From positions 49,354-113,353 of the forward strand of contig JAAXWW010000003.1 of NCBI GenBank assembly GCA_013334765.1: 64,000 nucleotides of DNA, written 5' to 3'. The notes under the pieces are model-generated. The model worked only from the letters and a program-made list of their open reading frames with translations. It ran no database searches and had not been told where the DNA came from. The translations under genes were made by a program, and so were the position numbers. Of the stretch, positions 1 to 64,000 are shown one piece after another. The DNA is from Candidatus Moraniibacteriota bacterium (GTDB taxonomy: Bacteria > Patescibacteriota > Minisyncoccia > Moranbacterales > UBA2206). Within the stretch, counting starts at the first letter, position 1; the number at the start of each line of letters is the position of its first letter.

Positions 1-659
1 CGGTATTTCCCGCTCGTGAGACTCCCCAGCTTCACGTTCATTATCCTTGTCCTTTTGAGTGACACTACCTCATATCCAAGAGCTGTCACCATGCGCCTGA
101 TCTGCCTTTTTTTTCCTTCAGTAAGGGTTATGGTGAAAACATTCTCATCGATTTTCTTGACCCGGGACTTCTTGGTCTTGTATCCGTCTTCCAGGACGAT
201 CCCGTTCTCCATCGATCTCACAAAACCTGATCTGATATCCTTGTTGAGCCTGACTTCGTATTCCTTGTCGTGATCGAACTCGGGATTGAGCAGCTTGTCG
301 GTTATGCGTCCGTCGTTAGTGAGGATTATGAGTCCATGGGAATCCTTGTCGAGACGGCCGACCGGGAAAATCTTCTCTTGGAATTTCACGATATCCAGAA
401 TCTCCTTCTCATCACCCTGAGGCGAATGAGTGATCACGCCAACGGGTTTATTGAAAGCGACATATATCTTCCCTTCGCCGAGTCCTTCTGCCGTTTCCAC
501 TTTGTCGTTCTCTTCGACTTTGTCGCCAAGTTTGGCCCGTCGCCCGTTTATGAAAATCTTCCCACCTTCAATGAGCCTGTCAGCTTCTCTCCGGCTGACG
601 ATATTCTTATGCGCCAAATATTTGTTTATCCTCATCGGATATATCTCTTCTTTTTCCAT
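1..659 (-). CDS. pseudouridine synthase, RsuA/RluB family (partial; C-terminus lies outside the window)
   Basis: Not in the ORF track because it runs off the window edge. Minus-strand translation from the ATG at 659 gives MEKEEIYPMRINKYLAHKNIVSRREADRLIEGGKIF... (S4 RNA-binding domain), followed by PVGRLDKDSHGLIILTNDG and KKRQIRRM motifs typical of RsuA/RluB Psi synthases. The listed plus-strand ORFs at 16-683 are antisense to it. Confidence 0.75.
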   Translation of the reverse strand, partial: MEKEEIYPMRINKYLAHKNIVSRREADRLIEGGKIFINGRRAKLGDKVEENDKVETAEGLGEGKIYVAFNKPVGVITHSPQGDEKEILDIVKFQEKIFPVGRLDKDSHGLIILTNDGRITDKLLNPEFDHDKEYEVRLNKDIRSGFVRSMENGIVLEDGYKTKKSRVKKIDENVFTITLTEGKKRQIRRMVTALGYEVVSLKRTRIMNVKLGSLTSGKY

Positions 660-786
660 ATCGATATTGAAACGTCATTATGATGCTGCCTTGATAACTC
701 TATACTGTCAGGGGGTTTTTGGCAAATAAAAAGGCGGCGTGGAACAAGATTATCCACTTAGCACTTATACTGAAAAAATCAACAGC

Positions 787-2841
787 CTAGTCGCTTTCGA
801 CATCCGGAACAGATTCTTCATCCGATGTTCCAGAGTCGGAATCGTCGACGCTATTTTCATCTTCAATGGAGTCATCATTCGAAATAACCGGCTCATCCGG
901 TTGGGGAGCATCGGGAATCTTGTAGTTCTTGGATGATATTATCCTCAAGAAATTGTTCGGCCGGTTGTCGATTTCCATTTCCCAAACCGACCGCTGATTC
1001 TGAAACCCAGGGAAGCTGTCCGAAAATCCGAACCTGTCTGATCCCTTGGCGCTTATCACTGCATAGTCATATTTGCCCGCATTCCATCTTGAACGCATGC
1101 TCGGCCTCAGTTTGTCAGAATATCCGATGCATGGGCCTTTGTAGAACTGGCACACGCCGTCATAGTCGGCAAGAACCCTTGCGGTGCTGACATTCGGAAA
1201 ACTGTTCAGGAACTGGGCCGCTTCGTATCCTCCATAACCCCAGCCATCCACGATCGAATATTCCTTGGGCAGGAAGCGGCTGGTGTAGTTGAAATAGAAA
1301 GGCTGGATCCTCAGGAGATATGATGACCCGAGAGCTACGAGCATGACGAACACCAGCATCTTGGGAACGATCTTCAAGAATCCCCAATCGAAGAATTCCG
1401 CCAACGCTATCCCGGCAATCACCGAAGCGATGGGAAAAAGGACGATACTGTAGCGAACATGAATAAGGAGCCCTTGCTCCATGGTAGCTAGGAAGAATAT
1501 CGGAACGAAAACGGTCATGACGGCAACGATCCATTCGCTCTTCCATTTCTTGAAAATACTGACCAGCCAGAAAAGGACCAGTGTTAGGATGACCAGCGGG
1601 GTCTGCGAGAAAACGAACGGACGCGCCTCGAGAAGGAATTGCTTGTAGGCTGGCAAAGCTTTGAACGCTGATAATTTCCCGCCTTCGAACGGCATATCAA
1701 AAACGTGGAACAAATCCAATTTCATCATCCAATCAACACCGACCAGCACGACAACCCCAGCCATAAAGAAAAACAGCAGCTTCACGATCGTTATCCTCAG
1801 GTATTTGATGTATTTCGCGATAAAGATCATTATCCGGCTTTTAAAAAACAGCGCATCGAGGATAATGACAGCATCTATCAGCATGCAGATCTTGAAGATG
1901 CCGTACATGCCGTGGGATTTGTATGTCCCGCTCGTCAGATATTTGGTCTTGATGATAGCAGCCGGCATAAGAAGCGCGAAGACGCCTATGCCGCCCCAGA
2001 CTGTAGCGGGATAGATCAACGCGCGCCACAGCACCTTTTTCCAAACCTTTTCGCTTTTTTCCACCCATTCCGGAATGCGATACATGGCATGCGCGAAAAG
2101 CGCCAGGATGAGGAATGGGAAAAAGATGACCCCGACATACTTGCTGGCCAGCGTGAAACCCATAAGAAGGATACTGAGAATCGCGACGATGACTCCCCCT
2201 GTTTCCAGGAAAGCCAGGAATGTCAGAAGGAGCGCCAAGGAAAATGTCCAGAACAGAGAATCAGGATTGATTATCTGAGATATGCCCAAGAGTATCGGAT
2301 TGAGAAGGATCAGAGTGGAAGAAAAAAGAGCCGCCCACTCGTTCTTGGTGAGGCGCCTGATTATCCAGAAGAAATAGAGCGCCATGATGCCGTTGAACAC
2401 GACGATCGGGATGCGATAGTTGAAATGAGCCTCTTCTATTCGCTCTGTGGGAAAATATTGAAATTTCCTGTTCCTTTCTTCGACTTCAGGCGGAGCCTCT
2501 TTTTCCCAATATCTGGCAAGCCCGGAGATTATGGCAAGCGTGACGCCCGGCTTGTCGTTGATGCGGGTGTTTTTCCAGTTGCGCTCGTCTATGGCTTTCC
2601 AATATTTCTGGATACGCCCCTGGGAATACCAAAGCGACTCGTCAGCCGTTTCGAACTTGGTCAGATGGATGAGCGCGAAGTTAAGATAGAGAAGCATCGG
2701 GGCGGCAAGAAGAACCCAAACGAATTTCATCCAGACGGATTTTTTCGGAACTTCCTCGATGGCTGATTGTTTTTCTGATGAGACAGCGGCATCGGAAACC
2801 GGTTCTTCTTTTTTGGACTTCTTGTTCCTCCTAAAAAGCAT
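787..2841 (-). CDS. polytopic membrane glycosyltransferase, GT-C superfamily (ArnT/PMT-like)
   Basis: 684 aa. Lys-rich cytoplasmic N-terminus, at least 10 hydrophobic helices, and a DESLWYSQGRIQKYW motif after the first helix pair resembling the DE loop of GT-C enzymes. C-terminal Ser/Asp/Glu-rich acidic tail. Confidence 0.5.
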   Translation of the reverse strand: MLFRRNKKSKKEEPVSDAAVSSEKQSAIEEVPKKSVWMKFVWVLLAAPMLLYLNFALIHLTKFETADESLWYSQGRIQKYWKAIDERNWKNTRINDKPGVTLAIISGLARYWEKEAPPEVEERNRKFQYFPTERIEEAHFNYRIPIVVFNGIMALYFFWIIRRLTKNEWAALFSSTLILLNPILLGISQIINPDSLFWTFSLALLLTFLAFLETGGVIVAILSILLMGFTLASKYVGVIFFPFLILALFAHAMYRIPEWVEKSEKVWKKVLWRALIYPATVWGGIGVFALLMPAAIIKTKYLTSGTYKSHGMYGIFKICMLIDAVIILDALFFKSRIMIFIAKYIKYLRITIVKLLFFFMAGVVVLVGVDWMMKLDLFHVFDMPFEGGKLSAFKALPAYKQFLLEARPFVFSQTPLVILTLVLFWLVSIFKKWKSEWIVAVMTVFVPIFFLATMEQGLLIHVRYSIVLFPIASVIAGIALAEFFDWGFLKIVPKMLVFVMLVALGSSYLLRIQPFYFNYTSRFLPKEYSIVDGWGYGGYEAAQFLNSFPNVSTARVLADYDGVCQFYKGPCIGYSDKLRPSMRSRWNAGKYDYAVISAKGSDRFGFSDSFPGFQNQRSVWEMEIDNRPNNFLRIISSKNYKIPDAPQPDEPVISNDDSIEDENSVDDSDSGTSDEESVPDVESD

Positions 2842-3022
2842 GATTAATAAGAAAATAAACTTCCACTTAATTGTGCCATGTCTTGGAAATTAAATCAACA
2901 TCGAATCATATCCTGAAGATTCTAGGAAAGGAAAACCGATTCGGAATATCAAAAACCGCAAAGCTATCGCTTTGCGGTCCTGAATAATCCCATATTTTAA
3001 AACCTCTAGGCGCACCGAAAAA

Positions 3023-4195
3023 CTATTCCTCTCCCATAAGAGCCTGCCGGTATATTTCGATGATGTCTTCAAGGGTCGCAGATCTCGGATTGGTGAAGGA
3101 GCAGGCATCTTTCATGGCATTGGTCGCCATGGTCTTGAGATCCTTCTCTTTGACGCCCAGCAGTTTCAGATTAGCTGGGATATCGATATCCGCGGAAAGT
3201 TTCCTGATGGCTTCGATAGCCCTGTCAGCCGCTTCGTGGACGGATATGCAATCATCAGTCGCCTCTCCCAAAGCGACAGCGATGTCCGCGAAGCGCTCGG
3301 TCTTGGAAAGGATATTGAACTTGGAAACATAGGGCAGAAGGATCGCGTTGCAAACTCCGTGCGGAAGATCATACATTCCGCCGAGCTGATGCGCCATGGC
3401 GTGGACATACCCGAGCGACGCGTTATTGAAAGCCATGCCGGCCAAGAATTCCGCATAAGCCATCTGATCGCGCGCTTCCATGTCGCTGCCGTTGGCGACT
3501 GCCGGACGAAGCCACACCGAGATGAGTTCGATGGCTTTCAGGGCGGCGCTGTCAGTGAGTGGTGTCGCAATCGTCGATACATAGGCTTCAACGGCATGCG
3601 TGAGAGCATCCATTCCGGTTGCCGCCGTGAGGCCTTTCGGCATCGCGACCATCAGTTCCGGATCATTGAAGGAAACAGTCGGAGTCGTCCGCCAGTCCAC
3701 GATCGCCATTTTGACTTTGCGTTTGGTGTCGGTGATGATGCAGAAGCGGGTCATCTCGCTGGCCGTTCCGGCTGTGGTGTTGACCGCGAAAAGCGGCGTC
3801 GGCGAATTGGTCGATTTGTCCACGCCTTCATAGTCGTTTATTTTTCCGCCATTGTCCGCAACCAGTTTGATTCCTTTGGCGCAGTCATGCGGGCTTCCTC
3901 CGCCGACAGAGATGATCATGTCGCATCTGTTGTCCCTGTATGCTTCCAGTCCGAGATGGACGATCTTGTCAGTCGGATTAGGGCAGACCTTGTCCCAGAT
4001 GACGGCGTGGAATCCGGCTTCTTCGATATATTTCTTTATGGTGTCGGGAATGCCTGATTGCATGAGTCCCTTGTCGGTCACGATGAAGGCTTTCTTCTTG
4101 CCGGTGATCGCCATCTGCTCACCGATCTTCTTGGCACTGCCGGAACCCATGAGGTTCACCATCGGCATGAAATACCCAAATACCTGATCTTTCAT
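3023..4195 (-). CDS. iron-containing (group III) alcohol dehydrogenase
   Basis: 390 aa. GGGSPHDCAKGI nucleotide-binding motif and His-rich metal site (HAMAHQLGG...LPHGVCNA) typical of Fe-ADH enzymes such as FucO and DhaT. Confidence 0.85.
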   Translation of the reverse strand: MKDQVFGYFMPMVNLMGSGSAKKIGEQMAITGKKKAFIVTDKGLMQSGIPDTIKKYIEEAGFHAVIWDKVCPNPTDKIVHLGLEAYRDNRCDMIISVGGGSPHDCAKGIKLVADNGGKINDYEGVDKSTNSPTPLFAVNTTAGTASEMTRFCIITDTKRKVKMAIVDWRTTPTVSFNDPELMVAMPKGLTAATGMDALTHAVEAYVSTIATPLTDSAALKAIELISVWLRPAVANGSDMEARDQMAYAEFLAGMAFNNASLGYVHAMAHQLGGMYDLPHGVCNAILLPYVSKFNILSKTERFADIAVALGEATDDCISVHEAADRAIEAIRKLSADIDIPANLKLLGVKEKDLKTMATNAMKDACSFTNPRSATLEDIIEIYRQALMGEE

Positions 4196-4246
4196 ATTGC
4201 TGTTTTTGTTTTTAGATTATTATTTCTTATGATACATCATTTCTCA

Positions 4247-4945
4247 TCATTCAGGAAGAACCGGATTCGGAACGCCCGGCATTGATCCGTTCGGCATGTT
4301 CGGAATATTCTTAGCATCCCCGATTCCTTTCATGAAGCTCGCGGCATCCATGAATTTGACATCCGTCGGAACGGCGAACGCGCTGTCCGTTGCTTCCCAA
4401 GGATCGCAATCGTATTCATAGTTTTTCTGCCAATCAGCTTGCGGTCCACCAGCTGCGGGAGCGTTCCCCTGCATCCCTGCTGATCCGTCAGGCTGGACAT
4501 CTTTTCCGGCCTGTTCAGCATCCGCCGCCTTCATCTTCACTCCGGCGCCTTTCGCCATGTCACCCCAGGAATATATCCACGTTCCGTCATTCAGGGTATA
4601 GAAATTGGCTGTTCCGGTGCCGGCTTGATCCGGCGCCTGCACGATCATCTTGAATTTCGATCCGGATACGTCAACTGTGCCGGATATGCTGTTCCCTTTC
4701 TCGTCTTTCGTCGACCAAGCGCACTCCAAGCTCTTCCCTTCAGACATCAGGTCCTTGAGCGACAGGCTTTCCGACGGCTGATCGCTGTTCTGATCGGCCG
4801 CATCGGCTTTCTGCTCGACAGCCTTGTCTTTGGCATCCGCAGCCTGATCCTCTTTGTTCACTGCCGCTTTCTGTCCGCATCCGGAAAGAAAGACCGCCAC
4901 GCCCATCACCGCGCCAAGAAGCGCGAGTTTTTTCGTCATTCTCAT
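4247..4945 (-). CDS. secreted lipoprotein, function unknown
   Basis: Signal peptide with lipobox (AVFLSGCGQ). Ala/Asp/Lys-rich linker followed by a beta-rich domain. Confidence 0.55.
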   Translation of the reverse strand: MRMTKKLALLGAVMGVAVFLSGCGQKAAVNKEDQAADAKDKAVEQKADAADQNSDQPSESLSLKDLMSEGKSLECAWSTKDEKGNSISGTVDVSGSKFKMIVQAPDQAGTGTANFYTLNDGTWIYSWGDMAKGAGVKMKAADAEQAGKDVQPDGSAGMQGNAPAAGGPQADWQKNYEYDCDPWEATDSAFAVPTDVKFMDAASFMKGIGDAKNIPNMPNGSMPGVPNPVLPE

Positions 4946-5014
4946 TTTATTATTCGATTAAAAAATTAGTCCTGATTTGAATCCAAATTGATAGCGATAG
5001 CCGAATCGAAATCA

Positions 5015-5614
5015 TCAGAAAGCGGCTTTTCGCACTTTGACGAGCAGCTTCTCGCGAGCGGCGTCATCGCGTTTGAACATCGAGCCGAAGACCGTGAATG
5101 ATTTCAGTTTGATGCCGCACAGGCCGAAACGGGTCAGCCACCAGATATGCTTCACGGGGTTGAGAAGCAGCCATTGATAGAACCATGACCCGTCCGAAGT
5201 GAAAAACACCCTGCCGGTTTTTCCCTTGAAAAGCCCGACCGGTTTTCCGTCGATATACCGATAGGCGAAGCGGGCAGTAAAATTTTTGTCCCAGAAATTC
5301 TTCATGATTGCCGGCTCGCCATACCACCAGAGAGGAAAAACGAAAACCAGCTCGTTGGCCCAAGTGATCTTTTCCTGCATCCGGACAACGCTCGGATCCT
5401 CCGGCATTTCTTTGATGTTTTCGAAATCAAGAAACTCCTGCCTGTTTTCCGGCTTGTATAGATCGAGGATTTCGACCGAATCGCCTTTTGATTCGGAGAC
5501 TTCCTTGAATGTTGCAGCAATCTTGTGCGTGAATCCCCTGCTCGACGGATGCGCCGTTATGATGAGTATGTTTTTCATATATATATTATTCCTCAATCCT
5601 GACTGCGGTGCCAT
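5015..5614 (-). CDS. flavodoxin-like NAD(P)H:quinone oxidoreductase (Flavodoxin_2/MdaB/KefG-like)
   Basis: N-terminal MKNILIITAHPSSRGFTHKIA flavodoxin-fold FMN-binding start. Size 199 aa. Confidence 0.7.
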   Translation of the reverse strand: MAPQSGLRNNIYMKNILIITAHPSSRGFTHKIAATFKEVSESKGDSVEILDLYKPENRQEFLDFENIKEMPEDPSVVRMQEKITWANELVFVFPLWWYGEPAIMKNFWDKNFTARFAYRYIDGKPVGLFKGKTGRVFFTSDGSWFYQWLLLNPVKHIWWLTRFGLCGIKLKSFTVFGSMFKRDDAAREKLLVKVRKAAF

Positions 5615-5663
5615 AGCACAGCACTTCCGTGACGCCGTTCTTGCTATCCATATGTTTTTTATT

Positions 5664-5870
5664 TTAATCTATTTTTTTCAATACGTATTTTTTGTAGCAA
5701 GCATAGCAATGGGTGCGATCGGCCGAAATGAGAGCACCGCACATCTTGCATTTCGATTTTCCGTATTTATGGAACTTCTCTTCCTTGTGCTTCTCAAAAC
5801 ACGGATAGCACATCGATGTTGCTGTAAACTTGCCATCCAGGATTTTTCCGCACTTGCTGCATCTTTGCAT
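5664..5870 (-). CDS. small zinc-ribbon protein (two CxxC pairs)
   Basis: 68 aa with CSKCGK...CYPC...CKMCG...CYAC. Confidence 0.5.
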   Translation of the reverse strand: MQRCSKCGKILDGKFTATSMCYPCFEKHKEEKFHKYGKSKCKMCGALISADRTHCYACYKKYVLKKID

Positions 5871-5893
5871 GATTATTTGGAATTAAATAATTA

Positions 5894-6061
5894 GCTAGCG
5901 ACCGGAAATGGAAGCGACTGCCATGCCGATATAATATGGCCAGAGAACGACGGCCAGGATAGCCTTGCCAAGAGGCAGCCCCAAGAAACCGATGGTGAAC
6001 AGCCATCCGGCGAACCATAAGAACGCCGTGAATCCATGCTGCTCGACTTTTATTTTTTCCA
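5894..6061 (-). CDS. small hydrophobic membrane protein (55 aa)
   Basis: Own translation: MEKIKVEQHGFTAFLWFAGWLFTIGFLGLPLGKAILAVVLWPYYIGMAVASISGR. Below the size cut-off of the ORF track. Fills an otherwise empty gap. Confidence 0.35.
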
Positions 6062-6158
6062 TAGCTATGAAGTGAATGATTAGCTGATACCATTATACCA
6101 TTAAAAAAAGGCCGTCGGGTTTCCAACGGCCTTTGAGCCAAATTATCGGCATTTTTTA

Positions 6159-6494
6159 TCATGCCTCCTCAACCTGATACTGGATGCTCTCTCCGTTAAT
6201 TATCAGCTTAAACAGTTCCTCTGCAAACTCATGTGCCCCCACTTCTATGAGGGCAGTGTCATGAAGAAGCCAATAAAGCCTTTTTTTGTTAAGCTCTCCT
6301 ATCGCCATTAAACGGCTGACTTCAGAAGCGACCTGCAGGACGTTGTACATGAAAGTATGAAAAGCTTCAAATCCCTGGTTCTGTAAAGCGAGAAAGATTT
6401 TCATAGCAAGTTCATCACCGATTATCTTACGCATTTCCGGGTGATCGCTCGCCATAGGATCAAAAGACAGCGTTACCAGTCCCAATATTGCCAT
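6159..6494 (-). CDS. hypothetical protein
   Basis: 111-aa ORF in the operon orientation. No recognisable motif. Confidence 0.4.
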   Translation of the reverse strand: MAILGLVTLSFDPMASDHPEMRKIIGDELAMKIFLALQNQGFEAFHTFMYNVLQVASEVSRLMAIGELNKKRLYWLLHDTALIEVGAHEFAEELFKLIINGESIQYQVEEA

Positions 6495-6546
6495 GTCGTC
6501 CCCCTTTTATATTAAGAACTACGGATAGGAAATATTATGCCCAATC

Positions 6547-7122
6547 TCAGCGCTTGTCAAATATCTCGTGCAGCAATTCCTGCCGGCCGATTCCTTTTTC
6601 AGATGAATAAGGAATGATCAGATGTTCCCCGATCTTTTCCTGAATAATCCCGAGCTGCTTTTTGTATTCGGACTTTTTCACCTTATCGACTTTGTTAGCA
6701 ACCACCAAAACATTCTTCCCGTGCTCCTCAAGCATGCGAAGCATATCGAGATCCTGATCTTTCGGGCCTACTTTGGCATCGATAATGAGAATGATCACCT
6801 TGGGGACATAGGGCGAATCGAAAAGATAGCCGAAAATGATTTTCTCCAGCTCGACGCGAACCGCCAGGGAATCCTTGGCATACCCGTATCCCGGAAGATC
6901 AAGAAAAAAATACGAGTCGTTTATCAAAAACAAGTTTATCTCCTTAGTCCGTCCGGGATGGGCGCTGGCTCTTGCCAGGCCTTTCTGTTTGGTGAGCGAG
7001 TTGATGAGCGTCGATTTCCCGACATTCGAACGACCGATGAAAGCCACCTGCGGAAATTCGCGCTCCAGCGCGTCGTCCGTCCCAATAATCCCCTTCACGA
7101 ATCTGGCTGAAGTTATGTTCAT
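6547..7122 (-). CDS. engB: ribosome biogenesis GTPase EngB/YsxC
   Basis: GRSNVGKSTLINSL G1 motif, DLPGYGY G3 motif, NKVDK G4 motif. 191 aa. Confidence 0.85.
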   Translation of the reverse strand: MNITSARFVKGIIGTDDALEREFPQVAFIGRSNVGKSTLINSLTKQKGLARASAHPGRTKEINLFLINDSYFFLDLPGYGYAKDSLAVRVELEKIIFGYLFDSPYVPKVIILIIDAKVGPKDQDLDMLRMLEEHGKNVLVVANKVDKVKKSEYKKQLGIIQEKIGEHLIIPYSSEKGIGRQELLHEIFDKR

Positions 7123-7140
7123 AAATATTCTGCCTCTGCA

Positions 7141-7395
7141 TTAACCGATTATAGCATTCCCTATCATATCCAGCTTTTTGCATCTCGGCAACTTCTTGAC
7201 GCGGCATTCCTCTTTCAGGACCTCAGATCTATTGGCAAATTCCTTGGAAAAAACCAATCTGACCGGCCGGCGGCTGGCCGTATATTTCGCCCCCTTTTGC
7301 GAATTGTTATGCTCCTCGACTCTCCGACTGACATCGACAGCGATTCCGGTATACAGCGTCTTGTCAGAACATTCGAGGATATATAGGTGATACAT
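7141..7395 (-). CDS. GIY-YIG nuclease-domain protein (UPF0213-like)
   Basis: YHLYILECSDKTLYTGIAVDVSRRVEEHN is a GIY-YIG core. Start moved to the internal Met (MYHLYIL) because the longer listed ORF overlaps the upstream gene by 44 nt. Confidence 0.7.
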   Translation of the reverse strand: MYHLYILECSDKTLYTGIAVDVSRRVEEHNNSQKGAKYTASRRPVRLVFSKEFANRSEVLKEECRVKKLPRCKKLDMIGNAIIG

Positions 7396-7396
7396 A

Positions 7397-7693
7397 TTAT
7401 TGCCCCAGATATTGATAGGCCAAAAAAAGCGTTGCAGCATTTTCGATCATGAGCAAGGGAATGCCGACAATGAAATGCCATTTCCTGGTCTTGTGACGGA
7501 AGGCGAACATCCCGGCATAGACCCCGACGCTCCCGAACGCCGCCGCCATGAAAAACAGCATCCCCTCCGAAATCCGCTCCGCCCCCTGTTTTCTTGATTT
7601 GCCCTTGTCCAGAAGCATGATGAAAAAAGCAGTCAGATTGACCAAAAGGAAGAAGGCGATGATAAAAGAAATATTGTTCATGAATAATTTCAA
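7397..7693 (-). CDS. DUF1294-family membrane protein
   Basis: 98 aa, two TM helices flanking LDKGKSRKQGAERISEGMLFFMAAAFGSVGVYAGMFAFRHKTRKWHF, which is characteristic of DUF1294. Confidence 0.6.
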   Translation of the reverse strand: MKLFMNNISFIIAFFLLVNLTAFFIMLLDKGKSRKQGAERISEGMLFFMAAAFGSVGVYAGMFAFRHKTRKWHFIVGIPLLMIENAATLFLAYQYLGQ

Positions 7694-7702
7694 GAACCGA
7701 TA

Positions 7703-8098
7703 TTAATAATTAAGAACAGTGATGGTCAGCTGCAGGACTGTCGCGAAAGCTACCCAGAGAAGATATGGAATATTGATGAGCGCCACCCACTTCATGCGCG
7801 GATAGATGACGGCTATCGCCCAGACCAGGGTCCCGAGCACCAGCAGGATGTCGGCAACAGCCAGAAGGTTGCTCTGAAGCCCGAACTGGATCGGAGTGAA
7901 GGCGAAATTGAAAACAAGGTTGAGCGCGAAAGGAAGCGCAACGCTCCACGGAATCCTCTTCCTGAAAGCACCAAGAAAGACCGTCCAGAATGAAACGGCA
8001 ATTAGGACATATAGGACGCTCCAAACCGGACCGAAAACCCAGCTCGGCGGCGCCCAAGAAGGCTTAATGAGAGTCTGATACCATTCGTATGTTTGCAT
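7703..8098 (-). CDS. tspO: TspO/MBR tryptophan-rich sensory protein
   Basis: YQTLIKPSWAPPSWVFGPVWSVLY and repeated Trp/Pro-containing TM helices. Start set at the internal Met (MQTYEWYQ) to avoid overlap with the NUDIX gene. Confidence 0.75.
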   Translation of the reverse strand: MQTYEWYQTLIKPSWAPPSWVFGPVWSVLYVLIAVSFWTVFLGAFRKRIPWSVALPFALNLVFNFAFTPIQFGLQSNLLAVADILLVLGTLVWAIAVIYPRMKWVALINIPYLLWVAFATVLQLTITVLNY

Positions 8099-8136
8099 AT
8101 CGTTTGTAGTTATGGGATGGATATTTAAATACTTAC

Positions 8137-8568
8137 CTATTCCGGAATTTCTTCGCTTCCCCAAAAGGCCTTTCCGTCTGACATCCATTCAATAATAGCA
8201 TCTTTCAGGGCAATCGGAAGCGCTTGTTTTTCTTTCAATGATTCAATGTCGACCCATTCGAACCCGATATGATCCTCCCGTTCTGAAATTTCCTGACTGC
8301 CAATACCGACCTTGAAAACGACATCGATTTCATGATACTTCTCATTATCCCTTTCGAAACGATTTTCAATAAGACCGATGAAAGAGATATCCTCGGGAAC
8401 GATATTCATCTCTTCATTCAATTCCCGTGCCAAAGCATCTTCGGTCTTCTCACCGAATTCGACATGACCGCCAGGAAAGAAATACCAATCCTTATCGACC
8501 GGCTTGCAAAGAAGCATCCTTCCATTTTTTATGATTACCGCTCGCGCGGCTAGTTCGAAATCGCTCAT
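8137..8568 (-). CDS. NUDIX hydrolase
   Basis: Nudix box GGHVEFGEKTEDALARELNEEMNI. Confidence 0.85.
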   Translation of the reverse strand: MSDFELAARAVIIKNGRMLLCKPVDKDWYFFPGGHVEFGEKTEDALARELNEEMNIVPEDISFIGLIENRFERDNEKYHEIDVVFKVGIGSQEISEREDHIGFEWVDIESLKEKQALPIALKDAIIEWMSDGKAFWGSEEIPE

Positions 8569-8590
8569 TATGAAGATACGCCTAGAGTGG

Positions 8591-9187
8591 TTATCTGCAA
8601 GCTATGATATCGAACGTCTTGATTGCTGAGCTGTATGGAACGTATTTGGATTCGCTGCTCCCGCTTGAAATGGCGATATTCTTGAAGCCATGGTCATGAA
8701 GCGATTTTTCAATCACTTCGATCGGATAGGCATACTTGCTCACCTCGATATCATCCCGATCGAATATCCCTCCCTCTACAGTATAGCTGGAAACGAAAAT
8801 CCCGTCGTCTTCAAGCGACTGCCACGCAGAAGCGAACAGATTCTCCAGCTCGTCTTTGCTGATATATTGGAAAAGCCTTGCTGCAATTATAAGGCCGTAT
8901 TTTTCACCGCTGAACGCGTCTTCGACATGGCATTTCCTGAAATTGATCCTTTCCATGATTTCTTGAGGGACATCCGACAGGAAATCCAGATCCGCCACAT
9001 CAACAGCGTCCACATGGAAACCTCTTCCTGCCAGATAAACGGCATTCCTTCCTGCGCCGCATCCCAAATCAAGGACTCGCGATCCATCTTTCAAGTGGTC
9101 AACAACCATCCCAACAACCCGACTGGGCTTGTCAGTTTTTATTGAAAATTTGTTTTCTTTATATGCTTTTTCCCATTTGTGCATCAT
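8591..9187 (-). CDS. class I SAM-dependent methyltransferase (TehB-like)
   Basis: VLDLGCGAGRNAVYLAGRGFHVDAVDV motif I and post-I. 198 aa. Confidence 0.75.
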   Translation of the reverse strand: MMHKWEKAYKENKFSIKTDKPSRVVGMVVDHLKDGSRVLDLGCGAGRNAVYLAGRGFHVDAVDVADLDFLSDVPQEIMERINFRKCHVEDAFSGEKYGLIIAARLFQYISKDELENLFASAWQSLEDDGIFVSSYTVEGGIFDRDDIEVSKYAYPIEVIEKSLHDHGFKNIAISSGSSESKYVPYSSAIKTFDIIACR

Positions 9188-9491
9188 ACGGCTTGGAGCT
9201 GGTATGCATAAATCAACCTTAGTCCCAGAAGGAGACGATTCACCGGAATCCTCCAGGAACGGCGATCAGTCATTGAGCAAATCGGTGCGGTCGTTGGCGG
9301 TCTTGCCAAAGAGGGCATGGCCGTCGCGAAGATAGATTTTGATTTTGTATCTCTTGTTCGATCAGGTGGTACAAAAAATATTCACTGCTTCCAACTGTAC
9401 GTTTCAGCGACCCTAATTTCACATTTTTTCCTGGTATACCATAAAAAATCTGTCCGTAAGCTTTCCTGTTAGACTCACCAAGAGGAGCCTT

Positions 9492-11861
9492 TTAGAATTC
9501 CAAATGAGTCCAGCCCCTCTGCTTTTCACCATTATCCCCATATTCTTCCGACCTATCGCTGATCTTTTCTAGCATCCCAAAGGGGGTATAATTTTCATCA
9601 CTGTTAATTCTAAACTGATTTCCATATTTAACTACTAACCCTCCAAAAAGACTCATTTTTTTCTTTTTTGTATTTTCCTTGCCTACATACTTCTGCAATG
9701 CCTCAGCTTTAAGTTTATTATCATCTTCGTTGTATCCGATTGCTTTAGTGTCAAAAATTCCTATTTTCCCATCTTTAAACTTAACCAAGAAATCGGGCTG
9801 GAACGTCGAACCATCTCCATATTTGATACCGAAATTCATTTCCATATGTTCATTGCCGTTCTGCCACCACCAAGAAATCTTTGACTCATTTTTTTCCAAG
9901 AAATCAATAAACTCTTCTTCGATTTTGCTATCGAAGTTCAAATATGCTTTTCCGTCTTTGGGTGATTTATATATGGATAATTTACTAGTATATGGTTTAT
10001 ACGTATTCGGGTTGTAATTTCGACTACCGGCGATTTCCCATTCTTCATTCCATTGTTCAATTTCCTCGATCTTTTTTTTCTTTTCCTTTTCCTTTATTGG
10101 TTTATATTCGCAAATAGCATTATCGAACAATTTTTCGAATTCCTCAGCATTATTCAAAACAATGTTTTGAATATAAATGATACCGCCACCAATCAGATTT
10201 ATACCTAAATATTTCTTAAACCACCTATATAATGAATTCTTCACAATAGGAATCGATCGCTTTGGCGCAAACCCGTTTAAGTTTATTTTTATGAGATTCT
10301 CAAAGACTCTCTCTTTATCATCCTGCGAAAGAAAGGCTTGGTAGTTTTCTGATGACTTTATTTTCTCATGATCAAGATGATCGAAAAGCTTGGCGTCGAT
10401 TTCTTTATTAAGAATTATTTCATCCCTTCCTTCCAAATCATCAATGACTATCTTTTTGCTGACAATTTTTTTATTTTTTTCTGCAAATCTAAATTCCAAT
10501 TTCCCTTGCGCTATGCTAAAATAATCACACAATACGGATTCCAAGGAACCATAAAAACTTGCAGTTATGTCACCAAAATCGATTCTGTTTCGATAATATG
10601 ATTTCAACTTCAATTTGTCATATTTATCCTCCCTTTTTACAAATATCGATTTGATGATATTAAGATTCGGGTCGTTTTCTTTTTTGACTTCCAGGCTTTT
10701 TACGTTGGTATACACATATGCCCGATTTAAATCATCGCTATTGTAATGTTTCGCTTCCGGCATACGCAAAATTCTTCCCACCGTCTGAATTTCAAAAACC
10801 AAACTTTTGATCTCCCTGAACCTGACTAATATTTGGGCGCGCGGACAATCCCAACCAGTATCAATCGCTTGTTTAAAAATCAAGAATTCCACATCGCTTT
10901 CGTTCGGAGTGACAAATTCTTTTTCTTGATTTATTTTCTCTTCACTCAGCCAGACAGCCAGTTTATGGTTATCATAGGTGATATCCTTACTCGCCAAAAA
11001 ACTTTCCACAAATTCCTTTTTGTCACTGCCCGCTTCACTATCCGGAATCTGGACCAAAACAAGAGGATTGATGCAAACCCCTTCACTTTCATATTGTTTT
11101 TTTATTTCCAATCTTTTCTGCCATGCGGCCTCCATAATCAATTCTTGCGAAGTAATCTCATCATCAATAATATGATCAATGTTTTCATTAACTATGATTT
11201 CCTTTTTAATCATTCCTTCATCAATCACATCCGATGACTGAACGGTAACTTTTTCGTCATATTTGCCCTCTTTCAATACCGGCGTAGCACTCATCTCAAT
11301 AGTCAACTCAGGATTTATAATTTCATCTCTGAGTTCAAAAGCTCTTTCTGCCTTGTCCCTAGAATGACTTTCATCAATAATGAGAATGATTTTCACACCG
11401 GCTTCTTTCGTTTTTTGCACCAATTCTCTGAAATTAACCGTCTCTTTGTCCCTCATGAGAACATTTTTCCATTCACCTGTTTTGCCGTCTTTGCTGCTTA
11501 GTTTTTCCCAATTGCCAACAACAACTTCATTTTTTCCAATAACCCTTCGCGAACCGAAAAACTCCTCTTCAAGCAAATATGTCAACGGGAATCCTCGGAA
11601 TTCCTTTTTGAGAACATCGAAGCTTTGTTTATGCAGACTTCCTTTTCCAGGACTCAACCATAGAAAACACAAATCTTCTTCCTGCATTTCAGCGATAAGC
11701 TGCTCGATGTATCGTGACACCATGAATGTCTTTCCGCTTCCGGTCGGTGCCTGAAAAACAATAGTCCGCTTATCTTTTTTTCCATGAAGAAGTTCCTTTG
11801 TTCGCGTCAACAATTTTTCTATGGCCGCTTCCTGATATTGTTTTGCTTGTTTAGGAATCAT
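9492..11861 (-). CDS. res: Type III restriction enzyme Res subunit (SF2 helicase plus C-terminal PD-ExK nuclease)
   Basis: Walker A VFQAPTGSGKTFM, DEAH-like LIIDESHS, and C-terminal PDFLV...IGIFDTKA nuclease motif. 5-nt gap to the upstream mod gene. Confidence 0.85.
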   Translation of the reverse strand: MIPKQAKQYQEAAIEKLLTRTKELLHGKKDKRTIVFQAPTGSGKTFMVSRYIEQLIAEMQEEDLCFLWLSPGKGSLHKQSFDVLKKEFRGFPLTYLLEEEFFGSRRVIGKNEVVVGNWEKLSSKDGKTGEWKNVLMRDKETVNFRELVQKTKEAGVKIILIIDESHSRDKAERAFELRDEIINPELTIEMSATPVLKEGKYDEKVTVQSSDVIDEGMIKKEIIVNENIDHIIDDEITSQELIMEAAWQKRLEIKKQYESEGVCINPLVLVQIPDSEAGSDKKEFVESFLASKDITYDNHKLAVWLSEEKINQEKEFVTPNESDVEFLIFKQAIDTGWDCPRAQILVRFREIKSLVFEIQTVGRILRMPEAKHYNSDDLNRAYVYTNVKSLEVKKENDPNLNIIKSIFVKREDKYDKLKLKSYYRNRIDFGDITASFYGSLESVLCDYFSIAQGKLEFRFAEKNKKIVSKKIVIDDLEGRDEIILNKEIDAKLFDHLDHEKIKSSENYQAFLSQDDKERVFENLIKINLNGFAPKRSIPIVKNSLYRWFKKYLGINLIGGGIIYIQNIVLNNAEEFEKLFDNAICEYKPIKEKEKKKKIEEIEQWNEEWEIAGSRNYNPNTYKPYTSKLSIYKSPKDGKAYLNFDSKIEEEFIDFLEKNESKISWWWQNGNEHMEMNFGIKYGDGSTFQPDFLVKFKDGKIGIFDTKAIGYNEDDNKLKAEALQKYVGKENTKKKKMSLFGGLVVKYGNQFRINSDENYTPFGMLEKISDRSEEYGDNGEKQRGWTHLEF

Positions 11862-11866
11862 ATAGC

Positions 11867-13957
11867 TTATATATTAAAGCTTTCAATTAAGGCTTGCACG
11901 TGTTTATAGAAATTCTCCGCATGTTTGAGCTCATATTCTGAATATTCTCCATGTGACGCGTGATTTCCAATTGCCAGATATGTTTTGTTTTCTTCCCACT
12001 GAACTTTGGAAAAAATATTCTCATTCTTCAGCTTATCATTAAGAATAGCAGCTTTTTCTTCCTTGGCATTTTCCTTCAGAATATTCATACCGCTTCTTTG
12101 CGCGATTTTTTGAATAGTTTTTTCGAGCACAATGCGCAGGATTCTCGCACCTTCGTCTTTCTCTTTTTCTTCAAAAATTTTGACTTTCGCCTTATCGAGA
12201 TCAGAAAAGATCGTATCAGCCTTTACTGAAACATTCATTTTGACCAGCTGCTTATATATTTCAAGGATTTTCTGAGGAATTTCCTCGATGTCAAAATCAT
12301 CGACATCATTGAAAAGACTCACATCAACTGTGCCATCCATCGAAAACATATATATTATTTTCTTGCCTTTGAGTTTTTTTATTTCTTTCAGAAAATCTTC
12401 AAAACTGTCGTCAAGAAAATTATAGTAAACGCACAGAAATTTATCTTTTTTATGAGATGAGAAAATCTTGTAATCCTCTTGTTTGGATTCCAGATTGAAT
12501 ATATTTTCTTTCACGCAAAGCATCTGTGTGCATTTTTGCGTGAGATCAACACGCACCTGATCTTTGCTCTTTGTTTTTTTAACCAAATCAGTGCGGAAAT
12601 ATTGCAAATTCCCGCCCAGCCCTTCCACTTTTTCACCGTTACCATTTTTGTTATACCCATTGATAACTTTTTGCAAACGAGGATATGTCACTTCTTCGCA
12701 AATACCATTTTCGTTGTTCGTACAAAGAATAAATTTTCTATTTCCTCCATCATCTTCATTTAATTTTAAAACTGCTTGCCCTGTAGTACCAGAACCAGCA
12801 AAAAAATCAAGAATTATAGCATTATCATTTTTTGAACAAACACGAATACAATCAACAACTGCATACAAGGATTTTGGAAATGAAAAACTGCCCGAATTTC
12901 CAATTATTTCGTCGAGAATTGAAGTTCCATGCTCACTTGCTGAATATCTAACATCATCCCAAAAACTTTTTGGCGTTTCACCTTCTAATCCTCCTTTAAA
13001 TCTAAAATATACCTGATACCCATGTTTAGTTTGTTTTACTGAAAGATCTCCATTTTTATATAATTTTTCAATATCATCTTTTCCTCTTCTCCATATTCTT
13101 TTTTGATTTTTCGTATCTATTGGCAAAATCTCAATTTCTAATTTTTTTAACGCACTAATTTCTCCTGTTTTTGGATTAAAATATATAGAATAGTATCTGT
13201 CATAAAAAGATCCGTCCTTTTTTATCGCAAGACTGTCCTGCCCCTCCTTTCTCAAATTACGTTCTTCAAACCAATTTCCTGAATCATCCTGATAATATTT
13301 GTGATTTTTATCCTTTGGATGGACAAAAAATGGAGAAACCTTCGTTTCTATGCTTTTTGCGAAAAAAATAGCATACTCATGTTGCAAAGCAACTTTCTTT
13401 TTGCTTTTTCTTCCTCCTGGATTGTTTCTAATTACAACAGTACCTAGATGATTATTTTCACCAAATATCTTATCTAATAACATCCATAGTGTTCGTAGTT
13501 CATAATCATCAATTGTTATGCAAATGATACCATCCTCTTTTAGAATATTTTTTGCAATATTTAATCGCTTTTCCATCATATTAAGCCACTTTGAATGCCT
13601 GTAACCATCATCCTCGCCTACAAATCTATTATTATATTTCCAGTCTTTTGCACCAGTGTTGTACGGCGGATCAATATAAATCACATCAATTTTTTCCTTG
13701 TGCGTATAATTCAAAACGGTGAGCGCATGATAGTTATCGCCTTCAATCAAAATATTGTCAGTCTCATCGCATGTTTTTATTTCTTTTCCCTTTACGTGCT
13801 TCAAAACCGGTAGATTATTTTCACAATCCAAAACAACCTGCTCCGGCTCACGTTCCGAATCCCAAACTAATCCATATTTTTTAGATGACAATTCTGCCTC
13901 CTGTTTTTCAACAAGCTTTAGAAGATCTTCTTTGGATAGATTTGAGTATTTATTCAT
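11867..13957 (-). CDS. mod: Type III restriction-modification Mod subunit (N6-adenine/N4-cytosine DNA methyltransferase)
   Basis: Motif IV VIYIDPPYNTG and motif I ILDFFAGSGTTGQA. 696 aa. Confidence 0.85.
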   Translation of the reverse strand: MNKYSNLSKEDLLKLVEKQEAELSSKKYGLVWDSEREPEQVVLDCENNLPVLKHVKGKEIKTCDETDNILIEGDNYHALTVLNYTHKEKIDVIYIDPPYNTGAKDWKYNNRFVGEDDGYRHSKWLNMMEKRLNIAKNILKEDGIICITIDDYELRTLWMLLDKIFGENNHLGTVVIRNNPGGRKSKKKVALQHEYAIFFAKSIETKVSPFFVHPKDKNHKYYQDDSGNWFEERNLRKEGQDSLAIKKDGSFYDRYYSIYFNPKTGEISALKKLEIEILPIDTKNQKRIWRRGKDDIEKLYKNGDLSVKQTKHGYQVYFRFKGGLEGETPKSFWDDVRYSASEHGTSILDEIIGNSGSFSFPKSLYAVVDCIRVCSKNDNAIILDFFAGSGTTGQAVLKLNEDDGGNRKFILCTNNENGICEEVTYPRLQKVINGYNKNGNGEKVEGLGGNLQYFRTDLVKKTKSKDQVRVDLTQKCTQMLCVKENIFNLESKQEDYKIFSSHKKDKFLCVYYNFLDDSFEDFLKEIKKLKGKKIIYMFSMDGTVDVSLFNDVDDFDIEEIPQKILEIYKQLVKMNVSVKADTIFSDLDKAKVKIFEEKEKDEGARILRIVLEKTIQKIAQRSGMNILKENAKEEKAAILNDKLKNENIFSKVQWEENKTYLAIGNHASHGEYSEYELKHAENFYKHVQALIESFNI

Positions 13958-13986
13958 AATATTGCAAACTTGGATAATTTCTATTT

Positions 13987-14316
13987 CTATTTTTTATTTT
14001 CTATATTTTTTAGCCTCATGTCTAAATTATCGATTCTTTTTGTAAATTTCTCATACCTCTCTGCATTATCCCTATAGTAGTCAAAAAGAAGAGGAATCAA
14101 TGCAAGAAAAAAAGCAACTATAATTATACCAGCAATCCCCATAATAAAATTTATCGCCTTATCTTGATTTTTTTCTGATCTCCTCAAGGATTTCTCTATA
14201 TCAAGCGCCTTAATTTCCAAAGCATCAAGCCTGGTAGAAGCGGGAACTGATGTTGCTTTCACAGAAACCTCACTAGACGTCGAACTTGTTGAAATTTTTT
14301 CTTTCAAATTAGACAT
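13987..14316 (-). CDS. small single-pass membrane protein with coiled-coil (cassette gene 4)
   Basis: 109 aa. Central TM helix (GIAGIIIVAFFLALIPLLF) flanked by charged helical segments. 8-nt overlap with the upstream ORF. Confidence 0.5.
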   Translation of the reverse strand: MSNLKEKISTSSTSSEVSVKATSVPASTRLDALEIKALDIEKSLRRSEKNQDKAINFIMGIAGIIIVAFFLALIPLLFDYYRDNAERYEKFTKRIDNLDMRLKNIENKK

Positions 14317-14731
14317 TATTTGCTTTTTCTAGAATCAAATAATTACTTTCGCTCAAAAGATGTTCTCCTGATTTAATTCTTATTAAATATCTCCCTTCGC
14401 TCGCAAATGGCAACCCAATAACATTGGCAACAAAATTTGCCCCTCCCCCATCCTCTTTTATTTCAATATTTCCACCTAATGAAGCAATTACCTGATTTTG
14501 AGGAGAAACAATCTCTATTTTTATATTGTAAAAATTTTTCTTTCCAATTAAGCCAATTGAAATTGCAAAAGCTGGCTGCATTGCTGGAAAATTTACAACA
14601 AATATTCTGTCAAAAATACCAATAATATTCAACTTGCCTTCTTGTGAAAAGAAAGCGTTCTCACTAATATGAACGAATTTTAATTCAATATTTGTCATAA
14701 TTTTTTTGAATTTTAAAGTTAATTTACCCAA
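14309..14731 (-). CDS. hypothetical beta-rich protein (cassette gene 3)
   Basis: 140 aa. No motif recognised. Overlaps neighbours by 8-13 nt, indicating translational coupling. Confidence 0.5.
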   Translation of the reverse strand: MGKLTLKFKKIMTNIELKFVHISENAFFSQEGKLNIIGIFDRIFVVNFPAMQPAFAISIGLIGKKNFYNIKIEIVSPQNQVIASLGGNIEIKEDGGGANFVANVIGLPFASEGRYLIRIKSGEHLLSESNYLILEKANNV

Positions 14732-15405
14732 AAGCTACTGCCGTTATCAAATCTATCCCTCTCTATGTTCAAAATTTCCGCAAAGGTACGCTTTGGTATC
14801 CATCTTTTATCTTTTTCTGCCCAATTTTTAAAGATAATTGTTCCCTTTTGATAACTAATGATATTAGAAATAACCATGCCAGCAAGCATAGAGCAAGTTC
14901 CAAAGTTTTTTACCCCCTCAAGATCGCACTGCTTCCTCAAGCCTTTATCATTAGTCAAAATTGCACAATCTGAATAATCTAACACTCCCGTTATCGTTAT
15001 TAAACTCTTATCTTCAATGGATAGATTACTTGTCCATTGGCATGAATTTTTCCAAAGCGTACCACCTCTAAGAGTGGACACCCCTTCTGTTTTAGAGTAA
15101 ATTACATTCACTGAAATGCTAGAGCCATAGAAACTATAGGAAAAATCACCATTAGCTGCCAAAAAAACAGTCCCACTCTTTCCTGAAATACAAGATGTAT
15201 TTGCTATAGACTCAACGAGTATATTTCGTTGATTATTATGTTCATAGGTAAATTCACATGAAACACACTCGGAGCTCGTAGCTGTTTTTAATCCAGCTTG
15301 CGCATAAAAAGCGTTTATTTTTTCTATTTGAATCTGATCTTCTTTTAAGGAATACCTTACTGGATCAATTCCTGATGTATCCCAAATTAAAATTTTGTTT
15401 TTCAT
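14719..15405 (-). CDS. hypothetical Cys-containing protein (cassette gene 2)
   Basis: Start moved to the internal Met (MKNKILIWD) preceded by GGTGG/AAGG. Only 4 nt after the stop of the protease gene. Confidence 0.5.
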   Translation of the reverse strand: MKNKILIWDTSGIDPVRYSLKEDQIQIEKINAFYAQAGLKTATSSECVSCEFTYEHNNQRNILVESIANTSCISGKSGTVFLAANGDFSYSFYGSSISVNVIYSKTEGVSTLRGGTLWKNSCQWTSNLSIEDKSLITITGVLDYSDCAILTNDKGLRKQCDLEGVKNFGTCSMLAGMVISNIISYQKGTIIFKNWAEKDKRWIPKRTFAEILNIERDRFDNGSSFWVN

Positions 15406-15409
15406 AACC

Positions 15410-16426
15410 TTATTTCCACCCCTGTCCAAGCACCCTCCACACAATCTGCTCCTGCGGGATATTAATAACACCCACCTGAGTTTGCTGTTGGACATTTTGC
15501 TGGACTTTTTTAAATTCCATATCGATCTCGAAATGATTACTAATTTCCGCGCTCTCAACATACGCGATCATATATTTATGTAACTCTCCACTTTTGAGTT
15601 CAATTTCAGGATTCCACATTTCAGTCATATGCATATCCCTGTTGTATCCATCATAAACCTCAGTCATCAAATCAGACATCTCCTTATCAGCATCCACGAC
15701 CGTTTTGATTCCCAAATCCTCTTTGGCTTCCTTGCGGCCGATATAGTATTGGTGAGAATATAGTTTTTCAGTCAGAAATTCGATAACCTTCTCAATTTCA
15801 TCCTCCTTAAGCGGTTGCTTATGGCTTTTGAGCAAACGCTTGGCCAGAATCTTGATCAGATTATGCGTGCGATTCACATTGCCGAGCGCTAATGGGTGAA
15901 TCGATGGGTTGCTTTCCACGAATTTGTTGAATATTTTAGTCAGTTCCTCATCGCTTTTGATGCCGAATTTATTCTTTGCCAAATCGAAATAACTCATGAC
16001 CTCTTCGACTGAAATTGGAATTCGGTTTTGTGGATTTTGCGGATCAACTGGATTGAAAACATTGGCGGTTGAAGGATCAATCGGAGAAAGTTCGGACATG
16101 TCACTCATCACAATTTCATCAGCACCAAGTGAAATCATAGTAGCCGCGCTATGGGCTTTGTATGGGATAATAACAGAAAAATGGTCGCAATACTCACGAA
16201 TCATCGAAACCAACCTCCATGGAACCATAGTATCTCCTCCCGCGCTATACAAAACAAGGTCGATTTTTTCTTGTTTGCCGATTTTGCGAAGATGGCTGCT
16301 GATGATCGGAATAATATCCATTGCCACACGCGCATTTACTGGACCTTGCCGATCGCTCGTGGCATAGGTAATAACCTTTGAACCACGCAACTGCTCGATT
16401 TTTTTTATTATTTCTTGTGTTTGCAT
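15410..16426 (-). CDS. ClpP/crotonase-fold serine protease of the SDH (serine dehydrogenase proteinase, S49-like) family (cassette gene 1)
   Basis: IDLVLYSAGGDTMVPWRLVSMIRE...IPYKAHSAATMISLGADEIVM matches the nucleophile and oxyanion regions of S49/SDH ClpP-class peptidases. 338 aa. Confidence 0.6.
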   Translation of the reverse strand: MQTQEIIKKIEQLRGSKVITYATSDRQGPVNARVAMDIIPIISSHLRKIGKQEKIDLVLYSAGGDTMVPWRLVSMIREYCDHFSVIIPYKAHSAATMISLGADEIVMSDMSELSPIDPSTANVFNPVDPQNPQNRIPISVEEVMSYFDLAKNKFGIKSDEELTKIFNKFVESNPSIHPLALGNVNRTHNLIKILAKRLLKSHKQPLKEDEIEKVIEFLTEKLYSHQYYIGRKEAKEDLGIKTVVDADKEMSDLMTEVYDGYNRDMHMTEMWNPEIELKSGELHKYMIAYVESAEISNHFEIDMEFKKVQQNVQQQTQVGVINIPQEQIVWRVLGQGWK

Positions 16427-16450
16427 AATTTTTTATAAATTATATGATAC

Positions 16451-16467
16451 GGTGATATTATATCACC
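16451..16467. promoter_or_regulatory. 17-bp palindrome GGTGATATtATATCACC overlapping a -10 box upstream of the cassette
   Basis: Minus strand reads TTGTGA-N17-TATAAT-atcaccgtatca-TATAAT-N12-ATG. The palindrome spans the first TATAAT. Confidence 0.5.
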
Positions 16468-16543
16468 ATGAAAAAATTTCACAATACCCGCATTGTTGAT
16501 ATTTTTTCCTGTACTCCCATTCTACTCCTTTTTTAACCCTAGT

Positions 16544-17002
16544 TCAAGCGAAAACAAGCACCCTTTCCAGCAGCTCATCGAAGAAAGGCTTCTTCGTTCC
16601 GCCCTCTGCCAGCCGCTCGTCATCCATCACGAAACCTTTCACGATATATTCCCTGAGTTTCTGGGTCGCCCAGATGCGGAATTGGGTGCCGCGGAGGGAT
16701 TTGACTCTATATCCTACAGAGATTATCACATCAAGATTGTAGTGTTCAATATCACGAGAAATGTGCCTATTGCCCTCTTTTTGAACTATCCGGAATTTCC
16801 GGATAGCTGGATCCTTCTCTAATTCTCCCTCGCTAAAAACATTCAGAACATGCTCATTCACTGTCCTTACGTCCTTATCGAACAGTTCCGCCATCTGCTT
16901 CTGACTGAGCCAGACAGTCTCGCCGTCAAGACTGACTTCGATTTCCGTTTTTCCGTCCTCCGTGCTATAGAGGATTACCTTGTTGTTGTTTTTATTGTCC
17001 AT
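16544..17002 (-). CDS. RhuM-family (virulence protein RhuM-like) protein, copy 1
   Basis: KVILYSTEDGKTEIEVSLDGETVWLSQKQMAELFDKDVRTVNEHVLNVF is the conserved RhuM N-terminal domain. Confidence 0.7.
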   Translation of the reverse strand: MDNKNNNKVILYSTEDGKTEIEVSLDGETVWLSQKQMAELFDKDVRTVNEHVLNVFSEGELEKDPAIRKFRIVQKEGNRHISRDIEHYNLDVIISVGYRVKSLRGTQFRIWATQKLREYIVKGFVMDDERLAEGGTKKPFFDELLERVLVFA

Positions 17003-17059
17003 TTTTATGTCTTAAGTTTTATTCCCAACCCAAAAAAGCACGATTTGCCTATCGTGCCT

Positions 17060-17094
17060 ATCATAGCAAGCGGGAGATAAAATTATTCTCAAAT
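17060..17094. repeat. ~35-bp direct repeat ATCATAGCAAGCGGGAGATAAAATTATTCTCAAAT (copy a; copy b at 17673-17707)
   Basis: Identical 35-mers sit 58-92 nt and 36-70 nt upstream of the two rhuM-like genes. Unit length is ~613 bp, indicating a tandem duplication of leader plus gene. Confidence 0.8.
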
Positions 17095-17139
17095 TTTCTT
17101 TCGGATGGCGAAAAAGGGCAGAAATCCCGCTTCTTTTCG

Positions 17140-17637
17140 CTATCGAACCATTTTGGGATCAAGCGCGATATGCGAAGGCAGAAGCATCTGGATGTCCCCG
17201 ACCGCTTTCATGAAAGCGTCGTAGTTCTTGCCGATCTGCTTGCGGTTTATGGTATAGCCCTGAATCAGATAGCTCTTTAAGACTTTATTTGCCCATTTTC
17301 TGAATTCAACTGCCCTGGAAGAATTCGTTCTGTATCCAACGCTAAGAATGACATCCAAAGCATAGGATTCGACATTTTTTGTCTGAGTTTTTCCCTTAAT
17401 TGCGCCATGCTTAGTGGTATGTGCAAATTTTGCACATACCTTGTCCTTATCAAGCTCCTTATCAGTGAAAATATTCTTAATATGCCTATTGACTACCGTT
17501 CTATCGATCCCGAAGATATCGGCAATCTGTTTTTGCGTCGCCCAGATATTTTCATGCTCGAAATCGCCCCGAAGCTCAATGGCTCCGTTCTTGGCTTGAT
17601 AGATGACTATATCGTTTTTCATTTCTTTCTTTTTCAT
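17140..17637 (-). CDS. RhuM-family protein, copy 2 (paralogue of 16544-17002)
   Basis: IVIYQAKNGAIELRGDFEHENIWATQKQIADIFGIDRTVVNRHIKNIF aligns with copy 1 and with the RhuM N-domain. Confidence 0.7.
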   Translation of the reverse strand: MKKKEMKNDIVIYQAKNGAIELRGDFEHENIWATQKQIADIFGIDRTVVNRHIKNIFTDKELDKDKVCAKFAHTTKHGAIKGKTQTKNVESYALDVILSVGYRTNSSRAVEFRKWANKVLKSYLIQGYTINRKQIGKNYDAFMKAVGDIQMLLPSHIALDPKMVR

Positions 17638-17672
17638 ATTTTTAATTTTTCATAAATAACAACCACTGTATA

Positions 17673-17707
17673 ATCATAGCAAGCGGGAGATAAAATTATT
17701 CTCAAAT
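17673..17707. repeat. direct repeat copy b (see 17060-17094)
   Basis: Same 35-mer. Overlaps the stop codon of the alkylation-repair gene. Confidence 0.8.
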
Positions 17708-18424
17708 CTTCTGTTTGAGTGCCAGGTAGTGTTGGCGCTTGGGTTCGCTGAAGCGTTCGATAGCATAGCGGAGGGCGGTGCGGGGCATCTTGGCGGCATG
17801 GGCGTCCAGGAAGGCGCATTCGATTTCTTCGCCGCACCGCTTGCCTACCTCGCGAAGCATCCAGCCGACCGCCTTGTGCATCAGGTCATGTTTGTCGCCG
17901 AGGAGCTTCTTGGCAAGCCTGAGAGTCCACTGGCTTTCGCCCTTCTTGATAAAATGGAAAGTCGCTAGGATCGAAATCCTCCGTTCCCAAAGCAGATCCG
18001 ATCCGGCGAGCGAAAGCAGGATCTTCTTGTCACGGTTCTCGAGATAGCTGCCAACAATCCTGTCAGCCGTCAGATCGACCAGGTCCCAACTGTTGATATG
18101 TTCCGTGTTGGCAAGATATGCATTGAAAATCCCTTCCTTTTTTTCCTCATCCCCTTTCTGGAACTGATCAACCATGACCAAAAGCGCGAAAAGGCGCTCT
18201 TCATGGAAGGCGGAATGAAGGAAGAAAAGGATGTCATCCATCTGGATGCCGCGGTATTTCGCGACCAGGGGGCGCGTGTCCGGAACGACGATGCCCAGGA
18301 ACTTGTCGCCCTCGCCGTATTGCCCTTTTCCAGTCTTGAAAAACCCAGCCAGAACCAGCGCTTTCTCCTTGTTCGCCAGAAGGCGCATCTCTTTTCGTAT
18401 TGCTGAAACTTTTTTGCTGTTCAT
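17702..18424 (-). CDS. DNA alkylation repair protein (AlkC/AlkD HEAT-repeat glycosylase family)
   Basis: 240 aa all-helical. N-terminal pattern ...IRKEMRLLANKEKALVLAGFFKTGKGQYGEGDKFLGI typical of the AlkD-like family. Confidence 0.65.
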   Translation of the reverse strand: MNSKKVSAIRKEMRLLANKEKALVLAGFFKTGKGQYGEGDKFLGIVVPDTRPLVAKYRGIQMDDILFFLHSAFHEERLFALLVMVDQFQKGDEEKKEGIFNAYLANTEHINSWDLVDLTADRIVGSYLENRDKKILLSLAGSDLLWERRISILATFHFIKKGESQWTLRLAKKLLGDKHDLMHKAVGWMLREVGKRCGEEIECAFLDAHAAKMPRTALRYAIERFSEPKRQHYLALKQKI

Positions 18425-18432
18425 GGGCGTAT

Positions 18433-20067
18433 TTATACCTTCAAATTCTTCCCCCGTTCCGCTTTGGCCGCGACCAGTTTTATCTTCTCGTAGCTTATGT
18501 TCTCCGGCAGGATATCCTTAATCGGTTTCAGCCTTTCGGCGCTTCCGACCCGATCGATTGCGGCTGCAATGTCCTCTTCCTCAGCTTCAGAAACGAACTT
18601 GCGGATATCCAAATCTTTTCCGGAAAGATGCCAATCCGCCAAATGGCTGATGATGGTCCGGTCGCTCAATCCCCGGATCTTCACCATCTGTTCCAGAGTG
18701 TATCCACGCTGATAGAGATCGCCTGTCGCCCGGACAGTGGCGCCGATCAGGTTCCTGGTTGCCCTTTTCTCCTTCAAGCGGCTCCTAAAATCGTTGCTGT
18801 CGTCTTTCTTTCTTTTCCAGCCGAGACACACGTCGCAGCCTTGGCAATTGTCGCCATGCGTCGGATATTCCGGATCGTCGAAATATTTGAGGATGTTCTT
18901 CCGGCGGCATTTGGCTGTTTCGACATAGCCGATCATCTTGTCGAGCCGGTCGTATTTTATGGAAATGAGGCAGCTTATCTCTTCGTCCGACTTGCCCTGA
19001 TCCCACATGGCTTGGCGGTCGTTACGGATGAAGAATTTGTGCATCGTGACATCACGCTTGCCATGAAGCAATATGCAATATGCTGTCTCCCCGTCCCGGC
19101 CGGCGCGTCCGGCTTCCTGATAGTATCCTTCCAGATTCTTGGGCATGCCGGCGTGGATGACGAACCTGACATCGGATTTGTCCACGCCCATCCCAAAAGC
19201 GATGGTCGCCACGATGACTTTGTAGTTGTCGTCCATGAAACCGTTCTGGATCTTCTCGCGTTCCGGCCCGCTCATGCCGGCATGATATGCGGCAGCCGGA
19301 ACATCGTTTTCTTTAAGGAAAAGCGCCATCTGATCAGCTTCTTTCCTTGTGAGGGTATATATGATCCCAACTCCCTCCATGGTGCCGACCAAACGCAGGA
19401 CTTCGGCATAGCGTTCGCGCGGCTTGAGATCCTTCTCCACAAAGAATTTCAGATTAGGACGGTTGAATCCGCGCACGAACACTTGGGGATCCTTGAGCGC
19501 CAACCTCACGGAAATATCGTCTTTCACTTCCGGCGTCGCCGTCGCGGTGAAAGCGGCCACTGCGGGACGGTTGCGAAGACGGCCGATGAAATCCTTGATT
19601 TCGAGATAGTCGGGACGGAAATCATGTCCCCAGGCGGAAACGCAGTGCGCCTCGTCGACTGCCAGAAGGAAAAAATCGATATCGGCGATGAGCGCTTGGA
19701 AGTTCCGGTTGGACAATCTTTCCGGAGCGACATAGAGCAGCTTGTATTTCCCGTTTCGGACTCCCTGGACGCGGAAATCGACCTCGGAAGGAGACAGCGA
19801 GCTGTTGATGAAAGTGGCCGGGATGCCGCGGGCGTTGAGCGCGTCGACTTGGTCTTTCATGAGCGCGATGAGCGGAGAAATGATAATCGAGGTTTTCTGA
19901 CTGAGAATGGCCGGCAGCTGATAGCACAAAGACTTCCCTCCGCCGGTCGGCATGAGAGCGACAACATCTTTCCCTGCCAGGATCGCCTCGACGATTTCGC
20001 GCTGTCCCGGACGGAACTGGGAAAAATTGAAATATCTTTCTAGGTATCCTTCAAGCATGTCTTTCAT
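18433..20067 (-). CDS. recQ: ATP-dependent DNA helicase RecQ
   Basis: RPGQREIVEAIL, MPTGGGKSLCYQLPA, DEAH, Zn-binding Cys cluster, and C-terminal HRDC-like region. 544 aa. Confidence 0.9.
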   Translation of the reverse strand: MKDMLEGYLERYFNFSQFRPGQREIVEAILAGKDVVALMPTGGGKSLCYQLPAILSQKTSIIISPLIALMKDQVDALNARGIPATFINSSLSPSEVDFRVQGVRNGKYKLLYVAPERLSNRNFQALIADIDFFLLAVDEAHCVSAWGHDFRPDYLEIKDFIGRLRNRPAVAAFTATATPEVKDDISVRLALKDPQVFVRGFNRPNLKFFVEKDLKPRERYAEVLRLVGTMEGVGIIYTLTRKEADQMALFLKENDVPAAAYHAGMSGPEREKIQNGFMDDNYKVIVATIAFGMGVDKSDVRFVIHAGMPKNLEGYYQEAGRAGRDGETAYCILLHGKRDVTMHKFFIRNDRQAMWDQGKSDEEISCLISIKYDRLDKMIGYVETAKCRRKNILKYFDDPEYPTHGDNCQGCDVCLGWKRKKDDSNDFRSRLKEKRATRNLIGATVRATGDLYQRGYTLEQMVKIRGLSDRTIISHLADWHLSGKDLDIRKFVSEAEEEDIAAAIDRVGSAERLKPIKDILPENISYEKIKLVAAKAERGKNLKV

Positions 20068-20128
20068 CTTATCCTGTATCAGTCCATCTTACAATATCAA
20101 GATAAAATATGGATAAAAAAAGCTCAGG

Positions 20129-20923
20129 CTATTTCTGCTCCCAGTGCCAGTGCCAGGGCTCGTCCGACACCCCAAGATCGTTTCCTTTGGGATAGGTCTG
20201 ATAGAAATCGTATTTCGCGGCATTCTCATTAAGCCAAGCGAATTCCGGGAGGGCATAGAAATCGTCAGCAGTTTGACCCTTGTCCTGACCGCTCACTCCA
20301 TCGGCATTGATAAGGTCGGCGGCAGTATTAGGCGAACCATGCTCGCTGTAGCCGGGCATGGCGATCCATTTGGCATTCTCATCGAGGGAATATCCGTTCT
20401 CAGGACCAAGATAGTAGAAGAAGAGATAGGCCTGGTATCCGGGCGAGCGGTATCCGGACGAAATATAAAGCTCTTTCCCAATATCGTTTCTCATCGCTTC
20501 CATCATTCTCTGGAAATCGGCATAATGCTCTTTCGGGAAGAAATTGATTCCCGTGTCTATCTCGTTCCCATCATGAACGAATGTCATGGAATCTATTCTC
20601 GCAAGATCGGTGACCGGATCCTTTGAGAATTCCGGCCCCTTGAAACCGAGCGTTGAGGGCTTGATGGCGAATATCCTTTTGACGAATTTCCGTTCTATGG
20701 GATTGAGGCTCGCTATCAGACTGTCATAGGTGATGACTTTCCTTTCTTCCTTCGGCATCGATTCAAGCTTCGCCGCCCAATTCTTGTTTATCTGGTCGAC
20801 TGCGAAACGTTGGACAAAATCCAGTTTCTTGTTGGAGATCGGAAAGAATATGACATCCCAAAAAGCCAGAATCAAAAGAACGATTGCAAGCCACAAAACC
20901 GATAACCCTATTTTCTTCTTCAT
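20129..20923 (-). CDS. D-alanyl-D-alanine carboxypeptidase, peptidase M15B (VanY-like)
   Basis: SGYRSPGYQ...GYSEHGSPNTAADL zinc-binding motifs. N-terminal TM anchor. Confidence 0.75.
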   Translation of the reverse strand: MKKKIGLSVLWLAIVLLILAFWDVIFFPISNKKLDFVQRFAVDQINKNWAAKLESMPKEERKVITYDSLIASLNPIERKFVKRIFAIKPSTLGFKGPEFSKDPVTDLARIDSMTFVHDGNEIDTGINFFPKEHYADFQRMMEAMRNDIGKELYISSGYRSPGYQAYLFFYYLGPENGYSLDENAKWIAMPGYSEHGSPNTAADLINADGVSGQDKGQTADDFYALPEFAWLNENAAKYDFYQTYPKGNDLGVSDEPWHWHWEQK

Positions 20924-20990
20924 TTTGTTTTGAATATATTTGAATTATCCTATTGAACTAATTCTATGGCAGAATTCCTGATTCGCAAAG

Positions 20991-21656
20991 TCACATCATC
21001 CCCTCGTCTTTCAAGCTGAAATATCCGTCCTTGGCGACGATTACATGATCGAGAAGTCCGATGCCGATGATCTTCGCGGCCTCCGAGAGGCGCTTGGTGA
21101 TTTCTATGTCTTCGTCGGACGGCTCCGGATTTCCGGATGGATGGTTATGCGCCACGATCAGGTGCGCGGCAACGTTCTTGATCGCCGGCTCGAAAACTTC
21201 CCGCGGATGTACCAGATTGGCATTGAGCGTCCCGATGGAGATAGTCTCACGGCAGATTTCCTGATTGCGGGTGTCGAGATAGAAAACGACGAAATGCTCC
21301 TTCTTGTGATCGCGGATGTCTTTTAGGCTATCGAAAACGTCTTCGGGTTTCATAATGAGCGCAGTTTTCTTGTTCTTGAGTTTCCTCCGGCCAAGTTCGA
21401 AGCATGCCACAATTTCTGCTGCTTTGGCAGCGCCGAGCCCGAAAGTTTTCTTGAGCTCCTTGAAATCAGCAATGGCAATGGCGCTATCCGGGAATTTCCG
21501 CAGTATTTCCTTGGAAAGCTCGACGACGTTTTTCCCTTTGGTGCCGGTGCGAAGCAATATGGCCAGGAGCTCGGCATCCTTGAGCTTTTCCGGACCGTAT
21601 TTCTCCATTTTCTCCCTCGGCCGCTCGATTTTATGCAGATCTTTTATTTTGGGCAT
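20991..21656 (-). CDS. radC: RadC-like JAB-domain protein (UPF0758)
   Basis: HNHPSGNPEPSDEDIEITKRL JAMM motif. N-terminal HhH region. Confidence 0.85.
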   Translation of the reverse strand: MPKIKDLHKIERPREKMEKYGPEKLKDAELLAILLRTGTKGKNVVELSKEILRKFPDSAIAIADFKELKKTFGLGAAKAAEIVACFELGRRKLKNKKTALIMKPEDVFDSLKDIRDHKKEHFVVFYLDTRNQEICRETISIGTLNANLVHPREVFEPAIKNVAAHLIVAHNHPSGNPEPSDEDIEITKRLSEAAKIIGIGLLDHVIVAKDGYFSLKDEGMM

Positions 21657-21738
21657 GGTTTTGAAAGGATTGTGTTAGCTTTTTTTGCTTTATTTAAGTC
21701 TTTTTGTGAGTATTTGGGGATATTTCGGTTGGGCACTC

Positions 21739-21767
21739 TTGACAAAAGTGCAATATGGGTGTATATT
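21739..21767 (+). promoter_or_regulatory. sigma70-type promoter TTGACA-N17-TATATT
   Basis: ttgacaaaagtgcaatatgggtgtatatt sits ~70 nt upstream of the only plus-strand gene. AAAGG RBS before the ATG at 21835. Confidence 0.55.
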
Positions 21768-21834
21768 AATAGGTCGGGATGGATTTTATCAGCGTTGAAC
21801 CTTAAACTTGCCCTCAAAGGCAAAGGTATAAGCC

Positions 21835-22266
21835 ATGAAGCGCACCAACCTGTTTTCCGTTCTTTTTATCGCCCTGCTTCTTACGCTCGGCCTGTTCGCA
21901 GTCATGCCGGACTCGGCACAGCAGACCCCATCGAACAGCTGCCCCTCGTCGGCCTACAACTGGATCGACAGCACCGACAGTTCCAAGATCACCCTCATCC
22001 TGGGGAACAACAACAGCTTCCCCGATGACGACATCCTGCTCCAAGAGATGGCAAACGCCATTTCGGAAAACATCCCGGCTGTCACAGAAGTATGGTTCCC
22101 CAATGAGAACAACAATCACGGCATGACCTTCAATATCAGCGCCAAGAGCTGCCGGGATGAGGTTATTCACGGAATTGAAGTGTTCATGGACTACTATTTC
22201 GACAGAGTGAGTCTGGCCAAGACCGAGTCTGAACGCATGAAGCGATTGAGAAACCAAAGCAGCTAG
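21835..22266 (+). CDS. secreted hypothetical protein (only plus-strand gene in the window)
   Basis: Signal peptide MKRTNLFSVLFIALLLTLGLFAVMP. Consensus promoter upstream and a hairpin plus T-run downstream. The overlapping minus ORF 21814-22329 is rejected. Confidence 0.6.
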   Translation: MKRTNLFSVLFIALLLTLGLFAVMPDSAQQTPSNSCPSSAYNWIDSTDSSKITLILGNNNSFPDDDILLQEMANAISENIPAVTEVWFPNENNNHGMTFNISAKSCRDEVIHGIEVFMDYYFDRVSLAKTESERMKRLRNQSS

Positions 22267-22293
22267 ACCGCCGCGCGCATCGCCGCGACCCAG

Positions 22294-22327
22294 GCCCCCA
22301 TTCACTAAGTAATGGGGGCTTTTTTTC
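22294..22327 (+). terminator. rho-independent terminator
   Basis: gcccccattcactaagtaatgggggc followed by ttttttt. Confidence 0.6.
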
Positions 22328-22337
22328 ATGTTCGGAT

Positions 22338-22772
22338 TTATTTTTTAAGTTTCTTCCTGTCTCCTTTTATCGAATCCCAGACTATTTTGGCGAAACTTGC
22401 AAATACAAGCAATTGACCCATTATAATTGAGATCGTTCTCCTGTTTGGTCCGATACTCATCCAACTTTCACGATATTCAGGAGTTATAGTTATAAAATAA
22501 ACTGACGCAATAAGCCATATTATAAAAAACTTCATCCATTTTTTAAAAATATTATCGTTAACAAAAAACAGTAAGAAGGAGACAATGACAAGAGATATTG
22601 ATGTGAAATGCAATGAAATAATATATGAATTATATTTTATTGCGCACTTTTCAACCTCGTTTTCTAAATGACATAATCCTAATATTCCCGCTTTGGATGA
22701 CAAATAGCTATAACCATAAACAACAACTCCACATGCTAAGATTACAATCCTCCACCAATATGTTTTTTTCAT
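22338..22772 (-). CDS. polytopic membrane protein, function unknown
   Basis: 144 aa, four hydrophobic helices. Confidence 0.45.
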   Translation of the reverse strand: MKKTYWWRIVILACGVVVYGYSYLSSKAGILGLCHLENEVEKCAIKYNSYIISLHFTSISLVIVSFLLFFVNDNIFKKWMKFFIIWLIASVYFITITPEYRESWMSIGPNRRTISIIMGQLLVFASFAKIVWDSIKGDRKKLKK

Positions 22773-22789
22773 GATACTGCGATAAATAA

Positions 22790-25700
22790 TTATCTCTTAC
22801 TCTTCTTGTAGTATACCACTATCGCGACCTGAACGATCAGGAAAGAATATATGGACATCACCAAGAGAATAATCGTTTTTATCATCCTCTCACTGCTTTC
22901 CATTCGGCAATTGCAGGGAGCCTTTGCTTTATCAGCACAATCCACCTGAACTCCGTTTGGTGCGGATTCCGCAGCATCTCCTTCAATTTTTCCCCCGTTG
23001 ATTCCCTGGGGTGTCAGTGTCGAGACATTTTCTTTTCCCACAACTGATATTCTCTTGATGATGCTCGTTCGGGATATGCTTTCTTCATCATCACTATCAT
23101 CATTTCCACTATCGCTCTCATCGCTTACTGAAAAATCCGTTTTTTTCTGCCCGCTGTCAGAATCAGGTTCAGCCGAATAGTCTTCCGCGCCGTCCCCGTC
23201 ATAGTCAGCTATGAGTTTTGTTATGCCGGATACGCCACTGCTCGGTATATCGAGATTGACCTTGGTGTCAGGCGAAACTGGAAGATCGGAAAAGACCGCC
23301 GCCGCCAAAATCTCGTCATTGCCAGAAGAAGACGGCTGCACTTCTTCAGCTTTGAGCGTATATGATCCGCTGTCATAGCCGTCCATTTCCAGCTTGATGT
23401 TTTCGCCGCTAGGAAATCCGACATATTTCCGCTCATCCAGCTCGATATAGTAGCTGTTCGGAATGCCTTCCTCGATGATTGTCGTTTCCTGCCCGTCAAC
23501 CGTGACGGTTTTCGGTCCGGTATGGTTGCCCTGGTCGTCATAGAGATGGATATTGAGCGGAGAATAGAGCGACATGCGGATACGCGACTTGGCTCCTTCA
23601 TAGTCTTTTGGGAGACTTTTATGGATGTACTCCGGCAGCGAGGCGTTCTCGCCCTTATTGGAAATTATCTTGGAGAGAAATTGCCTTATCGAATCAGTTT
23701 CAAAGAGATATGCATGATTCTTACTATCATTATCATCCTTATTGCTTCTATATAAATCAAACCAATACCTCTCCACATCATCCCCTTCCGGCATCATAAG
23801 GGCACTCGGCGAAGTGACTATTCCATCACCATCGACTGTTAAAACCGGATCGAATATATTGTCGTATTCTCCGGTTCCTGTGCATGACGGAACTTTCGAT
23901 CCAGGAACAGCATGGCAACGAGTCTTTTCCTTTTCTCCATATCTGACCCCTTTTATAGTATCCAGCCCCCAACCTGCAATCTGGATAGCCTTGGTGCCGG
24001 AAGGAGGTTTCCATGCATCCTCTTTTTCATGCATCTTCCGAGCCTCTTCCAGGATATTTCCATTCAGTACGGCAGGCGTCGAAGCATCGTTCATCACGGA
24101 GTCTTCCCTTTCATCCCCTTCTCCAGTCAGAAATTTCTTGAATTCGTCATAGCCCTCTATGCCTTCTCCGTAGTCGCTTTTGAAGCGGCCGGATGAGAAT
24201 GTCACTAAGGGATCGTGTGATTTATCGAGATATTCTTTGCTAGGCAGAAGCCCGTATGCTCCAGGAATAGTAATCGCCAATTTCATCGCTTCATAATCGC
24301 TTGTAAGAAACCCATCGAGAAGCCCTTCCTTGTAGCCGTAGAGCATGGAGAGGATTGCCTTTGGCGTCCCCATTTGCGGCGTTCCGACAAACACCACTTT
24401 ATCGACCTCTCCCGCTTTCCCCTCTTCTTCCAGCTTCATCATGATGGCCTTGGCAAGGAGCCCGCCATTGGAATGAGCGACTATGGTCACCTTGCCGTTC
24501 TTCGATGACGATGCCAGTTCATCAACCGTCGCGACTGGAAATTTCCTCTCGCCGCCAGGGTGCGGAGTTCCGTTCTCAACCACATCTTCGACGCTCTGGC
24601 GCCAGTCATAGGGAAAGGCTTCATAGCCACTGATAATTTCGGCACTTTTTTTCGATTCCAAATCATCTATGAATGACTTATAGAATTTCTGGGTTGTTTT
24701 CAGAAACGATATTTGATCAATAACGTCTTTCGTATAGACATCCTCCATGCTCTTGCCGTCTTTGAAAAGAAGCTGATCCATGTCATTGCTGAAAGGAGTC
24801 GGCGGCCATAGCTGGTCTTCTGAGCCAAGCAGATCATTTTTGTATAGGCTGCTACCTTCTATTCCTGGCAGGAAGAGGACGTTTGATGCGCAGTCAGCAC
24901 AAACGCTTTCGAAGCGATGATCGCTCCAGCCGTCCAAGGTATAGTCGCCGGAAATCTCTTCGCCTGACCCTGAAAGCCCGGCTCCGCTCGGTCCAGAGGC
25001 ATCGCCATACCAGTTGTTTTCCAGCCTTATTGCTTCTTTATCACGGACAAAGCCGTGCTCAGTATCTTTTCCTGAAAAGGATATCAACGCGGTGCCTTGG
25101 AGATTGCCTTCGAAATTGGAATTGGAAACCATAAGGCTGCTGTCTAGCGATTCCTCTTCGGATGAATGGTAATAATCAACTTCTATGTCCGCATAGGAAT
25201 TGTCCTTGAATGTCGAGTTGTCGATGTCGACTCTGCCGCTATAGAATGTGACGGCCGGATTGAATCTGAGTTCTTGGCTCGCATAGGCCGTGTTGAAGAT
25301 GTTCCGCCTTGCTTTATCGTTAATCCCAATACGCGGCGGACAGTCCGAAGTATCGTATTCCACATATGTCCCCATGTCCTCGAAACTGACGTGCTCTAAT
25401 ATTGATGGATCTTCATTTTCCTCTGGCGTGTCTGAAAATTCGATCATGCCGCCCTCATACATGAAGCATTTCGGATCGTATTGCTGGTCTTCTTCAGGAA
25501 TGGAGGATGGGTCGAAAGGCGGCTTTACGAAAACGATATTCTCTTTGGAAGTCCCTCTTGCATCGATCCTGCCATCGAACACATAGATATTCCCCATCCT
25601 TATGCGGGTCCCTTTTTCTATGGTCAGCGTCGCTCCTTCGATGATCTCGACATCAGTATTGGAAATATCCACCTCTCCGCTCCAGACGGTATCATGGTCG

Positions 25701-25837
25701 ATTTCCATCCGGTCGTCATAGCATGCGCGGGCTTGGTTCGTGCGATTGAAAACCGAAAGCAGCCCTTCCGGCGAAACCGGCAGGACGGTGAGAATGAAAA
25801 TGAGCAGCGCGCTTATGGCTTGGCTTATCCTTCGCAT
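22790..25837 (-). CDS. large cell-surface protein with alpha/beta-hydrolase (lipase/LCAT/PGAP1-like) domain, C-terminal TM anchor
   Basis: 1015 aa. Signal peptide. Nucleophile elbow KVTIVAHSNGGLLAKA (GxSxG). Asp/Ser-rich linker. C-terminal hydrophobic helix IKTIILLVMSIYSFLIVQVAIVVYY followed by KKSKR. Confidence 0.55.
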   Translation of the reverse strand: MRRISQAISALLIFILTVLPVSPEGLLSVFNRTNQARACYDDRMEIDHDTVWSGEVDISNTDVEIIEGATLTIEKGTRIRMGNIYVFDGRIDARGTSKENIVFVKPPFDPSSIPEEDQQYDPKCFMYEGGMIEFSDTPEENEDPSILEHVSFEDMGTYVEYDTSDCPPRIGINDKARRNIFNTAYASQELRFNPAVTFYSGRVDIDNSTFKDNSYADIEVDYYHSSEEESLDSSLMVSNSNFEGNLQGTALISFSGKDTEHGFVRDKEAIRLENNWYGDASGPSGAGLSGSGEEISGDYTLDGWSDHRFESVCADCASNVLFLPGIEGSSLYKNDLLGSEDQLWPPTPFSNDMDQLLFKDGKSMEDVYTKDVIDQISFLKTTQKFYKSFIDDLESKKSAEIISGYEAFPYDWRQSVEDVVENGTPHPGGERKFPVATVDELASSSKNGKVTIVAHSNGGLLAKAIMMKLEEEGKAGEVDKVVFVGTPQMGTPKAILSMLYGYKEGLLDGFLTSDYEAMKLAITIPGAYGLLPSKEYLDKSHDPLVTFSSGRFKSDYGEGIEGYDEFKKFLTGEGDEREDSVMNDASTPAVLNGNILEEARKMHEKEDAWKPPSGTKAIQIAGWGLDTIKGVRYGEKEKTRCHAVPGSKVPSCTGTGEYDNIFDPVLTVDGDGIVTSPSALMMPEGDDVERYWFDLYRSNKDDNDSKNHAYLFETDSIRQFLSKIISNKGENASLPEYIHKSLPKDYEGAKSRIRMSLYSPLNIHLYDDQGNHTGPKTVTVDGQETTIIEEGIPNSYYIELDERKYVGFPSGENIKLEMDGYDSGSYTLKAEEVQPSSSGNDEILAAAVFSDLPVSPDTKVNLDIPSSGVSGITKLIADYDGDGAEDYSAEPDSDSGQKKTDFSVSDESDSGNDDSDDEESISRTSIIKRISVVGKENVSTLTPQGINGGKIEGDAAESAPNGVQVDCADKAKAPCNCRMESSERMIKTIILLVMSIYSFLIVQVAIVVYYKKSKR

Positions 25838-25920
25838 ATGTTCTTTGCCTCTGTTTTATGAAGCATTTTTCCATTCTAGACAGAGGGAAATAAACTTTCG
25901 ATAAAATTGTTATGGAGAAA

Positions 25921-25956
25921 AGATAAAATCGGCGCAAAAAAACAGCGCCATTCCTG
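25921..25956 (-). terminator. rho-independent terminator with overlapping alternative hairpin
   Basis: Minus strand reads aaacagcgtcaggaatggcgctgttttttt. A second hairpin ggcgc-N9-gcgcc shares one arm. Confidence 0.5.
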
Positions 25957-25998
25957 ACGCTGTTTCATAAGCTATATTCGATTGGAATTTGAAGTGTC

Positions 25999-28512
25999 CT
26001 ATTCTCCCAGCTGCCTGACCCAGTGCTGGAACTGGTCGCCTTTTTCTTCGAAATTCTTCCAGAGGCTATAGCTGGGCGAGGCGGTGGAAAGGAGGCAGGC
26101 ATCTCCGCTCGCGGTGTTGGCATAGGCGAAGGCTACAGCCTCCTGCATGTCTTTCGTTTCCAATATATTCAGCTCTTCTCGGGACGCGAAAATCCTTTTT
26201 CCGCTGTCGGGGAAAAGGACGATGTTTTTGATGCCGTTCTTCCTGATTTCCTTTTCCAGTTCCGAGAAATCATATCCGCGGTCTTCTCCGCCTAGGAAAA
26301 TAGTGCCGACGTGTGGGATGGTTTTGATTGCCATGATGGTTGATTCTGGAGTGGTCGATATGGCATCGTCATAGAACCGGATGCCTTTGAACTCTCCGAC
26401 CGGTTCGAGCCTATGAGCAAGAGGCTTGAATTTCTTGATTGCACGCATGATTACATCATCCGATATGCCAAATTGTTTTGCGGTTGCGATCGCTGCCCTG
26501 ATATTGTTTTTGTTGTGCTCGCCCAAGAGCGACGTTTCGATTCCGAAAAGAGAAATATTGGAAAAAGAAATTCCTTTCGCCGCGGTTTCACTTTCCCACG
26601 CTACAAGCCTTTCGTCTTTTCCGTTATAGATGAAAATATCTCCTGGTTTTTGGAAAGAAATGATATTCTTTTTGGCGGCATAATAATTATCCACTCCATC
26701 GTGATAGTTCATGTGTTCCGGGAAAAGATTGAGTGCCACAGCGATGCTTGGTGAATATTCGATGTCGTCCAATTGATAGCTTGAAAGTTCCAGCACGAAA
26801 ATCTCATCTGGATCAACAGGCACCATCAATGATTCAAGCATCGGTTTGCCGATATTGCCGAGCAGGCTGACTTTTTTGCCGGCCTCTTTGAGGATCGAAT
26901 ATATCAATGAGGATGTGGTGCTCTTTCCTTTGCTGCCTGTTATTCCGATCGTCGTATTCTTGACGTTGGAGAAAAACAGATTGGTCGCAGTCACGTATGG
27001 GATGGTCAGCAGTTCCTTTCTGATTCCTGGAGTCTTGATAGCCAGATCATAACCGGACTGTTTTTCGAGATAATCTTCGTCCAGTTCCTTGTCTGCGATG
27101 CCTATTTTGAGATCTGAAAAATATTTCCGGAGATATTTTTCGGTTACTTTCCCCTCTTTGCCATAGCCCAGAATCAAGACGTTTTTTATGCCGAGCAATC
27201 TGAATTTGGCGGGGAGAGTCGGAGCGTTGTTGGTTTTCATAACATCCCGGGTCAATTTCTCCGGGCTTTCTATTTTCGGCAGGAATTCTTTGACAATGAT
27301 GCTTTCCTTGAATTTCCTGCTCGCCAAACTCAGCGCCGCTCTCGATTCGTCGAAGGTGCCGACGCAGTCGAACGGTTTCATTTCCCCGAATCCGAGGATA
27401 TCGCCAAACATCGGGATCAGATTTTCATCCTCGAACATGTTTTTGCCGAAAATTTCCAGCAGCTCTTTCTTTGGCAAGAATGCCGAAAGAAGCGTGAAAA
27501 CGAAAGCGCACTTCGCGCACTCGCAGCACCAAAGCGACGGCTGCCTTTCCTTATGGACTTTGAAGCTCCGGTTGCAGCTTGAGAAATATGGGAAATATTT
27601 TTTGTGATGAGCGAACATCTCGGCGATCCTGATTTCATAGAAAGGCCGCGGCAGCGAGAAATATGTGATGCCGGAAGAGAGGCGCTGCCTGGCATAGTCC
27701 TGGAAAAGCTTCTCGAATTCCATGGATTTGCTCCATTGATGGTTCACTTCTTCGCCGAGATACGCGGCATTGCCGAAATTGCTGCTGAATTCGTTTCCGA
27801 CAGCGACATACGAGAAGTCATATATGGCAGCGGCGAGGTAGCCGAGAAACGCGAAGATGGCGGAAACCGGGACATGGCCGTTGTATGATCCCTCGTGAGG
27901 CGCGAATATCTTCTCGTCCAGATAGCGCCTGATCTTCAGGGACGGAACGCCCATCTCTTTGACGACAGCATCCGAGATCGAGGAATCCTTTTGGGTTTCG
28001 ATGAGAAGCGCCGTGACTGAGTCGCCGTTTTTCTTGAGCAGCTCGCCGGCAACGACGGAATCTTTCCCGCCGCCTATGCCGAGCAGTATCCGGTTTTTCC
28101 TTTTCAACGGATAGGCTTCGGTTTTCAGGTTTTCATCACAGGGGAAATCGATCAGGTTCCTGGAGTCGATCCGGTTCTGATAGAAAAATTCGCCCAGGCC
28201 TTTTCGATATATGGTGTTCCAGAAATCCGCTTGGGCTTTCGAGATTTTCCTGGATAGGACCATCTTCGGCGGACAATACAGCTTGTAGTAGCTGATGCCG
28301 AGCATCAGATGCACGTCTTGAAGGATATTCTCTAGGAGTCCGGGCGGAACCGTGTCGAACTCCAAGCCTTCAGGAAAAGCTATGGTCTCCCTGAAAGAAA
28401 GCGCGGGGCTGTTGGCGAATCCTATTTCATAGTCGAAAACGGCCTTCTTCTCCTGAGGCTTCATTTCGAATGAGACGAACGTGAATTTTTCGGCTTTCGG
28501 CTGGGTCGGCAT
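25999..28512 (-). CDS. murD: fusion protein: N-terminal PP-loop-like domain of unknown function (~420 aa) plus complete UDP-MurNAc-L-Ala--D-Glu ligase MurD (~420 aa)
   Basis: C-terminal half has all MurD hallmarks: KNVLILGYGKEG, IGITGSKGKSTT, ELSSYQL, NLFPEHMNYHDG, GEHNKNNIRAAIATA, HRLE, FYDDAISTTPEST, SPSYSLWKNFEEKGDQF. N-terminal half carries GIGGGKDSVVAGELL (SGGxDS-like) and a Cys cluster CCECAKC. Single continuous 837-aa frame. Confidence 0.75.
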   Translation of the reverse strand: MPTQPKAEKFTFVSFEMKPQEKKAVFDYEIGFANSPALSFRETIAFPEGLEFDTVPPGLLENILQDVHLMLGISYYKLYCPPKMVLSRKISKAQADFWNTIYRKGLGEFFYQNRIDSRNLIDFPCDENLKTEAYPLKRKNRILLGIGGGKDSVVAGELLKKNGDSVTALLIETQKDSSISDAVVKEMGVPSLKIRRYLDEKIFAPHEGSYNGHVPVSAIFAFLGYLAAAIYDFSYVAVGNEFSSNFGNAAYLGEEVNHQWSKSMEFEKLFQDYARQRLSSGITYFSLPRPFYEIRIAEMFAHHKKYFPYFSSCNRSFKVHKERQPSLWCCECAKCAFVFTLLSAFLPKKELLEIFGKNMFEDENLIPMFGDILGFGEMKPFDCVGTFDESRAALSLASRKFKESIIVKEFLPKIESPEKLTRDVMKTNNAPTLPAKFRLLGIKNVLILGYGKEGKVTEKYLRKYFSDLKIGIADKELDEDYLEKQSGYDLAIKTPGIRKELLTIPYVTATNLFFSNVKNTTIGITGSKGKSTTSSLIYSILKEAGKKVSLLGNIGKPMLESLMVPVDPDEIFVLELSSYQLDDIEYSPSIAVALNLFPEHMNYHDGVDNYYAAKKNIISFQKPGDIFIYNGKDERLVAWESETAAKGISFSNISLFGIETSLLGEHNKNNIRAAIATAKQFGISDDVIMRAIKKFKPLAHRLEPVGEFKGIRFYDDAISTTPESTIMAIKTIPHVGTIFLGGEDRGYDFSELEKEIRKNGIKNIVLFPDSGKRIFASREELNILETKDMQEAVAFAYANTASGDACLLSTASPSYSLWKNFEEKGDQFQHWVRQLGE

Positions 28513-28588
28513 AGTTTTTTAGTTATATTTCCGGAAGGCTAAGAGTAGCATGTTTCCGGCTGGCAATCAATACCGGCCGGGTCACTGA

Positions 28589-29797
28589 TTATGGATAGAA
28601 GCTTTTTATGAGCTTGTTGTATTCCCTGACTTTCTGGTTATATGAATTTATCTTAGCATTATATGCCGAAACTTCCTTGCTATATGCATCCGCCTGGTCG
28701 TTATATTCCTTCGCCAGGCTGTTATACTTCTCATAATCCTTGTTTTTCTTGTATTTGTCCAGGCTGGTTTTCATGCTTTCCAGCTCTTCCTTGTCGGAGG
28801 CTATCCGCTGTTTTTCCAAAGCGAGCTGCTTGTCCATGCTTTGGATGTCGCTTTTCAGCTGAACGATCTTTTTTTCGGTCTTGAGCGTGGCGACGATTCC
28901 GCCATATGATTTGCCGGCTGTCTTGGCTAGGATGTTCGGATCGCCAAGGGCGGTCTGATTCCCGGCTTCCGCGCCGAAATATGGGATATCCTGGTTTGCT
29001 AACGGCTTGTTGCTGAGCGGGTCAAGATTCGGGACCAGCCCGATGATGTTTTCCGGCGCGGTCGTTTCGGCATAGCAGTATCCGCTGCCGTAGGTGGAAT
29101 ATTCATCGGGACACTGGATACCGATGGCCATGTGATGCGCATCGGGATATTCGAACAGCGCGACGCCATATCCCGCCTGCTTCAGAAGAAGATAGGCCAG
29201 GAAGCTCTTGTCCGAGCAGATGCCTTTTTTGTCAAAAAGGGTTTCGTATGGATAGCGCGGCAGATGGATTCCGTCCTGGTTTCCATAGCCGTCCGACAGA
29301 AGCTCTTTGGCTCCGGCGTCGTCATATGGAAGCGCTTGGACAAAAGCCAGGATGAGCTCAGCTGACTGGTCATCAGTCAGCTTGCTTTTCTGCGCCTGGG
29401 CGCGGATGGCATCGGCAAGCTCCGTTATGAATCTGTCATTCGGCAGGCCAGTGAGGAACATGCCAGCATATTGCTCTTCCCAATCGGTCGGGAGCGTTCC
29501 TTGATATTGGTATTGGCGCGGCAGGTTGTAATAGTAGTCGTAGAGGGATTGGTATAGGGTCAGATCTATGGAATATGACTGATTGCGATATTTCCAATCG
29601 AACGATTTTTCGGTGGGATCAGTGAGTTCGACGGTTTTATTTTCGACAACGGAAGAACGTTTTTTGAGCAAGGGAATATTAGTGATGCTATCAGAAAGGC
29701 GTTCTTTTATGTTCGGAGAAAAAACGATAGCAATGATTGCGATAGTAATCGAGATCCTTAATATTATTCTGAAAAATTTCCTGATGAGGATAGCCAT
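28589..29797 (-). CDS. membrane-anchored transglutaminase-like (papain-fold Cys-His-Asp) protein with C-terminal coiled-coil
   Basis: N-terminal TM. DKKGICSDKSFLAYLLLKQAGY core Cys motif. Later His (HHMAIG) and Asp. Last ~110 aa Lys/Glu-rich coiled-coil. Confidence 0.5.
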   Translation of the reverse strand: MAILIRKFFRIILRISITIAIIAIVFSPNIKERLSDSITNIPLLKKRSSVVENKTVELTDPTEKSFDWKYRNQSYSIDLTLYQSLYDYYYNLPRQYQYQGTLPTDWEEQYAGMFLTGLPNDRFITELADAIRAQAQKSKLTDDQSAELILAFVQALPYDDAGAKELLSDGYGNQDGIHLPRYPYETLFDKKGICSDKSFLAYLLLKQAGYGVALFEYPDAHHMAIGIQCPDEYSTYGSGYCYAETTAPENIIGLVPNLDPLSNKPLANQDIPYFGAEAGNQTALGDPNILAKTAGKSYGGIVATLKTEKKIVQLKSDIQSMDKQLALEKQRIASDKEELESMKTSLDKYKKNKDYEKYNSLAKEYNDQADAYSKEVSAYNAKINSYNQKVREYNKLIKSFYP

Positions 29798-29900
29798 GCT
29801 CCCTTAAAAAATGATTAACCGATAATCCAATGATAACAAAAATGGCGATGATTTGCCATAAAAACATCTGCCATCAATTCTGAAAAGCTATTATATTATA

Positions 29901-30719
29901 TCAATATCGCACTGTTCCTCTGATATTCTTCAATAAAAAAACGGAAGAAAAAATGGCAAGCATGACGAGGACTATGGTTCCGCCAGTTGAAAGGTTGAAA
30001 TAGAAAGAAGCGAAAATCCCTGAAACTACGGATAAGAGAGAGATGATCTCTGCATAAATGATTGTGTGAATGAAGCTTTTTCTGAATTGAAGCGCGGTTA
30101 TGACAGGAATGACGATAAGCGCCGAAATCAGGAGAACTCCGACAATCGGAATGGCTAGCGAAACTGTCATAGCAGCCAGGATTATGAGTATGGTGTTTAT
30201 GAGTCTGGTTGAGATGCCACTCACTTTGGCCGCCTCTTCGTCGAAGGTGACATAGACAAGCGGTTTATAGAAAACTGCCAGGATTGATATTACAATGACT
30301 GCTAGGATTGAAATTATGCGAACGTCCGAAGCTGTCACTGTCACGATGCTGCCGAAAAGATAGCTGAACAAACTAGAATTCAATCCATGTCCAAGACTCA
30401 GAATGACAACCGCCAGAGCGAGCGATCCGGAGAGGAAAAGCGCCAGCGCCGATTCGCCATAGACTTTTTTTGAAACTCTCAATTTCTCAACACCCAAAGA
30501 AGCGGCAACGGCTGTTGCAAGAGCGGTTAGGACTGGGTTTATTCCGAAAAAAATTCCAATTGCAATGCCTGCCAATGACACATGCGCCAATGTATCGGCG
30601 ATGAGTGAATAACGCCTCAGGACAAGAAATATTCCTATTGCGGGAGCAATGATGGCAACAAGGATGCCGGCTTCGAGCCCTCTTACTATGAAAGCATATT
30701 GAAAGATATTCTCAAACAT
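29901..30719 (-). CDS. znuB: metal (Zn/Mn) ABC transporter permease, ABC-3 family
   Basis: 272 aa, 8-9 TM helices. Directly abuts the ATPase gene. Confidence 0.75.
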   Translation of the reverse strand: MFENIFQYAFIVRGLEAGILVAIIAPAIGIFLVLRRYSLIADTLAHVSLAGIAIGIFFGINPVLTALATAVAASLGVEKLRVSKKVYGESALALFLSGSLALAVVILSLGHGLNSSLFSYLFGSIVTVTASDVRIISILAVIVISILAVFYKPLVYVTFDEEAAKVSGISTRLINTILIILAAMTVSLAIPIVGVLLISALIVIPVITALQFRKSFIHTIIYAEIISLLSVVSGIFASFYFNLSTGGTIVLVMLAIFSSVFLLKNIRGTVRY

Positions 30720-31490
30720 TTAGTTATGGTGATGATGGGTTATGAATTTCACTTTGTTTCCAGCAATATCTGAAAGCTCGCTTTCTGCCAAATATTCTTC
30801 CGGTGAAATGTGGCATGTGAGGGTTTTATCGACACAGGCTATATGCATGACTTCGCGTGTCATCCGTTCTATGTCATGAGACACCAGAACAAGCGTTATG
30901 CCTATTTCCTTGTTCAATTTTTGGAGCAATGCATAAAAACCATCCTGCGTTTTTTTGTCTACGCCAGTCGTCGGTTCATCCAAAAAAATCACTTCCGGGT
31001 GGTTAGTGAGCGCGCGCGCAATGAAAACTCTCTGTTGCTGTCCGCCGGACAAATCTCCGATTAGCTTATCTTTGTGTTCCCACATTCCGACTTGATTGAG
31101 CGCATATTCGACCGCCTCTTTGTCTTCATGGGAAATTCTCTGAAATAATTTCTTGCTTCCATATCGCCCCATCATGACGACTTCATGAACGCTAATAGGA
31201 AAATTAGCATCAAAATTGACAGCTTTCTGAGGCACATAACCGATCTTGTGCCAGTCCTTGAAATTCCGGATATCCGAACTGAATAACTCCACCGTTCCTT
31301 TTTGGGGAGAGATGAGTCCGAGCATTGATTTGAGAAGCGTTGTTTTCCCTGAACCATTGGGTCCGACGATTCCGATATAGTCTCCCTGGTGGATCGCTAG
31401 GGTAACGTCTTCCAAAACATTATCTATCCCGTCATATGAAAAAGATAGACCTTTGACTTCGATGATGTTTTTAGTGTGATCTACTGGCAT
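30720..31490 (-). CDS. znuC: metal ABC transporter ATP-binding protein
   Basis: GPNGSGKTTLLK, LSGGQQQRV, DEPT. C-terminal His-rich tail ITHHHHN. Confidence 0.8.
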   Translation of the reverse strand: MPVDHTKNIIEVKGLSFSYDGIDNVLEDVTLAIHQGDYIGIVGPNGSGKTTLLKSMLGLISPQKGTVELFSSDIRNFKDWHKIGYVPQKAVNFDANFPISVHEVVMMGRYGSKKLFQRISHEDKEAVEYALNQVGMWEHKDKLIGDLSGGQQQRVFIARALTNHPEVIFLDEPTTGVDKKTQDGFYALLQKLNKEIGITLVLVSHDIERMTREVMHIACVDKTLTCHISPEEYLAESELSDIAGNKVKFITHHHHN

Positions 31491-32410
31491 TGCAATGCTA
31501 TTTTTAGGTTGATAAGATTATCTCTCATGGCAGTCAGATAATTTTCTCCGTTGGCTATTTCTTCTTCGCTAAGGCCTTCCATCGGATTGAGAACGAGCGT
31601 TTTGGCGCCGACTTCTGAAGCGATCGTTTCGGAAAGCTTGGGACTGACTAGGCTCTCGAAAAATATGTATTTGACGTTGTTAGCTTTAGCGAAATTTGAG
31701 ATGTCTGCCAATTGCGATGGGGACGGCTCGGCATCCGGTGAAAGCCCAGCAATCGAAACCTGATTGAGTCCGTATTCTTTTGCCATATATCCGAACGCAG
31801 CATGAGAAGTGATAATATTTTTCTCGGAGCAATTACTTAATCCTTTTTTGTATTCTTGATCGAGATCCTCCAGATCTTTTTTGAGTTTATCAGCATTAGC
31901 TTGATAGTAGGCATCATTGGATGAATCAGCTGTTTTGAACCCTTGAGCAATCTTGTCGACCATCATCTTGGCTAGTGACGGCGCAAGCCAAACGTGCGGA
32001 TCGGTTCGCGCTTTTCCTTCCTCCATCATTTGCTCTGTGGTCAATCCTTCGCCCGCGAAGACTATTTTGGTTTTTTGGATATCGATATTTTTCTGAATAT
32101 CAGCTCCCCAGGCTTCAAGTCCTCCGCCGTTCAGGATGATGAGGTTGCTCTTTTCCATCCCTGCCATATCTTTGGCAGTCGGCTCATAGTCATGCGGCTC
32201 GGCGCCGGATGGCACGACATTCGCAACATTCGCCTTGTCGCCTCCGATCTGGGAAGCGAAGAAATAGAGCGGATAGAAACTGGCCGTCACTTGAATCTTC
32301 CCCGACTGAACTTTTTCGGAAGAATGTTTGATATTTCGATTAGCATAATAAACCACTCCGACAATTGCGATTAATAAAACTAGGAATGGGATAACCTTTC
32401 TTTTTTTCAT
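31481..32410 (-). CDS. znuA: metal ABC transporter substrate-binding protein (ZnuA/TroA cluster 9)
   Basis: Signal/TM, SFYPLYFFASQIGGD...PSGAEPHDYEP metal-site motifs. 10-nt overlap with znuC. Confidence 0.8.
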   Translation of the reverse strand: MKKRKVIPFLVLLIAIVGVVYYANRNIKHSSEKVQSGKIQVTASFYPLYFFASQIGGDKANVANVVPSGAEPHDYEPTAKDMAGMEKSNLIILNGGGLEAWGADIQKNIDIQKTKIVFAGEGLTTEQMMEEGKARTDPHVWLAPSLAKMMVDKIAQGFKTADSSNDAYYQANADKLKKDLEDLDQEYKKGLSNCSEKNIITSHAAFGYMAKEYGLNQVSIAGLSPDAEPSPSQLADISNFAKANNVKYIFFESLVSPKLSETIASEVGAKTLVLNPMEGLSEEEIANGENYLTAMRDNLINLKIALQCQ

Positions 32411-32446
32411 ATTTGATAAGATAAAAAATTGATCCGTTATAAAAGG

Positions 32447-32857
32447 CTATATGCATTTTTCGCATAACCCGTAAAATTCTAGGGAATGTTCCAGAACTTT
32501 GAATTTTTCTTTGGCATAAATATCTTTTTCCTGCCGCTCCAGATGTCCTTCAAGAACGATTTCTTTGACACTGTTGCATTTTAGACAAACAAGATGATGG
32601 TGATGATCGCTGCAGATTTCATAATACATTTTGTGATCAGAAAACTGTATCTTCTTGATGATTTTTCTTTCCAGTAAAAAGAGCAATTCCCGATAGACAG
32701 TGGTTCGATCGGCTTTAATGTCCACTAAAGATAATCCTTCTTGGATTTCAGAAGATGTGATTGGTTTTTTCTCACCGACAAATATGCCAACCATTGCCTT
32801 GCGGATCTTGGTGAGACGGAATCCGTCTTTTTTTATTTTCTGAAGGATATTATCCAC
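32447..32857 (-). CDS. zur: Fur-family metalloregulator (probably Zur)
   Basis: 136 aa. HHHLVCLKC...C metal sites. Heads the znuACB operon. Confidence 0.75.
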   Translation of the reverse strand: MDNILQKIKKDGFRLTKIRKAMVGIFVGEKKPITSSEIQEGLSLVDIKADRTTVYRELLFLLERKIIKKIQFSDHKMYYEICSDHHHHLVCLKCNSVKEIVLEGHLERQEKDIYAKEKFKVLEHSLEFYGLCEKCI

Positions 32858-32926
32858 GGGAAGATATAGTTATTTGCAACATTGTTGCATTAAATATACC
32901 ACGCCGGATCATCCATGTCAAAAAGA

Positions 32927-35428
32927 TTAGAAATAGCCCCATACTTTATTAATGGAAAGATTCATTGAAATCAAGCTGTTTTCCAAAAACTGCGTTGCCC
33001 AATGTTTTTGATCATGACAATCGGTGAAACTGTATTGATTGCCTTCTGACATAATATTTCCATGAGCATGGATAAGATTGCCTATGTTTTCTGCTGTGCA
33101 CTCGTTCGGTTTTATGGATGTTCCATAGTTCAAAAGAGTAATCCTCCTTTTCTGTTGGTCTAAATTCATTGGGGAAATCTTTCCAGCAATTTCCAGAGTT
33201 TCAGAATCATCATTTTCGCTATCTGCATAGCTGTTGTTATCCTCTTCCTTCTTTTCCAGTTCTGGACCTTGTGCTTCTTCTTGATTATTTGTCACTTCAT
33301 CTTGCGCGACTGTTGGTTCGCTTCTTGGGTTTTCTGCCTCCGAAGCAGCCGTGTCATCAGCATCGTTCCCTGTTTTTATCCAATTCCACTGCCCGTTGAG
33401 CTTTTGATAAATCTCGCCTTTTTCAATATTGTCTTTGGCATATGAAATCTTGGCAGCCGCTTTGCCGCTCGGATATCTGAGTTCCAGATTTCCAGCTTTG
33501 TTGCCTAGTGAAAAAAGAGTATATTCCCGGGTCATCTTTTTCGTTTTCCCGGCATCGATTTCGAAATCGGAAAGGATGACATGATTAAGGAGAACGTTTT
33601 GCCCTGTCACCATCTTCCAGCCTACAAGATTCACTTTCTTCTTGGAATTGTTTTTTATTTCGATCCATTCCCCTCCTTCATCATCTTCAAGCGGATTTGG
33701 TGAAAGCCCGACTATCTCAAGCTTGAACGACGGATATTTCTTGACCTCGATTTTCATTTTTTTGGTCGTTTTTTCAATTCCGTTATCAACGGAAAATGTT
33801 ACGTCATATTTACCCTTCTTCAAATAGGTATGGTTGACCTCTTGAAGATAGCTTCTTTTTCCATCGCCGAAATCCCAAACGTATTTGAGTTCATCTTTGT
33901 GTTTGTCCCTTACTTCCGCTGAAAATAAAATAGGGAGACCAAGATAGGCATCTTTTATTTTTCCGATCTTTATTTTTGGCGCCGGATCGAACTTGTTTTT
34001 CTTTCCAGGAGTTTTCGAACTGCTCCATTTCCAATCATCGCCATCGAAACCCAAGGAAATATCCTTCTTGGCGCTCGTATAGTTCACTGAGGAAATCGTG
34101 TTGCCGTCTGGATCCATGAAGTATATCGTGTCGGAAGTTTTGAGAGCAAAACTGAAAAGTTTGCGGTAAACTGTCAGGTATCCGCCAGATTTCAAAACAT
34201 ATCCCTCTGGAAAAACGAATTTGGTCGTCTTGGCGTTATTCTTGAGCATCCAGTCTTTGAGGTTTATTTCAAAATCTTCTCCGTTATATATCTCGATATA
34301 CGAATCTTTGTTCTTTTCCCCTTTCGGATATGGCAACAGCTCATTAAGGCGGATGTCGTAGTCGCTGGATCCGGATGTTCCGGATTTTTCATCTTCCGAT
34401 TCGGTTTCATCGAATTTGTTATTTTCTCCGGGAGTAAGAATAGACGTCCAAACCCAAGCGCTGCCATCGAAACTGAATGAGAAGTTTTTATCCGCCCCGG
34501 TATACGAGGCTTGATCGATTTCCTTGTCTTGAGAGTCCAGAAGATGAACTGTTTGAGGCGATGAGTGATTCAAGCTGAAATTCCTTGTGAGTGCAAGCAA
34601 GTCACCAGGCTCGATTATTGTTCCAGCAGGAAAGATGTATTTGTGAATCCCGTTAGTTATTTTCCAATCTGAAATATCCATACATGCATCTCCGAAATTT
34701 CCAATTTCAATATATTGATTATCGCTCGATTCGGCATATGGAAAAATCTCATTCAATTTCACATTTTCAGAAGAAGTGGCACACTCGCTCAAATCGCCTC
34801 CCGGATCATCTCCATCACCTGCTTCATCACCACCTCCTTCCTTAACGCTGCTGGTATTTCTTGGCAAAGGCGAATCGTTCAGTAAAAAATCTGCCGAGTT
34901 GTCGTCACTGTCTTCAAAATCAATCCTTTCGATGCTTTGCTCTGCCGACGGTTTTGGGGCAGGAAATTCCTCAGCAAAAAGATATATTCCTGCACCATAT
35001 GCGACGCGGTCAACTATGGAAGTCCCGGAAACGCTATCATCACTTAGATATGATTGATTGTTCACCAAGAAAACGGTCCCGCCCGTACTGGACAATGACT
35101 GGCTCCAAGACATATCAAGCGGCACTGATCCGCTATATTCTGAAGAATTTCCGATCAGGAAATATCCGTGTGGTGGAATCTTATTTCCGGAAACGAAGTT
35201 CTTCCTGGAAAAAGATGCAGCGCTTCCTCCTCGATATTGAACCGACCAACTCTCGATACTAACAGCTGAATCTGTCGGGTTGTATAGCTCGATGAAATAT
35301 GCCGAGCCAGTCTTGATTTGGTTTATGATGACATGTTCACTATCGGCATTGCCAACCTCAAGAAAACTGAAAAATCCAAAGAGTGTGAAAAACGCGAAAA
35401 CGAAACCACCGATTATTTTTCTTTTCAT
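32927..35428 (-). CDS. secreted protein with four lamin-tail domains (LTD) and one PKD domain
   Basis: Signal peptide. LTD signatures AYFIELYNPTDSAVSIESWSVQY, NQYIEIGNFGDACMDISDWKI, SYIEIYNGEDFEINLKDWML and GEWIEIKNNSKKKVNLVGWKM. PKD motif WDFGDGKRSYLQEVNHTYLKKGKYDVTFSV. Confidence 0.65.
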   Translation of the reverse strand: MKRKIIGGFVFAFFTLFGFFSFLEVGNADSEHVIINQIKTGSAYFIELYNPTDSAVSIESWSVQYRGGSAASFSRKNFVSGNKIPPHGYFLIGNSSEYSGSVPLDMSWSQSLSSTGGTVFLVNNQSYLSDDSVSGTSIVDRVAYGAGIYLFAEEFPAPKPSAEQSIERIDFEDSDDNSADFLLNDSPLPRNTSSVKEGGGDEAGDGDDPGGDLSECATSSENVKLNEIFPYAESSDNQYIEIGNFGDACMDISDWKITNGIHKYIFPAGTIIEPGDLLALTRNFSLNHSSPQTVHLLDSQDKEIDQASYTGADKNFSFSFDGSAWVWTSILTPGENNKFDETESEDEKSGTSGSSDYDIRLNELLPYPKGEKNKDSYIEIYNGEDFEINLKDWMLKNNAKTTKFVFPEGYVLKSGGYLTVYRKLFSFALKTSDTIYFMDPDGNTISSVNYTSAKKDISLGFDGDDWKWSSSKTPGKKNKFDPAPKIKIGKIKDAYLGLPILFSAEVRDKHKDELKYVWDFGDGKRSYLQEVNHTYLKKGKYDVTFSVDNGIEKTTKKMKIEVKKYPSFKLEIVGLSPNPLEDDEGGEWIEIKNNSKKKVNLVGWKMVTGQNVLLNHVILSDFEIDAGKTKKMTREYTLFSLGNKAGNLELRYPSGKAAAKISYAKDNIEKGEIYQKLNGQWNWIKTGNDADDTAASEAENPRSEPTVAQDEVTNNQEEAQGPELEKKEEDNNSYADSENDDSETLEIAGKISPMNLDQQKRRITLLNYGTSIKPNECTAENIGNLIHAHGNIMSEGNQYSFTDCHDQKHWATQFLENSLISMNLSINKVWGYF

Positions 35429-35520
35429 TTATTCTTTTATTTTTTCATGTTATTAAATCAACAATAATCAAGATAACATTTTCAAAATAAGGAAAAATAA
35501 AATAAGGTTAAAAGAAAAAT

Positions 35521-35554
35521 AAAAAACCTGCGTCCGCTATTGCAATGGCGCAGG
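35521..35554 (-). terminator. rho-independent terminator after mltG
   Basis: Minus strand cctgcgccattgcaatagcggacgcagg followed by tttttt. Confidence 0.55.
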
Positions 35555-35592
35555 TCTGACTGCCGAATGATAAATCTATTTTTTTGTTTTAC

Positions 35593-36570
35593 CTATTTCA
35601 AATATTTTTCAATATTGGCTTTGTGATCTTCGAATGTTGCGGCGCAATGGATCTGCCGGTCGCTGTCATGGAGATAATATAGGCAATCTGTCTCTTGGGA
35701 ATGCAGCACTGCGTCGATTGCGGCAAGCCCTGAATTGCAGATCGGATGAGGAGGCAAGCCTTTGTATTTGTATGTGTTGTATGGGGAATCGATATTGCCT
35801 ATGTCCGCCGATTTGATCGGCGCCCACCAACCGTCACCAGTGTTGCCGCGCGCATATTGGACAGTCGCGTCGATCTGAAGATTCATTCCTTGATTGAGGC
35901 GGTTCCAGAGTATTCCCGCAATAAGAGGCATGTCGTCTTTTCCTGCCGCTTCCCGCTGGATGAGAGACGCCATAGTGAGTCCGGTTGTCCATTTGATATT
36001 CTGCTGGGCGAACTGGGTGACATATGGAGCGAACTCTTCATCGAATCGCCTGCTCATCCGATTGGCAATATCCAGCCCGTTCTCGCTTTTGGGAATGAGA
36101 TATGTGTCAGGAAAATATGTCCCTTCGACATAATCGGCTTTCATTTTGGTATATACGGTGTTCCATTTTTCGAGATCTTCATCGCTCCAGCCGAATGTTT
36201 TTGCTAGAATTTCCCCGATCTGCTCTTTTCTGAAACCTTCGGGAATCACTACCCAATCCATATCAGGAGAAGATGCGATCTTTGCGGCTATCTGCCAGGC
36301 TGTCATATTTTTGGACAAGTAATAACCTCCGGACGATATCTGGTTGCGCTTCAAAAAAAGCATGGCCTTAAAGACTGATTTATTCTTGATCAACCCTTGT
36401 TTTTTCAATTTATCCAATGTTTGGGATTCCGTCTGATTCCGATTGATGATAAAGACGACTTTTTCCTCTTGAGATTGAGGCGCGGAAAAGAACGAGCGGT
36501 ATGCGACAAAAAAACAAACGGCGACAAGCAGCGATACTCCGACAATGATACTGATTTTTTTCTTATTCAT
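35593..36570 (-). CDS. mltG: endolytic murein transglycosylase MltG (YceG family)
   Basis: N-terminal TM. C-terminal YKGLPPHPICNSGLAAIDAVLHSQETDCLYYL matches the MltG signature. Confidence 0.8.
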   Translation of the reverse strand: MNKKKISIIVGVSLLVAVCFFVAYRSFFSAPQSQEEKVVFIINRNQTESQTLDKLKKQGLIKNKSVFKAMLFLKRNQISSGGYYLSKNMTAWQIAAKIASSPDMDWVVIPEGFRKEQIGEILAKTFGWSDEDLEKWNTVYTKMKADYVEGTYFPDTYLIPKSENGLDIANRMSRRFDEEFAPYVTQFAQQNIKWTTGLTMASLIQREAAGKDDMPLIAGILWNRLNQGMNLQIDATVQYARGNTGDGWWAPIKSADIGNIDSPYNTYKYKGLPPHPICNSGLAAIDAVLHSQETDCLYYLHDSDRQIHCAATFEDHKANIEKYLK

Positions 36571-36613
36571 CTTTAGAGTTTCCCATAGTTGAACGAAAAA
36601 GGCAAAGTTTTGA

Positions 36614-38821
36614 TTACAAAGCCAGACGTGCGATAAGATAAGAGACTGTCGATTCGGCTCCTTGATTGAAATTGACTATTTTGTTCCCTACTCCATCATA
36701 GGAACCTCCCGTGGCATGGTCATAAACCACTTGACCCAAGATGTTGTTTCCCAGGAACCAGTTGAAAGCGCTGCGCATCAAAACTTCATATTCCCTGTCT
36801 CCGGATGTTTCGCGAGCCGCCTTGAGCGCTAGAACCAAAGCAGTGATTTCTTCCGGCTGCTGATCGAAAATCGCTTTTTCCTTTCCCCTTTCATACCAGC
36901 CGCCTTGTCCGATGGGAACGCATATATCCGCTTCGAAAGAATTGGCAACCAAAAAATCGAGCGTTGATTTGGCGACATTGAAATATCTTTGATTGCCGGT
37001 TATCTTATACGCTAGAAATAAAGCTTCCGGCATCACGCCGTTGGAATAGGTCAAAGCATTTTCGAACCACTGCCATTGAGGATGGCTGTTTTCCTGATAA
37101 AGGCAAACCAGATATTCGCAATATTTTTCCATGATTTTCTTGTATTTTTCATCATTGTCATAATCAAGCCAAGCGCTTATGGCTTTTATATAGAAAGCTG
37201 CTGTTCTCGGTTCGCGAATGACCATGTCCGCGTTGAATTTTTCCTTGAAAATCCCGGCAGCCTCATCCCTGATTTCTGACGGCATATTCTTTGAAGCTGC
37301 AACTACGGCTAGCGCATACATGCCGCGAGCATAGGCATCACCCAGGTCTTCCGTCGTGTTGCGCCCCACATGGAATGACTTGTCATGATTGATATAGTTG
37401 TTCCATCCTGGATAACTGAAAGCATACTTTATGAAGTCCAGATAAATCCTGGCCAGCTTCAGAGCTGTCGCTTCTTTCAATTTTTCATAGTGCTGCGTGA
37501 CGGCGATCAAAGCTCTTGCGTTATCATCAAGCGTATATCCTGACTCAGGATCCGGTTCGGTGAATTTGGCGAATTGGAACATTCCGAAATTGTCTGTAAG
37601 CTTCCTGAATTGTTTCAGCTTTATCTTTGGCAGGTTTTTTTCCTGAATCCTGAGTTCCGGAACTATCAGTTTGAATTTTTTCATATAGGCATGAGCGACA
37701 TTCTGCCAGGTCATATGGCGCGTCCTGATATAGGCGACTTTGCCCATTTCCGTGCGCAGCGCTTTATTTCGTAGAAGCTCGATGATTGCCTTGCTGATCA
37801 GCTGGGGGTTCCTGAACGCCACCAAGCGGCCCACATCATCAGTAACGTCTTCTTTGGCTTGAGCGAAGGCGGTAGAAATCACCGGACGTCCGGCTCCAAG
37901 CGCATAAGAAAGCGTCCCAGAAACTGCCTGATTAGGATCAAGGGATAGGGAAAGATATATGTCTGTAGCCCGTAAAAACCGCAATATTCTGGCAGTCAAA
38001 AAATATTTATTGTGAAAGACTACGTTCTTTTCAATGCCTAATTTGGAAACTAGCGCTTCAAGCTCGTTGCGATAGGCTTCGCCTTCTTTTTTCAGAATAA
38101 CTGGATGTGTCGCGCCGACGATATGATAGACTGCTCGGGGAAATTCTTTGACAACTTCAGCCATAGCTCCTATGGCATATTCGATACCCTTTCCCCTGTT
38201 CAGAAGACCGAAGGTTGTCAGCACCGTCTGACCTTTCAAACCAAGCGCTGTTTTTGCGGCAGAAGTGCTCTGATATTGGCTAGCATGTATCCCGTGCGGA
38301 ACCACGCTGATCTTCTCCGGATTGATGAGATAATCACTTATGAGTATTTTCCTGGATGTTTCAGTCATAACGAACATCGTCCTCACATAATCGTTTATGA
38401 CTTTTATCATCTTTTTCTGCTCCTCGAAAAACTGGCTGGATGGCGACACAACCGTGTGGAGTATGATCACGACGGGCTTTTTTATTTCCTGAAGTAAATA
38501 AAGCAGATCCGAACCGCTTTTCCCGCCATAAATTCCGAATTCATGCTGGATGCAGACAAGCTTGACTTGCGGCAAATCATTAAGCTTTTGTGCCGCTTTT
38601 ATATAATCCTCCTTTTTTTCCTGACGGATTCTTGCTATGACAGACTTGGAATATTCCTCATTCGATCCATTGAAATCCATAGCCACGATCTTCGATTCTT
38701 CTCTTGGAAGAAAAAGTTCATCGAACGTATCGATAAGATCTTTGGTGAAAGTAGCGATGCCGCATTCTCTTGGAGGAAAAGTCGACAAATGGACTATCCA
38801 CGAGCTATTTTTCTGTTTCAT
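36614..38821 (-). CDS. fusion: GT4 glycosyltransferase (N) plus (alpha/alpha)6-barrel glycoside-hydrolase/epimerase-like domain (C)
   Basis: N-terminal half has a GT-B C-domain motif LSYALGAGRPVISTAFAQAKEDV. C-terminal ~330 aa is helical and Trp-rich (TLDDNARALIAVTQHY..., WQWFENALTYSNG) as in six-hairpin GH15/GH63/AGE enzymes. Confidence 0.5.
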   Translation of the reverse strand: MKQKNSSWIVHLSTFPPRECGIATFTKDLIDTFDELFLPREESKIVAMDFNGSNEEYSKSVIARIRQEKKEDYIKAAQKLNDLPQVKLVCIQHEFGIYGGKSGSDLLYLLQEIKKPVVIILHTVVSPSSQFFEEQKKMIKVINDYVRTMFVMTETSRKILISDYLINPEKISVVPHGIHASQYQSTSAAKTALGLKGQTVLTTFGLLNRGKGIEYAIGAMAEVVKEFPRAVYHIVGATHPVILKKEGEAYRNELEALVSKLGIEKNVVFHNKYFLTARILRFLRATDIYLSLSLDPNQAVSGTLSYALGAGRPVISTAFAQAKEDVTDDVGRLVAFRNPQLISKAIIELLRNKALRTEMGKVAYIRTRHMTWQNVAHAYMKKFKLIVPELRIQEKNLPKIKLKQFRKLTDNFGMFQFAKFTEPDPESGYTLDDNARALIAVTQHYEKLKEATALKLARIYLDFIKYAFSYPGWNNYINHDKSFHVGRNTTEDLGDAYARGMYALAVVAASKNMPSEIRDEAAGIFKEKFNADMVIREPRTAAFYIKAISAWLDYDNDEKYKKIMEKYCEYLVCLYQENSHPQWQWFENALTYSNGVMPEALFLAYKITGNQRYFNVAKSTLDFLVANSFEADICVPIGQGGWYERGKEKAIFDQQPEEITALVLALKAARETSGDREYEVLMRSAFNWFLGNNILGQVVYDHATGGSYDGVGNKIVNFNQGAESTVSYLIARLAL

Positions 38822-38833
38822 GATGGTTGGTAT

Positions 38834-39859
38834 TTAATGGTTAACGGGGAATTTCTTGAGCTCTGACATAAGGCTATCAATTTTGATGACCTTGGCCGCG
38901 ATCCTTCTGTCAGCTGCGCCATAAAAAATAACCAAATCTTCGCCATCAATGAAAGCTGCCGTTGGAAAAACCACGTTAGCGACATCTCCATCCTTTTCCC
39001 AACTTTCCTCAGGAGAAAAGAGCGGTTCAGGAAGCCTGGCTATGACTTTCCCTGGATCATTCTTGTCCAGCAAGGCTGCGCTCGCTCGATATATATGGCC
39101 CGACAAACTGTCTTCCACTGCATGATATATCAGAAGCCAGCCGTCTTCGGTTTCCAGCGGCGGGCATCCTCCGCCGATTTTCCTGCTTTCATACCAATAT
39201 TTCGGATCAAGAACAATACTGTGCGATAACTCGAACAACTGATTAATCCAGAATTCATTAGTCAGTTCAGAAAAATCATCGAAATATACGATCTGCATTC
39301 CTGGCATTACCCGATTGAGCATAGCGAATCTTCCATTGATTTTTTTCGGGAACAACAGCATATCCTTGCTCCAAAGCTTGACGTTCTTACCGATTGATTC
39401 CTTATAATGCCTTCCATACCAAACATATTTTTCAGGCACGTTAGTCTTTTCGAATATTTCCAAAGCCAAATCATATGAGATGATTGGGGAAATGATCCCA
39501 TGCTTTTTGAAAGTCTTGAAATCTTTCGTAGTCGCATAAGCCTCAAGCGCATTTATGCCGTCATAAACAGAATAAAAAACATAATATATTCCCTCGCATT
39601 CGACTATGCGCGGGTCTTCCAGCCCGTGTTTCTCGTATTCATGTTCGGGAGAAAGCACAGGATAATTCAACCGTTCTATGACCTTGAAATCCTTCAATTT
39701 GCAATATCCTATGGTTGAAAGATTGCCTTCATGCACTGCTCGATAGAGCATATGAACCGTATCACCGATCTTGATGCAGCCGGGATTAAGCACAGCTTGA
39801 TTTTCAAAATCAAGCTCTGTCCTTTCAAGTATTATTCCTTTATTTTCAATTTTGATCAT
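38834..39859 (-). CDS. GH130-family glycoside phosphorylase/hydrolase (beta-mannoside phosphorylase-like)
   Basis: AVLNPGCIKIGDTVHMLYRAV, EDPRIVECEGIYYVFYSVYDG and later DGWLLIYHAVE match Glyco_hydro_130 blades. Confidence 0.7.
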   Translation of the reverse strand: MIKIENKGIILERTELDFENQAVLNPGCIKIGDTVHMLYRAVHEGNLSTIGYCKLKDFKVIERLNYPVLSPEHEYEKHGLEDPRIVECEGIYYVFYSVYDGINALEAYATTKDFKTFKKHGIISPIISYDLALEIFEKTNVPEKYVWYGRHYKESIGKNVKLWSKDMLLFPKKINGRFAMLNRVMPGMQIVYFDDFSELTNEFWINQLFELSHSIVLDPKYWYESRKIGGGCPPLETEDGWLLIYHAVEDSLSGHIYRASAALLDKNDPGKVIARLPEPLFSPEESWEKDGDVANVVFPTAAFIDGEDLVIFYGAADRRIAAKVIKIDSLMSELKKFPVNH

Positions 39860-40165
39860 TTTTTATATTCTTATTGGTTATACGTCATGCAGACCATTCG
39901 GATGCGTATTGCCTGAAAAAAAAGTCCTGAACAAATATTCAGGACCAATAAAACTAGAACATAACGATGAACGAGAAAAAACACTATCCGAGTGGAAATT
40001 AAAAAAGATAATGGTACTTATATATCTGATTTAATGATTAGATGGCTTTATCAAGCCTTGATTCATTTTTTTTATATTTAATTATAGCATGATGCTCAAA
40101 AAAATTCCAGGACAAGAAAAAAAGCTCGGCTTCCCAAGCTCTTTTTGTGTAGCTAAATTCAGTTG

Positions 40166-40564
40166 TTATTCAGTCGTTTTTCCGTCAAATTCAGCGTCAT
40201 TAGCCTCGGCTTCTTCTTTGGTGGATCTGATGATTCCGTCCTTGTGATGAGCCGGAGAATAGATCGTATACATTTTCAGATCCTCAGTGGCGGAAGTGTT
40301 GATCACGTTATGCTGAGCTCCGGCAGGAACGATGATCGCCACTCCATCCTTCAGCTCATATTCATTCCCGTCAATAATGCATTTTCCTTCTCCTTTTTCG
40401 AAACGGAAGAACTGGTCGTTTTCCTCATGGACTTCCATTCCGATCTCCTCTCCTGGAAGAAGGCTCATAAGAACCAACTGACTGTTCTTTCCTGTATAGA
40501 GCACCTTGCGGAAATTAATATTTTCCACGGTTTCCTTTTCGATGTTCGCAAAAAATCCTTTCAT
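40166..40564 (-). CDS. cupin-domain protein
   Basis: GEEIGMEVHEENDQFFRFEKGEGKCIIDG...IVPAGAQHNVIN is a cupin_2 metal-binding pattern. Confidence 0.6.
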   Translation of the reverse strand: MKGFFANIEKETVENINFRKVLYTGKNSQLVLMSLLPGEEIGMEVHEENDQFFRFEKGEGKCIIDGNEYELKDGVAIIVPAGAQHNVINTSATEDLKMYTIYSPAHHKDGIIRSTKEEAEANDAEFDGKTTE

Positions 40565-40652
40565 ATTATTTTTTATTAATGGTTATGCTTGTATTATAAA
40601 TCCTAACAGCCGTAATTACAATTCATTAAATAAGCATGCACACTAAAGAAAC

Positions 40653-41879
40653 CTAGCTTTTCGCTGCAAGCGCCTTTTTCATCATCGGACCGCTAATGAG
40701 GCTTGTCACTATAGCCATTACCAGGAGAGCCACGAAAACCCTTTCGTCTATTATTTTCGCCTGATAGGCAGAAGTGACAAGAATGACTCCCACTGCTCCC
40801 CTAGCGTTCATTCCGAACCCGACCGCCAAAGATTCCCTGGAGTTCAGCTTCGAAATCCTGGCTCCCAGCCAGACCCCGCCCACCTTTCCGATAGTGGCGA
40901 TCGCAATGACTATCAGCACTAAGGAAAGATCGAAATTCTTGGCCAGGTTCACACCCAAACCGACTGAAACGAAATACAAAGGAGAGAAAACGGACATAAC
41001 CACCTTGCGGAGAGAATCATGCATCTTGTGCGGCTCGCAATTGGAAAAAGCCAGCCCCACAAGGAAGGCCCCTAGGACAGCATGGATGCCGGAGCGTTCC
41101 GCCAGGGCGGATGAAGCAAGAACGAGCGCCACCGTCACTCCCAGGAACAGGTTATCGCCGTCCGTTCTCTTCTCGCACCAGGCCACCAGCTTCCCGGTCA
41201 ACCTGTTGCCATATGTGATGGCGAAGAAGAACATGGCCAGCACCACTCCCACGGTTATGAGCGGATTCATGTGCCCCGCTCCGCTAGGAACGAAATATGC
41301 AGTGAGAACCGCGAAGAGGATCCATCCGACAATATCGTCGATAGTGGCGGTAGCCAGGATGATCGAACCGACCTTGCTCTTGAGCATTCCCATATCCATC
41401 AGGATCCTCGCGATGACCGGAAGAGCGGAAATGGACAGGGCCGTTCCGATGAACAGCGGCAGAAGCAAACCGTTCTCAGACGGGACATAATCCCATATTT
41501 TCGGAAAAAGGAAAACGGAAGACGCTCCCAAGACAAAGGGGAATGCCGAGCCGAAGAGGCTCGTCCAAAGGATGGTCTTCTTCAGCTCTTTGACTTTGGA
41601 TAGATTCACTTCCAGCCCGACTATGAAAAGGAGAAGGATCGCTCCGAATTTCAAAAGCACATCCCTGGAAACGATGATCGGGCTGGAATAGGAGAAAAGC
41701 CAGTTCTGCGCTTCAGGGAAGAACGTTCCCATGATCGTCGGCCCGAAAACTATCCCGCCGATGAGCTCGCCGATGATTTTCGGCATCCCGAACTTATGAG
41801 CCAGGCGGCCGGAAAAGATCGCTACGAGAAGCAATATGGAAAAGGAGAATATGAATATGATCAAATCAGCGTGACACAT
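40653..41879 (-). CDS. monovalent cation:proton antiporter (CPA2/Kef-type membrane domain)
   Basis: 408 aa, 11-12 TM helices. GxxFGP and LLLFIVGLE motifs of Na+/H+ exchanger family. Confidence 0.7.
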   Translation of the reverse strand: MCHADLIIFIFSFSILLLVAIFSGRLAHKFGMPKIIGELIGGIVFGPTIMGTFFPEAQNWLFSYSSPIIVSRDVLLKFGAILLLFIVGLEVNLSKVKELKKTILWTSLFGSAFPFVLGASSVFLFPKIWDYVPSENGLLLPLFIGTALSISALPVIARILMDMGMLKSKVGSIILATATIDDIVGWILFAVLTAYFVPSGAGHMNPLITVGVVLAMFFFAITYGNRLTGKLVAWCEKRTDGDNLFLGVTVALVLASSALAERSGIHAVLGAFLVGLAFSNCEPHKMHDSLRKVVMSVFSPLYFVSVGLGVNLAKNFDLSLVLIVIAIATIGKVGGVWLGARISKLNSRESLAVGFGMNARGAVGVILVTSAYQAKIIDERVFVALLVMAIVTSLISGPMMKKALAAKS

Positions 41880-41941
41880 ATGTTTGATTTTAACTAATTT
41901 ATTTTACCTAAAATGCCAACTTCCAATAAAAACACTATCAG

Positions 41942-42014
41942 TGTCCTCGGCAGGAATCGGACCTGCGGCCTTCTGGACCGGAACCAGACGCTCTATCCAC
42001 TGAGCTACGAAGAC
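41942..42014 (-). tRNA. tRNA-Arg (anticodon CCG)
   Basis: Minus-strand sequence gtcttcg-ta-gctc-agtggata-gagc-g-tctgg-ttCCGgt-ccaga-aggcc-gcagg-tccgatt-cctgc-cgaggac folds as a cloverleaf with a 7/7 acceptor stem. Confidence 0.75.
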
Positions 42015-42068
42015 AATAAATTATTATTATTCTATTCAAGCAAGGATACCAACCATAATAGGGCGAGA

Positions 42069-43226
42069 TCAAAAATCCTTATGTCCGGAACTATTCAGTT
42101 CCTTTTTCGCTTTCTTGATGAACTTCCCGAACTGGCGGTCTTTTTCCTTTTTTTCCTTCCTGCTCATCTCATGATGTTCGGCTTCTTTTTTCAGGCTGAT
42201 ATAGTTGGAATATTTTTCCTTATCCAGTTTCCCTGACTCCAATTCAGAAAGCACATTGCAGCCTGGTTCCTGGATGTGCGTGCAGTCGGTATATTTGCAC
42301 TTTTCGGCTAGCGCTGCGATCTCGTCGAACAGTTCATCTATGCCTTCGAGCGCATCCGTCATCCCCACCTCGCGCACGCCGGGATTGTCGATAACGATGC
42401 CTCCGTCAGCCAGGAAATACATTTCCCGGCTCGTGGTGACATGCCTCCCTCTTCCTGAAAGCGATCCAATATCGCCTGTCTTCGCAGCCTCCGAACCAAG
42501 CAATCTGTTGATCAAAGTCGATTTCCCGACGCCCGATGAACCCAGGAAGCAATACGTCTTGCCTTTGACTATATATTTTTTCAATTCCTCCAGCCCTTCA
42601 AGAGTCTTGGTGCTGGTCGCGATGACATCAATATCGCCGAACCGCTCCTTGATCCGACTCAAACTCGAATCCAGTTCTTCCTGCGGAATCAAGTCTATCT
42701 TGTTGAGTATCATGGCCGGCTTCACCCCGCCGTCCTTCGCGATAGCGAAATAGCGTTCGAACCGGTTCAGGTTGAAGTCCCTGCCGACGGATTCGACAAT
42801 GAAAGCCACGTCGACATTCGCGGCTATGACCTGGACTTCGCTTTTTTCGCCGACTCTGTTCCTGTCCCCATATTTCCTTTTGATTATCGTCCTTCTGGGC
42901 AACACGCCCCTGATCACCCACTGTTCTTTGTCGGCCTCAGAAATCGCCACCCAATCACCCACGGCAGGATAATCCTCTCTCGATGCAGCCTTCCATATCT
43001 GCTTTCCGGTGATCTTGGCCGGATATTCGCCGTTGGCGTTCCTGACCCGATAACCGCCCCTATGTTCAGCGACCACTCTGGCGACTTCAAAACCGTCCAA
43101 CCCGAGTTCTGTCCGGTTGGATTCGAAAAAGCCGTCATAGCCCAAGTCTTCGATTTTCATTATTTCTGCATCCATTCCGTCATTGTAGCATAAAAACAGG
43201 GTTTTATCCCTGCTTTCAAAGTTCAT
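42069..43226 (-). CDS. rsgA: ribosome small-subunit-dependent GTPase A (RsgA/YjeQ) with Lys-rich C-terminal extension
   Basis: Circularly permuted GTPase order: NKIDL (G4) before GSSGVGKSTLINRL (G1). Zn-finger CKYTDCTHIQEPGC. Confidence 0.85.
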   Translation of the reverse strand: MNFESRDKTLFLCYNDGMDAEIMKIEDLGYDGFFESNRTELGLDGFEVARVVAEHRGGYRVRNANGEYPAKITGKQIWKAASREDYPAVGDWVAISEADKEQWVIRGVLPRRTIIKRKYGDRNRVGEKSEVQVIAANVDVAFIVESVGRDFNLNRFERYFAIAKDGGVKPAMILNKIDLIPQEELDSSLSRIKERFGDIDVIATSTKTLEGLEELKKYIVKGKTYCFLGSSGVGKSTLINRLLGSEAAKTGDIGSLSGRGRHVTTSREMYFLADGGIVIDNPGVREVGMTDALEGIDELFDEIAALAEKCKYTDCTHIQEPGCNVLSELESGKLDKEKYSNYISLKKEAEHHEMSRKEKKEKDRQFGKFIKKAKKELNSSGHKDF

Positions 43227-43276
43227 GACAAGCTGTTTATATTCCTTTGCAATCAGTCTTGATAGATTGCAAATCC

Positions 43277-44128
43277 CTACAACACAGTCCCGAAATCGAT
43301 ATCCTTGGCATAATCGACTTTGCCTTCATGCTTTCCCATCGTATGTTCAGAGGACTGGCTGGTATATTCAAGGATTATTTTCTTTTTCTCTTCAACTGAC
43401 AGATCCTTGTTATTTATAGCAGGTCCGCCGATACATCCGCCATCGCAGTTGAGCAAATCCAAGAATCGATATTTCGATTCCCCCGTCTTGATGTCTTCCA
43501 ATATCTTTCTGATATTCAATATGCCATCAGTCACCGATATCTCCCCTTCTTTGAAAAGCTTTCCCAAATGGGAAGTCGAGGCCAACCCTCCCGAGATAGG
43601 ATATATTTTGGTATATTCCCTGACAAAAGAGTCGAAATAATAATCTTTCTTGAAATCATCTTCTTTGATGCCTTCTTCATTAAAAATCTGTTTCAGTTCT
43701 TGGAGAGTCATGACCGCATCTATGAAATCCGGGAATTTCGGCGCCTCGATATTCTCTTTGGCATGGCAAGGAGAGATGAAAACAACTTTGTAATCCGGAT
43801 GATGCTTTTTATAGATCATAGCCATAGCCGCCATCGGAGAAACTATCGGCATCAGAAATTCCGCAAATTCAGGATACTGCGATTGAATGAACGATACGAC
43901 AGTGGGGCAAGGAGAGGAAATGAAAAGCTTCTGATCGGGATGGCTTTTGACATAATCAGCGTATGCCCAGTTGACCATTCTCGCTCCGTATGTCAGCTCC
44001 GTAACCTTATCGAATCCGAGATGGCGGAGCATTCCGATGATATTCGGATACTTGAAATCAAGAGCGAAAGTCGGTGCCAGCATCGCTATCGATTTATTGT
44101 TTTTTATGAGGTCTGCTTTTTTATTCAT
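43277..44128 (-). CDS. [FeFe]-hydrogenase H-cluster-domain-like protein (minimal, no accessory FeS domains)
   Basis: L1-like ISSPCP, L2-like FISPCHAKENIE (MPCxxKxxE pattern), L3-like LLNCDGGCIGGP (CxxGCxxGG). 283 aa. Confidence 0.5.
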   Translation of the reverse strand: MNKKADLIKNNKSIAMLAPTFALDFKYPNIIGMLRHLGFDKVTELTYGARMVNWAYADYVKSHPDQKLFISSPCPTVVSFIQSQYPEFAEFLMPIVSPMAAMAMIYKKHHPDYKVVFISPCHAKENIEAPKFPDFIDAVMTLQELKQIFNEEGIKEDDFKKDYYFDSFVREYTKIYPISGGLASTSHLGKLFKEGEISVTDGILNIRKILEDIKTGESKYRFLDLLNCDGGCIGGPAINNKDLSVEEKKKIILEYTSQSSEHTMGKHEGKVDYAKDIDFGTVL

Positions 44129-44187
44129 ATTTTGTTTATTTTAATCATTTTTTCCATTCTACCACGAAAAACATCTTTCATAATTCT

Positions 44188-44553
44188 TTATTGCATTTTA
44201 GTCCAGCCTCGTCTGATGATTTCAGACTTGAAGAATCTCTCTTGGAAATCAACAGCCTTGATGATATCTTCATTGCTTACATTTTCTACCGATGATGGGA
44301 TAATTATAAGCTTATCATCTCGGTCATTGGTCCTATGAACCACGGCAATGCACTTTCCGGTATATTTTTCGACCGGATAATCTATGCCGATGAGATATGC
44401 GTCTATTTCTTCCCCATCAGGAGCCTTGGTGTCCGGAACAAATCCATAATTAACGCCATACACGAATCCGTATTTCGGATGCTTCGAACCGATCGGACGG
44501 TCGATATTTATTCCTATTTCCTTGCCGATGAATCGGGTGACGTAATTTTCCAT
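44188..44553 (-). CDS. inorganic-pyrophosphatase-like protein, N-terminally truncated and probably degenerate
   Basis: NYGFVPDTKAPDGEEIDAYLIG aligns with family I PPase YGYI..T.SLDGDPVDVLV but with Asp-to-Glu changes. C-terminal DDKLIIIP...FQERFF is also PPase-like. Only 121 aa against ~175. Confidence 0.4.
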   Translation of the reverse strand: MENYVTRFIGKEIGINIDRPIGSKHPKYGFVYGVNYGFVPDTKAPDGEEIDAYLIGIDYPVEKYTGKCIAVVHRTNDRDDKLIIIPSSVENVSNEDIIKAVDFQERFFKSEIIRRGWTKMQ

Positions 44554-44595
44554 GGATTCATACTATCAGAAATTGAAATTCAATGGTAGTTGGAT

Positions 44596-44620
44596 AAAAA
44601 AATACCTATCCAATGAGTGC
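44596..44620 (-). terminator. recurrent terminator motif T2 (degenerate copy 1 of 4)
   Basis: Plus strand AAAAAAATACCTATCCAATGAGTGC. Minus-strand RNA gives stem cacuca/uaggua (weakened) plus U-run. Confidence 0.4.
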
Positions 44621-44667
44621 TTCTATTTCTTGCAACTGGTTAGCAATTCTCAGTATTATAAACCTCT

Positions 44668-44706
44668 TAAAAAAAGAAAGGGGAGCCAGCAATCTGCCAA
44701 CTCCCC
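44668..44706 (-). terminator. rho-independent terminator
   Basis: Minus strand ggggagttggcagattgctggctcccc followed by tttcttttttt. Confidence 0.55.
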
Positions 44707-44755
44707 CATAGAAGCCTCTAGAAATCATCCGATATCATTCATTCTGACTATTATC

Positions 44756-45223
44756 TTAATTACTTTCATCTTTATTGCTATTCTCTCCAATCTCTCCCGT
44801 AGGCTCGTTCCCATGCAACAAAAGCGGCGCCACCTCAATAATTTTTTTGGTCGACGGACGAAATAATATTGCCTGTTTGGCATCGGCATAAATCAGGACC
44901 TTATCTCCGTTTTCAGCTTTTTTGAAAAAACTCTGGTCTTTTAATTTCTCTTTATCCTGAACAGTAGCCATTGAAGGCGTTCCTTCAGGAAGTTCCATCA
45001 ATTTACCAAGCTCGGAAATTACAAATTGCGTTTCTTCCTGAGAAACCACTTGCGGATTGTCTTTAATTTTTTTGTACTGCTTGTAATAATACGCGGCTAC
45101 CCCAGCGAGTCCGACGATTATCAGAAAAACGATAACTTTGAAAAAATATTTCCTTTTTTTCTTCGGCTGCGCGGTAACTGCCGCTTCTTCTCTTGAAATT
45201 TCTTCTGCAATTTTTCTCGCCAT
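44756..45223 (-). CDS. membrane-anchored small protein, paralogue of 50657-51061
   Basis: N-terminal KKKRK plus TM. The ectodomain SFFKKAENGDKVLIYADAKQAILFRPSTKKIIEV aligns with DFFAAAEKNDRVYYFENQ...LYRPETESIINI of the other copy. Confidence 0.55.
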   Translation of the reverse strand: MARKIAEEISREEAAVTAQPKKKRKYFFKVIVFLIIVGLAGVAAYYYKQYKKIKDNPQVVSQEETQFVISELGKLMELPEGTPSMATVQDKEKLKDQSFFKKAENGDKVLIYADAKQAILFRPSTKKIIEVAPLLLHGNEPTGEIGENSNKDESN

Positions 45224-45261
45224 ATTTTTTGATTAAATTATTTATTTTGTTTTTATTAACG

Positions 45262-48200
45262 CTAATTTGCCTGAGTGTCAGCTGATGAACTGCTATCGCT
45301 GCTTGCAGAACCGGATTCAGAGCTATCGGACGCGGAATCAGTTGAACCTGAATCGCTATCCGAAGAGCTGTTTCCTGAAGTGTCAGTTGATCCGGAACCA
45401 GCCGATGAGCTTGAATCATCGCTGTCTGTGCCAGTTGCAGTTGTCGTTACTGCCCCGCTGCTATTGGGTACGTTACTGTCTACGCTACTCGGAACGTCAC
45501 TGTCATCACCTGAGCTATCCTCGGAATTATTCGAGCCATCGCTTGAAGTTGTCTTGGCGCTTTTCACTGAAATTGCCGTCCAGGAAAAATTCACATCATC
45601 ATCTTCTTTTTCTTTTATCATAATCTCAAATCCTTTGGATGTCACGTTCTTTACTTTATACTGGGTGGAAATAAAATTGTTCGGAGTGATAGTCACAATT
45701 GGCGCATTAGCATATTCTTTTTCAAATTTCACTTCCACTCCGGTGTCATCTGATTCAATGATGGCAAACCCGGCTGTATCAGAATTGAAAGTCACAATTT
45801 TGTCCGCTGTGACATTTCCAGCAAATTCCACATCATTTTTGAACACGACTTTGTCGATAAATTCAGCCAATTTCTTGAACACGGCTGGCCCCTGAAATTC
45901 CACTGAGCTCTTGAAAGTTACTCCACCGGAAACTTGCAGATCTTTCAGCTTCAAAGACAATTCCGTTCCGGTAATTTTGGCTTGCAACAGGGCTAGTTGT
46001 TCACTGATGTCGTTTAGGGCTTGTCCTTGAGCCACCAATTGAGCATCAACATCAGACAACTGCGACCCTGAAACAAAATCGAGACCTTCGATACGATTGG
46101 CTTGAATTGTATCAGCCACCACTGTTCCTTTAAAAACTGTTTTACCATCTTCCGAGGAAACAATATTTTGCGTACGCAAATCAAGCACGGTAATTTCATT
46201 AATATTAGCTTCGATTTCTCCTTGCTGATCCTGAATAGCCTTAATGGCAATAACACCAAAGCGATCGTAGGTGAGACCGTAACAATTATCCCCAGTTGAA
46301 ATATCACAAGCATCCGGGTCATCGGGAATATCAACTAGGTCTGGGAAAAGAGATAAGACATCTTGTGCAATAAAACCAAGTTCGGTTCTTGAAGATCCGA
46401 TTATATTGTACGTGACTGGATTTAATTCAAGCACCTTCTTTAAGGTCTCTGAATCTAAACTGGAAATGTTCTCTTTCCTTCTGCTATCAGAAGTAGCAGT
46501 CCAGGAAGTAGAGTCCTGAGCTAAGTAAACACCCGTATCATCACCATAATCACGAATTTTAAGTTTATCAGAATCACCGGAAGAAGAAATAATATGCCAT
46601 CTAGAAGCTCCACTGGAATTCTTAAAAATTAATTGTGGAGAGTAAGAAGCATTACCTGCCTGAATAACAAAATTTGTATCACTTGCATCATTGCCCATAA
46701 CACGCATGGTCGTCGCTCCAGCAGCACGGATATCAAGACCATAGCTAGGACTCGTCGTCCCAACCCCAACATTACCATTAGCTAAAACTGTAAGTCCCGA
46801 TCCGGCAGTGGAATTGGAAGCAATTCTGGCAATAATTCCATTAGTAGCAGCACCAGTGTTAGCAACATACAGAAGTCCGTTAGTGGAATTAAGTGAGGCA
46901 CTGCTTGAAGTAAGGCTCAGCAACCCACCAGTAGTAAGCGCATTACCGGTCATAGTGAGACCAGTTTGTGTAGTTGCCGTTGACCAATTCCAAGTTTGGG
47001 CATAATTGGTGTTATCTATAGCATTAGTATCTATTGCTGCAGCTAAAGCATCCATAGTGATACTACCTCCTGTGCTATCATAGCCAATGTTTTCAATATA
47101 GGCGCTTGGATATGGACCTGATCCTGATTGACCAATAAAAGAATATTGATTTCCACTCAAGAGAACTAATCTAACTTGGGTATCTACAGTAGGGGTGATA
47201 ACGGCGACAGCGTTATCCGCTACCGGAGCGGAATTAGATGCATTGCTACCACCATCAATTTGGCCCATTTCTCCAATATATGATGAACTGGTCGCATTGT
47301 ACCATTGCCATCTCATGTAACCACTGGTTCCAGAAAAACCAGCATATCCAACATTACCAGAAAGTCGGTATGACTTTCCGGCGGCAAGTGTAAATGTATT
47401 GTTGCTACTGCTGAAAGAAATATCCGAGCCTTGATGCGTTGCTAATGATGAATTGAATGCAACCGTGGTGCCGGCACTAAGGCTACTCTGCGAGGTGGAG
47501 GCGCGCGCTTGATAAAAATCATAAGAGTTGCTTGCAGTATCGCCACGATTATCAGCAATAATCCAGGAATTAGAACCGTCAGAACGAATAGTGACTGATT
47601 CATATTGTGAATCAAGTATAATACTATCAGTAGAAACATTTATTTTTTCACCACTATATGGTTCCACCATAACGGGATTAGTAGAGGCATCGGTCTTTAC
47701 TATCTCTATTTCTTTACCATCATTCCCAACGGCAGTAGGAAGTACTATGGATGAAGCTGTGTTAAAAGCGCTAGCTTTTATCAAATAATTCCAATCTGAA
47801 AGTATGCCTCCGCCTGAACCAAGAGTCATAACCGAGAGGGCACTGGTGCTGCTACCGCCAATAGCAGACCCGTTCCATTTTAAAGTGCCGGAATCATTGG
47901 ACAGAGCCACTCCGCCAATGTAAATTGTATTATTTGAAGCATATATTTCATTCCACTGCTTGGAAGAAGATCCTAGATTATAAGTATTGGTAGTTCCGGG
48001 CAAGATATTCCCATTTACTGTCACGTTGCCGTCTAGAACAATATTCCCTTTCAAGGTAACCGTGTCTAAGGCAGAACCAATATTTATCGTGTCGGCTGTG
48101 GTGTTATCTGTAGCAATGTTAACAGTTTTTCCGGCTGTTCCTGTAGCTATATTGACTGCGCCCGTCGAATTTGAATCAAGAGCAATGGTGCCAGTTCCAC

Positions 48201-50637
48201 CAGAAATAATAGACAAAGCTCCGGAACCGGCCAATGAGGCAACATTGGAAAGCGCACCGGAATTTATAACTAAACCATTGATCGTATCAGTTGAAGTTGC
48301 TCCAGAAATTGCTCCGCTTAAAGCGAGTGTTGTCACACCAGAAAGTGCTCCGGAATTTATAACCAAACTATTAATTGTATTTGATGAAGCCGGTGCGACA
48401 ATCGCATTGGAAAAAGTTTGTACGCCTGACCAAGTATTGGCATTGGCAAGATTAATTGATAATCCGGATGACCCGAGAGAAAGCGATGTGCCATCAAGAT
48501 TAATCATAAGCCCAGTTGAATCTTCAAGGCCGGAATTAGTTCCCAATTGAATCGCCGAACCGGAAACTTTATTGGCCGTCGCGATAGTGGCTAATTTACT
48601 GTCAGCAATTGAAGCCGAGCTGGAAATGTCCGAATTGGTTATCGTACCGTCATAAATTTTAGCGGAAGTAATGGCACTATTGGCAATAGTGAGAACTCCG
48701 GTGTTTCCAAGTGTCGCATCGCCGCTCATCGCCACCGCTGTCGCCGTACCCTCGGAATTGCCAACATAGAGATAGCCGGAAGCAAGGCTGGTTGTGAGCC
48801 CCGAAGACCAAATCACTCCATTGGATGTGCCATTGACTGTAAGAATTTTTCCGGCGTTACTGGTATAATCTGGCACATCAAGACTGGTGATACTTCCGTC
48901 GATAGCTAATTTTTCCGTGTCCAATTCATTAATTGCAGCCTGAACAGTAGTAGCAGCAATATTTCCACTCGCCGTATTGGTAATTTTAAGCGCCGTATAA
49001 TCCCCACTATCCGCCGTGATTACGCCGGTACGACCAAAAACCGAAGTGACATTATTGGAATTAGTGAGTTTTTCCCAAGAAGTTCCATTACAAATCGCCC
49101 AGTCTTTATTGCTGTATCCATTGGAAGCATCGGTTGTCGCTACCCAATAATGTCCATCAGTCCCAGAATCACAAGTTTCCGGCGTAGCTGTCGCTGAATT
49201 ATTCCAAGTTCCTTGATAATTAAGCGATCCCATAACTCCGGATAGGAAATCACTCCGACTTACCTTGAAAATGGCTGATCCGGACGTGTCATACATCGGA
49301 ATATAATCATCACTCGCTACCGCTGAAGTTCCGGTAAGACCATTGATATTCAAAGATAAAGTGAGTGCCGCCCCTTCCGATCCGGAAGATCCGCCGGTAA
49401 TTCCGGTTCCATTGGCGATAGAAGCCACATAGTTTCCAGAAGTATAAGTCCCAAGGGCAATATCACTTCCGTGCCAGACTCCCGTTCCGATTGTTCCGAG
49501 CGTGGTCAGATTAGTTGAACCAGCCCAAAGAGAAAGGGCTGTATTTTCCACATTTCCCAAACTCAAATCGGATTTCGTAAGCGTTCTATTGCTTGCAGAA
49601 GTGACTCTTCCCTTAGCATCAATCGTCAGTTGCGTAACACTGGCTCCGCTATTTCCATAAGTTCCGGCTGATACCCCGGAATTATCCAAAACAATCGCGT
49701 CGTATGTCCCAGAAACATCTCCGCCAAAATCGGTCGTAGTATAAAGACCATTGGTAACTGTTCCAGCATTGCCAGAAATATTTCCTGTTATTTTTGAGCC
49801 TGCTAAAGACGTAATCCAGCCCGGATTGGCGTATGATCCGTTCGTAAGGGCGAAATTATCATCATAACTGTCGGCAATTTTAAGTCCTGACGCCGAAGCG
49901 GTCAGGGTTACGCCATCCAAGTTCAATGAAAAAGTAGAACCTGACAAATCCAGACCGGATCCGGCGGAATAGCTCGCACCGCCGCCGTCATTGCCGCATT
50001 CCCATTCCCCGCTCGTCGCATTATATTTCGGAATCTGATCACTCGTACATGAATTTGATGCCCAATCGGAAAATGTAATTGTGCCATCAGTGATTTCAGA
50101 AGAATCGATCGATGAACCAAAGACTGAACTAGCATCCTCTCCGTCTTCCCCATCTTCCCCATCTTCCCCATCTTCTCCGTTTTTACCATCCGCTCCGGTT
50201 AATCCTTGCAATCCGCGTTCTCCTTGAATGCCTTGTGCTCCTGTTGCGCCAGTTTCCCCTGTCATTCCCCGCTCGCCTTCAATTCCCCGCGCGCCCATTT
50301 CCCCAGCTGCTCCACTCTCTCCTTCCTTTCCTTGCAAAATATCTTGCTCAGTAATAACCTTGCTCACCAGAACAATATTTCCTTGACCTTTGATAAATTC
50401 CAAAGCCCGTTTCTCAATTTCTTCATCCGCTTCCTTATCGGAAGAAACTAATTGTCCGATTTCACTTTGCAAACACTGGTCATTCCACCAAGAACTGACA
50501 GAACACCATAATTCCTGGATGAAAGATGCGTTTCCCTTTTCCGCCGCATCGACTGCATGCGGAAAAAATCCTACCAACAAAAAACAAGCGACAGAAATAA
50601 TGAAATTTTTTGTATGTTTGTTTTTTACCTCAAACAT
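45262..50637 (-). CDS. giant (1791 aa) secreted surface protein: collagen-like triple-helix region, tail-fibre-like beta repeats, peptidase-S74 intramolecular chaperone domain, acidic Ser-rich tail
   Basis: Signal peptide. About 20 G-x-y triplets (GEGESGAAGEMGARGIEGERGMTGETGATGAQGIQGERGLQGLTGADGKNGEDGEDGED). About 1000 aa of Ser/Thr/Gly/Asn-rich repeats including a tail-fibre repeat-like GSSSKQWNEIYASNNTIYIGG. RRKENISSLDSETLKKVLELNPVTYNIIGSSRTELGFIAQDV resembles the endosialidase/tail-spike chaperone domain. C-terminal 110 aa poly-Ser/Asp. Confidence 0.7.
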   Translation of the reverse strand: MFEVKNKHTKNFIISVACFLLVGFFPHAVDAAEKGNASFIQELWCSVSSWWNDQCLQSEIGQLVSSDKEADEEIEKRALEFIKGQGNIVLVSKVITEQDILQGKEGESGAAGEMGARGIEGERGMTGETGATGAQGIQGERGLQGLTGADGKNGEDGEDGEDGEDGEDASSVFGSSIDSSEITDGTITFSDWASNSCTSDQIPKYNATSGEWECGNDGGGASYSAGSGLDLSGSTFSLNLDGVTLTASASGLKIADSYDDNFALTNGSYANPGWITSLAGSKITGNISGNAGTVTNGLYTTTDFGGDVSGTYDAIVLDNSGVSAGTYGNSGASVTQLTIDAKGRVTSASNRTLTKSDLSLGNVENTALSLWAGSTNLTTLGTIGTGVWHGSDIALGTYTSGNYVASIANGTGITGGSSGSEGAALTLSLNINGLTGTSAVASDDYIPMYDTSGSAIFKVSRSDFLSGVMGSLNYQGTWNNSATATPETCDSGTDGHYWVATTDASNGYSNKDWAICNGTSWEKLTNSNNVTSVFGRTGVITADSGDYTALKITNTASGNIAATTVQAAINELDTEKLAIDGSITSLDVPDYTSNAGKILTVNGTSNGVIWSSGLTTSLASGYLYVGNSEGTATAVAMSGDATLGNTGVLTIANSAITSAKIYDGTITNSDISSSASIADSKLATIATANKVSGSAIQLGTNSGLEDSTGLMINLDGTSLSLGSSGLSINLANANTWSGVQTFSNAIVAPASSNTINSLVINSGALSGVTTLALSGAISGATSTDTINGLVINSGALSNVASLAGSGALSIISGGTGTIALDSNSTGAVNIATGTAGKTVNIATDNTTADTINIGSALDTVTLKGNIVLDGNVTVNGNILPGTTNTYNLGSSSKQWNEIYASNNTIYIGGVALSNDSGTLKWNGSAIGGSSTSALSVMTLGSGGGILSDWNYLIKASAFNTASSIVLPTAVGNDGKEIEIVKTDASTNPVMVEPYSGEKINVSTDSIILDSQYESVTIRSDGSNSWIIADNRGDTASNSYDFYQARASTSQSSLSAGTTVAFNSSLATHQGSDISFSSSNNTFTLAAGKSYRLSGNVGYAGFSGTSGYMRWQWYNATSSSYIGEMGQIDGGSNASNSAPVADNAVAVITPTVDTQVRLVLLSGNQYSFIGQSGSGPYPSAYIENIGYDSTGGSITMDALAAAIDTNAIDNTNYAQTWNWSTATTQTGLTMTGNALTTGGLLSLTSSSASLNSTNGLLYVANTGAATNGIIARIASNSTAGSGLTVLANGNVGVGTTSPSYGLDIRAAGATTMRVMGNDASDTNFVIQAGNASYSPQLIFKNSSGASRWHIISSSGDSDKLKIRDYGDDTGVYLAQDSTSWTATSDSRRKENISSLDSETLKKVLELNPVTYNIIGSSRTELGFIAQDVLSLFPDLVDIPDDPDACDISTGDNCYGLTYDRFGVIAIKAIQDQQGEIEANINEITVLDLRTQNIVSSEDGKTVFKGTVVADTIQANRIEGLDFVSGSQLSDVDAQLVAQGQALNDISEQLALLQAKITGTELSLKLKDLQVSGGVTFKSSVEFQGPAVFKKLAEFIDKVVFKNDVEFAGNVTADKIVTFNSDTAGFAIIESDDTGVEVKFEKEYANAPIVTITPNNFISTQYKVKNVTSKGFEIMIKEKEDDDVNFSWTAISVKSAKTTSSDGSNNSEDSSGDDSDVPSSVDSNVPNSSGAVTTTATGTDSDDSSSSAGSGSTDTSGNSSSDSDSGSTDSASDSSESGSASSDSSSSADTQAN

Positions 50638-50656
50638 TCCGATGTTTTTAATTTTA

Positions 50657-51061
50657 TTATTCTTTTTTGATGTTTATGATACTTTCGGTTTCCGGACGGT
50701 AGAGAGCCGCCAAACGCTCATCCGTTGTCTGATTTTCAAAATAGTACACTCGATCATTTTTTTCTGCAGCAGCAAAAAAATCCTGGTTAACCTTTATATC
50801 GTTCACGTCTTTGATATCCACAACAGCATATGGCAAGCTTTTAACGTTATAATTTTGGGAATTCAAAATTGCGACCACTTTTTCATTTTCTGCGTTCAAT
50901 CTATTTTTCGCAGACGACACTTTGCTCAGATAGTGAATATAATTCAAAAATCCGAGACCGATCAATATTCCGATAATAATAACTACACTATTCCTGTTTA
51001 TTTTTTTCATGACTTTTACGGGAATAAAAAATCCCAAATCAAAAATGATCCGGGTCTTCAA
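50657..51061 (-). CDS. membrane-anchored small protein, paralogue of 44756-45223
   Basis: N-terminal TM (SVVIIIGILIGLGFL). Conserved FFxxAExxDxVxxF...LxRPxTxxII block shared with the other copy. Confidence 0.55.
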   Translation of the reverse strand: MKTRIIFDLGFFIPVKVMKKINRNSVVIIIGILIGLGFLNYIHYLSKVSSAKNRLNAENEKVVAILNSQNYNVKSLPYAVVDIKDVNDIKVNQDFFAAAEKNDRVYYFENQTTDERLAALYRPETESIINIKKE

Positions 51062-51125
51062 GAACCTCCATTAAGTGATTGAATTATAACACGAAAAGAT
51101 TTTAAGGCAATACTGCTCTGTACTA

Positions 51126-51992
51126 TTATTTATCCACAGGCAATTTTCTCAGCCAATGCATATTTCGGAACCCGATAAAATTTCCAGCATCATCGTAAAA
51201 CGGCGTACAGTAAACCTCCTGTTCAAAAAATTCCCCGTTTTTTCCACTCACTTTATATCCAGGAACTATTCTATATGCCCTTTTCTTAGCTCGAAGCATT
51301 CTGTAATTTTTCAAATGCCAATCTTTTTCCTCGTCGAATACCAAGTCATCCACTTTCATCCCCACCAGATCTTCCGGATTTAACCCAGTGATATCTTTCA
51401 AATTCTTATCAAGATACAAAATGGTGCCATTCTCATCTGTTTCCGTAACAACATCGCAAAAATTAGCAGAATCGAATTTGGCTTCATCCAATAACTTCTT
51501 ATCGATTTCGGGAATAATATCAACGATCCTCAGAAACAATTCTCCTCCGTTGACCAATAGATGGCGATAAATGATGGAAACAGGGACGATTTCTCCGTTT
51601 CGTTTCCGACAAGACGCATCCAATCGCAGATATCTTATGCCATTAATCTTATTTATAAAAAATTCGTCAGTTTTAGCAATTGAGTCATCCGAAAATATTC
51701 TTCGTATATTTTCCTCAATCAATTCTCCGGCAGAAAATCCCAGGGCCGATTCTACTGAACTGCTAATATTTACGATTTTCCCCTTCTTGGTGGTCAGGAA
51801 ACTAACGCGATTTGGATTATGCGTGATACTCATGCCATCAATAAAATTCAGCTTATTGCACCGAGGACATTTAGCTTCCAAAAACGACCGGAAAACCAAT
51901 CCTCTAAAGAGAAGTTTTCCGCAACTGCATCGATAGTCGATCTGCACTGATGATTCCATAAAGCTAAAAAATTTATTGCTATTATAGCACAA
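51126..51992 (-). CDS. zinc-ribbon plus PAS-domain protein
   Basis: CSCGK...CPRCN N-terminal ribbon. Two PAS-like blocks (GIRYLRLDASCRKRNGEIVPVSII... and GTILYLDKNLKDITGLNPEDLVGMKVDDLV...). Confidence 0.55.
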   Translation of the reverse strand: MCYNSNKFFSFMESSVQIDYRCSCGKLLFRGLVFRSFLEAKCPRCNKLNFIDGMSITHNPNRVSFLTTKKGKIVNISSSVESALGFSAGELIEENIRRIFSDDSIAKTDEFFINKINGIRYLRLDASCRKRNGEIVPVSIIYRHLLVNGGELFLRIVDIIPEIDKKLLDEAKFDSANFCDVVTETDENGTILYLDKNLKDITGLNPEDLVGMKVDDLVFDEEKDWHLKNYRMLRAKKRAYRIVPGYKVSGKNGEFFEQEVYCTPFYDDAGNFIGFRNMHWLRKLPVDK

Positions 51993-52220
51993 TCAGCCCG
52001 CAGCAATCGATAAATAGAACAGCAAGACAAAATATCTTCTTGTTTGATTCTCATCCTTCAAGCCATTGAACGCCCCATATATATCTTTGGGAAAACAAAC
52101 GGTTCCCTTTCTGGGATTGGCGAGTTACATGCTTAGATTGAAAACGAAGGATGCAGCAAAAATGCTTAAAAAATATGCCCAGGAAACGAGTTCGTTCCAG
52201 GGAAAACAGAATATGGCAAC

Positions 52221-52245
52221 AAAAAAACACCCATCCAATGAGTGC
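52221..52245 (-). terminator. recurrent terminator motif T2 (copy 2 of 4)
   Basis: Plus strand AAAAAAACACCCATCCAATGAGTGC. Minus-strand RNA forms stem cacuca/ugggug with loop uugga plus U7. Confidence 0.6.
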
Positions 52246-52258
52246 CTTGATTTCTTAC

Positions 52259-52507
52259 AACAAGTTCGTAATTCTTTGTGATTAGTCCTGAGAATATAGA
52301 ATCGTATGCGTGAGCTGTACAAAACCCACGACTGCCTCCGCCGGTTGGCGGATTATTTGGCTCGGCTTGCCTTTGCTGTTCCCTGATTGCTCAGGGTACG
52401 ACCAGCGGGCGATATCGATATTCCTCCGCCACTTGCCACTTAAGGCAAACGGCGTTTCGTGAGTAATATTCTACGATATCACCATATCTCCCTAGAAAGG
52501 AGGTGAT
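52259..52507. repeat. direct repeat C1: orphan copy of 16S 3'-tail (12 nt) plus ITS, ~250 bp
   Basis: Aligns base-for-base with 62234-62473 (caacaag...ttcgtaattctttgtgattagtcctgagaatatagaatcgtatgcgtgagctgtacaaaacccacgactgcc ... ccgccacttgccacttaaggcaaacggcgtttcgtgagtaatattct ... tctccctagaaaggaggtgat). Diverges immediately after ggaggtgat, where it meets the stop codon of the GNAT-ANT gene. Confidence 0.85.
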
Positions 52508-52519
52508 TCGTGGGAGGAA

Positions 52520-53851
52520 TCAGAGTTTTATCCCAAATTTACTGCAAAGAGCGTCCATATCCTCGTGGTCACTATCCTTGAGTTTACGCTTTGTTCCATC
52601 GTGGGTCTTTACCAATTGTTCTGGACTTACACATCTCACTGTCTGCCCATCAATAATTCCTGAGCCTGTAAGCGAATTGCTTGAATAGCCATCCCAGTAT
52701 TCCTCCGCTATAACACTGCCCTTATCGTCAAGGCTAAAAGCGTGGATATCCAATTCGTGACCCTTGTCATCGCCCATAACCAAGTCCCACATCTTGTCTT
52801 CATCCCTTTTTATCTCATTATATCCCTTCGACTCCAGATATTCCCTCAGCTTTGTTAAGTTTTTGCGCTCAACGGCAACATCCAAATCCTCGTGACTTCT
52901 GGTTTGCTCGCCAAGAAGAGCATCTACTGCCCAGCCACCATCAATCCATATTTTAATACCCAAGTCTTCCAGCTTGGCGTATAAATCAATAACATCCTTA
53001 TCCTGCATCTCCTTTTTTACGATTTCCATCATTAGGCTTCCGCTTAGCACCCATTCTCCATTATGGAAAACTGTCCTGTCATTTGGCACTACTTTCACTT
53101 TCCTAAATCCAGCCTTCTCGTAGAGCTTTATCGCACCTTGATGAAATTCACTGGTCTCAAGCACGACCTTCTTCATTTCCAGCCTATTAAAAGCATAGCC
53201 TAGTATCAACCTTGTGACCTCCAATCCTATGCTTTTACCCCAGTAATTCTTATCTAAAATAAAGATGTTAAACTCGCATTGTTCTTTTCCCTGAAAACTA
53301 CAGAGCGAAGTATAGCCAATAAACTTATCGTCATTCGTATAAATTCTCCAAAATATCTCATCCTTTTCTTTAACCAGAAAGTTTTTAATATCCTTAGTTG
53401 TTCTAAAACCTACCATTCTTTTAGCGGAATACAGATATCCAATTATTTCCAAATCAGTGAGCCACGCCAAAAGCTGAGGATAATTTTCCTTTAAGAAATT
53501 CTTTTTCAAATTAACTTGGTTTCCTTGTAGAATCATACCATTCGCCATCCTTACTAATTCCCAATATTTTTTCTCACCAATTTCATTTTTAAATTCGGTG
53601 AGTTTAGCATCTTCAACCAGATGTTTAACAAAATCAATCTTTTTGTCTTCAGGTACAGCTTCGTGTTCTTTTTCAAGTTTGTTATACAGGTCTTCATCTG
53701 CCTTTGGAATCGGCTTGTATACAGCTCTAATCATATTTACCAAATGATTAGCAGCTTCATAAGCGACAAAATCATTCAGTTCCTCATCATACTGTTCCTT
53801 ATATAATTTTTTGAATTTTTCAATATCTTCTTTTGTGAGTGACATAGACAA
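52520..53851 (-). CDS. three-part fusion: helical N-domain, GNAT acetyltransferase, ANT(2'')/Lnu-type nucleotidyltransferase
   Basis: GNAT motif A region FILDKNYWGKSIGLEVTRLILGYAFNRLEMKKVVLETSEFHQGAIKLYEKAGF. C-terminal IWIDGGWAVDALLGEQTRSHEDLDVAV is the aminoglycoside-2''-adenylyltransferase/LinA-family NTase signature. Confidence 0.65.
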   Translation of the reverse strand: MSMSLTKEDIEKFKKLYKEQYDEELNDFVAYEAANHLVNMIRAVYKPIPKADEDLYNKLEKEHEAVPEDKKIDFVKHLVEDAKLTEFKNEIGEKKYWELVRMANGMILQGNQVNLKKNFLKENYPQLLAWLTDLEIIGYLYSAKRMVGFRTTKDIKNFLVKEKDEIFWRIYTNDDKFIGYTSLCSFQGKEQCEFNIFILDKNYWGKSIGLEVTRLILGYAFNRLEMKKVVLETSEFHQGAIKLYEKAGFRKVKVVPNDRTVFHNGEWVLSGSLMMEIVKKEMQDKDVIDLYAKLEDLGIKIWIDGGWAVDALLGEQTRSHEDLDVAVERKNLTKLREYLESKGYNEIKRDEDKMWDLVMGDDKGHELDIHAFSLDDKGSVIAEEYWDGYSSNSLTGSGIIDGQTVRCVSPEQLVKTHDGTKRKLKDSDHEDMDALCSKFGIKL

Positions 53852-53854
53852 GTT

Positions 53855-54427
53855 TTATAAGTCAGCCAACTTTTCAATACTTTGAATAACATCAGGCAAC
53901 TCCAGACAAGAGTCTTCACCCTCTATTGCACCAGAGAAATGTTTAGCGTTATGTTTTATTATAACCCCTGCTCCTAGTTTTTCTTTAAACAAGTCAGCAT
54001 ATTTCAAATCTACGTAAGGGTCATCATCTGAATGAATTACTACAAAACCGTTCTTAACTTTGCTTTTGATTTTATCCAAATCAACAGGCGTTTCAAAAAA
54101 AGTCTTGATTTCGTCATAACCGACATTTTCCGTAAATCCTGCTACAAATACGACTCCGCCAATTTTTCGATTATCATCTAGGCCTTCCAGATATCGCATA
54201 ATGGTTATACAACCCAGGCTATGCCCAATCAAATACAAATCTTCATCTGGTTCTTCCACTATTTCTTTCAACATCGGCAGCCATTCATTCAGTTTTGGTT
54301 TTTCAGTATTGGGAAAAGCAGGAACTTCGACTTTAAATCCCTTAGCTTCCAATTCTTTTTTAACCCAAGGATACCAGCAATATTCTGGATAACCCTCCCA
54401 GCAATGGATAACAATGGCTCGTTTCAT
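53855..54427 (-). CDS. alpha/beta serine hydrolase of the RBBP9/YdeN family
   Basis: AIVIHCWEGYPEYCWYPWVKKELEAKGFKVEVPAFPN...LIGHSLGCITIMRYLE. Confidence 0.7.
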   Translation of the reverse strand: MKRAIVIHCWEGYPEYCWYPWVKKELEAKGFKVEVPAFPNTEKPKLNEWLPMLKEIVEEPDEDLYLIGHSLGCITIMRYLEGLDDNRKIGGVVFVAGFTENVGYDEIKTFFETPVDLDKIKSKVKNGFVVIHSDDDPYVDLKYADLFKEKLGAGVIIKHNAKHFSGAIEGEDSCLELPDVIQSIEKLADL

Positions 54428-54442
54428 AAGTTTATAAATTAA

Positions 54443-54745
54443 TTATTCCTTTGGTTTACCCCACTGCCAGCCTGGTTTCTCTCCTTTCTTATAGGCAACA
54501 ATGATGAGAAGGATGGTCAATACAATGATTGGCAGCGCGAATGTCAAGAAATTACTTCCTGAATCGGGATTTCCTGGGATATCCTCTTCCCTGGCAAGCG
54601 CGAGACTCAGGATGAGCAAGACGTAGAGAAATATGACGCACCACCCCTGCCATTTCGCTGGCGTCCATCCCCAGCCGTAGAGTTTCCGCTTGAACCAATA
54701 GCCTTTCGGATTGTCTTTTAAGTATTCGACGTATTCTTTGATCAT
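54443..54745 (-). CDS. small membrane protein
   Basis: 100 aa, two TM helices. Confidence 0.4.
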   Translation of the reverse strand: MIKEYVEYLKDNPKGYWFKRKLYGWGWTPAKWQGWCVIFLYVLLILSLALAREEDIPGNPDSGSNFLTFALPIIVLTILLIIVAYKKGEKPGWQWGKPKE

Positions 54746-54797
54746 TTCCTTGTTCCAATCTTATCGAAACATTCAAATTATTTTATTCACTATCAAA

Positions 54798-55301
54798 TCA
54801 ATTACCTAACCTTCTGCACTCTTCCAACCACTTATTAAAGGCTTTATAAAATTCTCCGTTCTTTTTCAAATCATCCCTGATAACTTCAATATTCTCATTA
54901 GTCATTATCTCGTGACTTTTCTCATCAGAAAGAAGATCCATTATTGGAACGGCAATCTCCGTGTCGTTTTCCCCGTCCCATTCATTGACATGAAAAACGC
55001 CAGAAAGCCCACTATCCCATGTCGCATCGATATTTTTCCATTCTCCGTCAATCTTCATTTCGAGATAAACATGCGTGCTATTGTCATCATGCTGAGCCTC
55101 ACATACGCCTTTAGGCAGTTTCAGATCGCTCCATCTGAAACTGCAAACCCGATACCTGCACTCGTATCCAAGATTCTCAAACGCTTTCTTCAGTAGCATA
55201 TGCTTTCCACTGCAACAGCAATCATTTTCGCCAAGCGAGACTGGTATTTTGTATGGTATATCCCTGACCTGATTGAAAGCATTGACCAATTTATTTTTCA
55301 T
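54798..55301 (-). CDS. transglutaminase-like cysteine-peptidase-fold protein
   Basis: CCCSGKHMLLKKAFENLGY (Cys), HVYLEMKIDGEW (His), NIDATWD (Asp) in the canonical order. Confidence 0.45.
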   Translation of the reverse strand: MKNKLVNAFNQVRDIPYKIPVSLGENDCCCSGKHMLLKKAFENLGYECRYRVCSFRWSDLKLPKGVCEAQHDDNSTHVYLEMKIDGEWKNIDATWDSGLSGVFHVNEWDGENDTEIAVPIMDLLSDEKSHEIMTNENIEVIRDDLKKNGEFYKAFNKWLEECRRLGN

Positions 55302-55304
55302 AGG

Positions 55305-56333
55305 CTATAGTTTCCTGATTATCACATCTTTCAAATATTGATTCATGAAATCAGTTTTTTCGCCTATTTTAGCTTTGCCATCCGAAACGAACCTCGCCGA
55401 AAGAGGCTTCTTGTATTTGTTGGATAATCCTTGGATGGTCTTGAGGATGTCAACCACTTTGCCCAGTTCCTCATCAACGCCGATAGGATAAGTGTCGATA
55501 CCGAGTCCTGAATGAAGCGACAGGAAAATGTTCCGTTCAATCGAAAAATTTCCTTTCTCATATTCCTGAGCCAGCTCGAAATCCTCAAGGCACGGGAACA
55601 TCAGTCCGCAAAGACCGATAGGCTTCGGATTGCTCTCTTTGATGAATTTGGTTATTCTCATGTATACATCGCTGACAACGGAATCATTAAAGCTTGGCCT
55701 CATTGCCTTGATGAAATTTATAAGACTGCTCTTCCCTTCGAATAGTGGGGCGATCGACGAATCGATTCCTAGATAATCCTTGTCCTGACCGAATAATCCG
55801 TCAATTTCATCCCAAATATCCTTCATTCTATTGAACCATTCTTCCAGCGAATTGCAGCCGTCTGCCAAATCATTAGGTTGGAGTCCGATTGAGAATCCTT
55901 CCTTTTCATAAGTTGCCGACGGGAAATACGGGCTTGATGGAGAATCGTTGAATACGTAGGAGAATTGGAATGTCCTCGCTGAATTTCCCTTTATTATCTC
56001 AAAAAGTAGCTCAGCATGTTCCGTGTTTATCTCCTCTGATGTCAAATCAACATTGAATGATATGCCTTTCTCAGCTCCCAAAAAATGACCCATCTGCTTC
56101 TTAGCTTCATCCATAGGAATCGTCCCGATATTCAGGAGAATCGATTCGTCCTTGACGGATTGTCCCAAATCTTGGAATGTTTTTCCGTTTGAGCAGATTC
56201 TTTTGGTTTGGATTTCAAAACCTCTGTCTTTTAAAACGTTTTCGATCTCGCCAAGCCGCCTCAGCGTCTCCTCGCTAGGATCATGAGAAAAACAGCAGAT
56301 TGTCCTGATAATCTTATTGCCCATATATTCCAT
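55305..56333 (-). CDS. hypothetical protein (possibly UPF0210/DUF711-like)
   Basis: 342 aa, mixed alpha/beta. No definitive motif. Confidence 0.4.
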   Translation of the reverse strand: MEYMGNKIIRTICCFSHDPSEETLRRLGEIENVLKDRGFEIQTKRICSNGKTFQDLGQSVKDESILLNIGTIPMDEAKKQMGHFLGAEKGISFNVDLTSEEINTEHAELLFEIIKGNSARTFQFSYVFNDSPSSPYFPSATYEKEGFSIGLQPNDLADGCNSLEEWFNRMKDIWDEIDGLFGQDKDYLGIDSSIAPLFEGKSSLINFIKAMRPSFNDSVVSDVYMRITKFIKESNPKPIGLCGLMFPCLEDFELAQEYEKGNFSIERNIFLSLHSGLGIDTYPIGVDEELGKVVDILKTIQGLSNKYKKPLSARFVSDGKAKIGEKTDFMNQYLKDVIIRKL

Positions 56334-56374
56334 TTTACTTAAAAATTACCGCATATCCCACCGGGACTTAATTC

Positions 56375-57433
56375 CTATCCGAAATAATTCTCCACAGCAA
56401 ACTCGAACTGTCTCAAAAACAGCTCTTTGAAATACGAAATATTGTTCTGCTCATAAAACAGCAAGACCGCTTTCTTATATTCACCCTCATCCATGCTTCG
56501 ATAAGAAAGAGGGCAAGAATCGAAAGATTGCAGGATCGCATTCCCGCTTAGCCGGCTGGTGCGCTTGTTGCCATCCACGAACGGCTGGATATAGGCAATA
56601 AGCAGCATCAGGATGACCGCTTTTTCGAAAGCGTCCTGCTTTTCATTCACAACCTTGCAAGCTTTTTCCAAGGCTTCTCTGATCTGGAACTCATTATCCA
56701 ACGGCTTATAATTCGTTCCGGTTATTCCCACTAAAGTTTTTCGCAAATTTTTCGTGACATTCAAACCGTCAACTAACATGGAATGAATGTTTTCTATTTT
56801 AGAAACGGATACGGATTGAAATTCATTCTTGTTGCTGCCGATATATTCCAAGGCTTTCTTGTGGTTGAGAATCATAGCGGCTTCTTCTTTGGAATGGCCG
56901 TCTGCTTCCTTTTGGTTCTTGATCAGCTGTTCCGTTTCCAAAAGGCTATAGGTATTCCCTTCTATTTTTGAAGATTTCCAACTGAAATCGATGTTCAATC
57001 TTTCGATTTCTTTCTTGAGCGCGTCAGGAGAAACATCCTTGATTTTATGCCTATAGGTTTCATTCAAATCAGAGAGCTTGTTTTTTTCAACTTCAGTGAA
57101 GATATCCTTCAGTTGTTCGAAAATATCGAAATTGAATTTCTCTTTCACTTCCCGCTGGTCGACATCATTGGCAAAATACTTCTCAACATCGATCTTTTTT
57201 ATAATCGGATATCTGGAAGAAAGTTTGTAGGTGACAGCTCGTCCGGCGGTACCTTGCCTTTCTATCAGGCCCAGCCCCAGCATTTTTTCCAAATCCCTAG
57301 AGATGGTCATCCTAGTCACCTTGCCCAGTTCTTTTTCTATATGCTCGATTATCTGACCGCCAGAAACAGTCCCTTTTTCTTCAATAAAAGAGAGGGTTAT
57401 TTCCTGCCTTCTGTTTAGCTTTTCAGTTTTCAT
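56375..57433 (-). CDS. Fic-family protein with N-terminal winged HTH
   Basis: Fic motif IQPFVDGNKRTSRLSGNAIL (HPFx[DE]GNGR with Q substituting for the His). N-terminal GQIIEHIEKELGKVTRMTISRDLEKMLGLGLIERQG wHTH. Confidence 0.75.
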   Translation of the reverse strand: MKTEKLNRRQEITLSFIEEKGTVSGGQIIEHIEKELGKVTRMTISRDLEKMLGLGLIERQGTAGRAVTYKLSSRYPIIKKIDVEKYFANDVDQREVKEKFNFDIFEQLKDIFTEVEKNKLSDLNETYRHKIKDVSPDALKKEIERLNIDFSWKSSKIEGNTYSLLETEQLIKNQKEADGHSKEEAAMILNHKKALEYIGSNKNEFQSVSVSKIENIHSMLVDGLNVTKNLRKTLVGITGTNYKPLDNEFQIREALEKACKVVNEKQDAFEKAVILMLLIAYIQPFVDGNKRTSRLSGNAILQSFDSCPLSYRSMDEGEYKKAVLLFYEQNNISYFKELFLRQFEFAVENYFG

Positions 57434-57445
57434 ACGAATATAATA

Positions 57446-57549
57446 GTAACATTTTTATGCCTTAAATGTAACATTTGTGTTACATTTAGTCAATCAAGCC
57501 ATTTATTTTTACATTGAAATGGCTGATATGAACCATTTTATTGTAACAT
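57446..57549. promoter_or_regulatory. GTAACA(T) repeat cluster including a 10-4-10 inverted repeat, upstream of the fic gene
   Basis: gtaacat at 57446, 57468 and 57543. Perfect IR aaatgtaaca-tttg-tgttacattt at 57464-57487. Sits between the -10-like tattat/tatatt and the fic ATG. Confidence 0.5.
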
Positions 57550-57636
57550 TTTATCCTTATATTCCGACTATATGAGATCAATCCCCATTTCATGCACTTG
57601 TTCCGCCTCGTCATTGCTTAAGACACCAAGATATGT

Positions 57637-58498
57637 TCACTTCCTGAGCTTTGGGTATTTTCCTTTGATCAGCTTGATAATCAGTGTCTTAAAGGTCACC
57701 GCATCTTTATATTCATAATTTTGATCGATATTCACCTCTTCAGATGGATATTCTTTTTCAATTTCGATTTTCAATCCCGCTTCTTCAAAAGATTCCAGAT
57801 ATTGGCCAAAATCTATGGCAGCATTTTTTATGGAAACCGACGACTCGCCGCGCTTCAAGATTATTGGAACGAAATTATTCTTGATTTCTTTTTCATGATC
57901 TCCTATATAGGCTACGTTCGTTTCGATCAAGACTTCTCCGCCCTCTTTCAAGCTATCGCTTATATCACGCATCGCTTTTTTTTATATCAGTGCTATAGAC
58001 CAAGCTGAATCGGGAAAAAACAATATCGAACTTCCTTTCGAAAGCTGGCAAATTATTTATATCCCCATTCACCACTTCGAATCGCCTCAGATCTTTTTCC
58101 TCCTTTCTCTCTTTTGCCTTTTGCACCATCGAGCGGCTCAGATCGATACCCAAGACTTCCTTAGCTCCTCTTTGGCAGAACAATTCGGAATAACGGCCGT
58201 TCCCGCAGCCGTGATCGAGAACTGTCTTCCCCTCGAAACTCTCCGGTATCAAGGATTCGAAGTATTTATCAGCTTCCGTCTTGTTCTCACCGCCTTCCGC
58301 ATCCTTGCCGATAGTTTCATAATATTTCTCTGTTATTTCTTCACTATAGATGCTCTCTGATTTTGGCATGAATTTTTCCATAAAAAATAGATTATCCTCA
58401 GGCATATTTAATATATACATTATATCCCAGCTTAACCAACAAAAAAACACCCGCCTGCTGAGTGCAAAATAAAAAGAGGCTATCGACATTGTCGACAT
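57637..58498 (-). pseudogene. class I SAM methyltransferase split by a frameshift at a homopolymer (A8 on the coding strand)
   Basis: ORF 57965-58498 carries VLDHGCGNGRYSELF (motif I). ORF 57637-57972 carries the downstream LKEGGEVLIET block. They overlap by 8 nt at the T8 run 57976-57983. Deleting one base fuses them in frame. Confidence 0.6.
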
Positions 58499-58503
58499 CC
58501 TCT
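58441..58503 (-). terminator. tandem terminator module T2+T1 (copy 3 of 4)
   Basis: Plus strand AAAAAAACACCCGCCTGCTGAGTGC (T2), then agagg-N19-cctct hairpin with A-run (T1). The minus strand gives two successive hairpin plus U-run terminators. Confidence 0.55.
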
Positions 58504-58518
58504 AGGGAGAAGACCAAT

Positions 58519-58566
58519 TGGACTTAGATGGATTCGAACCTCCGACTACCCGGATGCTAATCCGGC
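58519..58566 (-). other. tRNA 3'-half remnant (anticodon arm, T arm, 3' acceptor strand), homologous to the tRNA at 62001-62074
   Basis: Minus strand ccgga-ttagca-tccgg-gtagtc-ggagg-ttcgaat-ccatc-taagtcc-a parallels ccggg-ctagca-cccgg-ggtagtc-ggggg-ttcgaat-ctccc-caggccc-a of the intact tRNA. The would-be 5' half is the coding C-terminus (RTSAA*) of the helicase gene. Confidence 0.55.
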
Positions 58567-58568
58567 AA

Positions 58569-60452
58569 CTATGCCGCTGAGGTACGGACTAACTCTTCCA
58601 GCTTTTCCCGACCGATTATGTGCAGCTCGGACACCGCCCGAGTAAGCGCCACATAAAGGAGGTCTCTGTCTATTTTTCTTTTTTCTTCAGCGAAATCCTT
58701 GTATTTGTCATCCGCGTAAGATGCGAACATTTCCCTGCTGATCCCGACCAGGATAACGACGTCGAATTCCACCCCTTGAGACTCGTTCATCGTCATGACA
58801 TGGACTTTTTCGTTGTCGGAAAAGAATTCCCGGAAATCCGAAAGATACCCGCTCTCTTTGGCCAAAATGCCGACAGTGGAATAATCCTTGTCTTTGAGGA
58901 TTTTTCTGACCTGTTCGATTTCCTTATCCTTCGTTTCCAGAACATATTCTCCTACCGCCGCCCCATCCCTGAGCTGATCGATGATCTCGATGCCATATCC
59001 AAGCTTCTTGATGAATTTGAGGATGTTCTTGGTATTGCGATAGACCTTTTCCAAAACGACTTTCCTTTCCCCGTCCATCCGCTCATCGATATCGTCCCAC
59101 TGGCGGATCGTTCCCAGTTTCACCTGCTGGCCCATATCGCCGACATAAATGACAGCCCGGGTCCTCTCATTCACGCACGTCTTGATGAGGTTCAGCTGAT
59201 CAGGCAGATAGTTCTGGAATTCATCGATCACGGCCAATGAATATTTCAAAGGGACAGGCCCGCTTTTCTTCTTCACCTTCCCGTTCTTCTGTTCGACATA
59301 ATATTCCTTCACCACGCTTAACTCCTTATTGCGCCTATGGAAAATCTTCAGAAGAAGGGTCAGATCGATCCTGTCATATATGTTCCCGGCTTTCTGACTG
59401 CGAAACAGCTCCTTCTGGCTATCGCTGAAATGTGGTCCATAAATTTTTTCCAGCATTGAAAGATCATTGCCGATGAGATTCCTAGGCAGCTTCGCGAGGG
59501 CTTTCAGTTTCTGGAATTCATAGAGATCCTTCTCATATTCCGAATCCCCGTATCTATCAACGAAAACTCCATCCATTCCGAGAATCTTGAAAGCCCACTT
59601 CTGAAATGTCGTTATCTCAACCTCATCGATGCCGAGCTCCGCCAGGAGATGCGAGAAATATTCCTTCGTTCCTTCGTCTTGGACGAATACGATGATCGAT
59701 TTACTAGCATAGAGATGGGACAGATCCGGAGACTGGGCCAGATAGGCGACCCGATGCAAAGCCAATGTCGTCTTTCCGCTTCCTGCCGGACCGGAAATGA
59801 GGAATGGTCCGACATGATGGGCCCTGATCACCTTGTCTTGGGCCTTTTCCATCTGGGCCACGATTTCCGGCAGGACGAAACCGGTTTTCTGAGCGGAAAA
59901 ATATTCCTCATAAACCAGCTCCCTCGGCGCATCGATCCCTTCGGTCGATAGGAATTTGATCTTTCCGTCCACTATCATATATTGATCCTTTCGGAGGAGC
60001 CTCGCCTTCTGGATCATGCCGTCCGGCCGCTTATAGCTCACGTCTCCTGGTTTTTCGAATCGCATAACGGAAGCCGGGGCTACCCAGGAATAGATCGATT
60101 TCTCATCGAAACCGAATTTTCCGAAATATATTTCCGACTCCTTCTTGTCATCTGGAAAAAGAATATCGCATCGCACGAAATATGGAGAGCCCTCCAGATG
60201 CGCAAGCTCCCCCGTTCTTTTCTTGCCATTAGCCAGAATTATATTCTCAACCATCTGATTGGCATAGGAAAGGCTGCTGATTCTCTCTTTGCTTGATTTC
60301 AGATTGTTTTCCAGCTGCTTGAAGCCGGCTTTGATAGCGGCACGAACGTCGGCCAGATGCGTTCTGGCTTGGGATAGGATTGTTTCCTTATTGATCATAG
60401 GGATTAAAAAAAGACTTATGCATAAGCCAGGAAATCGCCCTTTCGGATACAA
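58569..60452 (-). CDS. UvrD/REP-superfamily (SF1) DNA helicase-like protein with ~200-aa N-terminal extension
   Basis: Walker A GPFLISGPAGSGKTTLALHRVAYL, motif II AVIDEFQNYLP, C-terminal VHVMTMNESQGVEFDVVILVG (motif VI region). Confidence 0.65.
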   Translation of the reverse strand: MYPKGRFPGLCISLFLIPMINKETILSQARTHLADVRAAIKAGFKQLENNLKSSKERISSLSYANQMVENIILANGKKRTGELAHLEGSPYFVRCDILFPDDKKESEIYFGKFGFDEKSIYSWVAPASVMRFEKPGDVSYKRPDGMIQKARLLRKDQYMIVDGKIKFLSTEGIDAPRELVYEEYFSAQKTGFVLPEIVAQMEKAQDKVIRAHHVGPFLISGPAGSGKTTLALHRVAYLAQSPDLSHLYASKSIIVFVQDEGTKEYFSHLLAELGIDEVEITTFQKWAFKILGMDGVFVDRYGDSEYEKDLYEFQKLKALAKLPRNLIGNDLSMLEKIYGPHFSDSQKELFRSQKAGNIYDRIDLTLLLKIFHRRNKELSVVKEYYVEQKNGKVKKKSGPVPLKYSLAVIDEFQNYLPDQLNLIKTCVNERTRAVIYVGDMGQQVKLGTIRQWDDIDERMDGERKVVLEKVYRNTKNILKFIKKLGYGIEIIDQLRDGAAVGEYVLETKDKEIEQVRKILKDKDYSTVGILAKESGYLSDFREFFSDNEKVHVMTMNESQGVEFDVVILVGISREMFASYADDKYKDFAEEKRKIDRDLLYVALTRAVSELHIIGREKLEELVRTSAA

Positions 60453-60586
60453 TTCGTCCCTGCTTATGTTAAGTCGGTCTGGCTTGAAGTGGTGTGATTC
60501 TCAGTTACAAGAATTTTTCAGTAGATTCAAGGTAACATATTGGGGAAGTTTGTGCAATAATTGTCATTTCATCGCCTTTCGACCAA

Positions 60587-61861
60587 TTATTTTTTAGTTG
60601 CCTTTTTCTTTGGCTTAACAGTAAGCGTAAGATCATATTCTAGGTTATTTTCTTTAAGTTCATATTCTTCCTTATAAATTTTTTTAAACAATTCCTTAAA
60701 TTTTTTATTTTTTTTCACCTCTCTAAAAAGTGGCCAATCTCTATATCCAGCCTTGGAGATAAACTCTCCGTCCTTGCCAATTTTTTTCATTATCAAAAAA
60801 GCAGCTTCATAATTTTCTAGGATAATTTCTTTGGCAAGTTTAAAATCATTTGAGGATGCACTCCAATCCCAACTATTGATAATTTTAAACGCATCTTCCT
60901 TATTACCTCCCAGTTTCCTAGATAAAGCTTTGTTTATGATAAAAACGTTTTTGTTTACATCGCTTGCATGTTTTTTTAGAACATCCGTCGAAAAATCCAA
61001 GAGAACATCAGCCAATGCAAATGATTGCCTATCTATAAGATCATAGCAAATTTTATTCAGATTATCATCTGCTTTTGAAAGCTCATTCGGTTTTAACTTT
61101 CTCCAAATAACATGAGTTAGCTTTACTCCCAATTCAATCAAGCAATTACAAATATCATCCAAATATTGAGGAGAAACGCCCAATTCCAATCCTGGCGCAT
61201 ATTCATGACTTAGCTTTACTCCAGACTGCTTGCAGATCGCGACGTATTGGCTACCGATAATTCCACCACAATGAACAAATAAATTTCGTCGCTCTGTTAT
61301 CTCTACAAATTTATGCCAAATCGATAAATCCTTACGCAAAGACATATTCAACTTTTTTTCTATCCATTCAAAATGAAATGTATGACTTTCTCTTAAAACA
61401 CTTTCGACCTCCTTTTCTATTATATAATTTTTCGCCTCATTAATATTTTTGAAATTGGTTAGTGCTGAGAAATTAACATTTTTTTCACAATTGTTAAGGA
61501 TTTCAGGGTTTAAAAGAATGATATTTCTTATTATGATACCTATAAAAAAATCGAATTCACTAATAAGTGAAACCGATATACTCCTTGGAACTATTCTTAA
61601 TGATGCTTTTGATATGTTAGTATCATTTTTGAGCTCTTCAAAATATTTTCTATTTTCGTGTTTAATTTTAAAAGACTTATTCGTTACATTCTTACCATTT
61701 TTTTTAATAAAATGAGCTAGTTTGCTCTGATTAACCTTGTGACTCACCTCAATTAATCCCATTGTTAAATGCAGTGCACGTTTTAAGCTATTTATATTTT
61801 TAATGAAGTTTTCTAAATTTTCTTCAAAGACATTGGTATTTTTTACCTTTTTACTATTCAT
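60587..61861 (-). CDS. HEPN-like (Rx4H) Abi-type protein, hypothetical
   Basis: Start moved to MNSKKVKNTN (RBS-compatible, avoids the terminator motif). ITERRNLFVHCGG contains R-N-x3-H, like Abi_2/HEPN active sites. 28 percent GC. Confidence 0.4.
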   Translation of the reverse strand: MNSKKVKNTNVFEENLENFIKNINSLKRALHLTMGLIEVSHKVNQSKLAHFIKKNGKNVTNKSFKIKHENRKYFEELKNDTNISKASLRIVPRSISVSLISEFDFFIGIIIRNIILLNPEILNNCEKNVNFSALTNFKNINEAKNYIIEKEVESVLRESHTFHFEWIEKKLNMSLRKDLSIWHKFVEITERRNLFVHCGGIIGSQYVAICKQSGVKLSHEYAPGLELGVSPQYLDDICNCLIELGVKLTHVIWRKLKPNELSKADDNLNKICYDLIDRQSFALADVLLDFSTDVLKKHASDVNKNVFIINKALSRKLGGNKEDAFKIINSWDWSASSNDFKLAKEIILENYEAAFLIMKKIGKDGEFISKAGYRDWPLFREVKKNKKFKELFKKIYKEEYELKENNLEYDLTLTVKPKKKATKK

Positions 61862-61925
61862 ATATCTTGGTTTATATAATAAGCTAGTAATATTTAAATT
61901 GTAACATAACGATTCTAAAAAACAT

Positions 61926-61985
61926 AAAAAACACCCATCTACTGAGTGCAAAAAAAGAGGCCATCGACAATATCGACAGCCTCTA
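61926..61985 (-). terminator. tandem terminator module T2+T1 (copy 4 of 4)
   Basis: Plus strand AAAAAACACCCATCTACTGAGTGC, then agaggccatcgacaatatcgacagcctct. On the minus strand both hairpins are followed by U-runs. Lies immediately 3' of the tRNA pair. Confidence 0.6.
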
Positions 61986-62000
61986 TGGGAAAGGCCTGAT

Positions 62001-62074
62001 GGGCCTGGGGAGATTCGAACCCCCGACTACCCCGGGTGCTAGCCCGGTAGCTCTACCGCTGAGCTACAGACCCA
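62001..62074 (-). tRNA. tRNA, anticodon uncertain (anticodon loop CUAGCA(C), formally AGC)
   Basis: Minus strand gggtctg-ta-gctc-agcggta-gagc-ta-ccggg-ctagca-cccgg-ggtagtc-ggggg-ttcgaat-ctccc-caggccc-a. Acceptor 7/7 with one G-U, good D and T arms. The anticodon arm is either a perfect 5-bp stem with a 6-nt loop or a 7-nt loop with a G-G mismatch. Confidence 0.6.
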
Positions 62075-62091
62075 CATTCAAAGGAGATTTT

Positions 62092-62167
62092 GGAGCAGCG
62101 GGCTGGATTTGAACCAGCGACTTCACCCCTGGCAGGAGTGCACTCTACCAACTGAGTTACCGCCGAC
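62092..62167 (-). tRNA. tRNA-Gly (anticodon GCC), CCA encoded
   Basis: D arm actc-agttggta-gagt, anticodon arm cactc-ctGCCag-gggtg, T arm gctgg-ttcaaat-ccagc. Discriminator U plus CCA. Position 1-72 is U-C by my reading, so the exact 5' end needs checking. Confidence 0.65.
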
Positions 62168-62233
62168 TCACGTTTCGAAAAAAAGGATCTTAAAAACACT
62201 TAGATAAATAAATGCTTTTAGGATCCTTTTTTT

Positions 62234-62473
62234 CAACAAGCTTTCGTAATTCTTTGTGATTAGTCCTGAGAATATAGAATCGTATGCGTGAGCTGTACAA
62301 AACCCACGACTGCCGTTTTTATTTGGCTCGGCTTGCCTTTGCTGTTCCCCGCCGAGGCGGGGTCGACCAGCTGACAATGACCATACCCCTCCGCCACTTG
62401 CCACTTAAGGCAAACGGCGTTTCGTGAGTAATATTCTGCGGTCATCGTCGTATCTCCCTAGAAAGGAGGTGAT
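62234..62473. repeat. direct repeat C2: authentic 16S 3'-tail plus ITS (partner of 52259-52507)
   Basis: See C1. This copy is contiguous with the 16S rRNA body. Confidence 0.85.
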
Positions 62474-62594
62474 CCATCCACAGCTTCCGCTACGGATGCC
62501 TTGTTACGACTTCACCCTTGTTACCGATCCTACCGTGGTCCCTGCTTTGAGACAGGGCCTTCGGGCATTACCAGCTCCCCTGGTGTGACGGGCG

Positions 62595-63457
62595 ATTATC
62601 TTCGTGAAACTACGAATTGATGTTCCCATCGTGCCTGCGGATTTCCCGCACACGACGAGCTCTAATGCATTTTTTGCTTGAGGTTATAGATTTTCCTTAA
62701 ACCCGCTTCTTTCAAATGGTCTTTATCCAAAACCATCTTGAGAATCTTGCAAAAAATTTCAAAGTCACCTTTCTTTGAACGTAACATCAAAGAATTCTTT
62801 TTGAAAAACGGAATAATAATCTTATCCAAGTCATTTCTATTGGCTACTTCAAAGCGGTAACAATCTTGATGATTGGCTCGTTTATCTCCTTGGAAATAAA
62901 CGTTGCCGCAACCGAAGAATTTTTTGAGCTCATAGAGGACTTCTTTGTCTTTCTCTATAAGTTTCAAGAAAAATCTCGGCTCAACCTTTGTCCGTCTTCG
63001 AACTTCTTTCGATGAATCAGGATCCTTCACATAGATTGTGAAACTTCCCTCTCCATCGACTAGGCCAACGATATAATTTGGATTCAATTTTTCCATATGC
63101 ATGGAGTGAATCCTTCCCTGCTTTGCAGCAGGTACTACGATTCAGCTGACTTCTTACGCTGCGTAAGTTTCATTACCTGCTTTCATTATAACATGAAAGC
63201 AGAACAACGTAAGATCTCCCGGGGTCATTTATTATTCTATTCCTCGCATTCCAACACGTCTTTTCGATGCATTTTCCCTAACCTCACCACCCAATCATAG
63301 GTCAATGCGACGCTTTTATTGCTGGACTGCGATCTGTTTCCAGATCCTTCACCGCCACCCTCGCGAATGGCGACTATCTTTCAACTGCGCTCTTTGTGAC
63401 GAACAAAGAGGAGGAGATTTGAACTCCTTGGAATAACAAACTGCCCGGCGCTTTTAT
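62595..63457 (-). mobile_element. group I-type intron in 16S rRNA (between ...TTGTACTCACA and CGCCCGTCACACC, E. coli ~1391-1397), encoding a LAGLIDADG endonuclease
   Basis: The universally contiguous sequences TGTACACACCG/CCCGTCACACC are separated by ~863 nt here. The insert carries the 146-aa ORF. Boundaries are approximate to within a few nt. Confidence 0.75.
62662..63102 (-). CDS. LAGLIDADG homing endonuclease (single-motif, ~146 aa)
   Basis: YIVGLVDGEGSFTIYV is a LAGLIDADG motif. Size and basic C-terminal region fit intron-encoded HEs. 30 percent GC inside an rRNA gene. Confidence 0.8.
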   Translation of the reverse strand: MHMEKLNPNYIVGLVDGEGSFTIYVKDPDSSKEVRRRTKVEPRFFLKLIEKDKEVLYELKKFFGCGNVYFQGDKRANHQDCYRFEVANRNDLDKIIIPFFKKNSLMLRSKKGDFEIFCKILKMVLDKDHLKEAGLRKIYNLKQKMH

Positions 63458-63524
63458 TGTGAGTACAAGATCCGAGAACGTATTCACCGTGACATGGCTG
63501 ATTCACGATTACTAGTGATTCCAG

Positions 63525-63561
<37 letters not shown>

Positions 63562-64000
63562 AGATCGGCTTTTTGAGATTGGCTCCACCTCGCGGTTTGG
63601 CAACCCTTTGTACCGACCATTGTAGCACGTGTGTCGCCCAGGGCGTCAGAGGGCCATGCTGATTTGACGTCATCCCCACCTTCCTCCCGGAACCCTGGTC
63701 ACGAAATATTCATGAACAAAGTTCCGGGCAGTCTCGCGTGACATATATAACACGCGATAGGGGTTGCGCTCGTTTCCTGACTTAACAGAACACCTTACGG
63801 CACGAGCTGACGACAACCATGCAACACCTGCTAGGCACCCTCGAAGGCTTGTATGTTTCCATACAATGCAGCCTAGTTTCAAGCCCTGGTGAGGTTCCTC
63901 GCTTACCGTCGAATTAAACCACATGCTCCACCACTTGTGCGGATCCCCGTCTATTCCTTTGAGTTTTAAGCTTGCGCTCGTACTTCCCAGGCGGCATACT

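Follow-up and report, generated by a model that had tools for sequence, protein, structure and literature searches.

Tandem duplication followed by random loss, with tRNA pseudogenes at the junctions, is a model drawn from organelle genome rearrangements. Homology-facilitated illegitimate recombination can follow natural transformation. Islands of the tyrosine-integrase type that reside in tRNA or tmRNA genes are catalogued in Islander (PMC4383910); a literature search on islands in CPR bacteria found nothing specific. Competence has been reported in CPR Saccharibacteria (PMC10187176). HelD is a class I RNA-polymerase recycling factor of B. subtilis (PMC7749165, PMC7749167, PMC8655204). The survey of this protein in PMC8655204 does not include the Patescibacteria, and a literature search on HelD in CPR bacteria likewise found nothing specific.

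The window studied here is a 64-kb stretch of a metagenome-assembled Moranbacteria genome. The tRNAs, terminators and outer repeats described below, and the two genes between the module copies, lie on its minus strand. One segment resembles the islands catalogued in Islander in that an intact tRNA is present, a tRNA repeat stands at the other end, variable genes lie in between, and related genomes have an uninterrupted site. It differs from them because the repeat, some 150 nt long and 77% identical, takes in essentially a whole tRNA along with two terminators instead of a displaced 3' fragment, because there is no integrase, and because helD, one of the enclosed genes, belongs to the resident core and keeps its synteny.

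A tRNA-terminator module and its decayed copy

Two copies of one module bracket a 3.4-kb segment. Copy B begins with tRNA-X (62000-62073), which ARAGORN calls at 61998-62074 as 'tRNA-??? (ag)' with a 2-base 'anticodon', and which scores 48.1 bits against the Rfam tRNA model (62000-62073; gathering score 29). Its cloverleaf is intact, with stems of 7 bp (acceptor), 4 bp (D), 5 bp (anticodon) and 5 bp (T), and is the minimum-energy fold found by RNAfold (-35.2 kcal/mol). The anticodon loop has 6 nt (CUAGCA) instead of seven and offers no assignable anticodon, and the Rfam model requires a 3-nt insertion in the anticodon arm. The cloverleaf appears to be under selection.

A pattern scan of JGI metagenome contigs yielded no orthologue with the same anticodon arm. 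Three identical matches lie in a high-GC efflux gene and are due to chance. A search of genome contigs with the 5' half, GGGNNNGTAGCTCAGCGGTAGAGC, found no orthologue either, and its matches were generic Val, Lys, Met and Ile tRNAs of many phyla. A tRNA-Gly(GCC) gene at 62091-62166 (tRNA search, Rfam and repeat comparison) precedes tRNA-X by 17 nt and falls outside the duplication.

tRNA-X is followed by a spacer and tandem terminators (61926-61999; folding z-score -3.4). The T1 hairpin spans 61956-61984 and the T2 hairpin 61931-61949, with a U-run to 61926. ARAGORN, Rfam and the terminator scan thus agree with the initial annotation, which had described an intact tRNA followed by two hairpin-plus-U terminators. 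That annotation had also noted that the module recurs at about 75 percent identity, and alignment recovers it as a direct repeat: 58438-58589 and 61921-62071 agree at 77.3% of positions in a 154-nt alignment (E = 3e-27).

The tRNA part of the repeat is longer than the 3' half that had been reported. The repeat covers tRNA positions 3-73 together with the spacer, T1 and T2, and reaches 75 nt beyond the tRNA 3' end. Positions 1-33 match at 23 of 33 sites (binomial p = 4e-7, fixed register), with 6/9 matches in the acceptor 5' strand plus positions 8-9 and 12/16 in the D arm. Past the T2 U-run the similarity ends abruptly (12 matches in 30 nt downstream).

Copy A of the tRNA, at 58519-58591, is a decayed, nearly full-length tRNA pseudogene that was identified by alignment. 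Its acceptor stem has no Watson-Crick pairs, the D stem is broken, and folding gives no cloverleaf and an ordinary energy (z = -0.96). ARAGORN does not call it, and Rfam finds no match even at E <= 1. It is not a functional tRNA. A compensatory change (G31-C39 to A31-U39) has preserved the anticodon stem; as in copy B, the loop has 6 nt (UUAGCA). The dead tRNA part is still 62-81% identical to copy B.

Since the tRNA similarity begins at position 3, the last 7 codons and the stop codon of helD (58569-58592, LVRTSAA) are tRNA-derived. The 5' third of copy A is translated as the HelD C-terminus. Helicase coding sequence had been thought to replace the tRNA 5' half; the coding end is instead that half in decayed form. 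The homology of helD to L002, the closest relative, stops exactly where the tRNA-X homology starts. The idea that the junction truncated helD is only weakly true, because in most homologues the native C-terminus lies 4-5 residues after KLE.

The terminators have fared differently. A spacer with T1' and T2' occupies 58441-58518 (folding z-score -2.8), with T1' at about 58475-58503 and T2' at 58447-58465 followed by a U-run to 58441. All four terminators are detected as hairpin-plus-U-run structures by the terminator scan. T1 is identical at 25 of 29 positions between copies and T2 at 21 of 24, and the hairpins are preserved despite the substitutions, two of which convert G-U pairs in T1 to Watson-Crick pairs. 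T1' and T2' are the only terminators behind helD, and we infer that they have been kept as its predicted terminators.

Two genes between the copies

The helicase gene (58569-60398, 609 aa) was assigned to the HelD-like SF1 NTPases from NCBIfam, PDB and homologue matches. Its best solved-structure match is B. subtilis HelD (PDB 6WVK_H; E = 1.9e-27, residues 27-274 and 389-594), which covers the N-terminal arm region as well as the SF1 motor. The NCBIfam model HelD_BACSU matches with E = 8e-44; its score of 150 bits is below the equivalog cutoff, which is 419. Like HelD, the protein has an SPYFxRxD motif and a Trp motif (IYSWVAP against IYDWRAP), and the homologue in L141 sits 1.3 kb upstream of rpoB-rpoC. 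It differs in being shorter (609 against 774 aa) and in the changed D and R of the DWR motif, although the Trp motif is partly kept. The PADLOC matches to GajB and NERD+UvrD reflect a generic SF1 C-terminus.

Homologues 50-91% identical occur across Patescibacteria. The GC3 of helD (0.60) is close to that of the core genes RsgA (0.62), Mur (0.62) and RecQ (0.66). The promoter and leader (60399-60556) are conserved in six genomes, being kept in L002, L004, L007, L140 and L141. This leader forms a long hairpin (GACTTA...TAAGTC) with a U-run directly 5' of the ATG. It has no Rfam match; attenuator-like and conserved, it is a testable lead. Taken together with the L002 synteny, these features argue against the view of the helicase as cargo of an element. 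As judged from sequence, the gene is a resident one encoding a predicted HelD-type RNA-polymerase recycling factor, and mobile defence cargo is ruled against.

The neighboring gene (60587-61861, 424 aa) is HEPN-like by its motif. Its product is all-alpha, with an invariant E..TERRNLxxH, and ERRNLFVH is invariant in 26 homologues. Both properties are shared with HEPN toxins and abortive-infection proteins (Rx4-6H). The gene also resembles these systems in occurring solo and patchily in Bacteroidota, Proteobacteria and Patescibacteria, and one source labels a homologue 'HEPN domain-containing protein'. Unlike them, it matches neither the HEPN Pfam models nor a PADLOC model, and searches of Pfam, PADLOC, NCBIfam, PHROGs and PDB (the last for structural matches) gave no significant match. 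No partner gene was found. Fold searches with a model of the protein returned generic helical repeats.

With a GC content of 30% and a GC3 of 0.27, the HEPN-like gene stands 18 GC points apart from helD. The two genes had been proposed as a possible defence pair. They occur together in none of five other helicase contexts (L002/L003, L004-L006, L007/L136, L140 and L141) and in none of three other HEPN-like contexts (L008/L009, L010/L011 and L012). The HEPN-like gene was probably acquired separately from helD.

Partial copies of the 16S operon tail

The module is not the only partial copy of the 16S operon tail. Repeat searches place the last ~15 nt of 16S rRNA with the spacer ITS1 at 62227-62473, and a pseudo 16S tail with ITS2 at 52251-52507. 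Over 260 nt these outer repeats agree at 84.6% of positions, and within them a perfect 72-nt repeat flanks a 9,978-bp unit. T2'' (52222-52245) comes after the pseudo 16S tail and ITS2. A fourth T2-type terminator, T2''', lies with ~30 nt of ITS-tail sequence at 44596-44650 (repeat search), in a region 82% identical to 52221-52275. All four T2-type hairpins are on one strand between 44.6 and 62 kb, where none would be expected by chance.

The 52-kb and 62-kb repeats had also been considered as group II intron 3' ends because Rfam reports a D1-D4 match at 63110-63185. They are in fact the 16S 3' exon and spacer, and the ORF adjoining the Rfam match encodes a LAGLIDADG endonuclease.

In L139, L137 and L002 the 16S-ITS tail leads straight into a T2-type terminator, and the tail is therefore interrupted in this genome. 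L002, whose ITS is 96% and whose helD is 91% identical, has the order 16S, ITS, T2, three genes, helD, three genes, RsgA, tRNA-Arg, YceG. Its helD thus lies 2 kb behind 16S, between 16S-ITS and RsgA, and it carries neither a tRNA-X copy nor the tRNA repeat. An 18-nt match between the region downstream of L002 helD and window positions 52171-52188 is weak and no better than chance (E = 0.046).

The order is 16S, ITS, T2, Fic in L139. It is 16S, ITS1, T2, insert, Fic, 100aa, pseudo-16S tail/ITS2, T2 in L137, and Fic block, ITS2, helD, RsgA in L007. The 5' junction of the ITS2 copy, TC(C/T)CCCACGA followed by ATCACCTCC, is common to L007 and L137. In this genome helD precedes the Fic block, whereas in L007 it follows it. 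Downstream of the pseudo-module come T2', MT, 111aa, Fic and further genes, and from the relatives' orders T2' occupies the place of their operon terminator. The Fic block has a GC3 of 0.30-0.50, below that of helD. L137 and L136 have inserts at this locus that carry tyrosine-integrase genes, which indicates that site-specific elements use this neighborhood.

Origin of the second module

We favor, with moderate confidence, recombination rather than an integrase as the source of the copy at 58441-58591, which would duplicate the operon tail. The duplicated unit, tRNA-X with T1 and T2, would be the end of the resident 16S-tRNA operon, and general recombination, homologous or illegitimate, would have acted in a rearrangement-prone tail. 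The pseudo-module would go with the downstream block of T2', MT, 111aa and Fic, which in relatives follows the 16S terminator. The HEPN-like gene would be a later, independent insertion. At present the tRNA part is dead and supplies the last 7 codons and stop of helD, while T1' and T2' would be retained to terminate this gene. The state of this lineage before the rearrangement was not found in any genome, and the order of events is therefore modeled rather than observed.

Two routes are both compatible with the data, and we prefer neither. In the first, a tandem duplication would have spanned tRNA-X to the end of helD, with subsequent loss of the redundant halves, at a cost of one duplication and two deletions. 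No remnants of deleted copies were detected near T2, T2'' or the helD promoter. As in tandem duplication-random loss, there is a full-length tRNA pseudogene at a new gene boundary, gene order is unlike that of relatives, and one copy is functional while the other has decayed. The present case differs in concerning a bacterial chromosome, in having an intermediate that is modeled only, and in needing two further deletions and the HEPN-like insertion.

In the second route, a second operon-tail-plus-Fic block would have been imported from a related strain and joined illegitimately at the helD stop codon. This resembles homology-facilitated illegitimate recombination in the sharp junction at that codon and in the different GC3 of the imported-looking block. 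The A-B divergence of 23% also approximates between-strain neutral divergence, as gauged from L002 (24-34% at 4-fold sites). The likeness is limited in that no donor was identified and competence is known in Saccharibacteria, not Moranbacteria. The sequence just past T2' matches the relatives' post-terminator flank at ~14 of 19 nt, which is statistically non-significant.

An unlikely alternative is a site-specific element that entered tRNA-X and, while restoring the gene at one end, displaced a copy to the other; the HEPN-like gene and helicase would be its cargo, and its integrase would since have been lost. Intact tRNA, insert and direct repeat do form the canonical footprint of such an event (PMC4383910), and the tyrosine-integrase genes that L137 and L136 have at this locus fit such a history. 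An insert in the operon tail is suggested by the unbroken tails of L139, L137 and L002 and by the foreign composition of the HEPN-like gene. helD points the other way, with its native composition, its own leader and its conserved position in L002. A short, near-identical 3' fragment would be expected at the displaced end, whereas the repeat found is only 77% identical and takes in almost all of the tRNA as well as 75 nt with the terminators; this argues against the att footprint originally proposed. The supposed cargo genes also differ by 18 GC points and were never together in eight other contexts. The major ORFs of the window, including the HEPN-like gene and helD, have no Phage_integrase, recombinase or transposase match, in line with the annotation's statement that no integrase is present, and a scan of viral contigs for the tRNA-X arm pattern and T2 found nothing.

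A broader and more doubtful possibility is that the single 16S operon tail of Moranbacteria is a recurrent attachment and recombination site that accretes copies of the tail, taken here to run from the last ~15 nt of 16S through the spacer to the T2 terminator. An ancient Fic island would have entered the 16S 3' end carrying a replacement 3' end, leaving the pseudo-16S-tail/ITS2 of this genome, L137 and L007. Each later insertion would have added a T2-ended tail copy, including the tRNA-X module, and tRNA-X could be a non-decoding tRNA-like RNA with a selectively maintained cloverleaf and 6-nt loop. If true, this would be an rRNA-gene counterpart of island accretion in tRNA genes.

An assembly artefact or strain chimera, with a mis-join at the helD/pseudo-tRNA boundary or of the whole repeat-flanked 10-kb unit, is very improbable. 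The sequence is a metagenome-assembled genome, the 72-nt perfect repeat flanks that unit, and a second assembly, Logan contig L001, breaks within the ITS repeat at both ends. However, L001 is contiguous and identical across both tRNA-X copies, the HEPN-like gene, helD and the Fic block. The longest exact stretch shared by copies A and B is too short to mislead an assembler, and L137, from another sample, has the same outer ITS1...ITS2 architecture. It is barely credible that copy A is an independent functional RNA gene, a second unusual tRNA or tRNA-like element: its intact anticodon stem and 6-nt loop favor this, but the unpaired acceptor, broken D stem, ordinary folding energy, lack of Rfam and ARAGORN calls and overlap with helD coding sequence count against it.

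On the favored explanation of recombination in the operon tail, the module is a rearrangement scar. It cautions that a tRNA-like repeat beside 'defence-looking' genes is not automatically an island, and that an apparent UvrD helicase whose N-terminus looks unusual can prove to be a housekeeping HelD. For a poorly known phylum, the locus offers as testable leads a hot spot behind 16S, recognizable by its conserved 16S 3'-tail duplicates, and a tRNA-like gene, apparently under selection, whose anticodon loop has 6 nt.

The tRNA-X module and its second copy

On the minus strand, the 3' part of the 16S rRNA gene and the spacer behind it (ITS1) are followed by tRNA-Gly(GCC) (62166-62091), a second tRNA gene termed tRNA-X (62073-62000; ARAGORN and Rfam) and two hairpin-plus-U terminators, T1 and T2, which were located by a terminator scan and end at 61926. 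Next in this order are a 424-aa ORF (61861-60587), a 609-aa helicase ORF, helD (60398-58569), the unit of tRNA-X, T1 and T2 once more (58591-58441) and a methyltransferase gene (MT), all on the same strand. The intact module is called copy B and its partner copy A.

The repeat is real and far above chance. Positions 58438-58589 and 61921-62071 are 77.3% identical over 154 nt (BLASTN, E 3e-27), and MAFFT and a repeat finder concur. The initial annotation recognized this repeat but misread its extent, since it limited the recurring tRNA sequence to the 3' half. Counted in fixed register, the copies agree at 6/9 positions of the acceptor 5' strand with positions 8-9, 12/16 of the D arm, 14/19 of the anticodon arm, 17/21 of the variable region and T arm, 5/8 of the 3' acceptor, 8/15 of the spacer from tRNA to T1, 25/29 of T1 and 21/24 of T2. 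The flanks match at 5 of 12 nt upstream of the tRNA and 12 of 30 nt downstream of the T2 U-run. These segment-wise identities, including 23 matches over tRNA positions 1-33 (p 4e-7), place the limits of the duplicated unit at tRNA position 3 and the end of T2. helD takes its last seven residues (LVRTSAA) and its stop codon from the decayed 5' portion of the pseudo-tRNA.

Copy B (62000-62073, minus strand) folds into a perfect cloverleaf whose anticodon stem has 5 bp and whose anticodon loop, CUAGCA, has 6 nt. ARAGORN can assign no anticodon, and the Rfam score of 48 bits is reached only with 3 nt inserted into the anticodon arm, around which there are two extra nucleotides. The 5' half is similar to Lys, Val, Met and Ile tRNAs, and scans of JGI metagenome contigs and of viral contigs did not recover the arm pattern. 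In copy B all 21 stem pairs persist despite 23% divergence between the copies, which suggests that copy B is under selection. Copy A yields no tRNA call at E<=1, lacks acceptor and D stems and has an ordinary folding energy. Its anticodon stem is retained through a compensatory change and its loop is likewise 6 nt, so the odd anticodon arm is older than the duplication. The hairpins of both copy A terminators are preserved, with two T1 substitutions that turn G-U into Watson-Crick pairs; this would fit a role as helD terminators.

Two other tRNA genes, 86 and 95 nt long and with greatly enlarged anticodon loops, lie downstream of the Fic block in a relative (L139 15071-15273, plus strand; ARAGORN 'Asn(att)' and '???(gg)', Rfam 53 and 49 bits). 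Near this locus, Moranbacteria tRNA-like genes may repeatedly have aberrant anticodon arms.

Copies of the 16S operon tail

The 16S gene (62459-64000, minus strand) is interrupted by an insertion of 864 nt (63458-62595, minus strand), which contains the ORF of a LAGLIDADG endonuclease (62662-63102) as well as a weak Rfam group-II-D1D4-1 match (63110-63185). Because of this insertion the Rfam 16S match ends at 63407, whereas the gene truly ends at 62459 (GGATCACCTCCTTTCTA). Its final ~15 nt and the spacer (62473-62227, minus strand) recur with 84.6% identity at 52507-52251 (minus strand), including 72 nt at 100% identity, at a spacing of 9,978 bp. A T2-type terminator directly follows the second copy. 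Four hairpins of this one type (GCACTCAnnnGnnGGGTGTTTTTT), with none expected by chance, lie on the minus strand within 18 kb, at about 61.9 kb (61926-61949), 58.4 kb (58442-58465), 52.2 kb (52222-52245) and 44.6 kb (44596-44620), and there are none elsewhere in the 64-kb window. The 16S-ITS unit of relatives ends with the same terminator type (ACACC...GGTGTTTTTT). Given the four hairpins and the tail repeat, the tRNA-X module is one of several partial operon-tail copies that end at T2. An AT-rich hairpin at 62177-62234 may contain a degenerate fifth T2-type copy.

A pseudo-16S tail with its spacer (ITS2) is found downstream of the Fic block in three Moranbacteria genomes, those of the window, L137 (tail/spacer repeats at 2175-2471 and 7264-7581) and L007 (9445-9640). 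All three have one 5' junction, TC(C/T)CCCACGA joined to ATCACCTCC, and this outer duplication is therefore ancient. Each pseudo-tail is similar to the true spacer of its own genome, which suggests concerted evolution. The copy holds an anti-Shine-Dalgarno-like sequence inside a CTCCC...GGGAG hairpin, and could represent a former att site located at the 3' end of the 16S.

Several other genes of the window were recorded. In a 443-aa protein (52520-53851, minus strand) a GNAT acetyltransferase is fused to an aminoglycoside 2''-nucleotidyltransferase-like domain; the stop codon of this gene abuts the pseudo-16S tail. A gene flanked by two T2-type terminators (45262-50637, minus strand) encodes a protein of 1,791 aa in which collagen repeats are combined with a Peptidase_S74 (endosialidase chaperone) domain and an H-type lectin domain, an architecture that resembles a phage tail fibre. 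A ResIII helicase-nuclease gene and an N6/N4 DNA methylase gene form a low-GC pair (9492-13957, minus strand; GC3 0.29-0.38), probably a restriction-modification system that was acquired. At 16544-17637 (minus strand) two truncated ORFs of the RhuM family lie side by side, accompanied by a 40-nt repeat (17060-17099 and 17673-17712, 98% identical).

The genes between the module copies

The 609-aa protein is predicted to be HelD-like. NCBIfam HelD_BACSU matches its N-terminal region (E 8e-44, a score under the equivalog cutoff), and its top solved-structure match, B. subtilis HelD 6WVK (E 1.9e-27), spans the N-terminal arm region, with the Trp motif partly conserved. The biology of HelD is treated in PMC7749165, PMC7749167 and PMC8655204. 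Full-length homologues with 50-91% identity occur throughout Patescibacteria; one lies 1.3 kb upstream of rpoB-rpoC (L141 10001-20086, plus strand), a proximity that fits an RNA-polymerase-related role.

A promoter (TTGCAC...TATGTTA) and leader of ~160 nt (60399-60556, minus strand) upstream of helD are conserved in six genomes (also L002 2470-2640, and L004, L007, L140 and L141). The leader looks like an attenuator, with a long hairpin (GACTTA...ATAAGCAGGG...GCTTAT...TAAGTC) and then a U-run that stops 5-12 nt short of the start codon. It matches no Rfam family, and compensatory changes occur at only two pairs among the six sequences.

Searches of Pfam, PADLOC, NCBIfam, PHROGs and PDB gave no match for the 424-aa protein. 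An ERRNLFVH motif invariant among its homologues and a confident, all-alpha AlphaFold model make the label 'HEPN-like' plausible but unproven. The homologues are solo genes in unrelated contexts, scattered over Bacteroidota, Proteobacteria and a few Patescibacteria. The proposal that the two genes are a helicase-HEPN defence cargo was not borne out: helD has a conserved leader and a GC3 of 0.60, the level of the window's core genes, whereas the GC3 of the HEPN-like gene is 0.27, and among the helD and HEPN loci compared the pair occurs together in the window alone.

Origin of the second module

The order in L139 is 16S, ITS, T2-type terminator and Fic. L137, whose Fic is 90% identical, has 16S, ITS1, T2, an interval of DUF5320, DUF134, two ORFs and an integrase, then Fic, a 100-aa gene, pseudo-16S-tail/ITS2 and T2; it contains 300-nt direct repeats 5,089 bp apart. 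L007/L136 has phage-like genes, two integrases, Fic and, farther on, pseudo-16S-tail/ITS2, helD, Patatin and RsgA. The closest relative, L002 (ITS 96%, helD 91%), has 16S, ITS, T2, three small genes, helD, three genes, RsgA, tRNA-Arg and YceG onward, and is collinear with the window from RsgA onward. Tyrosine integrases lie directly upstream of Fic, two in L136 (2304-9891, plus strand), accompanied by terminase large subunit, ParB and KAP NTPase, and one, split, in L137 (4614-5716, plus strand). These integrases mark the region from the 16S terminator to Fic as an insertion hot spot. Between tRNA-Arg(CCG) and YceG, where the gap in L002 is 45 nt, the window has 5.3 kb of extra genes (36570-41941, minus strand; Na/H exchanger, cupin, GH130, glycosyltransferase), which may be an insertion at the tRNA-Arg 3' side.

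In this clade helD is a resident gene, positioned upstream of RsgA and close to the 16S tail. The window and L002 are homologous as far as the last helD codons, the exact point at which tRNA-X homology begins. The pseudo-module (tRNA part 58519-58591) precedes MT, a 111-aa gene, a Fic promoter region 93-98% identical to those of L137-L139, and Fic, which is the position of the relatives' operon terminator. We conclude that the module is probably the head of a second operon-tail copy associated with the Fic block, rather than the distal att site of an element importing helD and the HEPN-like gene.

Such a copy could have arisen by tandem duplication from tRNA-X to the helD end and later loss of redundant parts, which would account for helD standing before the Fic block in the window but after it in L007. 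Alternatively, a related strain may have been the source of an imported operon-tail-plus-Fic block that was fused illegitimately to the helD stop. The lower GC3 of the Fic block compared with helD, and a divergence between the module copies close to the 24-34% neutral divergence to L002, fit import. Both routes, duplication-loss and import, are compatible with the data. A search for remnants of lost duplicate copies found none, and the match of the copy A downstream flank to relatives' flanks is short and not significant.

Generation of the tRNA-X repeat by a site-specific integrase seems improbable but retains some weight, because relatives clearly have integrase-bearing inserts at this locus. 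The initial reading as an integrative element holds to the extent that a hot spot interrupts the tail of the 16S operon, without a tRNA-3'-end att site or a helicase-HEPN defence cargo. As that annotation had stated, no integrase is present: integrase, recombinase and transposase domains were found in no major ORF of the 64-kb window. It is unlikely that the repeat is an assembly artefact, as a second assembly of the locus (L001, a Logan contig) is identical across 52443-62272 and the aligned copies have no long exact stretch in common.

The tRNA-X repeat is a rearrangement scar of an ordinary kind. Its surroundings are of more interest, namely the conserved pseudo-16S-tail/ITS duplicates, the tRNA-X with its 6-nt loop and the helD leader.
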